NCBI GenBank assembly: GCA_020184695.1
Contig: JAANOX010000234.1
Span: 21,455-85,454 of the forward strand
Length of the DNA stretch: 64,000 bases
Reading direction: 5' to 3'
Source of the DNA: Histomonas meleagridis 2922-C6/04-290x
Lineage: Eukaryota; Protista; Parabasalia
Shown: piece by piece, positions 1 to 64,000 of the stretch
How positions within the stretch are numbered: position 1 is the stretch's first letter
Layout: each line of letters starts with the position of its first letter
Program-made: the position numbers and the translations under genes
Notes under the pieces: generated by a model
Database searches by the model: none
What the model was told of the DNA's origin: nothing
Seen by the model: the letters and a program-made list of their open reading frames with translations, nothing else

Positions 1-563
1 CGCTCTGGATGCATTAAAGGCATTTCTATGATTTCTTTAAGTTTTTCGATTTGTTCTTTACAGCCACCAATATCTGCATATGTTACATCTGGTTTTTCTT
101 CAACTTGCATCGTTGTAACGATTGGATCGATCCTTGGCGGAAGTGGAAGCGTAATACTGAGAACTCGTCGATCAAGACCTACTCGAAGATTTTCTGTGAT
201 ATCTGATGGTGCAACATTTTTGGAAAGTTCAACTACATATTTTCCTGCATGAGGTAATGAAACGATGTAATGTTGTTTCTCATTTGGAACTGGTGGTAAA
301 ATTTTATCACAATTTCCGATATATAAAAACGGTTCTGAAAGCATTTTTCGATCTTTTTCAAGATCCCATTCATTCATTGGAAGAAATCCGGTATCGCTAC
401 TACTAACTCCTCTGATTGTATCAATGCTTGATCTCATTTTTTTGATTTCTTTTTCTGTTTCTGTGATCTCTTTCGCATATGGCCCCTTTGAATATGTTTC
501 CATAATTGCGAGATCTGTTTCATCTAATGGAACAAAGTCGTCATCTTTTTCTTCTTGGGTCAT
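1..563 (-). CDS. RPT1: 26S proteasome AAA-ATPase subunit Rpt1/PSMC2, 5' part (runs off the window edge; absent from the ORF track)
   Basis: Manual translation of the minus strand gives [29 protein letters not shown]...[50 protein letters not shown], the Rpt1 signature. An in-frame upstream ATG exists at 608, but 563 follows an Inr-like TCAGTTTTC/TCATAATT. Confidence 0.93.
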   Translation of the reverse strand, partial: [187 protein letters not shown]

Positions 564-1081
564 CAGACTAAAATTATGAAAACTGACACTTGGACGTTCA
601 AATCGCATTCAAATATACGAAAAAGAATTCGCCGACCAATTATAAAAAATAAGGAAAAGTAGTATTGGCACTTTTAGCACAACCAACCAAAGTTTGTCAA
701 TTCAAATGTTTTAGTGGTTGTTTATTACCCAATACCTCGTGGTTGAAGGGCGATGCGACAGCCGCACTCAAAGCATTAGGTCGATAGCTTGATTAATAAA
801 TTTTTCAAGCAAATGATCATATGCAACATTTTTTATTATCTAATTATTGTTTTTTATAATCAAAATAAATTCATACAAATTAAGTTAGCTTGGTTCAAGG
901 CCCCTCCTTTATATTTGCTATTACTCTCTGAAAATAACATTTTTTTTGTGTAATTTAATATATAATCTGAGTTGTGAAGTTATTATGTTTTTAAATCTTT
1001 AAGAGAAATGAGACTTAAAAATAAAAATATGTAATATCTATTTTAATAAATTATCCACAAATTCACCGCTTTAAACATAAA

Positions 1082-2287
1082 TTAGGACAAAAGCACCAAA
1101 GAATTCGATTTTGGCTCTTCCATATTTAACAATGTTAATTCATCTTCTTCCTTTACTTGTACGAACAAGTAATCTTTTCTTAACATGAACACCCACATTT
1201 CAATGAAATTTAACAACAACAAAGAGACGTGTATATCAGCAAATATATAAATATCCCACGAGTCAGCAAATGCCAAAAAGCAAAATACGCCCAACGAAAC
1301 CAAAACCAAAATTATTGACAATCTCGAAAATGAATAAATCAAATTAAACTTTTTCTTCAGTTGTTCATCTTCTTGAACTTGTCTTAATTCCTTTAGGTCA
1401 GTAATGAAACACATATACCTAAAGAAATTATAAAAAACCATAATAGCGCCGACATTCACAAGTCCCATTAATATTAATGATTGATAAACTTCTTCAGCAA
1501 ATTCACTTGAAAAAATTCCGTAAATGAAAAATGCACTTGAAAATATTATATTCACATACTCATATATATCTATTGATTCACGTATGGTACATAAACCTGA
1601 TAAAGCAAAAAGAATTGATGAACAATAAATTGTAAAATGCGCTTCAGAAAAATAATGATAAAAACTTTGTATTAAACGAGGAAATTCATTCCCAACTCTT
1701 TTGTTGCTCCAATTCCTTGAACAGAGAAAATAAAATATTGAGTTTGAAAGAGATGTAACTGAAAATAATGCTTGTATAAGATTTATATGACTGATAAAAT
1801 ATATCGTATTGAGGATCCAGACAAGAGATATAAAAATATAAATAATACCAAATATGAAATACATTTTTGAATATCCATAATCACGATAATCAATTAATGC
1901 TGAAGGATTCGTGAAATTTAGGCGTAAATGAAAAATTGTTTTGTTAGTATTATGACAATTTAAGAATATTGGTTGATAAACACCTTTTTTATCAATGGTT
2001 CCAATCCATGAAATCGGTTTTGAAATGTTTGAAAAGGAAAAATTTAAATTTGAAATAAAAAAATTTTCATCTTTGCATATTGTCTGTAGAGTAGGTGAAC
2101 GCAATGCCAATGAAATCGTTTCATTTTTGTTTGCTAAAAAAATTCTTAATGATAAATTTTCTCGAGCAAAAGTAAGGTTATATTTACCATTTTTTTCAAA
2201 TCCAAAAGAAGCGAATTGAATAATCTTTAGTTTTGTGTTTATATTGTATTCCTTGATATATGTAAGTCCGAATAAAAGGAAATACAA
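1082..2287 (-). CDS. GOST/lung seven-transmembrane receptor family (GPR107/TMEM87-like) protein; start codon unresolved
   Basis: Luminal N-domain (FGFEKNGKYNLTF...FLNC...LNFTNP..LIDY) followed by about 7 hydrophobic helices and an acidic tail. The ORF opens with TTG and the first in-frame ATG is about 140 codons in. Confidence 0.65.
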   Translation of the reverse strand: MYFLLFGLTYIKEYNINTKLKIIQFASFGFEKNGKYNLTFARENLSLRIFLANKNETISLALRSPTLQTICKDENFFISNLNFSFSNISKPISWIGTIDKKGVYQPIFLNCHNTNKTIFHLRLNFTNPSALIDYRDYGYSKMYFIFGIIYIFISLVWILNTIYFISHINLIQALFSVTSLSNSIFYFLCSRNWSNKRVGNEFPRLIQSFYHYFSEAHFTIYCSSILFALSGLCTIRESIDIYEYVNIIFSSAFFIYGIFSSEFAEEVYQSLILMGLVNVGAIMVFYNFFRYMCFITDLKELRQVQEDEQLKKKFNLIYSFSRLSIILVLVSLGVFCFLAFADSWDIYIFADIHVSLLLLNFIEMWVFMLRKDYLFVQVKEEDELTLLNMEEPKSNSLVLLS

Positions 2288-2336
2288 CTCAAATAATCAA
2301 TGATCATTATTTAACGTTCTCGTAACTTCGGTTCCA

Positions 2337-4025
2337 ATGGATGAAAACTATCCCCTAAAACCTCTCATTTTTGACTTTGAACCACTTTATTGTAACTCAA
2401 GATTTAGTGATTTTTCCATAGTTATTCCAAATTTACAATCATCTCAATTTAGAATCCCAGTCCACCGATTCATTTTAGACTATTTTTCAAATTATTTTCA
2501 TAATTTTTTTATATCAATGCCTGAAGAAAAAGAAGTTTGTATTTGTTTGCCTGATTGGGCTGTTGAAAATATATATCCGATTTTGAAATATATGTATACT
2601 TTGAAACCAATTGAAATCAATGAAGAAAATATTTCAGGAATTTATCGAATTTCAACTTTATGGTCAATTCCAAGTATTTTACAACAATGTACTGATTTCA
2701 TTTCTGGAAATAAATTAAGCCCATTAGCTTCATTAGAAATTCTTAGCAAATTAGGAAACCAATTCCTTGACAGCTCAAAAACATTAGATATTCTTATTGA
2801 TATCGTTTATAAAAACATTGGCTCGCTAGATTGTTCTTATTTTTCAAATCTTAATTTTAATATTTTCCATCAAATTGCCAAGCGCGCTTATGTCAATCGT
2901 CCTGATTCTGCCCAAATTGGCTCTTTATGTGATATAATTGAAAGATACATAACTGATAATTCTTCTAAAATCGGAAACTATCAATTTGAAATACTTACTA
3001 AAATGTTTTCAATGAAGACGCATCACAATGGTATTATTTCACTTTATAATATAGGTACAATCAAAGATTGGAATTGCAAATATTGTATTTCTAAAATCAT
3101 TCATTATTGGCGTCACCTTGATCAGAACAAACTTAGTATGCTTCCTGTCACATATCTTTCACCTCTTTTACATGAGAGTTGTTTAAATGCAGCGAGTGAA
3201 GATGAAATATACAATTTTATTTTACTTGTTCATAAAAACCAACCAAATGAACCAATTGATTTATTATTCAATGAAGTTCGAGCAGATCTAATGTCACAAA
3301 ACTATATTAAACAATTTCTTGAATCCGAAATAGTTCCTATTCAATGTAAACAATCACTTGACCTTCAATGTTCTTTACCAAGAAAAATACCAAAAAGTAA
3401 TGTACGATGTTTACTATTAGGAGCATGTGATAATGAAGCACTTGAAGATGTCAAATTAATGTTTATAAATTGTTCACTTCCACATGTTGTAACGGTCCGC
3501 GCCGATAAAGAGTTTAACGTTAATTTTTCTGAGTTTAATTCAATTTTTGTGTTTGGGTTTTATAAATTTTGGAATCCAGATAAGTTAAGTAAAGATTTAT
3601 ATGATTTCCTTAAAAATGGTGGTGGAGTAATGATGGGACTTGGTGCAATTAGATCAGATGATTTTGGTATAGGTGAACCAATGAAATCAATTTTACCATT
3701 TGAATTAATCGAAAAAAATCCTATCGAATGCTGCCATTTTCTTAAATTAGAAAAGAAGTTAAAAGTAACTGCTGGTAGTAAAACAGCAAGATTAATGATT
3801 AGAGCAAAAGGAGAAGCATATCAATTAGTTTGGGATGATGGCATACCATTTATTATCAAAAAGAAAGAAGTACCTAAAGAAGGTATTGTTGCTGTGTTGA
3901 ATGCATTACCATTTAGTAGTAAGATAATTGATGGCCAATGGGATAGAACAAATAAAGCTATAACTCGACATATTGTGAAAACAATTGTTATGATAGCCTC
4001 AACAATTAGAATTGATAAATGTTAA
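2337..4025 (+). CDS. BTB/POZ-BACK domain protein with a C-terminal alpha/beta domain
   Basis: FSDFSIVI...IPVHRFILDYFSNYF (BTB), ASEDEIYNFIL...LFNEVR (BACK-like); 562-aa ORF. Confidence 0.8.
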   Translation: MDENYPLKPLIFDFEPLYCNSRFSDFSIVIPNLQSSQFRIPVHRFILDYFSNYFHNFFISMPEEKEVCICLPDWAVENIYPILKYMYTLKPIEINEENISGIYRISTLWSIPSILQQCTDFISGNKLSPLASLEILSKLGNQFLDSSKTLDILIDIVYKNIGSLDCSYFSNLNFNIFHQIAKRAYVNRPDSAQIGSLCDIIERYITDNSSKIGNYQFEILTKMFSMKTHHNGIISLYNIGTIKDWNCKYCISKIIHYWRHLDQNKLSMLPVTYLSPLLHESCLNAASEDEIYNFILLVHKNQPNEPIDLLFNEVRADLMSQNYIKQFLESEIVPIQCKQSLDLQCSLPRKIPKSNVRCLLLGACDNEALEDVKLMFINCSLPHVVTVRADKEFNVNFSEFNSIFVFGFYKFWNPDKLSKDLYDFLKNGGGVMMGLGAIRSDDFGIGEPMKSILPFELIEKNPIECCHFLKLEKKLKVTAGSKTARLMIRAKGEAYQLVWDDGIPFIIKKKEVPKEGIVAVLNALPFSSKIIDGQWDRTNKAITRHIVKTIVMIASTIRIDKC

Positions 4026-4209
4026 TAATTATATAAAAATTTCTTGATATCTTTAATTTCTACATTAAAAAAAATAATTTAATGATATTTGTTAAATGTT
4101 TATTTAAATAAGTTTTTTGTGGAAAATAATTTAAACAAACATTGGTGTAAACCATAGAAATTTGTCACAAATTTGATGTTTCCGCATCAAAATTCATAAT
4201 TAATTTTCA

Positions 4210-7200
4210 TCATTTCCTTCGAACTTTAGCCATAGCAGCTAACAAATCATTCTTCGGTGGGATTGGCATTCCAGTAGCACCTTTAGGTCTAACAGGACCA
4301 CCTTCTTCTAATTCCTTCATCATATTATCAAGAACACCTCTCTTAGAGAGACTCTTCTTTTGAGCTGCTTCAGCCTGTCTCTTTTGTTTCTCTTCGAGTG
4401 CCTTTTGTTTATCAATATCATCTTTAGCCCTTGCGAAATCGTTTGCAAAATCTTTCCAAATTTGTAAGAAATCGTTTAATTTTGTAGCTTTAGGATCTTC
4501 AGCATACATTGAACAAACTTCTTCATATAACATATTAACTTCTTTAATTCCATCTTTACCTTTAGTAAATACTTGTGAAGCCTTTTCTTCAAATTCGATA
4601 AACTTAGGATGAAATAGATCACCTTTAACAACGAGTTTTTCTGCCATTGGTAAAAAGTTTTTACATTTATTAAATGTACCATTTAATCCCATTAATTGCT
4701 TATTAATTATATCGATATCGAATCTTAAACAACTCTTAAACACTTCCATTTCTTCAACGAATTTAGCAGCTTCTGGATATTTCTCATAAATTGTTGATAC
4801 TAAATAATGTAATAATGTATATCCTGGCTTATTACTTCTAATATCTTTTAATTTTGCAAGTGTTTCTAATTTAAATCCATAAGCTCCACCTCTAATTGTA
4901 CCTCCATTTAAGTAATTACCAATCTTTAATATGACTGTCATTACTTTCTTTAAGTTTTCTGACTTTAATAATATTTGTAATGCATCCATGAAAAGATTTA
5001 ATGGTGGTAATATATCTTTAACTTGTTGATCAAATGTTTGTCTAAGTAACATTAATTCAAAATGAACCGGGAAATTAACAACTGTTATTAATTGTGTAAA
5101 GAATTGTTCACAAACTCCAAGTTGATTTCGATCTCCTTCAAATCCTTGAATCAATTGAACTTCATCTGGTGTCGGCTGATTACTAATCATTCCATGAAGT
5201 TGATCTTCAGTAAATATATCATCGATTTGAATGATATGTTTGGTAATATCTTGATAAGACATTTTAAGTCTTGATAATAAGATAGCAATTGACTTAGCTT
5301 TGTTTTGATCAATTAATTCAATCGTAGGAGGCTTAACTGGTGCTGATGTAATAGATTCTGTTGAAGCTGTTGTAGATATCTTTTTAGCTGGCGCTACTGT
5401 TGCAAATAAGTCTAATATCGAATCTTCGTCAATTGATATTGTACTATCATCAATATCATTCCAGATTGTAGGCTTGATTTGGGCATCAGGAAGTTTAGCC
5501 CAGAAAATAGACTTAACCTTCTTAGGCGGCGCTGGATTCGGTTTAGGAGGCATACCGAAAGCTGGTGGAGGAGGTGCGCCTGGTGGTGGGGGAGGAGCTC
5601 CAGGAGGTGGCGGAGGTGGAGGCGGTGCACCTGGCGGCGGTGGGGGCGGTGGAGGAGGAGGAGCACCTGGAGGAGGAGGTGGTGGGGGCGGTGGAGGTGG
5701 TGGAGGAGGAGGTTCAAGTGAAGCGCCACCTGGTGGAGGTGGAGGCGGAGGAGGTGGGGGCGGTGGGGGCGGTGGGGGCGGTGGAGGAGGAGCACCATCA
5801 CCAGAATCACCGCCAGAACCTATTCTTGATTCGGCTTCAGTAAGTTTCGTCTGAAGTGTTTCCTTTTCATCCTCTAACTTGGAAATTGTTTCTTTAAGTT
5901 CTTTAACAGTTTCATTCAACTTATTAATTTGCTCATTATTATCATTACTATTATTACTATCATTCGAATCTTTAACTTCAGCTTTAATAGGAATATCTTT
6001 AGTAGCTTCAACTTGAATTGACTTTTGATTTAATTCCTTAATTTCTTCTTTAAGTTTTTCAATTTCTTCATTTAACTTATCGATTTGCCTTTCAGCTTCT
6101 TTAACTTTATTCTTTTCAGCTTCAATTTGGTTATTTGACTTTTGAGTATGATCAGAAAGTTCCTTCTTAAGTTTCTGCGTTTCATCAGTTAACTTAGCGA
6201 CAGTTTCCTTTAATTTCTTAGATTCAGCCACAGACATTGTTGAATGTGTCTTTAATTCAGCGATTTCTTTCTTCTGTCTTGTAATTGTTGATCTAAATGT
6301 TAATTCATCAGCAGTATAATTAATGATTTTTTCGTTAAGTTTTGCAATTTCTTCATTCAAATTAGCAATTTGATCATTTAACTCATCAATTTTCGCAGAT
6401 TTATCATCAGATTCTTCAGAACTATTTTCACTTTCTTCATTATCATTATCACCAGAAGATTTCTCTGATTCATTATTTGATGATTCATTATCTTCTTCAT
6501 TATCACTTGAAGATGATGATGATGATGAAGATGAACCATTTTGTTCTTCATCATCATCAGAAGACTTTTGCTTAAGGTTTTCTATGTCATCCTTTAACTT
6601 ATTAATTTGTTCTTCATAATCTTCAATTTGTTTATTCAGGATATCAATTCTTCGCTTTTGTGCTTCAATTTCTTCTTTAGATGAATCGATAGCAGACAAA
6701 TATTCTTCTTTAAGTTTCTCTGAAGTAGTTCTCATTTCATCTTCTTTAGACTTATAACTTTCTAATTCAATCTTAAGATCTTCTAATTTCTCTTCTAATT
6801 CAGCTTTAGTTTCTTTAGAATCTTTATATTTCTCTTTAACTTTATCTAATTTCTCTTGAAGTTCATCTCTTTCATCTTCAATTTCTTCTAATTCTTCAAT
6901 TCTTTCTTTAGAGATTTTATATTTCTCTCTATATTTCATTTGTAATTCTTTAGATTCCTTCAAAGCATTTTTGAATTTCGTTAATTCATTATTCAAATTC
7001 TCTACTTCCGAATTATTATTACGTTGACTTTCAAGTTCTTTCTTTAAGTTCTCAATTAAATTCTTTGATTGATCTAATTCATCACATAACGTTTGAGCCT
7101 TTTCTCTAAGTCCTTGAACTACACCTTTCTTCTTATTCATTTTAGTTTCATATTTACCAATTTCTTCTTCAAGTTTCTTATTTCTTTCAGTTAATATTAC

Positions 7201-8658
7201 CATATCTTTCTTATTTGTTTTTGTAGATTCCTTTAATTTGTTATATTTATCTGTTACTTCATCCTTAGCATTAGTAATAAATTCACAATGTTTTTGTAAT
7301 GCATTAATTTGTTCTTTTAATGTATGGATCTCTGTTGAATTTTCTTTAGATTGAGAAGAACTTTTACCACCGAAATTATTAAATAGTTTGGCAGGCATTA
7401 TAGAATCAGCTAAATAATTATGATCTAGAAATTGTGTTTCTTCATATAATTGTTGATGAAATGAATCTAATGGTATTGAATTACTTTCAGTTAAATATAA
7501 TTGATACCCTTTTTCACATGTCGCAGCTTGAAATGCTGCTTCTGATAACGAAAGGTTCATTCCCTTAGCTAAGTATTGACGATATATGATTAATAAGTTC
7601 GATAGAAACATATATACATTTGACTTCTTCTTGGGATATGTTAACGCAATATCCATCAATGAAAGGTTGATCAAGTTAATGTACTTTGATGCATGTTTAA
7701 CAAGATATTTACGAACGGATTTATCGTTGAACGGATTATACATTTTCTTTGAATGTGGAAACGTTTCATGTAATGGTTTTAATTCTTGTTCAATATATTC
7801 GAACAAATTCTTTCGAGCTTGAAATGCACGTTCAGCTTCAGTTAATTTGATTGATGATAATGTCTTTAAGATGTTGTTTTGGGTGATCATTATCAAATAG
7901 TCAACACGACTTTTGACATCTTGAAATCCGGAGATCATAGCACTGAGAAAGATAATTATTTGACGAACTGTAAGTGAGTCCGGATTGGATTTGCAGACGC
8001 TTTTGATTGCAGAATACGCATCTTTACTTGACATAAGTTTTGCATTGTGATTATGATCAGTTGAATAATAGATAAATGGAACTAACAACACAAGGATATA
8101 CCCAAAGGCTTTGGAGCTCTTGACTTGAAAAGAATTGACCAAAAAGAAAAATAGATTTTTCTCGGATAACATCTTCTTTTGACCGACGTCAACGTTAGCA
8201 ACGGCATGAAGACATTGGAGTACAACGGTGAATAGTTCCATATCATTACTCTCTTTAAATTTCGATAAAAGAGAAATAAGAAATGATAAACCGTTGTTCT
8301 CGACAAATCGTTCAAGCCATGAAACTTTGCCTGTGCTTAGGTTAACACGTAATGAGTTTAGCGCTTTGAGGGCTGTACTTTGATCTTTCTCCAGGTTCAA
8401 TGTTTTTAAATACTCGAGAAAACACTCTGGTGACGGAGAGTTGGAATCGAAGTACGCTTGGCCCTGGATGAACTGCCATTGCTTCTTTGGTGTGAATTGG
8501 GCCATTTTTGCAATTGTTTCATCTGATAATCCCATGTCGTTAATGAGAGAGTCGAATAATTCTTTGAGTTTTTCCCCTTTCGGACATTCCTGCTGTAAAT
8601 CTAATTGCCGGAAAGGAACAAATAGTTCCTTTGGGACGATTTGGGATTGTCCGCTCAT
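4210..8658 (-). CDS. Diaphanous-related formin (GBD/FH3, long coiled coil, FH1, FH2, DAD-like tail)
   Basis: SLRVNLSTGKVSWLERFVENNGL (GBD/FH3), poly-Pro FH1, KKVKSIFWAKL and ILKIGNYLNGGTIRGGAYGFKLETL (FH2), GVLDNMMKEL (DAD-like). Confidence 0.95.
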   Translation of the reverse strand: MSGQSQIVPKELFVPFRQLDLQQECPKGEKLKELFDSLINDMGLSDETIAKMAQFTPKKQWQFIQGQAYFDSNSPSPECFLEYLKTLNLEKDQSTALKALNSLRVNLSTGKVSWLERFVENNGLSFLISLLSKFKESNDMELFTVVLQCLHAVANVDVGQKKMLSEKNLFFFLVNSFQVKSSKAFGYILVLLVPFIYYSTDHNHNAKLMSSKDAYSAIKSVCKSNPDSLTVRQIIIFLSAMISGFQDVKSRVDYLIMITQNNILKTLSSIKLTEAERAFQARKNLFEYIEQELKPLHETFPHSKKMYNPFNDKSVRKYLVKHASKYINLINLSLMDIALTYPKKKSNVYMFLSNLLIIYRQYLAKGMNLSLSEAAFQAATCEKGYQLYLTESNSIPLDSFHQQLYEETQFLDHNYLADSIMPAKLFNNFGGKSSSQSKENSTEIHTLKEQINALQKHCEFITNAKDEVTDKYNKLKESTKTNKKDMVILTERNKKLEEEIGKYETKMNKKKGVVQGLREKAQTLCDELDQSKNLIENLKKELESQRNNNSEVENLNNELTKFKNALKESKELQMKYREKYKISKERIEELEEIEDERDELQEKLDKVKEKYKDSKETKAELEEKLEDLKIELESYKSKEDEMRTTSEKLKEEYLSAIDSSKEEIEAQKRRIDILNKQIEDYEEQINKLKDDIENLKQKSSDDDEEQNGSSSSSSSSSSDNEEDNESSNNESEKSSGDNDNEESENSSEESDDKSAKIDELNDQIANLNEEIAKLNEKIINYTADELTFRSTITRQKKEIAELKTHSTMSVAESKKLKETVAKLTDETQKLKKELSDHTQKSNNQIEAEKNKVKEAERQIDKLNEEIEKLKEEIKELNQKSIQVEATKDIPIKAEVKDSNDSNNSNDNNEQINKLNETVKELKETISKLEDEKETLQTKLTEAESRIGSGGDSGDGAPPPPPPPPPPPPPPPPPPPPGGASLEPPPPPPPPPPPPPPPGAPPPPPPPPPPGAPPPPPPPPGAPPPPPGAPPPPAFGMPPKPNPAPPKKVKSIFWAKLPDAQIKPTIWNDIDDSTISIDEDSILDLFATVAPAKKISTTASTESITSAPVKPPTIELIDQNKAKSIAILLSRLKMSYQDITKHIIQIDDIFTEDQLHGMISNQPTPDEVQLIQGFEGDRNQLGVCEQFFTQLITVVNFPVHFELMLLRQTFDQQVKDILPPLNLFMDALQILLKSENLKKVMTVILKIGNYLNGGTIRGGAYGFKLETLAKLKDIRSNKPGYTLLHYLVSTIYEKYPEAAKFVEEMEVFKSCLRFDIDIINKQLMGLNGTFNKCKNFLPMAEKLVVKGDLFHPKFIEFEEKASQVFTKGKDGIKEVNMLYEEVCSMYAEDPKATKLNDFLQIWKDFANDFARAKDDIDKQKALEEKQKRQAEAAQKKSLSKRGVLDNMMKELEEGGPVRPKGATGMPIPPKNDLLAAMAKVRRK
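5530..5800 (-). repeat. GC-rich poly-proline (FH1) coding tract
   Basis: Runs of ggt/gga/ggc/ggg on the plus strand; source of several shadow ORFs. Confidence 0.9.
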
Positions 8659-9959
8659 GGTTTGATGTTTCTGAAAAAGTTTTTCAATGTTTTATTTGTT
8701 TCTGTTTGGAAAAAGGTATTCAAATTGAACTGCATATCATCTCCCTCACAAAGTGACTGTAGGTTTGTGGTTGAATATGGGAAATTATTTTGCTAATAAT
8801 TAGCGAGCATAGCTATTGTAAGTTGAGTGTGTGTTTTAAAACGAAAAGAATAATAAAAAAATGAGATTCAAAATCAAAAAATGAGATTTAGTTTAACAAA
8901 AAAGAAGACATTTTGATCATTGAAATGCGTTGTCTTTTTAACACGAAGTTTTTATGATTTAGTGAAATTTAACATCGAAATAATTTATGAGATCATTTCG
9001 AATAAAAAGTCAAATAACCAATTGACTACCACCTTTTAGCTTTGTGGCTGAGCAGAAATGAGTGTTTTTGCTTGTTTGAAGTTTTTTATATCATTTTACG
9101 GAATTGGATTGGTAACCGAAATTTGAATCGCCTTTAGGACAAATTCGATTTTATTCGAAGTTTGCGATTAAATTTTTTTTTATGATCAAACATTGAGTAA
9201 TTTGTGAAACGACGAAGAAATTGTTTGAGGCAGTTACTGGCAAATTTTGAGAATGAGCACATTGAACTAACAGGTATGATTTCAATATAGTAACCGTTTT
9301 CTCCGATGTCAAAAACCTCCGAAATTCTCATAAAAGTTGCCTGTCAAAATGTTGCACATCGAAATTTTTTTGATGAAGTTGTATATTTACGACAACGAAA
9401 ACCTCTGTCAATTTTATCACAGCTTTTTAATAGGGAGGTTGGAATTTATAAATTAAAATATCTAATTATAAAACATAAATATAATAGTATAATTTTGAAA
9501 TTATTATATACTTAATATATTATTCATCATATCAAACTAAATAGTGTGTTATGCATTCATATTTTTTTCGAAATTTGTGTTAAAAAAACCCCTTTACGGA
9601 TTTCACATTATTTTTTGTCAAAGCCAGATTTATTTGAATGGTTCATATACTGGTATTTCTCAGAAAATTGAATGGACTCAGAATTCTGGGCTGTCAAGTA
9701 TATTAAAAAGATTTTTCCCGAGAGAATTAATGCTTTCGGAAGAATTCAACAAATAAATTTTCTTTAATATAACCATTATATATGATATTAAAAGCATTTA
9801 TGTTTTATTTATGATCATTATAAGATATTGATGTTTTTCAAAAAAGATTTTCCTAATAGTTACTTTTCAAAATATTCAATGAGATATTTCGGTTTTAATA
9901 TTGAAAAATTGATCCATTCAATTTAAACCGATTTGTGTGGTATTTAAAAAACAGTTTTC

Positions 9960-10376
9960 ATGGAAGCACGCGCATTTCCTCAACCCATCTATGCTCAACC
10001 AGTCTCCGGCGGAATGTGGGTTCCACCAGGTTTTGTTGTTGGTTCATACCCTCAGCAAGCAAATGGATTCCGCATTCAAAAAAAGCCAAAACATTTTCGA
10101 GTTGCCCGATTATGCATTGGGCCACAAGGCACACAACAACCGACTGAAGTTGCATATCCACAACGATTTACTTCAAAATCTGTTGAGCCACAGCAAATTT
10201 TACCTCAAAAAATAATATCAAATGTTTCTAGATCGCCTCCTCCACCTCCCCTTTTACACTGTACAGCAGTGCCTGAAAAGAAGGAGAATGCTCCACAAGT
10301 ATTTGACATTGTTCGAAGAGGGAATTTCCCTGGCATTGTGTACGATGTTAAAACCTCAAGCGTATCACTACTCTAA
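9960..10376 (+). CDS. Hypothetical Pro/Gln-rich protein (138 aa)
   Basis: ATG directly after CAGTTTTC; GC-enriched coding-like tract inside AT-rich intergenic DNA; no recognised domain. Confidence 0.6.
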   Translation: MEARAFPQPIYAQPVSGGMWVPPGFVVGSYPQQANGFRIQKKPKHFRVARLCIGPQGTQQPTEVAYPQRFTSKSVEPQQILPQKIISNVSRSPPPPPLLHCTAVPEKKENAPQVFDIVRRGNFPGIVYDVKTSSVSLL

Positions 10377-11365
10377 TGTGGTTCTTTTCAATATGTATGT
10401 TTAAGATAGAGACAAAAAAGGAACAAGTAGTCATCTATTTATGCCAATAAATAGGACCACATCGTTTCATTTCGTTTTTGTCGAACTTTTGTGTGAAAAT
10501 TTCAGGTGTGTTCAAATTTGAAATTAGAATTGAAATTCAAAAATAGTTTTTATGGACGCTTTTGACAATAGTTTCAATGGTTTATTGTTGCATAAAAGCC
10601 AGCGTTGTCATTTTGGTCGGCAAAAAGGTTGACCAGTCAACGGGCTTGAATATGACACTCTCAAAATTGAGATACGATCGTGTTGTAAAATTTCAGAACG
10701 ATTTGTGTGAAACACGAAAATCAAAATTACTCAAAAAATGGTAATTGTAAGATATTTGATCGTCGTTCGTGTTGAGAGGTGGAATGAAAATGTCTAACTC
10801 GACATGAGCAACTCAATTCTCTTACTTAAAAAAGCGCCAATGCAGGAAATGTCTTGAGGAAAATAAAAACTTTTTTTTTGATTATGAAATAAGATATTAT
10901 TTTTAAATGTAAAAATACTTCTTTCATGGCCATGCTTGCTTTTTTTGTTGCCTAATTTTTTTTTTGTTTTAGGTATTATGTTTTTTTGTGAATTGAGAAT
11001 TCAAATAATAATTATTTTGCTTATCAAATTTTATTCTCAATAATCCCTAAAGCTTTCCAAAGCCGTTGTTATTCATACACCATTATAGCATTTGCTTCCA
11101 ATTTTGAATATAATTAAATTTTATTAATGATTTTTTTTTTTCATGTTACTTTTGACTGCACGAGTGAGGCCATTTTGGGTATAGATAAAATTAATATGAA
11201 GTTTTAAAGAATTTCAATTAAAAAAACTATTTTTTAAATATATTATCTTCTGATGTAATTTGGCCTTACCTTCGTTTGTTTGCGCAGTTAAGTCGCCAAA
11301 ATTCTAAAAATCTAATTAAATTTGTGATTTCTTCCTGAAAAGAATTTCTTCATCTTTCACTTTTT

Positions 11366-11385
11366 AACGGTTATGGCTGACCTTT
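11366..11385 (+). promoter_or_regulatory. Trichomonad M3 (AACGGTT) plus M5 (CCTTT) core promoter of RPLP2
   Basis: M3 at 11366-11372, M5 at 11381-11385, ATG at 11392. The same 8-nt M3-M5 spacing occurs at RPS21. Confidence 0.75.
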
Positions 11386-11391
11386 CCTTAA

Positions 11392-11700
11392 ATGAAATAC
11401 ATTGCTGCATACCTTCTTGCCCAAGCCGGTGGTGATGCTTCCCCATCCAAAGAAAAGATCACAGCAATTCTCGAAAGTGTTGGAATTCAAGTTGATGCAA
11501 AGGCAATTGATGCTCTTCTTGAAAAATTAAATGGCAAGAACATCGAAGAACTCATCAAGGAAGGATCATCTAAATTAGCTGTTGTTGGTGGAGGTGCTCC
11601 AGCTGCTGCCGCTACAACTGCAGAAGTCAAGGAAGAAGAAAAGAAAGAAGAAGAAGAAGTTGTTGAAATGACTGGTGGCTTCGATGATCTCTTTGACTAA
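11392..11700 (+). CDS. RPLP2: 60S acidic ribosomal stalk protein P2
   Basis: MKYIAAYLLAQAGG, ITAILESVGI, LNGKNIEELIKEGSSKLA, Ala-rich hinge, acidic tail ending DDLFD. Confidence 0.96.
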   Translation: MKYIAAYLLAQAGGDASPSKEKITAILESVGIQVDAKAIDALLEKLNGKNIEELIKEGSSKLAVVGGGAPAAAATTAEVKEEEKKEEEEVVEMTGGFDDLFD

Positions 11701-11811
11701 GTTCATAAAACATTCATCCCATATTATTTTTATCTTTTAATTATTTCAAATTAAGCTCTTTCATCAAAGAACGTTAAGATTATCTATCGTTGGTACGTTT
11801 ACAATTTTAAA

Positions 11812-14800
11812 ATGGTGGACGTAACACCAAAAATAAACAAAACACAACAAACTTATGATACATTTATTGCATCCCCATCTTCTCGAATGGAATCGCCATT
11901 TGTCAATGTTCGTGAATATCAACAAAATGTTGCAAATTTAGAAAATGAAATATTCACATTAAAAATTCTTTTATGGCAATTAGACAGAAAAAATAGATCA
12001 TTTTTGAAGTCAAATAATGTTTCAGAAGATGTGATTGCAAAACTAATTGAACAAGAAAAAACAATTGCAAAATTAAATTCTGAAATTGGAAATAACAATA
12101 AAGATGGTAACACACTAAGTGGAAGACAATCACCTACGTTAAAAAGACAATTACAAGATGCTTTAGATGATAATATTCGTTTGCAGAAAAAACTTCAACA
12201 AAAAGAAAAACAAGAATTATTATCTGCAACTGAAAGTTCTTCTATGTTAGATAAAGGTGCTCAACTTTCTATTGATAATGTTGAACTTCGATCTCAAGTT
12301 GAAACATTAAATGCCGAAATATCAATTCTTCGTGAAGAAATAGAAAAGCTTAAACAAGAGAATGAAACATTAAAATCAAATTCCAATAATATATCAAATG
12401 AACTTAACAATAAGATTAATGATCTTCAAAATCAGAACAAAGATTTAAATAATCAAATAGATGAACTTAACAAAACTATTACCAAACTAAAAACAGAAAA
12501 TGAAAGTTTGCAAAACGAAAATGATGATCTTAATCAAACAATTAATGATTTAAGAGATGAGTTAGACAAACTTAAGCAAGAAATTAAAAGTAAAGATGAC
12601 TTAGTAAAGACTAAAGATGACGAAGCACGTGCTTTAAATCTTCAATTAAACCAACTTCAAAAAGATAATTCAACAATTATGCTCACATTGAACATTGATA
12701 ATTTCAATGAAGTCATAACTAAAATCAAAGATCTTGAAGCAGACAATGAATTCCTAAAGAACCAAAATGAAAAACTTGGAAATGCTATCGAAAGTGCTGA
12801 ATCACAAATTGATAAATATAAAAATATTATTGACGAAAAAGAAAAAGACAATGATAGTATTGAGTTCCTTCAAACAGAGAATTTGCAGTATAAAGAACAA
12901 ATTAAAGAAGCATTAAAAGAAAATGAAGAACTTAAAAAACAAATTAATGAATTACAAAAAACAAAAAGTGGATCACCGAATAATAGTTTAGTAAAAGACA
13001 ACTCAAGAATTGAGAAATTAGAAAAAGAAAACCAAAAATTGAAGAAACAAAATGAAGAATTACATCAACAAATTGATAATTTGCAAAAATCATCTTCAAT
13101 ACTTAATAGCCGAAGTTTACTTCGAGATAATTCACAAATACAAAAATTAAAGAAAGAAAATGAAGAACTTAAAAAGCAAAACGAAGAATTACATCAACAA
13201 ATTGATAATTTACAAAAATCTTCTTCGTTATTAAGTAGTAGAAGTACAACTAAAGACAACACACAAATTAGGAAATTAAAGAAAGAAAATGATGAACTTA
13301 AGCAACAAAAAGAAGAATTACTTCAACAAATTGATGAACTTCAAAAATCTTCTTCATTATTAAGTAGTAGAAGTATCACTAAAGATAATACACAAATTAG
13401 GAAATTAAAGAAAGAAAATGATGAACTTAAGCAACAAAAAGAAGAATTACTTCAACAAATTGATGAATTGCAAAAATCCTCTTTATTAAAGAGTAACATT
13501 TCTATTGATGAAATTTCACAAATACAAAAATTAAAGAAAGAAAACGAAGAACTTAAACAACAAAAGGAAGAATTAAGGCAACAAATTGATAATTTACAAA
13601 AATCTTCTTCATTATTAAGTAGTAGAAGTAAAACCAAAGAAAATACTCAAATTAAGAAATTAAAGAAAGAAAATGATGAACTTAAGCAACAGAAAGAAGA
13701 ATTACTTCAACAAATTGATGATTTACAAAAATCCTCTTTATTAAAGAGTAATAACAATAGTTCAATTAGAAGCAATTCTCAAATTCAAAAATTGAAGAAA
13801 GAAAATGATGAACTTAAAAAGAAAATCAATAATTTACAGAAAAATAATGAAAACAATTCAAAATCATTAGATGACACACAAATAATTGCAAGTATTTCAA
13901 GTAGTATTTCACAACCTAATAATTATTATGAACTTATGAAAAATTATCAACAAATCATCAAAGAAAATGAAGAGCTTAAAGACAAAATTAAAGAACTACA
14001 AGAAGGTAATACTGAACTTGCAAGTAGTGAAATGTTTGATGAAGAAACTTCACAACTAAAGAAGAAATATCAAACTTTGTTAAATGAAAATAAAGAACTT
14101 GAAAATGAAGTCAAAATATTAAAAGAAAATAATTCTTCAAATAATAATTCTAAATTTGAAGAAATGGAACATTCACAAATGAAGAAACAAATACAAAAAT
14201 TAATGGAAGAAAACCAAATTTTAATTAAGCAAATTAAACAACTTAAAGAAAAAAATAGTTTTGATGAACAATCACGAAGTTATCAACCAAAAGATTTTAG
14301 TAAAAGTATGAATTCATTTATTGAAAATGCTAAAATAAAAGAATTACAAAAACAAAATAAAGAATTAAAAGAACAACTTGAAAGCATTCAAGAAAAATCT
14401 AAAAATAATTATATTGAAAAATATAATTTGTTATTTGAGCAATCATGTAAATTAAGTTTGAGACAAGAAGAATTTAAACAATATATTGATAATATTTCAA
14501 AGAATAAATTTGATTATAACATACAAATTTCATCAGAAATGTTATCTTCTCCTTTAAATACTAATTCACCTGTTGCGATAATTAAAAGTAGAGTTAAAAA
14601 CTTAAAAGATAAAAATCAAAAAATTAATAATGATCTTGAGCAATTACAAAATGAATTTGTTGATAAAGCATTTGAAACTTTATGTAAACAAGAAAATAAA
14701 ATTAATTCATTAAATTCATCAAATAATAAACTAAAAGAAAAAATTAACGAATTACAAAATCAAATTTTAATTATACAATCAGAAAATATTGAGTTAGTAA

Positions 14801-16374
14801 ATGAAAATGATAAACTTCATTTAAACTCAAAGAACAATGAAAAAGTTATTAATCTACAAACACAAATACAAAATTTACAAATTAAAAATAAAGAACTTAT
14901 TCAAGAAAATGAAGAAATGAAAGAACAAATTGAAACAAATCAGCAACAAATTGAAAAACTTAATGAAAATAATATTAAATTATCAAATAATATTAAAACT
15001 TTACGTTCTTCACAAGATAAAAATTCGAATCTTAATGAAAATCAAATTAAAGAGTATAAAAATCAAATCGAAATTTTAACAAAAGAAAATACTAATTTAT
15101 CAAATCAAATAACAAAACAATTAACATCACTAAAAAGAAATGAAACATTAATTAATGAGCTTCAACAACAAATTGAAATTCTTAAAAACGAAAATACTGA
15201 TTTAGTAAATGAAAATGATTTACTTCGTATAAATAATAACAAAAATAATAAAAATAATAAAAATAATTCTTCATCAATACAAACGAAAGAAGAAATTAAA
15301 CAACTCCAAATGCAAATTGAAATAATAAATAATGAAAAAAATGATTTAATAAAAGAAATCGATCGATTAAATGCACAAAATAAACAACAAAATGTTGATT
15401 TTAAAGATCAAATCCAAACACTTCAAACCAAGAATAAAAGTCTTTCAAGTGAAATTACATCATTAAAAGTACAAATTTCTTCATTTGTTTCACCAATTAA
15501 AAATAATAATAATAATTTTGATAAAAATCAAATTAATGAATTAAAGCAAAAAATTTCATTACTTGAAGAAGAAAATAAAAGATTAAAACAAACAAAAACT
15601 GTTCTTGGAAGTCCACATCAACAAGAACAAATCCTTGAAGATCAACAACAAATTGAAATACTTCTAAAAGAAAAACAAGTTTTAACCAAACAAATTATAG
15701 TTATAAAGCAATTTATTAATAAAAACATAAAAACTTTATTCCAAAATCTTTATAAACAAAATGAAAAAATTAAATCAGAATTTGAAGAATTTAAAAATAT
15801 TTGTAAACAAATGTTTGAAGATATTAAAAAAGCAGCGATGATATGTATACAAAGTTCAATTAAAATTAATAAAATATATTCAAAAGCGCCATTAACTCGT
15901 GAAGAACGTAAAAGAATAACAATAATACAACAAAAATGGAATAGTAAAGTAAGTAAAAGTCTTGCTCATTTCATTGATGAAGAAAATGAAAAAAGTTTTC
16001 TAAACGCAAATGTTTCAAAAGTTACAAATATAAATGGAAATAGTTTTATATATTTACAATGCCAAAGATTAATAAATTCAATTTGGAGCGCATTTGGAAA
16101 TAAATCTGGTGAAGAACCAAAAATAACTGAAATTAAGTCAACGAAAGAAATACAAAAAATTATTACAAATGTTGTAAAGATGCAACATATTGGCGTGATT
16201 AACTTACAGAGTCAAATAGAAGATTTAGAAGAAAAAGGCGATGGATTGAATCCTAAAATTTCGGGTTTAATTTCTAATTTCAAAAAAGAAGTGCGGACTT
16301 ATAGAACTGTTTTACATAATGACCATCAGCAATTGATGTTAGCTATATCTACCAAAGAAAATGAATTTTTGTAA
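11812..16374 (+). CDS. Giant coiled-coil protein with an N-terminal centrosomin motif 1 (CM1/gamma-TuNA)-like segment
   Basis: 1520-aa heptad-rich ORF. Residues 31-59 NVREYQQNVANLENEIFTLKILLWQLDRK align without gaps to the CM1 consensus. Confidence 0.7.
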   Translation: MVDVTPKINKTQQTYDTFIASPSSRMESPFVNVREYQQNVANLENEIFTLKILLWQLDRKNRSFLKSNNVSEDVIAKLIEQEKTIAKLNSEIGNNNKDGNTLSGRQSPTLKRQLQDALDDNIRLQKKLQQKEKQELLSATESSSMLDKGAQLSIDNVELRSQVETLNAEISILREEIEKLKQENETLKSNSNNISNELNNKINDLQNQNKDLNNQIDELNKTITKLKTENESLQNENDDLNQTINDLRDELDKLKQEIKSKDDLVKTKDDEARALNLQLNQLQKDNSTIMLTLNIDNFNEVITKIKDLEADNEFLKNQNEKLGNAIESAESQIDKYKNIIDEKEKDNDSIEFLQTENLQYKEQIKEALKENEELKKQINELQKTKSGSPNNSLVKDNSRIEKLEKENQKLKKQNEELHQQIDNLQKSSSILNSRSLLRDNSQIQKLKKENEELKKQNEELHQQIDNLQKSSSLLSSRSTTKDNTQIRKLKKENDELKQQKEELLQQIDELQKSSSLLSSRSITKDNTQIRKLKKENDELKQQKEELLQQIDELQKSSLLKSNISIDEISQIQKLKKENEELKQQKEELRQQIDNLQKSSSLLSSRSKTKENTQIKKLKKENDELKQQKEELLQQIDDLQKSSLLKSNNNSSIRSNSQIQKLKKENDELKKKINNLQKNNENNSKSLDDTQIIASISSSISQPNNYYELMKNYQQIIKENEELKDKIKELQEGNTELASSEMFDEETSQLKKKYQTLLNENKELENEVKILKENNSSNNNSKFEEMEHSQMKKQIQKLMEENQILIKQIKQLKEKNSFDEQSRSYQPKDFSKSMNSFIENAKIKELQKQNKELKEQLESIQEKSKNNYIEKYNLLFEQSCKLSLRQEEFKQYIDNISKNKFDYNIQISSEMLSSPLNTNSPVAIIKSRVKNLKDKNQKINNDLEQLQNEFVDKAFETLCKQENKINSLNSSNNKLKEKINELQNQILIIQSENIELVNENDKLHLNSKNNEKVINLQTQIQNLQIKNKELIQENEEMKEQIETNQQQIEKLNENNIKLSNNIKTLRSSQDKNSNLNENQIKEYKNQIEILTKENTNLSNQITKQLTSLKRNETLINELQQQIEILKNENTDLVNENDLLRINNNKNNKNNKNNSSSIQTKEEIKQLQMQIEIINNEKNDLIKEIDRLNAQNKQQNVDFKDQIQTLQTKNKSLSSEITSLKVQISSFVSPIKNNNNNFDKNQINELKQKISLLEEENKRLKQTKTVLGSPHQQEQILEDQQQIEILLKEKQVLTKQIIVIKQFINKNIKTLFQNLYKQNEKIKSEFEEFKNICKQMFEDIKKAAMICIQSSIKINKIYSKAPLTREERKRITIIQQKWNSKVSKSLAHFIDEENEKSFLNANVSKVTNINGNSFIYLQCQRLINSIWSAFGNKSGEEPKITEIKSTKEIQKIITNVVKMQHIGVINLQSQIEDLEEKGDGLNPKISGLISNFKKEVRTYRTVLHNDHQQLMLAISTKENEFL
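12995..13830 (+). repeat. About 129-bp (43-aa) coding tandem repeat, 6 full copies plus 1 partial
   Basis: Unit KDNTQIRKLKKENDELKQQKEELLQQIDELQKSSSLLSSRSIT; adjacent unit starts at 13252 and 13381. Confidence 0.9.
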
Positions 16375-17008
16375 TAAATATTTTTTTTAATATTTTTTGA
16401 TATTAATTCAATTTAGCTAAAATCATTCGAAAAATTAAAATTGTTCCATGTTCACTAATTATCTTTCAAATGAATAACATTATTCAGTATATATTTATAT
16501 TCCTCGTAAATTTGCTCTTCAAGAGAAGTTTTGAAATCATACCCAAATAATTCTGTTTTTTAACCTAGTTATTTTTATGAAACTTATTAATAAATTGAAA
16601 AAATAATGTTACTGGAAAATATTTGACTTCCAAAAGACATATTATTCGAAAAAATTTATGGGAAAGTTTAATTTGATATTATTGAAGATGTAAGATTGCA
16701 AAAGAAATTTGGATTGGATTTATCATTATTTTATGGAAAGCCTGCTAAAAATGGAAACAATAAAAAGAAAGGAAATTTTAAGGTTAACTTAAAAACAACA
16801 GAACCTTGGATCGAAACAGATAAAACGGAGACAATTATTGTAGTAACTGCACTTTTAATCATTGTTAATGCAACAATCATTTTTTTATTATTGAATCAAA
16901 ACCACACCAAATCAACTCTTCATATGTTTACACATTTAAAGATATTATATATATACATAACCATTTCATAAACGCACAACAGAAAATGTCCACAAAGTTA
17001 TGATAGTT

Positions 17009-18865
17009 TTACTTTTCATATTTCTCTTCCATGTTAATCATTGGATCAGTCATAAATTTTATTTTATCATTTTCCTTCTTCTTTCTTGTTATCACACACA
17101 CAACAATGATTCCGATCACTACTACTGCCGCTCCGACAGATAATCCGATTGTCAAGCCCTTTTTAAATTTCATTATAACGTCATCATGCGGACATTCGTT
17201 GAGAATTTCGTTCTTCTTAACGAATTTATCACAGAAGAATCCTCCTTCGTAAGAATGCGCCACCATTACTTTTTCGATTTTATTATCACTTCCAAATCCT
17301 GGTGAAGATGTACCATAATAATATACACATTTTAAGTTAATGCACTTAATAAATGCATAATATCCAATATAACGAACATTTTCTCTGATAATCAAATTGA
17401 CCAAATTTTTAGCATTAGCAAATGCTCGATTTGCAATTTTAGTAACAAAAATTGGTGTTTCTAATGTTTCGTCAGTAATTAATGGTGGATAACGAATTAT
17501 TGTTGAATGATTTTTATTCCAAAGTATTACATCGCCATTTAAATTGGAAAAAACCGGATTTTCTTCAGATACTTAAATGGATAATATATTGTTGCATGAT
17601 TCAAATGCTTTTGATTCAATTGTTGTTAATGATTTGGATATTGTAATATATGTTAAATTTATACAATTATAAAATGCTTTGTCTCCAATAAATTGTACAT
17701 TTGGCCCAAGTGTTAATTCTCTTAAGCCTTCACATTCATAAAATGCATAAGGTCCAATATTTTGTAGATTCGTTCCAAGTGTTAATTCCTTTAATTTTTC
17801 ACATAAACTAAATGCATTTATTTCAATTATTTGTACACTTTCACCTAAAGTAACTTTCTCTAAATTGTGACATTTCATAAATGAACGTTCGCCAATCGTT
17901 TTAACATTATCACTAATTATAACTTCTCTTAAACTTTTACAATAATAAAATGCTTCTTCATCAATTCTTTCGATTCCTTTTCCAAATTGAACCGTTTCTA
18001 AATTTAAACATTGAATAAATCCTCTTTTATAAATTGCTTTAACTGAATCTGGAATAATAATATTTATTAAGTTACATCCCTCAAATAAACTTTCCCCAAT
18101 GAATGTAAGTGAATTAGATAATTTAACATATGTTAAATTTGAACAGCCAAGAAATGTATTGTTGCCAATTGTGGTCACTGAATCTGGAATTGTGATATTA
18201 TTTAACAGTTTACAATCTGAAAATGCTGATTCGCCAATAGTTTTTAATTGATTACCAAATTCAATTTTTTGTAATAAACAAGATTTAAAGGCTCCGAGTC
18301 CTATCGATTTGACTGAGTTTGGAATTCGAACTTCTTTGAGACCTGAATAAGTAAATGTGAATTGTTCAATGATTTCAATACCTTCAGAGATGTTAATTGT
18401 ACTGAGAGAAGCACATAATGCAAACGCAGTACGACCAATTGACGTTACTGTGGTTGGAATTTTGATATCAGTCAAATGAGCGCAAAGAGAAAAAGCTTTT
18501 GGGCTAATGGTTTGGAGACTTTGACCTAATTCAATATTTTCGAGGAAATTACAAAAGCAGAATGCGCCAGTTCCAATGAAGGTGACTGATTGTAGATAAA
18601 CTTTTTTTACAGTAGAGCTTGCAAATGATTCATTTCCAATCGTTGTAATTGTTGATCCACACTTGATTGTCTCTAATTTCATCCAGCTGTAAAATGATTG
18701 TTCTGGAATAGTTGTAACATCATCGGCAAATTGAAGTGTTTTTGTATCATTTTTATATTCCTTGTAAGTTCCTTTCTCGAGATCAGTAAGATTAACGATT
18801 AAGGTTCCATTTTCTTTAAAGAATTCTTGGTAAGAGAAAAAAAAGAAAAAAGAAAAAAGCAACAT
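17009..18865 (-). pseudogene. BspA-like (TpLRR/LRR_5) surface protein, one gene interrupted by a single in-frame TAA at 17573-17575
   Basis: Signal-like N-terminus and many xIPxSVxxIGxxAFxxC repeats. Reading through the TAA gives ILSI*VSEENPVFSNLNGDVILWNKNHSTIIRYP..., in frame (168 nt) with the 17009..17404 ORF that carries the TM helix and RKKK. Confidence 0.85.
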
Positions 18866-19338
18866 AAATTCGCACTCTCAAACAGGAAAAAACCGTCCAT
18901 TTGAACTGTAAGGACTTCAATAACTCGATCCGGCATATTGAAAATTGAATTATACTAGCGGTTGTATAACAGTTTTGGTCAAATTGACTATGCTTGTTCG
19001 ATTACAAATTTTACCAAAAGCATTTTTATTCTACAGATTGGAATGAATTTTATAAAATTACTCTAAGTCGATCATGAATTGTGTTTATTTTGCCTCTTTT
19101 ATTTTTTCTTCCTTTGGTTCCCGTGTACACAATCGGCAAGAGATCGGCTCCACTAAGTCCTAGCTATAAACTGAAAACATTTTCATTGCTACCTAAAATT
19201 CTGGAAATTTGGCAAACAGAAAAACTATCTTGATCACAAAAAATTGTTTCTTCTTTGTGTAAAAAGTTATCTTTGTGAAATTTTATTCTAATCGAAAAAT
19301 TGATTATTTAATTATGAATATATTTTGTAGAATCGGAT

Positions 19339-19410
19339 TCCGATATCGTTCATCGGTTAGGATATGTGGTTTTCATCCACGGGAGCGGGGTTCGACTCCC
19401 CGTATCGGAA
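19339..19410 (+). tRNA. tRNA-Glu (anticodon TTC)
   Basis: Cloverleaf: TCCGATA/TATCGGA acceptor, GTTC/GGAT D-stem, TGTGG-TTTTCAT-CCACG anticodon arm, CGGGG-TTCGACT-CCCCG T-arm; T-tract at 19415-19421. Confidence 0.95.
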
Positions 19411-19425
19411 TTAATTTTTTTCATT

Positions 19426-20550
19426 ATGAATAATGAAGAAATAAATTTGGATCTTGTTTTACCTCATGACAAAAAGATTCAAATGGATTACTTTTTTAAC
19501 TACCCCTGTATATTTAATTTAAATCTTTCTGGTTATGCTTATGAATATATTCCATTATCAATTTCCCAATGTGTTCTTCTTCAATCCGTAGATTTAACTT
19601 TCACACCATTTGACCGACCTCCGTATATACTCTTTAGCCTCCCAAAGCTACGTGCACATCCACAAAATATTACTTTTGGTGAAGGACATAAATGTACGCC
19701 TCGACTTATGTATAATATTATCAAAGAAGCTACCTCATCTCTTTCACAGATTGTCATTTCGTATAAAGATTTTGATCGTAATATAAAAAAAATTTCAATT
19801 TCACCACAAATTACATTATTAGATTTTATAAATCTTGTTCACCCTGATCTTATTCATCTATGCGATTATCTTTTTTTAGTTCGGACTTTCGACAAATATG
19901 CACTCAAACTGATTCCTGAAGATATTCCAATGTCCCTCTTTTTTTATCCAGGGTCTATATGGTCTCTTGAGCTTCGCTATCTTCCACAGTCACTTCCTAG
20001 ACCATGTTTTCCACTTCTTGTTGATTTTTTAAGCACTTTTTCGGATAAAGATATATCTGATGATTTATATAAACGTTCCAAATCCTTATCAGTTGAATCC
20101 ATGAATCAATTTCTCTCTGATTTCTTTGGCAATAAACAACTTTCTACACTCAGTTTCAATATCATTTTGCAAAATGATACATATTTGAAACTGAATATTA
20201 CTGCCAATGGACGTGTATCTTTAGAATGTCCTGAGGAATATTATTATGACTTCGATATTCATGGCGTTTCCCTCAGTTATGTTGATGGGAAGCCATTGAT
20301 TTTGTTTGGCGGAAAGGCATTAGTTCTTTCTAAGACTTGTATTCCAAATTTGCTTAGCATTGCTTCTTATTTCACGCCAACTTATCCCTCCAATACTTTG
20401 AATAATATAAATTTGGATTTTAGGGCTTTGGTTGATTTGAGTAATTTTAGAATGCAAAGTAATGTTAACGTTGAAAATTATGATGAAGAATTAAAGAAAT
20501 TGAGAAATGTTAAATCACTGTTTAAAAGAGTTCCAAAAAATACTAAATAA
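19426..20550 (+). CDS. Hypothetical protein with short N-terminal LRR-like repeats (374 aa); true start is ATG 19426, not the GTG inside the tRNA
   Basis: TCATT Inr immediately before ATG 19426; LNLSGYAYEYIPLSISQCVLLQSVDLTFTPFDRPPYILFSLPKL is LRR-like. Confidence 0.7.
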   Translation: MNNEEINLDLVLPHDKKIQMDYFFNYPCIFNLNLSGYAYEYIPLSISQCVLLQSVDLTFTPFDRPPYILFSLPKLRAHPQNITFGEGHKCTPRLMYNIIKEATSSLSQIVISYKDFDRNIKKISISPQITLLDFINLVHPDLIHLCDYLFLVRTFDKYALKLIPEDIPMSLFFYPGSIWSLELRYLPQSLPRPCFPLLVDFLSTFSDKDISDDLYKRSKSLSVESMNQFLSDFFGNKQLSTLSFNIILQNDTYLKLNITANGRVSLECPEEYYYDFDIHGVSLSYVDGKPLILFGGKALVLSKTCIPNLLSIASYFTPTYPSNTLNNINLDFRALVDLSNFRMQSNVNVENYDEELKKLRNVKSLFKRVPKNTK

Positions 20551-20680
20551 AATTTGTTTATTTTATTCTTTTATTCTTTTTTTATCTTTGTTTCGTTTAT
20601 ATATTCATAAATAATAATTTTAATTTTATATGTTCATTAAATAAAAGTAAAGCAAAATATTAATTTAACATTAAAAACAT

Positions 20681-21808
20681 TTATTTATATTTTTTAAACT
20701 TATTTGAAATGTGTGTTTCCACTTTATTTTTCGCAGTTATAATTTGGTAGTCGCCATTTTCTTTCGTGTATTTACTACTTCCGTTTGGAAACAGAACATA
20801 TTTATCTCCGTTGGGAAAATGCGCTTCTTTTTGACCACTTGGAAAGTCAATAACAACTGTACTATCAGGGAGCGTGAGTTCAATCGCACCAGTGTTAGCA
20901 AAAAAGTACGCAACAGCTCCATCATCGAATTCTTTAAGTATATCACCGTTGTTATAAAATATAAAAATGTTCGAATCCGTACGAATTTTACAAGTTCCAT
21001 TCCTAAATTGCACAACAACATCCCCGTTGGGGTATCGTATCTCTTTCCCATGAGGTGATTTGATACCTTCACCTATTGGATGATAATCAAAATTAATGTC
21101 ATAATCATAATGAGGTATTGACAATCGTTCAAATTGTACACTTTGTTCTTCTAAATCATTTGTTTGGTGATTTATACTTTTTTGTGGAGATGAATCATCT
21201 TCAATTATTGGTTCTTCCATAATGGGCTTTATAGGGGAAGTTGGTGAAACTTCGGGAGAAATTGATTTTTTCTGCTTAGTAGGAGTACTAAATTGAGATA
21301 TTGTTAACTTTAAGGAATCATTTTTTTCTTTTTGAAGTTGCAGAGTATTAATTAAACGTTGCTTCTCAGATTTCCATAAATCATTTTCTTCTTTGTATTT
21401 TAATTCCAATGCTTTCTTCTTTTCAAGTAATTCTCTTATTGTCATTTTTGAAACTTGGATATCGGCCATTTCTTCTTGGGTTTGTGAGTCTTGCTTTTCC
21501 CTTTTAGTTCCTTTTGGCTTTGATTTTCCTATTTCTGATCTGAAAAATTGTAATTGATTATTAAATTCATTTTTATCCTTTTCAAATTGTTTTCTTTGAA
21601 TTTCTATTTCATTTTTTTCATTTCTTAATATTATGTTTTGTTTTTTGATTTCTTCCTGTTGTTTTTTAAGTTCATCAAGTTTTTGTTTTAATTCTTGAAA
21701 TGATTTTTTAAATTCTTTTAGCTGCATTTCAGTCACCTCGTATGTTTTTGGCTCAGGTAATTTCCATTGTATTTCTTCTTCGTTATTTGATTCTTCTTCA
21801 AAGCTCAA
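20681..21808 (-). CDS. SAS4: SAS-4/CPAP/CENPJ-like protein (coiled coil plus Tcp10_C/G-box domain); start codon unresolved
   Basis: C-terminal repeats YPNGD, FRNGT, YNNGD, FPSGQKEAHFPNGDKYVLFPNGS are typical of the TCP domain. The ORF opens with TTG; first in-frame ATG is codon 28. Confidence 0.8.
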   Translation of the reverse strand: MSFEEESNNEEEIQWKLPEPKTYEVTEMQLKEFKKSFQELKQKLDELKKQQEEIKKQNIILRNEKNEIEIQRKQFEKDKNEFNNQLQFFRSEIGKSKPKGTKREKQDSQTQEEMADIQVSKMTIRELLEKKKALELKYKEENDLWKSEKQRLINTLQLQKEKNDSLKLTISQFSTPTKQKKSISPEVSPTSPIKPIMEEPIIEDDSSPQKSINHQTNDLEEQSVQFERLSIPHYDYDINFDYHPIGEGIKSPHGKEIRYPNGDVVVQFRNGTCKIRTDSNIFIFYNNGDILKEFDDGAVAYFFANTGAIELTLPDSTVVIDFPSGQKEAHFPNGDKYVLFPNGSSKYTKENGDYQIITAKNKVETHISNKFKKYK

Positions 21809-22055
21809 AATATTTTGGTTAAATTATAAACGTATTTTTGAATTTTTTCCGAATTCGAATTACATTGATTAAAACAAATATAAAATAAGCAAAATAGAGA
21901 TAATCAAATTTAATTTTATGATTTTATTGTTAAATAAGTATATATCAAGATATTTTAATTTATCGCAATTCATGTAAAACATAGAAAAAATTCCTGACCA
22001 CTTCAGAAAATTCAGTACTGAACTTCTTTGAAAAAAGTTCCTATATTTTGTAGTA

Positions 22056-22661
22056 ATGTCACAAAGAATAAATAGCAACATCTCATCGGGTACACCATGC
22101 TTAAAAATTCTTATGCTTGGTGAAAGTAATACTGGTAAGACATGTATAGTTAATCAATATGTTGATCATAATTTTGATCCTAATACAACTAATACTATAG
22201 GGGCTGCTTTCAAACATAAAAAAATCGAATATAATGGCCATACCATACGACTTCAAATTTACGATACTTCAGGTCAAGAACGATATCGATCTATTGTCCC
22301 ATCATTTTTTAGAAATTCAAATGGTGTTCTCCTTGTTTTCGATCTTTCAACGCCGAAAACCTTCGAACTGGTTGGATGCTGGATCAATTCGATGGCCCAT
22401 GTCATTGACGTTTCTGAAATCAAAATGGTTCTCGTTGGGAACAAATCAGATTTAGATCGGAAAGTTCCGTGTGAGCTTGCGAAAGCCGAAGCCGACCAGT
22501 ACGGCATCCCGTACATCGAAACGTCGGCGAAGTACAACACCAACATCGACGACGCGTTCGGCCTTCTCGTCGCCGCTGTTATGGATGTCCCCGGGCGCTG
22601 TGAAGCGACCGCGAAGAGGGCGCTGCAACAGAACACTGACAACGCCAAATGCTGTAAATAA
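22056..22661 (+). CDS. Rab family small GTPase
   Basis: GESNTGKT, YDTSGQERYRSI, VLVGNKSDL, ETSAK, C-terminal CCK prenylation motif. Confidence 0.95.
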   Translation: MSQRINSNISSGTPCLKILMLGESNTGKTCIVNQYVDHNFDPNTTNTIGAAFKHKKIEYNGHTIRLQIYDTSGQERYRSIVPSFFRNSNGVLLVFDLSTPKTFELVGCWINSMAHVIDVSEIKMVLVGNKSDLDRKVPCELAKAEADQYGIPYIETSAKYNTNIDDAFGLLVAAVMDVPGRCEATAKRALQQNTDNAKCCK

Positions 22662-22697
22662 GAAATAAAATATGAAATGAAAGATTTACAAATGAAT

Positions 22698-25600
22698 TCA
22701 TTCTTCAAATTCACTTGACTCATCATCAGATGTTGTTTCAGAAGATTCGTCATCATCAGAATCTTTCGAAGCAGCCTTTAACATTTCTGCAATATTTGTT
22801 TGTTTCATTGAGGCTGCTCTTGGCTTATAATTACTTGCTATGGATGATGAGCCGAAGTCAGATGATGAATCATCAAGTTCTATATCTGAGTCTGAATCCT
22901 CAAATGCAGTGCTCTTCTTTGTTGTGCTTCTTTTAGATGTTGTTGTTGCTGTAGGTTTCTTTGTTTCTTTCTTTACTTCCTTTTTAACAGGCGCTTTTTT
23001 CTTAGGCTCTGCTTTAGATTTCGTTACGCGTGGCTTCCGTTCTTTCTTTACTGGAGCTGCCTTCTTTTCATTAGTATTATTTGCGTCTACTTGTGCATCG
23101 ACATCTGCTTTATTTGCACCTGCTTGTGAATCATTCTCTTGTGTTGGTGGTGTTACTTTAGGCTTTCGTTTACGTTGTGTAATTTTAACAGTAGATTTAC
23201 TCTTACGTTTAGATCGAAGGACATCTTCTATTTGTGTTTGACGTTTTGCTTCTCGTTCTCTTTCGAATTTCTCATATTCTGCTTCAAACTCTTCTAGATC
23301 TTCAAGCCACATTTGAGTTGGCTGTTTTTCCATCATACGTTGCATACTTTCTTGTGTTTGTTCTTTTTCTTTAAGTAATTTATGAAAACGTTCTTGTGTA
23401 AGAGTAGAAATTTTCATTGATAAAAGATAATTATAACCTTTACGTAATGTGTCAATTTCTGTATCATTTTGATCTAATTGTTCTTCTTCTTCATCATTAT
23501 TACCACCTGTATCAATTACATCATCTGCAACTTTCTTAGGAATATTACCTTTAGTTTGATATAAATCATATTTACGTGCTTTTAAGTTAAGTAATATTGT
23601 CTTTTGTGGTATATTCCTAAGTTCAATAACTCCTTCAATAAACTCTTTAATGAAACGTGCTTGATTTGAGATATGTACAACTGCTATACGTAAATCTTCT
23701 AATATAGCCGTTTTACGTTCTTCATATAAACTAAGTCGAACATCATAAAAATCATTAAGAATTTCTTCTGGTGAATGATATTGTTTAATACGACCTTCTG
23801 GATCAAATAAGGTCATATTCGATTCTTTAAGTGATTTAGATAATTTAAAGAATTTCTCAATTCCAATTGTTTTAATATGTTCCATTTGATCTTCATTAAC
23901 ATATACATCAAAATCAACAGTATTATTTGTAGAATTATCTCGAATATCACTAATTAATGGTTCGAATTTAACTGGTTTTTCAGGTTCATCTGTTTTCTTC
24001 TTTCTACCTCTAGAAGTTGTAGATGTAGCTGTACCTTGTGAAGCTTTACCTTTAGTTTTATCTTTCTTTTCTTTAATACCTTCACCTGTAATTAATGATT
24101 CTAAAAATGATTTATATTTATTTGTCCATACTTCAATAGGTAATTCTGTAATTGATATCATTTCAGATGTAACTTCTTTAGCTATACCTTTAACCATATA
24201 AGTTGAACCTTCATCTTTATTTTGTCCAACTTTCTCTATTGTACCTGTAAATCCAGAATACCATGGAATCATTGGTTCTAATTCTTCACCATTAATTTTA
24301 CGTTTAATATTTGCTACGATATCTTTAGGATTATAACATGGGACATTTGAACTCCAACCTACACCTATACCATTTGAACCATTAACTAAAACCATTGGTA
24401 TAATTGGTACATAATATTTAGGTTCAATTGGTATACCTTCATCTGTAAGATATTCTAATAATTGATCATCATCTTTATGAAAGATTTTTCTTGTGATTGG
24501 TGATAAACGTGTATAAATATAACGTGGCGCACCTGCATCTGTACCTCCTTTAAGTCTTGTACCAAATTGACCTTGTGGTACAAATAAATTAATATTATTA
24601 CTCCATACAAATGATTGTGCCATAGCTGTAATTGTTTGATTTAATGAATCTTCTCCATGATGATAAGCAGATTGTTCAGAAACTTTACCTGCAAGTTGGA
24701 CTACTTTAAGATCTTTGTTAATTTTATTCTTAAGTGATACCCATAATACTTTTCTTTGACCTGGTTTAAGTCCATCTATTACTGAAGGGATTGCACGGAC
24801 ATTTGCATAATTACTAAATAAGATAAGTTCTTTATCAACAAAATCTTTATATGTAACTGTTGGCGTATCTTGACCTAAATATGTAGTAGCTGGATCTAGA
24901 TTTGCTAACCATTGTTTACGATCATCTGCTCTTTTCTTTGAAAATGCTAATTGAATACATTCTTCATCATCTTGATTTTGATATTTAAAATAAATTCGAT
25001 GTTTTTTCATATTTGAAAAATATTCTTTAGTTTCATCATCATCTGATGTAGCCAAACCTTTATAATATTTAATTGCATAACCTCTACCATCATTATGTTC
25101 TTTTTTCCATGCTATAAATTCTGGTAATGTATAAAATGCTATAGGCTTTTCTTTACCTTTTGTAACTTTAACTATAGGTGTAATAAATTCACATAAAAAT
25201 TTAGGTCTTTTAAGTAATGAAGGCCACATTGAATGAATAAAATTAATAATTAATCCTTTGATATGTGAACCATCTTGATCTTGATCAGCCATAATCATAA
25301 TTGAACCATATCGTAATTCTTTTAATGATTCTGCATCATCATATTTTTTACCTGGTTTTAATGCCATAATTTTCATGATGTTTTGGATTTCAGCATTCTT
25401 AGCTAATTTTGCTGCTGATATATCACGTGTATTTAATAATTTACCTCTTAATGGAAATACTCCAAAGTAATCATGTCCTACAACAGATACTCCAGTTACT
25501 GCCATACCTTTAGCAGAGTCTCCTTCTGTAAGAATTAATGTACATTCTGATGATTTAGCTCGTCCTGCTTCATTTGCATCTGTAAGTTTTGCCATACCAT

Positions 25601-26858
25601 AAATTTTAGCTTGTTTCTTACCACCCATTTTTTGCATTGTACTATTTTCTTTATATTTTGCATATTCTCGAATGTAACCGGGGATTTCTGTCTTCATTAA
25701 TTTCTTTAAGAAGTTTTCTGGTATATCACATTTACTACCAAATTCTTTCACTGGTAATGTTAATGTTTCTTTTGTTTGTGAATCAAAACTTGGATTTTCA
25801 ATTAATGAATTAACAAATACAAATAAAAATTGTTTTGCCATATTCGTCTTAATTGAAACTTTGTTTGATCCTTTAGAAAGTTCTTGTACAAAAAATTTGG
25901 TAATTTGATTAGTTACTAAATCTACATGTGTACCACCTCTAATTGTAGATACTGCATTAACAAATGAAATTTGTTGAAATGATTGATCAGGTGATGCTGC
26001 TACTGCTATTCTCCAACGTGGATTAACTTCACATTGAATTAATGTCGCGCCTTCAGGTAAAAATAATTTACAATATTCTTCCCATGAACGAATTGGTGTA
26101 CGTGAATTATTTAAATAAACTGCACATCCTTTAAGAACACCGGCCATATCCCAAACACGTCGTGTTAATAGAGATATAATATCATCATCTAACCTATCCA
26201 TATGAAATAATGATACATCTGGATAAAACTTAATAAGTGTTGATGTCTTGGGATTCCCACTTAACTTTTTGATTTTAGGTTTGCCAATGTTTTCCATATG
26301 ATCTGTGAATTCTTGGGTGTATTTATAAAATTGACCTGTGCTAGGATCTGTTGAAACACATTCGACAATGAATCGTGTTGAATAGATATTGGTAAGCTTG
26401 GCACCAAAGCCATTACGACCACCAGTAACACGCTTCTCTTCATCATTGAAGTTAGATGAAGTTAATAAATTCCCGAAAATAAATTCTGGAATCCAATATT
26501 TCTTATCTTCCTTCTCAACATATTTCTCTTCAATTGGAATTCCTTTGCCATCATTCCAAACACTAATGTATCCTTCATCAGGATTGATTTCAACTTTGAT
26601 TGTTTTTGTTGGAGGTTGTCTTTGACAGTTATCTGCTGCATTAACAAGAATTTCATCAAATATCTTGTATAAACCAGGTACGTAAGTGATTTCACGGTAA
26701 TTCATCTTGCCATCATCGACAACCCATATTGGTTGTGTTGTTGCAGCTTTAGAGCCAATGTAACTTTCAGGCCTTTTAAGAATGTGTTCTCTAAGGTCTA
26801 ACTTCTCGTAGTCCTCTTTGGAACCTACAGACATTGGTTCAGAGTCTTGACTGCTCAT
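22698..26858 (-). CDS. TOP2: DNA topoisomerase II (likely start ATG 26858)
   Basis: EHILKRPESYIGS, FDEILVNAADN, TGGRNGFGAKL, LTEGDSA, PLRGKLLN, DGLKPGQRK, YHHGE, PRYIYTRL. Confidence 0.97.
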   Translation of the reverse strand: MSSQDSEPMSVGSKEDYEKLDLREHILKRPESYIGSKAATTQPIWVVDDGKMNYREITYVPGLYKIFDEILVNAADNCQRQPPTKTIKVEINPDEGYISVWNDGKGIPIEEKYVEKEDKKYWIPEFIFGNLLTSSNFNDEEKRVTGGRNGFGAKLTNIYSTRFIVECVSTDPSTGQFYKYTQEFTDHMENIGKPKIKKLSGNPKTSTLIKFYPDVSLFHMDRLDDDIISLLTRRVWDMAGVLKGCAVYLNNSRTPIRSWEEYCKLFLPEGATLIQCEVNPRWRIAVAASPDQSFQQISFVNAVSTIRGGTHVDLVTNQITKFFVQELSKGSNKVSIKTNMAKQFLFVFVNSLIENPSFDSQTKETLTLPVKEFGSKCDIPENFLKKLMKTEIPGYIREYAKYKENSTMQKMGGKKQAKIYGMAKLTDANEAGRAKSSECTLILTEGDSAKGMAVTGVSVVGHDYFGVFPLRGKLLNTRDISAAKLAKNAEIQNIMKIMALKPGKKYDDAESLKELRYGSIMIMADQDQDGSHIKGLIINFIHSMWPSLLKRPKFLCEFITPIVKVTKGKEKPIAFYTLPEFIAWKKEHNDGRGYAIKYYKGLATSDDDETKEYFSNMKKHRIYFKYQNQDDEECIQLAFSKKRADDRKQWLANLDPATTYLGQDTPTVTYKDFVDKELILFSNYANVRAIPSVIDGLKPGQRKVLWVSLKNKINKDLKVVQLAGKVSEQSAYHHGEDSLNQTITAMAQSFVWSNNINLFVPQGQFGTRLKGGTDAGAPRYIYTRLSPITRKIFHKDDDQLLEYLTDEGIPIEPKYYVPIIPMVLVNGSNGIGVGWSSNVPCYNPKDIVANIKRKINGEELEPMIPWYSGFTGTIEKVGQNKDEGSTYMVKGIAKEVTSEMISITELPIEVWTNKYKSFLESLITGEGIKEKKDKTKGKASQGTATSTTSRGRKKKTDEPEKPVKFEPLISDIRDNSTNNTVDFDVYVNEDQMEHIKTIGIEKFFKLSKSLKESNMTLFDPEGRIKQYHSPEEILNDFYDVRLSLYEERKTAILEDLRIAVVHISNQARFIKEFIEGVIELRNIPQKTILLNLKARKYDLYQTKGNIPKKVADDVIDTGGNNDEEEEQLDQNDTEIDTLRKGYNYLLSMKISTLTQERFHKLLKEKEQTQESMQRMMEKQPTQMWLEDLEEFEAEYEKFEREREAKRQTQIEDVLRSKRKSKSTVKITQRKRKPKVTPPTQENDSQAGANKADVDAQVDANNTNEKKAAPVKKERKPRVTKSKAEPKKKAPVKKEVKKETKKPTATTTSKRSTTKKSTAFEDSDSDIELDDSSSDFGSSSIASNYKPRAASMKQTNIAEMLKAASKDSDDDESSETTSDDESSEFEE

Positions 26859-26927
26859 TTTAAAAACTGGCCAGGAATTAATAAACGGAAACAACCGTCA
26901 AAAATTATTTCACTTGGCTTTTGACAA

Positions 26928-26964
26928 AAGTGACGAGTTTACTTGGCGGTTGTGGTTGGCCTTT
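26928..26964 (+). promoter_or_regulatory. M2 (AAAGTGAC), M3 (GGCGGTT) and M5 (CCTTT) core promoter of RPS21, within the TOP2/RPS21 divergent gap
   Basis: M2 at 26928-26935, M3 at 26945-26951, M5 at 26960-26964, ATG at 26969. Confidence 0.75.
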
Positions 26965-26968
26965 TCTA

Positions 26969-27223
26969 ATGCAGAACGAAAAAGGAGAAGTTGTTGATAG
27001 ACTTATCCCGCGTAAGTGTGATGCCACACATCGCTTAATCCCACCACATGATCATGCTTCTGTTCAATTTAGAATTGCTAAATTAAATGAAGAAGGTCTC
27101 CCAACAGGTGAATTCGAAACAGTTGTTTTCTCAGGTTACCTTCGAAACCTTGGTGAAGCTGATAATGCCCTCAATCGTATTGCTACCGAAAAGGGATTAC
27201 TCCAAAACGTTTATCGTGCATAA
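26969..27223 (+). CDS. RPS21: 40S ribosomal protein S21 (eS21); true start ATG 26969
   Basis: MQNEKGEVVDRLIPRKCDATHRLIPPHDHASVQ is the eS21 signature. Confidence 0.95.
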   Translation: MQNEKGEVVDRLIPRKCDATHRLIPPHDHASVQFRIAKLNEEGLPTGEFETVVFSGYLRNLGEADNALNRIATEKGLLQNVYRA

Positions 27224-27469
27224 ATTAATTTAATTTAAATTTTTTTTTATATATAAATATATTTTACATGAACTTTCAACAACACAATATTATATTTCAT
27301 AAATGTATATTTATTCATTTAAATTAATTTAAATCATCTGAAAATCTTTCAGTTTAAAGCTTTAATCAATTGATTTTGTGTTCTTAAAAGAAAATTCCTT
27401 TGGGTAAAAAAATAATGATTACTTCTATCTAAATGTTTACATAATTCTTAAATAACAATAAATTTTTTT

Positions 27470-30400
27470 TTAATTGTTTGATGCATTATTATTATAACCG
27501 AGCGAATTAAATTCTTTTTCATAAATCCATTTCGTCCTATATTGTTCAAATGGGAAAAATTGGGGATTTCCTTTTTCATCAGTGGCCGTTACCCCGAATC
27601 TAACCGAAACCGATGTGATTCTTAACGGCTTTGAATAAACGTTCGTTCCCTTTATAGAAATTATTTTTTCTCCAATTACAGAACCATTCTTTTTTGGAGC
27701 TAACGATTTTACTTTATTAGCAAAAATACATACAAATTCTTCATTTGGATATTTAATATATATGTGATCATTATACATTTGAATAATTTGACCTTGTTTT
27801 CCATTAAAGTCTACTAAATCTCCAAAAAATAATGGGAAATTTTCTTCATCAATCATGTGTGGTTGATTTTGAAGTTTCCCTATGATTTGATCATCTGTGA
27901 CTGATTCTATTTGATTATCTTGTCTAATTACGACATAGTTTGATGCGTTGGTTTGTATTACAGTTGATGGAATTCCTGAATTAAGTTTAACTAAATCATA
28001 TGGATAATATTTTATTCGTTTCATTTTTTTATTGCTTTTCGATTTTTTCGAATGTTCTTGTTTTGACTTACCAATATGTTTATCATTATTATTATCTGGA
28101 GTAACACTATCCGTTTTGTCTTGCGTAATTTGTTCAATTGTTTTTGCTATAATATCTTGTATATCTTCAATTTTTTCCTGGCTTTTAATTTTACTTACCG
28201 TATTTTTAATTTCGCTATCTGTCATTGGTTCTCTAATTGTTTGGATTTTTTGATTTGGCTGACGAAGTATTCGAATTTCTTTGATAAGTTTTGTTTTCTG
28301 CTGAGATTGAAGTGGTATTTGTGTATTCTGTTGGGGAAGCGCAATTTTGGTTGATTCTTTATTCTGCTGTAGTGATTGCGGTTGGATAACAAATTCTTTG
28401 GACAAATGCTCATTATGGGATAGAACTTCTTTCGTTTGCTGCGGTATTTCTTTAATTATTTGAATATTTTGTTGCGTCTGTTGTTGAGGAGGTATTTCTT
28501 TAATTATGTGAATATTTTGTTGAGGAGGTATTTCTTTTGTTACATGAATGCTTTGTTGTGTTTGTTGTAGCTGTGGTATTTCTTTTATTACGTGAATATT
28601 TTGTTGTTTCTGTTGTTGAGGAGGTATTTCTTTAATTATTTGATTATTTTGTTGTTTCTGTTGTTGAGGAGGTATTTCTTTTATTACATGAATATTTTGT
28701 TGCTTCTGTTGTTGCTGTGGTATTTCTTTTATTACGTGAATATTTTGTTGTTTCTGTTGTTGAGGAGGTATTTCTTTAATTATTTGATTATTTTGTTGTT
28801 TCTGTTGTTGAGGAGGTATTTCTTTTATTACATGAATATTTTGTTGCTTCTGTTGTTGCTGTGGTATTTCTTTTATTACGTGAATATTTTGTTGTTTCTG
28901 TTGTTGAGGAGGTATTTCTTTAATTATTTGATTATTTTGTTGAGGAAGTATCTCTTTTATTATTTGATTATTTTGTTGAGGAGGTATTTCTTTTATTACG
29001 TGAATATTTTGTTGCTTCTGTTGTTGAGGAGGTATTTCTTTTATTACGTGAATATTTTGTTGCGTCTGTTGTTGAGGAAGTATTTCTTTAATTATTTGAT
29101 TATTTTGTTGAGGAGGTATTTCTTTTATTACGTGAATATTTTGTTGCTTCTGTTGTTGAGGAAGTATCTCTTTTATTATTTGATTATTTTGTTGAGGAGG
29201 TATTTCTTTTATTACGTGAATATTTTGTTGTTTCTGTTGTTGCTGTGGTATTTCTTTAATTATTTGAATATTTTGTTGTTTCTGTTGTTGCTGTGGTATT
29301 TCTTTTATTACGTGAATATTTTGTTGTTTCTGTTGTTGAGGAGGTATTTCTTTAATTATTTGATTATTTTGTTGAGGAGGTATTTCTTTTATTACGTGAA
29401 TATTTTGTTGTTTCTGTTGTTGCTGTGGTATTTCTTTTATTACGTGAATATTTTGTTGTTTCTGTTGTTGAGGAGGTATTTCTTTTATTACATGAATATT
29501 TTGTTGCTTCTGTTGTTGCTGTGGTATTTCTTTTATTACGTGAATATTTTGTTGTTTCTGTTGTTGAGGAGGTATTTCTTTAATTATTTGATTATTTTGT
29601 TGAGGAAGTATCTCTTTTATTATTTGATTATTTTGTTGAGGAGGTATTTCTTTTATTACGTGAATATTTTGTTGCTTCTGTTGTTGAGGAGGTATTTCTT
29701 TAATTATTTGATTATTTTGTTGAGGAGGTATTTCTTTTATTACGTGAATGCTTTGTTGTGTTTGTTGTTGAGGAGGTATTTCTTTAATTATTTGAATATT
29801 TTGTTGTTTCTGTTGTTGAGGAGGTATTTCTTTAATTATTTGAATATTTTGTTGTTTCTTTTGTTGCTGTGGTATTTCTTTAATTATTTGATTATTTTGT
29901 TGAGGAAGTATCTCTTTTATTATTTGATTATTTTGTTGAGGAGGTATTTCTTTTATTACGTGAATATTTTGTTGCTTCTGTTGTTGAGGAGGTATTTCTT
30001 TTATTACGTGAATATTTTGTTGCGTCTGTTGTTGAGGAAGTATCTCTTTTATTATTTGATTATTTTGTTGAGGAGGTATTTCTTTTATTACATGAATATT
30101 TTGTTGTGGCTGTTTTTTCTGTGGTATTTCTTTTGTTACATGAATGTTTTGTTGTGCCTGTTTTTTCTGTGGTATCTCTTTAATTATTTGATTATTTTGT
30201 TGAGCAGGGATTTCTTTAATTATTTGATTATTTTGTTGAGGAGGTATCTCTTTTATTATTTGATTATTTTGTTGAGGAAGTATCTCTTTTATTACGTGAA
30301 TATTTTGTTGCTTCTGTTGTTGAGGAGGTATCTCTTTTATTATTTGATTATTTTGTTGAGGAGGTATTTCTTTTATTACATGAATGCTTTGTTGTGTTTG

Positions 30401-51200: not shown

Positions 51201-52969
51201 ATTTTTGATGTTTCTAATTCATTATTATTAATTTCATTTAATTTATTAAAACTATTTAATGAATTTTCAATTATTGTCTCTGTTGAACTTAATATATCTT
51301 TTATGACTTTGTCATATGATTGAGGAATTTCTAAATTATTATATAAACTATTTAACAACTTCGGTAGAAATGAAATTCGTTCATTAAAATAATTTAACGA
51401 AAACTTAAGTAAAATTTGTTTCTCTGATTTCAAATATTTGAAAAATTTCGAATGCGTCTCGAAGTACATTAATGAATGACATAAATCGATTGCTATAAGT
51501 CCACATTTCGATTGAAGTAATGGCTGATCTTGATTAGATTGCAATAAATATAATGAATCAATTAATTTCCGTAACGAATTTTGTATTTTTATTTTCTTTT
51601 GTAATAATAATTGTCTTCGATACATTGATTGCGTAGTTTTATCTATTGATAAATCAATGTTTTCCATCAAATTTATAATGATTGGTGTTAACTTTGTCAT
51701 TTCTGGTAATATGTCAAATTCGGATTCCATTAACTTAGATGCAATTTTATGCGTTAGTTTAATTGCTGGTAATGATATAACACTAAGTGGTGACGAAGAA
51801 TGAACCATTGAAACAGGTGAAAATAGAACCGATTTTTTGTCGGTTTTTATCAAGTTAAGAAATTCTTTGAATTTATCTGAAAATTGATTGTCGAGATTTA
51901 TAAAGTTTTGAAATCTTTCGGTTAAAATCTCGTTAATTACGTTTTGGTAAATTGGAGGCGCGTAACCTAATAACAATATTAAATCATTGATTGTTTTGTT
52001 AAGATACGTGGAAATCTGTGGATGGGATTCTTCAGATGCTTTTACATTTTCGGTATAAGAAGAACGAAAACGTGTAAGTTTAATTGATGATGAGATTAAT
52101 AAGAAAACATTTTGCATCAAAGAATTTAAATCAGTTAAAAGATTTGTTCCATTTTCAACAGAATAAAGAAATGTTTCGATCGAAAATAATACAATTTCAT
52201 GAATTGGGGTAATAAGATTTCGAAGAAAAATTAGGAAATCTTGAAATCCTGTTTCGTTTTCATTATAAAGTAATATAAAATATGATTTTAAATGATCAAG
52301 AAGTTGAGAATATGAAGAGACATAGTTTGGAATAGCATTTGTAAGAATGTCAAAATTGGATTTCAAGTTAGGAATTGTAGTTTCTTGGAATTGTTTTGAT
52401 GCTATACTGGATCGAGCTTGGTCAGCCATACCAATTAATTGTCGAACTGACGCACATATTGTATTAATTTGATCGGAAATTGGATTGATATTTAAATAAT
52501 CAGTAAATCTTTTGGCTTCGCCATCAGCTGCTGTGGACAAAAAAGAAATGAAATTTGTGACTTTGATTAAGGAAATACAAATTTGGAAAAATTCATCTTC
52601 AGTAGAAACATGCTTTGAAAGTTCGTTTAATTTAGTAACAATTACATCGAGATATTTAGGAAGTATTTTTAAATGTAAAATGATACAACGAACATAAAAA
52701 TCATATGAAGATGCAGCTTCGCCATAAAGACATACCTTACTATTAAAAACGTGTGATTTTGGAAATCCAAAAAGAAGACCATAACATGCAGATGAAATCG
52801 TTATAAGATCTGTTAACATTGTTTTCTGAGATTCGGTTGGTATTTGTTTAAGAGTGTTATCAGTAAGTAAAGATTCTGAGAACAATTTTGGCCCAAGAGA
52901 TTTTGCATATGGCCTGGGCTCTTCGCCTATTTGGGTACTTGCTTCTGAGAATGCATTTGAAACATCCAT
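48287..52969 (-). CDS. Large hypothetical protein: helical-bundle N-terminal ~900 aa, charged coiled coil, acidic Pro/Phe-rich tail
   Basis: 1560-aa intact ORF; includes a 24-bp TEIPSEKI-type repeat (about 4 copies) at about 50190-50290. Confidence 0.8.
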   Translation of the reverse strand: MDVSNAFSEASTQIGEEPRPYAKSLGPKLFSESLLTDNTLKQIPTESQKTMLTDLITISSACYGLLFGFPKSHVFNSKVCLYGEAASSYDFYVRCIILHLKILPKYLDVIVTKLNELSKHVSTEDEFFQICISLIKVTNFISFLSTAADGEAKRFTDYLNINPISDQINTICASVRQLIGMADQARSSIASKQFQETTIPNLKSNFDILTNAIPNYVSSYSQLLDHLKSYFILLYNENETGFQDFLIFLRNLITPIHEIVLFSIETFLYSVENGTNLLTDLNSLMQNVFLLISSSIKLTRFRSSYTENVKASEESHPQISTYLNKTINDLILLLGYAPPIYQNVINEILTERFQNFINLDNQFSDKFKEFLNLIKTDKKSVLFSPVSMVHSSSPLSVISLPAIKLTHKIASKLMESEFDILPEMTKLTPIIINLMENIDLSIDKTTQSMYRRQLLLQKKIKIQNSLRKLIDSLYLLQSNQDQPLLQSKCGLIAIDLCHSLMYFETHSKFFKYLKSEKQILLKFSLNYFNERISFLPKLLNSLYNNLEIPQSYDKVIKDILSSTETIIENSLNSFNKLNEINNNELETSKILITEYINLFVPLRSIQLIFKTLKKDEKYTLVYNIIDNYIQIFRLFVEVFKSTITLQLYHQTIYMFKYVERFIPYMQLLSTINDKQSNIRTRLEDLLNHSKKEKMLLNKMKVLYDPKSVIKLIPFVKRQIQFYSNFNTDLLSQFKSKYFESNYDESVKRFNSIIGELKNSFEFSPILDINLTKSNANFIGPIIYNSNQVVNYYLKEFMDKYEVDNKETAFIAYDLVQKLFDLALITSVINNAENISTALSLSAPRIYEFSLISALGDKDSYKKAASISKFLINILKLLVPITKSLYESYLIKEEIVTEIPSEKITEMSGEKVTEMPSEKVTEIPSEIVHANELQIQASVFSNLLNIQKQISKQSNQQIEAEKENEKIQTKVKIVNDDKEKQEITPQKNRDIRKENEILNQTIEKMNEEETNKLRNEYINLKKELENLKMIQEKEKEKLSQIENEKRTLKEKANLETKKRKIAEVEMKKIQDMIKQQNIENKEEKEKLEERLKIAEINLQKQKEIERQNRISSEKSRIDLQIEKEKIENELYKVQKNIEQNKEEENRSKTQLNQRLQEVEEAKNELEIKLKNQIMNQKIISQKKEEEYKKLLEKLQEQNDEKQKEIMKAKIEEQQRIIQESKEQMEKERIEIENKIKEQEKINQILIEERKKRQEAEEQQKIIEEEKIKAQKEAEIFKDQLQAIKLEKEKIKNEAENQRKHLLQELEEKEKLIQKENEKEKEKQLKEIEEEKQRIHLEMEKEKERLLKEIQSEKERIKREAEEEKERVLKEAHEEKQKILESKENVTTAEPKLFEKSVKFTQPSNFDATNHFNTSVNPVFGPFEPTTLQKSEFKYNTIFGESTLVDTPLSSERFLPEKDSPFFKILEPMVSKKVTTLDFSTLQLEPPKYQFGDEDEPIGYAPDLTEVNDLHDEEEDLLFPDPFGDNDFDDDDDFYDSIYDLTDDDEEEEELPFPFPFPPPKN

Positions 52970-53190
52970 TCAGTGCTTTATAAAGTATTCAAAAAATCTT
53001 GGGGTGCCCCAATTTATAATCTTCTTGGATAATATTTAATAACATGAACATGTTCTTCATATTAAAATCCTGAGCTCTTAGATGAAGCCTTTGAAAGAAC
53101 ATTTTTTAGCACAAAGTTATTATATTTGATAAACAAATTGTTTAAATCAAAAAATGAAGCCATGCGATTTTGATTTTCTTTACTGCTCAT

Positions 53191-53607
53191 TTATTCGATT
53201 AATTTGAAAAATCTTAAAATTTTTGGATCTGAAGAAGTTTCTTCATCTTCTACCAATTCATTGAGCCATTTTTGAAGTGCCTCTTGCCTTTGTGTAACAA
53301 AATCAGTTGATTTATTACCAACCCATTTCTTTGGAGGGAAAAGACGAAGTATTCTGATATTTCCATAATCTAAAATTAGTGATTCATTAAAATCTAAAAG
53401 TTGAGAATAACGATATCTTTCCTCAGATGTTTTAACAACTGATCCATTTGTATCATATTTCTTTGCTTGAATATTGAAAAATGTTGCTTTTGCAGCAGCA
53501 GCATCATCTTGATGTCCTGTTATAATCAAAGTAATTTTTTCTTGTCCTTCGCATGAAGCAAGTTGAGCTTCTATCATTGAATTCACAGTTTGTTGATCAA
53601 GATTCAT
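53191..53607 (-). CDS. PX (phox homology) domain protein
   Basis: RYRYSQLLDFNESL...LFPPKKWVGNKSTDFVTQRQEALQKWLNEL. Confidence 0.88.
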   Translation of the reverse strand: MNLDQQTVNSMIEAQLASCEGQEKITLIITGHQDDAAAAKATFFNIQAKKYDTNGSVVKTSEERYRYSQLLDFNESLILDYGNIRILRLFPPKKWVGNKSTDFVTQRQEALQKWLNELVEDEETSSDPKILRFFKLIE

Positions 53608-54365
53608 TTTTCAGTTTTCTGGAACAATAGAAAACTGACACCAGCACACCGAGAAAAAAATTACCGCAAAGATTCTTTATTTGCACAAAGCCTAATCATG
53701 AAAATACTCATATCATTATGTTAGAGTTTTCTTCGATTGCTAAAAAAATAATCCAATGTTGACATCACAAATCAAGAAACATGTTGAATGATTTTTTTTT
53801 ATGTTTACTTATAAAATTCAGCTTTTTAAAGAAATGAGATGAATTAATTTGTTATCTTAATTTTTTAAATAAAATTATCTCATGAGAGATATAACAAAAT
53901 AATATATAAAAACAACGAGATGCTTTTAATTAACTTTATTCAATGCAAAGAAAAGAAGATTGCTTTAATATTAAGAATTACTCTGGGAAAAATGAAAACT
54001 GCTCAAGCATAAAATTGACAAAGTCTGTTTGCCGCAGAAAATCAAAAAATGTTTTATTCATTGTATTTACAATAAACATTATATTTAATGAATACAAAAA
54101 TGGCTATAATTAATTCGTTAGGCTAGGAGGGTAATATACAAAAGTATTTGTATAAAGTGCTTTTCCATTGTTCTAACGAGGGGATTTATGGTTTTTTAGC
54201 AATGAAAAGTAATTATTCTCAATTTTGAATACAACCCAAAAAATAAAATTTTTCTAAGCATTGATCGGTTTAATTGATTGTTTATAATATACAATTTTCA
54301 ATACACTCACAACTTTTCATAACAGGCCTTCTTTTATCGTTTTAAAACAACAAGTCCGGAACGGA

Positions 54366-56954
54366 ATGTATTTCATCTTAAGTCTCTTTTCTTTGGTTAA
54401 ATCTTTCACACCAGAGCGTCTCTTGGAACTGCAAAATAGGGAACAAGAAGAAGTATGTTTAATGATGAAAAATCAATATATTGCAAATTCAGGTTGGAGT
54501 TGGATTGCTCCATCTGATACGGACACATGCGCTCTTGGTACTATGAATCCAGAAACTGTAGATGACGCAGAAAGTCGAACAAACTTTTATCGAAATCTGG
54601 TTGGATTACCTTCAATAACATATGATCGTGGCGAATATCAAACCACTGCTCAAAAAGGTTCTATGGTCATGGCTTTAAACAATGAGTTTAGTCATGAAGT
54701 TAAATGCAAAGAAAACATGTGTTGTGATCAAGATGCTATTAAAATTTTAGAGGATTCAAATCTCAACAAAGGAGCCATTGCTGCACATCTTGCCATTGAT
54801 TACTTTGTTCAAGATGATGGGGAAACCAATAAAGATGTTGGACATCGGAATTGGCTTTTCTTTCCATATCTATCCAAAAGTGCATTTGGTGTTTATGAAA
54901 CATATGTTACTCAAGTTGTTTATGGTCTTGGATTTAATTATTCTAATTCACAAGATTATGTTGCATATCCACCACCAGGCCCAGTACCTGTTCGATTAAT
55001 TCATTCTCGTATTTCACTTGTACCAAAATTCATGAATAATTTTCCAACTGATGTTACAGGTACCGTTACATGTAATGAAGAAATAATTTCAAAAGAAGTT
55101 GTTTATCGTTCAGAAGAGTTAATTGTTATAGAAATTGATACAACAAAAATTAATGTTGGGACAAGATGTAAAGTTTCTATTTCATCTAATGAATGGCAAC
55201 CTTCAGAGTATATCGAATATGAATTTTGGGCTGTTGATTGTTTCCCTAATTATGTTTGCTCTTCATATTATGAACAAGCTGATTATATATGCTCAAAAGA
55301 ATACAGTATCGTTTCAAGTGATAATAGACTTGATAATTTTTATGATACAGTTACAGAAGATGAAATTAATATAATTTTATCGAGTTATCCAACAACAGAT
55401 ACAACTAGAACGCCAAACATTGATCCATGGATTTTGTTACAAAAAAATCACTTAATTAAATCGGAAGATGGTTCTCCGTTATGGTTTAGAAATACATACG
55501 AATCAGAAATATGGGAAGATGAACATACAACAACAAAACTTCAAAACGTTTACATTGGATTCCAAAATAATAAAAACATTAATTTATGGAATTTAGAAAT
55601 GAAAGGACTTAATTTAATCGGAAGTAAAACACCTCGGAAACTTACAGCAAATGAAATTATCACAGATACAAATTCATTACAAGTTACGCAGAATTTTCTT
55701 TATGGCAATTCGATATCAATACAAAACTGTGAAATAAACCAAATTGAAGTAAAAGAAGACAAAGTAAATGTAAATGGCGCTGATGTTATATTAAATAATT
55801 TTGGTAATATTGAAATTAAAGTAACATCAGAGACATTAACAATTACACTCGCAACAGACAACATGCCAAAGCTGAAAATTACAAGTGACAGCCAAATTAA
55901 TGTGCAATATGACGGAACTGTGCAATGGGAAAATGTCCAAAACAAACAGAACTTAGTAATCAACGGCGTGCCAGCAGGCCCAGACGAATCCCAGCAAGAA
56001 ACAACGGAAACAAGCGAAACAACAGTAGAAACAAGCGAACAATCTACAACGGAAGTAACATCTGAATCTAGTGAGCAAACGTCTGAATCTAGTGAAACAA
56101 AAGAAACAACTTCAGAATCCAGTGAACAAATGACATCAGAAGAAACGACTGAGCAAGTCTCATCCCAAACGAGTGAACAAACCACAATAGAACAAACATC
56201 CGAAGAAACATCTGAACAAGTCTCTTCCGAGTCCGGGGAGGCATCTGAAACGTCCGAAACAAGTGCGCAAACATCAGTTGAAGAAACATCTGAACAAGCG
56301 ACATCAGAGCTCAGCGAAACCACAACTACTGAAGCTACATCATCTGCAATAAGCGAAACAGAAGTAATCGAAACAAGTGACCAAACCACAATCGAAGAAA
56401 CAAGTGCGCAAACTGTGACAGAAGCCACATCTACAATAAGTGAAACAGAAGTTGTTCCTCCGACGCACGACACTTCATCGAGTGCATCGCAGACTTTTGA
56501 TCCATTGTTTAGTTGTTCATATGTTTTAACTAATTCATTAACTGTTTCAGTCACATTAACACTTATGAACAGTTTCGTTTCGGTCACAGAACTGTTGTCG
56601 GAACACGACTCGTCGCTCACGTACGTCGCGACATCCTCTGTGTACTACAATTACCAGACTTTGGTGTACACGACAAATGTTTCTGTGTACACCGAATATT
56701 ACTTTGCAATGACAAGTAGCGAAAGTGGTTCCAACTCTTTATCCAAATCCGCTTTGATTGGAATTATTTGCGGCGCTGTAGTCATAGTGATAGTAATAGT
56801 TGTTGTAGTTGTAGTTTTGGTTACAAGGAGCCGAAGTAACAACAACAATAACAATAATAATAATAATAATGAATCAGCTGAATATGAGAAAAGTTATACA
56901 CCGGAAAAAGTTGAAGAAGACATTCCAAATAACGAAAACGATCTCTTCATATGA
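54366..56954 (+). CDS. Type I surface protein: signal peptide, bacterial-type CAP/SCP domain, S/T/E mucin-like stalk, TM, acidic tail
   Basis: NFYRNLVGLP...AQKGSMVMALNNEFSH...GHRNWLFFP...AFG (CAP-like); ETSE-rich stalk; LIGIICGAVVIV TM. Confidence 0.8.
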   Translation: MYFILSLFSLVKSFTPERLLELQNREQEEVCLMMKNQYIANSGWSWIAPSDTDTCALGTMNPETVDDAESRTNFYRNLVGLPSITYDRGEYQTTAQKGSMVMALNNEFSHEVKCKENMCCDQDAIKILEDSNLNKGAIAAHLAIDYFVQDDGETNKDVGHRNWLFFPYLSKSAFGVYETYVTQVVYGLGFNYSNSQDYVAYPPPGPVPVRLIHSRISLVPKFMNNFPTDVTGTVTCNEEIISKEVVYRSEELIVIEIDTTKINVGTRCKVSISSNEWQPSEYIEYEFWAVDCFPNYVCSSYYEQADYICSKEYSIVSSDNRLDNFYDTVTEDEINIILSSYPTTDTTRTPNIDPWILLQKNHLIKSEDGSPLWFRNTYESEIWEDEHTTTKLQNVYIGFQNNKNINLWNLEMKGLNLIGSKTPRKLTANEIITDTNSLQVTQNFLYGNSISIQNCEINQIEVKEDKVNVNGADVILNNFGNIEIKVTSETLTITLATDNMPKLKITSDSQINVQYDGTVQWENVQNKQNLVINGVPAGPDESQQETTETSETTVETSEQSTTEVTSESSEQTSESSETKETTSESSEQMTSEETTEQVSSQTSEQTTIEQTSEETSEQVSSESGEASETSETSAQTSVEETSEQATSELSETTTTEATSSAISETEVIETSDQTTIEETSAQTVTEATSTISETEVVPPTHDTSSSASQTFDPLFSCSYVLTNSLTVSVTLTLMNSFVSVTELLSEHDSSLTYVATSSVYYNYQTLVYTTNVSVYTEYYFAMTSSESGSNSLSKSALIGIICGAVVIVIVIVVVVVVLVTRSRSNNNNNNNNNNNESAEYEKSYTPEKVEEDIPNNENDLFI

Positions 56955-57589
56955 AATGTAATTTGTGGCGCGTTATAATAAATAATATTTTGAATTTAAT
57001 GTTTATGTGTTAAATTATAATTTGACTGAAATTTAAAATTTTGTGTTTTGATTTGTTCGTATGAAGGAACGAATTTACTTCATATGACGTTTCAATGCTT
57101 TTCTGTGTTGAATGACAATATTTGATTAAGGATTAATGAATGGGAATTATGATTATATTTACTTGATTCTGAATTTGAGAATAAATTAATGGTTATTTAA
57201 GTGTAGATATATTATCTGATTGTTTCTTGTGACAATGAAAATATAGAGAGTATAACATTCATGATGTATATGTATTATTTCGCTATTTGTATGAATGAAT
57301 GGTAAATATTATGTTGACTTTAGAGATACATACTGGCGAAACATATACGGTGTAGTGATGCAATATTTTATGTGACGACTCATTGGTTCAATTGATAATT
57401 GTGTACACAATCACAAACATTATTCAAAAAGTGTTAGCAAATTTTTTTTCTGATATATCGTTGTCATAACATGACAATACATCCCACATTCAAATCACAC
57501 GAATATTTGTATGTTCAACGAGTCATTTCTTATACTTAATGAAGAATGAGTACAAGCAAAATTTAAAAGCAAAACATTTTTCCATTAAA

Positions 57590-59606
57590 ATGCAACAACA
57601 AATATTTGGAATGTTCCTATCGTTTATATCTGCCATTTCAATAGATACTAATATTTTATTAAATGCAAAAAGTCATCCTGAATATACATACGGTAAAGGT
57701 GGAACACAACTTACTTGGTTTAATAAGTCATGTTTATTCAACCATTATTATAAGGTTTATCAAAAAAGCAAAGATTTAACAAAAACATGGACTACTTGGA
57801 AGCAAATAAGTACATACAAACCAGGGTCTCTGTTAAATGTATTAAATATATATCCAAGTGAAAATGATGAAACGTTTCAACTAGTTGCAAATGCAACTAC
57901 AATCCCATTAATATCTTTTATATTTTCCAATGGAACCCAAAAAACACTTCCAAAATCAGCTTCTCTAAAGGTATGAATAGAAGGTGGCAGAATTGATGCG
58001 GAATTAATATCTCCATTTGGCATAGATGTAAACACGAATGAAAAAATTATTTATGTTTCTATTATGTCAATCACAGAATTTGAAAGATATTGTTGTATTG
58101 ACCCGAAATTTATTTATAATTATGATGTTATTGTGTATGGAATATGGGATAAAAACGGTGGATACTCAATACGGGATCAAAATATAAAATATATCAAAGA
58201 ATATATTGAAGGAGGATATGGTTTTTTAGCAGGTCATGATACAATTTCAAATATATTTATCAGAGATGGACCAAATCCCGTTGGATTAAATCGTTTAAGA
58301 GATCTTTTTGGGATTGAAATAAAAGAAATTGATGAAGACAAAGGGATAACGTTTGAATCATATTCTTCAAATGAAATTTCGATTCAACGGAATGGAATTA
58401 TAACAAATTATCCATATGAAATAGGAAATGTTGGAACAACATTCCAAATTCCATTCTCACATGTTGATAATCAAGCAACAAATGGTGATGTATGGGTTGT
58501 ATTTGGTAATGAAACTATTAATAACCAAAACGAATATCAAAGTAATTTTTATTTAACAACAAAAGATAATACAGCTGTAATTCAAACAGGTCATAGTAAT
58601 TGTACTGCTTCAGAAGAAGAAATAAAACTTATTGTTAATACTTTGTTTTACTTAAAGCAAAGAACATATGATACATTTTTAGAAGATCATTCTTCACAAG
58701 ATTTTGAGCCTCCAATTATTCATGATTTTATATTTTATGAGAATAATTATAGTGTTAAAATTAATTCTTCAGATGTTGGATCTGATTATATGTTTCAAGT
58801 CATGGTATATAAAAGAGATGATGATTCTAGATGTGGTGCTTCAAATTACTGTTAATGTTACTGTTACAACTGGTATTAGCAAATATTTGTATACAATCAC
58901 GCAAAGAAACGAAACTTCAATAAGTGAATTAACGAATGTCGTGAGTAGTGATATAATAAGTTTAACAAAAGAACAAATACAACAAGGAATGTATATCCAC
59001 GCAGCAGCTGTTGATGGAGCTGGAAACATTGGTAATATACAGAGCTTTAAAATACCAACGATAATTCCAATGCCAACAATTACACTTACAAATTCTAAAA
59101 CATTTTCACATTCAAATACATTTTCGTATTCGAAAACATTTACAAAATCACAAACGAATAATACTCATTTAACGCATTCATATGTTTTAACAAATTCTTT
59201 AACTTTTTCTATTTCTTTAATGATTGCAAATTCGACAATAATATTATCAGAGACATATTCATATTTTACATATATAAAAACAAATTTCATTAGTTATCAT
59301 TATCAATATGTTATGTTAACAACTTATGTTAACTTTTATTCAGATGTCTTCTTTACTTATACTAATAATGAGTTTGTTAATGATTCTAAGTCTAAGTCTT
59401 TGTTAATTGGTATAATTTGTGGCGCTATTGTAATTGTTTTGATAATTATTGCAATCGTAATTTGGATGTTTCGTAATGGAAATGAAAAAGACTTTTCAGC
59501 AGAATCAGATGAAATCGAATCAATTGAAAAAAGTGAAGAAAACAAAGAAAGCTTAAATGAGGACATTAAACATTTCATAATAGAAGATAAAGATCAATGG
59601 ATTTGA
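57590..59606 (+). pseudogene. Surface protein with a DUF5057-like (Firmicute-type) domain, split by an in-frame TGA (57974-57976) and a frameshift (about 58845)
   Basis: LNVLNIYP...LPKSASLKV*IEGG...YDVIVYGIWD...FLAGHDT. The three track ORFs join into one gene with signal peptide, stalk, TM and tail. Confidence 0.7.
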
Positions 59607-59847
59607 TAATGCATTTTGTAAAAAAAAAAAAATTAAAACCACTGTTTTTTCATGATTCGAATCAATCATTTGAAGCTGCTGTGAGAAAAAATGTTTATCT
59701 TTCTCTTGTCTCTCTGGAAAAAATCCACATCGATTTTCAATAATTGTAAAGCATAATAAAATGTTTTGTCACTTCACATAAAACTGTTTTTTGTGAAATG
59801 TTATATGAAATTCAATAAATAAAAAAGAAAATTGTTATTTTGATTTA

Positions 59848-62424
59848 ATGGATAATTACCGATTGCCTGTATCTGTTACTGATCTATATGGTAAATGGAA
59901 GTACATATCATCCGCAATAATTAATGAAGGACCTTTAAAAATATTACCAGAAATCAACATTCCAAAAGATGAAGATTTTTCTTGTCCTGGATTTTCACCA
60001 GAGTTTATAGAAGATGGGTCAAGTGAAAATTCTCTATGCCAATTATTTATTATTTCATTCAATGGTAAATTTGAGATGGCAGATATTAAAAAAATCAAAG
60101 AATGGAGAGACGATAATCCAGACAAAGGTCTCTTAACAATTATTTTAGTTTTAGCTAAGTCACAATGGTCATTTACAACTCAACGTTCCAAAATTGAAGC
60201 CAGATTTTCACAATATGTCGAGAATTCAGACATTGTCATTGGTAAATATTACTTAGATGATTGTATGATTTCAGATTCCGACATAAAACAATTCCATACA
60301 TCACTTCAAAATACTCTTAAAAATACATATCAAAAATATATTCTTTCACTTCAAGCAATTTCGAGAGCCCTTGAAGACCAAGACCCGCGCCATGCTGAAG
60401 TCTCGCGAAATCTTGCCAATTTTTATCAAATCTTCGGATATTTCTCTGCATCAAAACTCCTCAATAGAATCATTATAAGTTCAATATCTCTTCCGTTCTG
60501 GCCAGAAGTTCCCGAACTATATGATTTCCGCAAACCCAATCCGAATTTTTCTTGCAAATCTGGATTTGATATTCTCAACTCATCACTTCATGGAATTTTC
60601 AAATCATCGCAAACACTCTTAAGCATTCAAGAGCTTAGTCAAGACATTACATGGGTATTTGCAATTACTCTACAAAATTGTACTAATTTTGATCAAGAAG
60701 TATTTGCGAGATATTGGATTTATAATAACGCATTTTCATTTCTTGAATATATTGAATCATATGACAATGATACAAAAGCAACTGTTGAGAGAACATTTTC
60801 TGAAATAATATTGACTCAGATGCGATTCATAATGAATTCCAAAATTGACTTAAGTAGTCCATTCTTCCACTCAATTGTTACAAGTTCGATTCCTATAATT
60901 GATGCAAAAGATCGAGAAAACAGATTTTTAAGCTGTTTAGACAAAAATAAAAAATTATTCGACGCCAAAAACCATCAAACGTTTTTTTCCGCCATCAAAT
61001 TTCTATACCTTATGCAAAAAGACGATACGAAAAGTGCGCTTGATTTAGAACCACTTAAACTTAAGACAAACAAAAACAATATGAATTATATTGTTGAAGA
61101 AATTATACTTGAATCACTATTTAATAATCCGAAGACATTAAATACTAATGTTGCATCAATGTTATTAGAACGAAATGGAACAGAAACTCTTAAACTTAAA
61201 GCATTTGAATATTTATCTAATTACGATACGAGTCTTTCACCACAAATTCCAATTGATCCAATACTTCATTTATCCGAATTTTATAAGGAACATGAATTAT
61301 TTGAAAACGTTTCATTCGATTTATCAATAAAACTTCCAAATTGGTTAAATGGAATCGAATTAGAAACTTGGATCGAAATGAAATCGAAAGAATGTACACT
61401 TAAAAGTGATATTACCAAAATTATAGTGTCGAAATATGATAATATGAAGCCGACAATATTTTGTAAGCAGTCGGGAACATTCGATAAAATGATTTTAATG
61501 ATTCGTTACAAGTCTTTAATACTTTGGTGGAATTTGCCAATTAAAATGCCATTAATTGTTATGGAATCTTCGGTTCCTCCAACATTTAACTTCAAATCTC
61601 CATTTTTATTGTGTTATGGCCAATTGCATTCATCATTATTAATCACAACAATTCATGACACTTCTTGCACAAAATTAACGTTCAAATTTAAGATGGAAAC
61701 GTTAAAGGAAATTCAATTGATCGAAGACGATAACAAATACGTTAAATTTGATCCAAACGATATAATAACCGTCACACAATTTTCGGCTAAAATCAAAATA
61801 CGTTTAATTTATGTTTTTAAAGAAAATTCTTCATTTTATATCGAATGTTCAACAGAACATAGAGATGGGGAAGTTGTAACTTATTCAAATCATTATGATT
61901 TCCCTTCTTTTGTTCCAATAACTGTACATTTATTTAAGCAAACACAGAAATATCATCAATTCCAAATATATAACCCTTTCCCACAAAGTTTTACATTCGA
62001 ACATAATGGTAATCAACATAAATTACCACCAATTTCGACATATTATATAATTAGAGAACTTTCGGATGAACCGTTAAAGTTAACGTACTACGAAAACGGT
62101 TGGGAGGGGTACCCCGTGGAAATCACAACTTCACACTTTAAACTCCTGAATAAAAATGTACAAATAGAAACAGATAACTTGCCTTGGATCGTTGGACAGC
62201 CTAAGATCGTCAAAATAAATCCGCCTGCATCACCAATGGTAGAAAAGACAGATCATTGGGTTGTTGCACAACAAGATGACGTCGGAAGTTGCCACTGCAT
62301 GATACCAACATTCCCAGGAAGAATTAGGTTCCCGAAGTTCCAGGCGCACCAGCAGATTGTCGAGTGCTCACCAAAATATATTGATATCCTTCCAGATACT
62401 GCCCCAGCATATAACGTTGTTTAA
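59848..62424 (+). CDS. Hypothetical protein, possibly TRAPPC10/Trs130-like
   Basis: 858-aa intact ORF. The N-terminal alpha/beta segment (LCQLFIISF...IKKIKEWRD...LTIILV) and the C-terminal MIPTFPGRIRFP resemble Trs130; weak by-eye match. Confidence 0.45.
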   Translation: MDNYRLPVSVTDLYGKWKYISSAIINEGPLKILPEINIPKDEDFSCPGFSPEFIEDGSSENSLCQLFIISFNGKFEMADIKKIKEWRDDNPDKGLLTIILVLAKSQWSFTTQRSKIEARFSQYVENSDIVIGKYYLDDCMISDSDIKQFHTSLQNTLKNTYQKYILSLQAISRALEDQDPRHAEVSRNLANFYQIFGYFSASKLLNRIIISSISLPFWPEVPELYDFRKPNPNFSCKSGFDILNSSLHGIFKSSQTLLSIQELSQDITWVFAITLQNCTNFDQEVFARYWIYNNAFSFLEYIESYDNDTKATVERTFSEIILTQMRFIMNSKIDLSSPFFHSIVTSSIPIIDAKDRENRFLSCLDKNKKLFDAKNHQTFFSAIKFLYLMQKDDTKSALDLEPLKLKTNKNNMNYIVEEIILESLFNNPKTLNTNVASMLLERNGTETLKLKAFEYLSNYDTSLSPQIPIDPILHLSEFYKEHELFENVSFDLSIKLPNWLNGIELETWIEMKSKECTLKSDITKIIVSKYDNMKPTIFCKQSGTFDKMILMIRYKSLILWWNLPIKMPLIVMESSVPPTFNFKSPFLLCYGQLHSSLLITTIHDTSCTKLTFKFKMETLKEIQLIEDDNKYVKFDPNDIITVTQFSAKIKIRLIYVFKENSSFYIECSTEHRDGEVVTYSNHYDFPSFVPITVHLFKQTQKYHQFQIYNPFPQSFTFEHNGNQHKLPPISTYYIIRELSDEPLKLTYYENGWEGYPVEITTSHFKLLNKNVQIETDNLPWIVGQPKIVKINPPASPMVEKTDHWVVAQQDDVGSCHCMIPTFPGRIRFPKFQAHQQIVECSPKYIDILPDTAPAYNVV

Positions 62425-63347
62425 AATAAATGTATCAATAAAACTTTCTATGTGAACAAATGAAATTTCATTTTAATTAAATGTTATGTTAAAAATCAAT
62501 TTTTTTGCTCGTTGAAAAACACAAAAGTATACTTAATAAGACAGTGTCAACCAACTTTCCCTCTTATAGATTTATTTTAAATTTTAAAATTATTTGTAAT
62601 ATGCTTAGTACATTCTAGTATATAACATATAATGACAGCAGACACATTTTTATGAAGATAAAATATTTTTTTAGAAATTTCCATTTAAATTTGTATACGA
62701 TACAATACACTTTTTGAACTCAAAATGATCGTCTAGGTCGAAACAACACAATCCATCAATCAGCCACATCTAAGCCAGAGGCTTACACACTCAAGCATGA
62801 TTAAAGAAATATTGAAATATAGTTTTACTTACTGTTTAATTTCGTATAATACCTGGAAGCAATGTTTCTTCCAAATTTATTAGTCAATCTGTGTTTGATT
62901 GCCAATAAATGAACATTTTTCATAAAGAGAATTTTTAATTCTATTTTCATAATCGAAATTCGGTTGTGCTGAAAATTTTCTGAGTTTCCGAATGAAGCTC
63001 AGTTCATAACCCTCGGGACGAACTTTTTCAAATTGAACTCAAAAGCATTAAAATGTGTCCCAACCGCCTGAATGAAGATTGTATATTATTCCACTGTTTA
63101 AATGATAAAAAATAAAATTTTAATTAAAATTTTTGTTTTTATTTATTAGTATGTTCGATGGTCGAAACTTAAGTTTCCTTTTTAAATATAAAATGGTTTT
63201 GGCATCTGTGCTTTTTTTAACAGTTTTTGAGGTTACAGATTACAGATGTTTATCCTCATATCATAATACCACAGATTAATGTGTACCTTATTTGAATTGG
63301 CTTTCACTAATAGGTTAAAATAATAAATGGATTCTTCTACAAATCGT

Positions 63348-64000
63348 TCAATTTTCATATTTCTTCAATTTATTCCAAATGTAATTGTTTCCATTTTTGA
63401 TGGATTTTATGTATAATGAAATAAGTTTCTTTTTTCCGTTGAGGCTTTCGCCTTTCAGGCTGATACAAGATTTGAGTCTTGCATCAAAAAAATTTAGCAG
63501 CAAATTAATAGTACTAATTGGAATATTGTCCCAAACTTCTGATGCAGCAAGATAGAGATCTTCTGCAATGTTGTTAATTTTTTGAGTTTGTAGCCTGGAT
63601 ATAAGGATCGCCCTTTCATTCAGAAAAAGTTTTGTGAACTTTGCTTTGTGCAAGCTGGCCCCTTCCTGCTGAAATATGTAACATTTCGGACCAAATCTGT
63701 CATTGAGTTTTTCAAAAATTTGGTTTTCTGCCAGCAGTTTTTGGTACTTTTCAGCATCTAAATTTTCATCAATTTCACTAACTTACTCTTAAAATCCTTG
63801 CCGATACAGGCCCAAACCATAATTTTAATGGGGCATCTCTTTTTCATAAAACTGCTCATCAAAATCGAGTAAAGGATGAACACGAACCTTTTTTCTAGAG
63901 GGTTCAAGAGAAATAATCGATTCATCTGAAAAAATTCAAGGTAATAAGTAGTAAAAAGTTAGAGGGATTTCCTGAACACACACACACAGCGCTATTGAAG
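63348..64000 (-). mobile_element. Degenerate Tc1/mariner (IS630-Tc1-mariner) transposase, truncated by the window edge
   Basis: FSDES (63924-63926 Asp), IMVWACIG, NLDAEKYQKLL, FQQEGASLH, WDNIP...RLKSCI; at least two frameshifts; the WPxxSPDLNPIE motif is absent. Confidence 0.85.

Follow-up and report, generated by a model that had tools for sequence, protein, structure and literature searches.

Does a long coiled-coil protein of the parabasalid Histomonas meleagridis carry the docking motif for gamma-tubulin complexes? Among known adaptors, CM1 proteins are the chief ones setting the place and time of microtubule nucleation by these complexes, and to our knowledge those characterised so far come only from animals, fungi and Dictyostelium. 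A sequence-only reading of a 64,000-nucleotide stretch of H. meleagridis DNA (the window) had proposed that a 1,520-aa protein encoded there begins with a CM1/gamma-TuNA motif, complete with its activating phenylalanine. We examined this gene, its relatives and the specificity of the resemblance to characterised CM1 domains.

Gene and protein layout

The gene and its parts are as follows.

11812..16374, + strand: whole gene, stop codon included, encoding a 1,520-aa protein with a putative CM1, a long coiled coil and a conserved C-terminal domain (ORF list, translation)
11812..11892, + strand: disordered Ser/Thr/Pro-rich leader, residues 1-27 (AF2 pLDDT <50)
11893..11997, + strand: CM1/gamma-TuNA-like core, residues 28-62, SPFVNVREYQQNVANLENEIFTLKILLWQLDRKNR (hhalign, top PDB match, core HMM decoy and shuffle tests)
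11908..12102, + strand: extent of the Cnn_1N match, residues 33-97, profile positions 2-64 of 74 (Pfam)
11953..11955, + strand: codon TTC for F48, counterpart of human CDK5RAP2 F75 (sequence)
12136..15732, + strand: poorly conserved K/E/N/Q/L-rich coiled-coil spacer, residues ~109-1307 (Pfam chunk scan, orthologue alignment)
12985..13817, + strand: tandem array within the coiled coil, 129-bp (43-aa) unit, 6.5 copies (Tandem Repeats Finder, translation)
15733..16371, + strand: family-specific all-helical C-terminal domain, residues 1308-1520 (alignment of 15 members, AF2)

The frame at 11812-16374 (+) starts with ATG and is unbroken across all 1,520 residues, and the opposite strand holds many stops. 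An orthologue (P0001/P0002) has an identical start context, and both ends of the protein are conserved between the two. Contigs from four runs that behave as RNA-seq cover the gene without any difference, and if these runs are taken as RNA-seq the gene appears to be expressed. The run records give no RNA or DNA type; we took the four as RNA because depth varied ~1,000-fold and a neighbouring ribosomal-protein gene carries a poly(A) tail. Splicing within the repeat region was considered and set aside, as the reported contig joints have the look of artefacts from assembling the low-complexity array.

The spacer is generic in composition. Each 120-aa chunk matches between 11 and 129 different coiled-coil Pfam families, and the orthologue can be aligned to it only loosely. 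The units of the array are of the type KLKKENEELKQQKEELLQQIDxLQKSSSLLSSRS.

The C-terminal domain has three conserved blocks (DRK.L..LQ.KW; Q.LIH.IW..FG.G..EP; LSP.VV.L...VR......L...H.EL) and is modelled by AF2 as six helices (pLDDT 78, pTM 0.36). Pfam scans of the 15 members’ domains at E <= 1 gave no family common to more than one of them and no PACT, the C-terminal mark of the Pericentrin/Spc110/Pcp1 subfamily. A domain profile searched against PDB sequences returned nothing meaningful, its one match (E 0.0015) being a de novo designed helical protein, and Foldseek against the PDB gave no match at E <= 0.001, a search in which structural matches would be unreliable at a model pTM of 0.36. 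Nor was CM2/MASC matched in the Pfam, PDB-sequence or Foldseek searches, whose libraries may not represent such short motifs.

A SAS-4 homologue had also been placed downstream, and it is there: ORF 20681-21808 (-), 4.3 kb beyond the stop codon, has the C-terminal TCP10_C/G-box repeats of CPAP/SAS-4, which Pfam Tcp10_C matches in two stretches (E 5.9e-14; 51.8 bits, cut-off 36). The adjacency is real, but in a eukaryote it carries no weight.

The CM1-like segment and its specificity

CM1 is an N-terminal domain of ~60 aa (PMC6281477). The H. meleagridis motif lies, as had been claimed, at the N-terminus (residues 28-97 of 1,520) with an extended coiled coil behind it, which is the placement of CM1. 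The peptide that the sequence-only reading picked out (NVREY...LDRK) is present as residues 32-60, although its coordinates need shifting by one codon to the right, from 11902-11988, which translates as VNVREYQQNVANLENEIFTLKILLWQLDR, to 11905-11991. The human CM1 segment that it quoted occurs letter for letter in the human gamma-TuNA printed in PMC9859039, and hhalign reproduced the register of its gapless alignment. Over 29 positions this alignment has 7 identities (~24% in the core) and many conservative pairs.

In this register Y36, V40, L43, F48 and L50 align with F63, I67, L70, F75 and L77 of human CDK5RAP2. The phenylalanine regarded as activating is therefore kept, as F48 (codon 11953-11955). 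In the human protein, mutation of L70, F75 or L77 impairs gamma-TuRC binding, and F75A abolishes it without affecting dimerisation; dimerisation needs I67, L70 and L77, and F63 was mutated only in a dimerisation test (PMC9859039). The counterparts of all the residues critical for the two activities are conserved, with V40, L43 and L50 at the I67, L70 and L77 positions and F48 at that of F75. Across 18 family sequences the only N-terminal columns that are invariant or nearly so, besides the start methionine and S67, are Y36, L43, F48 and L50; PMC9859039 mutated five residues, and the counterparts of these columns are four of them. L50 is invariant, L43 and F48 are each found in at least 90% of the sequences, and the F48-equivalent phenylalanine is present in 17 of the 18. 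Within the protein, conservation is highest in the NENFTLK block. In the window protein, as in its closest orthologue, isoleucine replaces the asparagine of the E-N-F found in the family and in canonical CM1.

The predicted structure has a similar outline. The AF2 model has two helices, at residues 33-67 and 72-97, separated by a break at 68-71 (NNVS). The break falls 19-22 residues past F48, and in the human protein G94-P95 lies 19-20 residues past F75 (PMC9859039). Directly after the leader, an S/T-P dipeptide at residues 28-29 opens the core, and it is found in 15 of the 18 family members.

A search with the Pfam model, proposed earlier as a check, gave a mixed answer. Cnn_1N (PF07989) is the top Pfam match of the N-terminal piece, so the lack of a Cnn_1N hit that was to count against the proposal was not what we found. 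The scores, however, were 17.4-20.7 bits (E 4.9e-4 to 5.3e-3), below the gathering cut-off of 28.5 bits, and none of the 18 family members reached that cut-off, the best being P0004 at 26.4 bits. The cut-off is an operational annotation threshold, not a biological definition, and remote members commonly fall under it. More serious is that chunks of generic coiled coil from elsewhere in this protein reach 14-25 bits on the same model. The highest of these control scores came from the 43-aa repeat region, where Cnn_1N was one among dozens of coiled-coil families matched; the repeat units give rise to these non-specific sub-threshold Cnn_1N matches. As ordinary coiled coil scores equally well, a Cnn_1N match by itself proves nothing, and we dismissed it as sufficient evidence. 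The pattern across the family is more selective: all 18 N-termini match Cnn_1N at E <= 1, and every other Pfam family is matched by two at most.

We therefore relied on comparisons beyond Pfam, in which canonical CM1 was represented by a PDB snippet and by the human and Xenopus gamma-TuNA of PMC9859039. Searched against 177,635 PDB sequences, the family profile found as its best match the CDK5RAP2 CM1 construct of 8rx1/9smx (E 0.0022). It took the 18-sequence profile to do so; neither the single sequence nor a two-sequence profile retrieved a CM1 chain from the PDB sequences. Alignment of the family with human CM1 by hhalign gave 90.9% probability (P 1.2e-6) over 31 gapless columns. A 35-column core HMM scored human gamma-TuNA at 18.6 bits and Xenopus gamma-TuNA at 18.9 bits, against a highest score of 14.6 bits and a second of 9.4 among 34,158 decoy residues that included all the coiled-coil remainders of the family. 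When vertebrate gamma-TuNA was shuffled 20,000 times with its composition preserved, no shuffle reached the real score with the family core profile. A language-model search (ESM features) with residues 20-110 put three Cnn_1N clusters at the top of the named clusters (0.92, 0.91 and 0.90), the best of them with 181 shared features.

The aligned motif is short (~31 columns) and sits among coiled coil, a setting more open to convergence than a globular fold.

Judged by these sequence comparisons, the similarity to bona fide CM1 is specific and above what coiled-coil composition gives. The central proposal, an N-terminal CM1/gamma-TuNA motif with its activating phenylalanine in a long coiled-coil protein, is upheld by tests that are independent of each other: the PDB profile search, hhalign, the decoys and shuffles, the language model and conservation across the 18 members.

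Relatives, comparisons and competing explanations

Exhaustive searching with a profile of the N-terminal 78 aa found 17 proteins at E <= 1e-3. In all 17 the motif starts at residue 5-26 and ends by residue 105, and the 15 members aligned over the C-terminal part all have the same C-terminal domain. The only named relatives are three Tritrichomonas foetus ‘hypothetical proteins’, TRFO_25367, TRFO_03423 and TRFO_06768, paralogues in that species, which agrees with a parabasalid origin. They share with the window protein the C-terminal domain and the CM1-like N-terminus (first ~120 residues, 35-46% identical), but measure only 840-979 aa and have no 43-aa tandem array. Word-index searches were less productive, returning one orthologue with the window N-terminus and only the query itself with a T. 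foetus N-terminus. No named Trichomonas vaginalis member was recovered; as the exhaustive library is nameless and holds one representative per 50% cluster, this is no sign of absence.

The overall plan resembles that of CDK5RAP2/CEP215 and Centrosomin, in which a disordered leader precedes the N-terminal CM1, a very long coiled coil comes next and a separate C-terminal module completes the protein. CDK5RAP2 CM1 is the chain that the family profile finds first and with which it aligns without gaps. The differences lie in the low core identity, the scores below the cut-off, the isoleucine before the phenylalanine and the C-terminus, which is family-specific with no likeness to CM2 detected in the Pfam, PDB-sequence and Foldseek searches. 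The fungal proteins Mto1/Spc72/ApsB and Spc110/Pcp1 may share the logic of CM1, coiled coil and C-terminal targeting domain; unlike Spc110/Pcp1, the C-terminal domain here has no PACT match in Pfam scans. The fungal proteins are receptors of gamma-TuSC, and the likely partner here is likewise a GCP2/GCP3-based complex: T. vaginalis encodes gamma-tubulin, GCP2 and GCP3 (PMC7658347; PMC13071381).

The gene product is probably a divergent CM1-family tether or activator of gamma-tubulin complexes, of the CDK5RAP2/Cnn/Mto1/Spc72 type, and belongs to a parabasalid-wide, unannotated family. Two other readings deserve weighing. Parabasalids are rich in large coiled-coil cytoskeletal proteins, P477 being an example (PMC13071381), and the protein could be a lineage-specific structural coiled coil (of the costa, the parabasal fibres or another striated root, or a golgin-like tether) that resembles CM1 by convergence or chance and makes no contact with gamma-tubulin complexes. 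The Cnn_1N scores, under the cut-off and similar to those of generic chunks, would suit such a protein, as would the failure of the single-sequence PDB search to find a CM1 chain and a C-terminal domain with no relative among known MTOC-targeting modules. It seems unlikely, however, that chance would lead a family profile to rank vertebrate CM1 above all other PDB chains and above 34 kaa of coiled coil of the same composition, with a score that shuffling never reaches. The conserved columns, moreover, fall on the residues that experiments show CM1 to need, the non-core F75 position among them, an independent embedding search puts Cnn_1N first, and the motif is at its canonical N-terminal position in all members.

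The protein might instead be a true CM1 descendant that has lost binding to gamma-tubulin complexes and keeps the helix for dimerisation or partner binding in a scaffold of another role. A comparable loss has been argued for animal pericentrin (PCNT) and AKAP450, whose CM1 domains are described as degenerate (PMC6678760), and the isoleucine for asparagine in the window protein and its nearest orthologue, together with the large divergence from the Pfam model, is in keeping with such a loss. Against it, a phenylalanine of the F75 type, which in vertebrates is required to bind gamma-TuRC but not to dimerise (PMC9859039), is retained in 17 of the 18 members, and no part of the protein is better conserved than the NENFTLK block. 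This argues for ongoing selection on the binding face and makes loss of binding very unlikely.

Possible role and meaning

If the protein is a CM1-family tether, the CM1 helix (residues ~28-67) may dimerise in parallel through V40, L43 and L50 and offer F48, and with it Y36, to GCP2/GCP3 within the gamma-tubulin complex, which would thereby be recruited and helped to assemble or become active. The fast-evolving coiled coil of ~1,200 residues would serve as a spacer or scaffold, and the C-terminal domain (~210 residues) would be the targeting module, holding the protein at one or several microtubule-organising sites (atractophore/spindle pole, basal bodies, pelta-axostyle origin). The conserved S/T-P dipeptide immediately ahead of the motif may serve as a phospho-switch in the cell cycle; such a switch has been proposed for other CM1 proteins. 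A role as MTOC or atractophore scaffold is that of a candidate.

The sole atractophore-associated protein named in the text examined is P477, a coiled coil of T. vaginalis, for which no CM1 is reported there. Our literature search found CM1 nowhere linked to parabasalids and the present family nowhere mentioned. P477 is named for a far larger protein, of 477 kDa. Beyond animals and fungi, CM1-family candidates include Dictyostelium CDK5RAP2/Cep161 and a Giardia CEP215-like gene (PMC6678760; PMC8534566). A review treats the pericentriolar-matrix module as Amorphea-specific, with a mere hint of the CEP215-like gene in Giardia (PMC6678760). Given the report from Giardia, a CM1 protein in a metamonad has precedent. 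It is possible, and we suggest it only tentatively, that CM1 docking is older than the split between Metamonada and Amorphea and that this family, with CM1 joined to a putative targeting domain not described before, provides the long-sought gamma-tubulin receptor of the atractophore/extranuclear spindle pole; docking that predates this split would have an age close to that of LECA.

CM1 proteins of this type escape annotation by falling just under the Pfam threshold of a model blurred by generic coiled-coil signal. A parabasalid-wide CM1 family, if well supported, would make the docking device much older than the centrosome. Trichomonas and Tritrichomonas are human and veterinary parasites, and the family offers a taggable entry to their atractophore, basal-body and pelta-axostyle organising centres, with a candidate, open to testing, for the poorly known scaffold of the parabasalid spindle pole.

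The gene, its product and its neighbours

The open frame at 11812-16374 (+) runs for 1,520 codons from an ATG start, with the opposite strand closed by stops. The region is rich in AT, and G+C within the gene is 20-25%. The sequence-only reading had placed a gamma-tubulin-complex docking motif, the CM1 or gamma-TuNA motif of CDK5RAP2, Cnn and Mto1, near the N-terminus of a long coiled-coil protein. The peptide quoted is present there, at residues 32-60 of 1,520, but the coordinates given for it were one codon too far left, because 11902-11988 translates to VNVREYQQNVANLENEIFTLKILLWQLDR. Residues ~109-1307 form a low-complexity coiled coil. The features of this part of the window are as follows.

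Features around the putative CM1 gene
2337-4025 (+): BTB/BACK protein
4210-8658 (-): diaphanous-type formin, 1,482 aa, with GBD and FH2
11392-11700 (+): 60S acidic ribosomal protein P2-like, 102 aa, ending ...GGFDDLFD
11812-16374 (+): putative CM1 gene
12985-13817 (+): tandem repeat inside the coiled coil, 129-bp unit (43 aa), 6.5 copies, ~80% matches
17009-17404 (-): 131-aa frame with an LRR-like start, a transmembrane segment and a basic tail, following the BspA-type LRR frame on the same strand
17573-18865 (-): BspA-type LRR protein, 430 aa, with four LRR_5 stretches
20681-21808 (-): protein whose C-terminus carries two Tcp10_C/G-box stretches (E 5.9e-14)
22698-26894 (-): type II DNA topoisomerase (topoisomerase II)

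The formin, the BTB/BACK protein and topoisomerase II are ordinary eukaryotic neighbours, and the two LRR frames, 17573-18865 (-) and 17009-17404 (-), may be parts of a single surface-protein gene, divided by a stop, a frameshift or mechanical ORF calling. A SAS-4 homologue had been noted about 4 kb downstream, and the G-box frame at 20681-21808 (-) is real, 4.3 kb beyond the stop codon of the CM1 gene. Its N-terminal half is coiled coil, which with the Tcp10_C/G-box stretches makes it a CPAP/SAS-4-like candidate. It is short for SAS-4, at 375 codons counted from a mechanical TTG start. The adjacency of the two genes is without functional weight here.

The P2-like gene lies upstream, 111 bp from the CM1 gene. 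Four runs of one study cover the locus with zero differences. The run records are silent on RNA or DNA, but the contrast in summed contig depth (10,000-59,000 over the P2-like gene against 4-180 over the CM1 gene) and a contig terminating in a poly(A) run 26 nt past the P2-like stop codon, with a poly(A) site near 11726, indicate RNA-seq. On that reading transcription of the CM1 gene is modest; neither the ends nor the levels of transcripts can be read from contigs, and the low depth carries on into the spacer downstream. Short-read contigs break or mis-join at the 43-aa repeat and at other low-complexity sites. The joints 12954>14702 and 15304>12187 were read as assembly artefacts at such sites and not as splicing.

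The Cnn_1N score and the protein family

The proposed check used the Pfam model of CM1, Cnn_1N (PF07989). It is the top Pfam match of the N-terminal piece, aligning residues 33-97 with profile positions 2-64 of 74, but it scored 17.4-20.7 bits (E 4.9e-4 to 5.3e-3), under the gathering score of 28.5 bits. As a control, the rest of the protein was cut into ten 120-aa chunks and scanned with Pfam. Four of the ten, mainly those with the KLKKENEELK-type 43-aa repeat, also matched Cnn_1N at 14-25 bits, so the sub-threshold score proves nothing alone and was discarded as evidence by itself. Those chunks matched 21 to 83 coiled-coil families, Cnn_1N among them; the N-terminal piece matched only three, with Cnn_1N in first place.

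A word-index search picked up a single orthologue, P0001 (1,181 aa, Logan assembly), 56% identical to the window protein over the first 170 residues. Its last ~200 residues are conserved again; the middle is only loosely alignable and lacks the 43-aa tandem repeat. An exhaustive hmmsearch with a 78-residue N-terminal alignment against 1.84 billion representatives yielded 17 proteins at E <= 1e-3, of which eleven reach E <= 1e-10, with the match starting at residues 5-26 and ending by residue 105 in all 17. Three of them, TRFO_25367, TRFO_03423 and TRFO_06768, are from Tritrichomonas foetus, where they carry the annotation 'hypothetical protein'; the other members come from assemblies and metagenomes. 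These relatives support the view that the window is of parabasalid origin. The family consensus at the motif, SPF(I/V).VR(D/E)YQ.NV..LENENFTLKLLL, resembles canonical CM1 (KDFENQITELKKENFNLKLRIYFLEE) more closely than the window protein does.

A C-terminal domain of ~210 residues with three conserved blocks is common to all 15 members aligned there. In the window protein (residues 1308-1520) it has no recurrent Pfam match and no meaningful PDB sequence match, and Pfam scans showed no match to PACT. AF2 predicts six helices, with confidence that is good locally and poor for the overall fold (pLDDT 78, pTM 0.36), and Foldseek with this model found no match at E <= 0.001. By analogy with CM2, MASC and PACT, the domain might serve as a targeting module.

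Probable kinship of the motif with CM1

All 18 family N-termini match Cnn_1N at E <= 1 (best 7.7e-6, 26.4 bits), while no other Pfam family is matched by more than two. When a profile of these N-termini was searched against all 177,635 distinct PDB sequences, the best match was the 'CM1' construct of CDK5RAP2 (8rx1/9smx, E 0.0022), with designed helical proteins and leucine zippers as runners-up at E >= 0.05. Alignment of the family with the human CM1 stretch from that PDB match by hhalign (90.9% probability, P 1.2e-6) ran over 31 gapless columns, in the register that the sequence-only reading had proposed.

A 35-column HMM of the family core (residues 28-62) scored the human and Xenopus gamma-TuNA sequences, taken as printed in PMC9859039, at 18.6 and 18.9 bits. 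Among 34,158 residues of decoys, comprising the remaining coiled coil of every family member and the window's other long open frames, the best scored 14.6 bits and the next 9.4, and the coiled coil of the window protein itself reached 2.5. When both gamma-TuNA sequences were shuffled with their composition preserved, none of the 20,000 shuffles attained the real scores (maximum 15.9, 99.9th percentile 9.0). The best decoy, the only one near a real CM1 score, is a second, weaker CM1-like stretch of the EKENYDLKMQL type in P0015, a metagenome-derived relative; it lies at residues ~141-165, about 100 residues after the first. In an ESM Atlas language-model search with residues 20-110, the top three named matches were Cnn_1N clusters (0.92, 0.91 and 0.90), the best having 181 of 256 features in common, where the tool's same-family mark is 170. 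These tests, which differ in model and in null set, agree; they are not fully independent, because all use the same 30-60 residues.

Obligatory dimerisation of the CDK5RAP2 gamma-TuNA is driven by I67, L70 and L77 (Rale et al., PMC9859039). F75 is needed for gamma-TuRC binding and activation but not for dimerisation, which is also intact in F63A (PMC9859039). The hhalign register pairs I67, L70, L77, F75 and F63 with V40, L43, L50, F48 and Y36 of the window protein. Across the 18 aligned sequences M1, Y36 and L50 are invariant and L43, F48 and S67 are conserved at >= 90%; M1 and S67 aside, the N-terminal positions under strongest constraint match four of the five residues that PMC9859039 mutated. 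The activating phenylalanine is kept, as had been claimed, and a conserved aromatic at a non-dimerising position is the pattern expected of a retained binding face. Canonical CM1 and the rest of the family have E-N-F, which is replaced by E-I-F in the window protein and in its nearest orthologue.

With the family alignment, AF2 leaves residues 1-27 disordered and predicts helices at 33-67 (pLDDT 87-95) and 72-97. The break between them (68-71) falls 19-22 residues past F48, and in human CDK5RAP2 G94-P95 lies 19-20 residues past F75 (PMC9859039). In 15 of the 18 members an S/T-P stands directly before the motif, and the human sequence too has an S-P upstream; a phospho-regulatory role is speculation.

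A probable parabasalid CM1 protein

CM1 is described as a ~60-aa N-terminal domain of proteins that tether gamma-TuRC in animals and fungi, with question marks for Arabidopsis and C. elegans in the species table (PMC6281477). According to one review the PCM assembly module is Amorphea-specific, while in Giardia an orthologue of CEP215 'appears to be present' (PMC6678760); a review on Dictyostelium has candidates from databases in two more columns outside Amorphea (PMC8534566). Genes for gamma-tubulin, GCP2 and GCP3 are present in T. vaginalis (PMC7658347; PMC13071381), and in the text consulted the coiled-coil protein P477 is the only atractophore protein named (PMC13071381). The literature searched links no Trichomonas or parabasalid protein to CM1, centrosomin or CDK5RAP2.

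The PDB profile, hhalign, decoys, shuffles, language model and residue agreement all support the CM1 reading, and we consider the motif very probably homologous to CM1. It is likely, if a little less so, that the window protein is a CM1-type gamma-tubulin-complex tether of a parabasalid, a role that stays putative. It is best filed as a divergent CM1 protein that combines the canonical N-terminal logic of CM1 with a C-terminal domain specific to its lineage and a score under the curated Pfam threshold. The atractophore is a reasonable guess as its candidate location. CM1 proteins are a kind already well known; this one, its function putative, would extend the CM1 mechanism well outside Amorphea and give a direct handle on parabasalid MTOCs.
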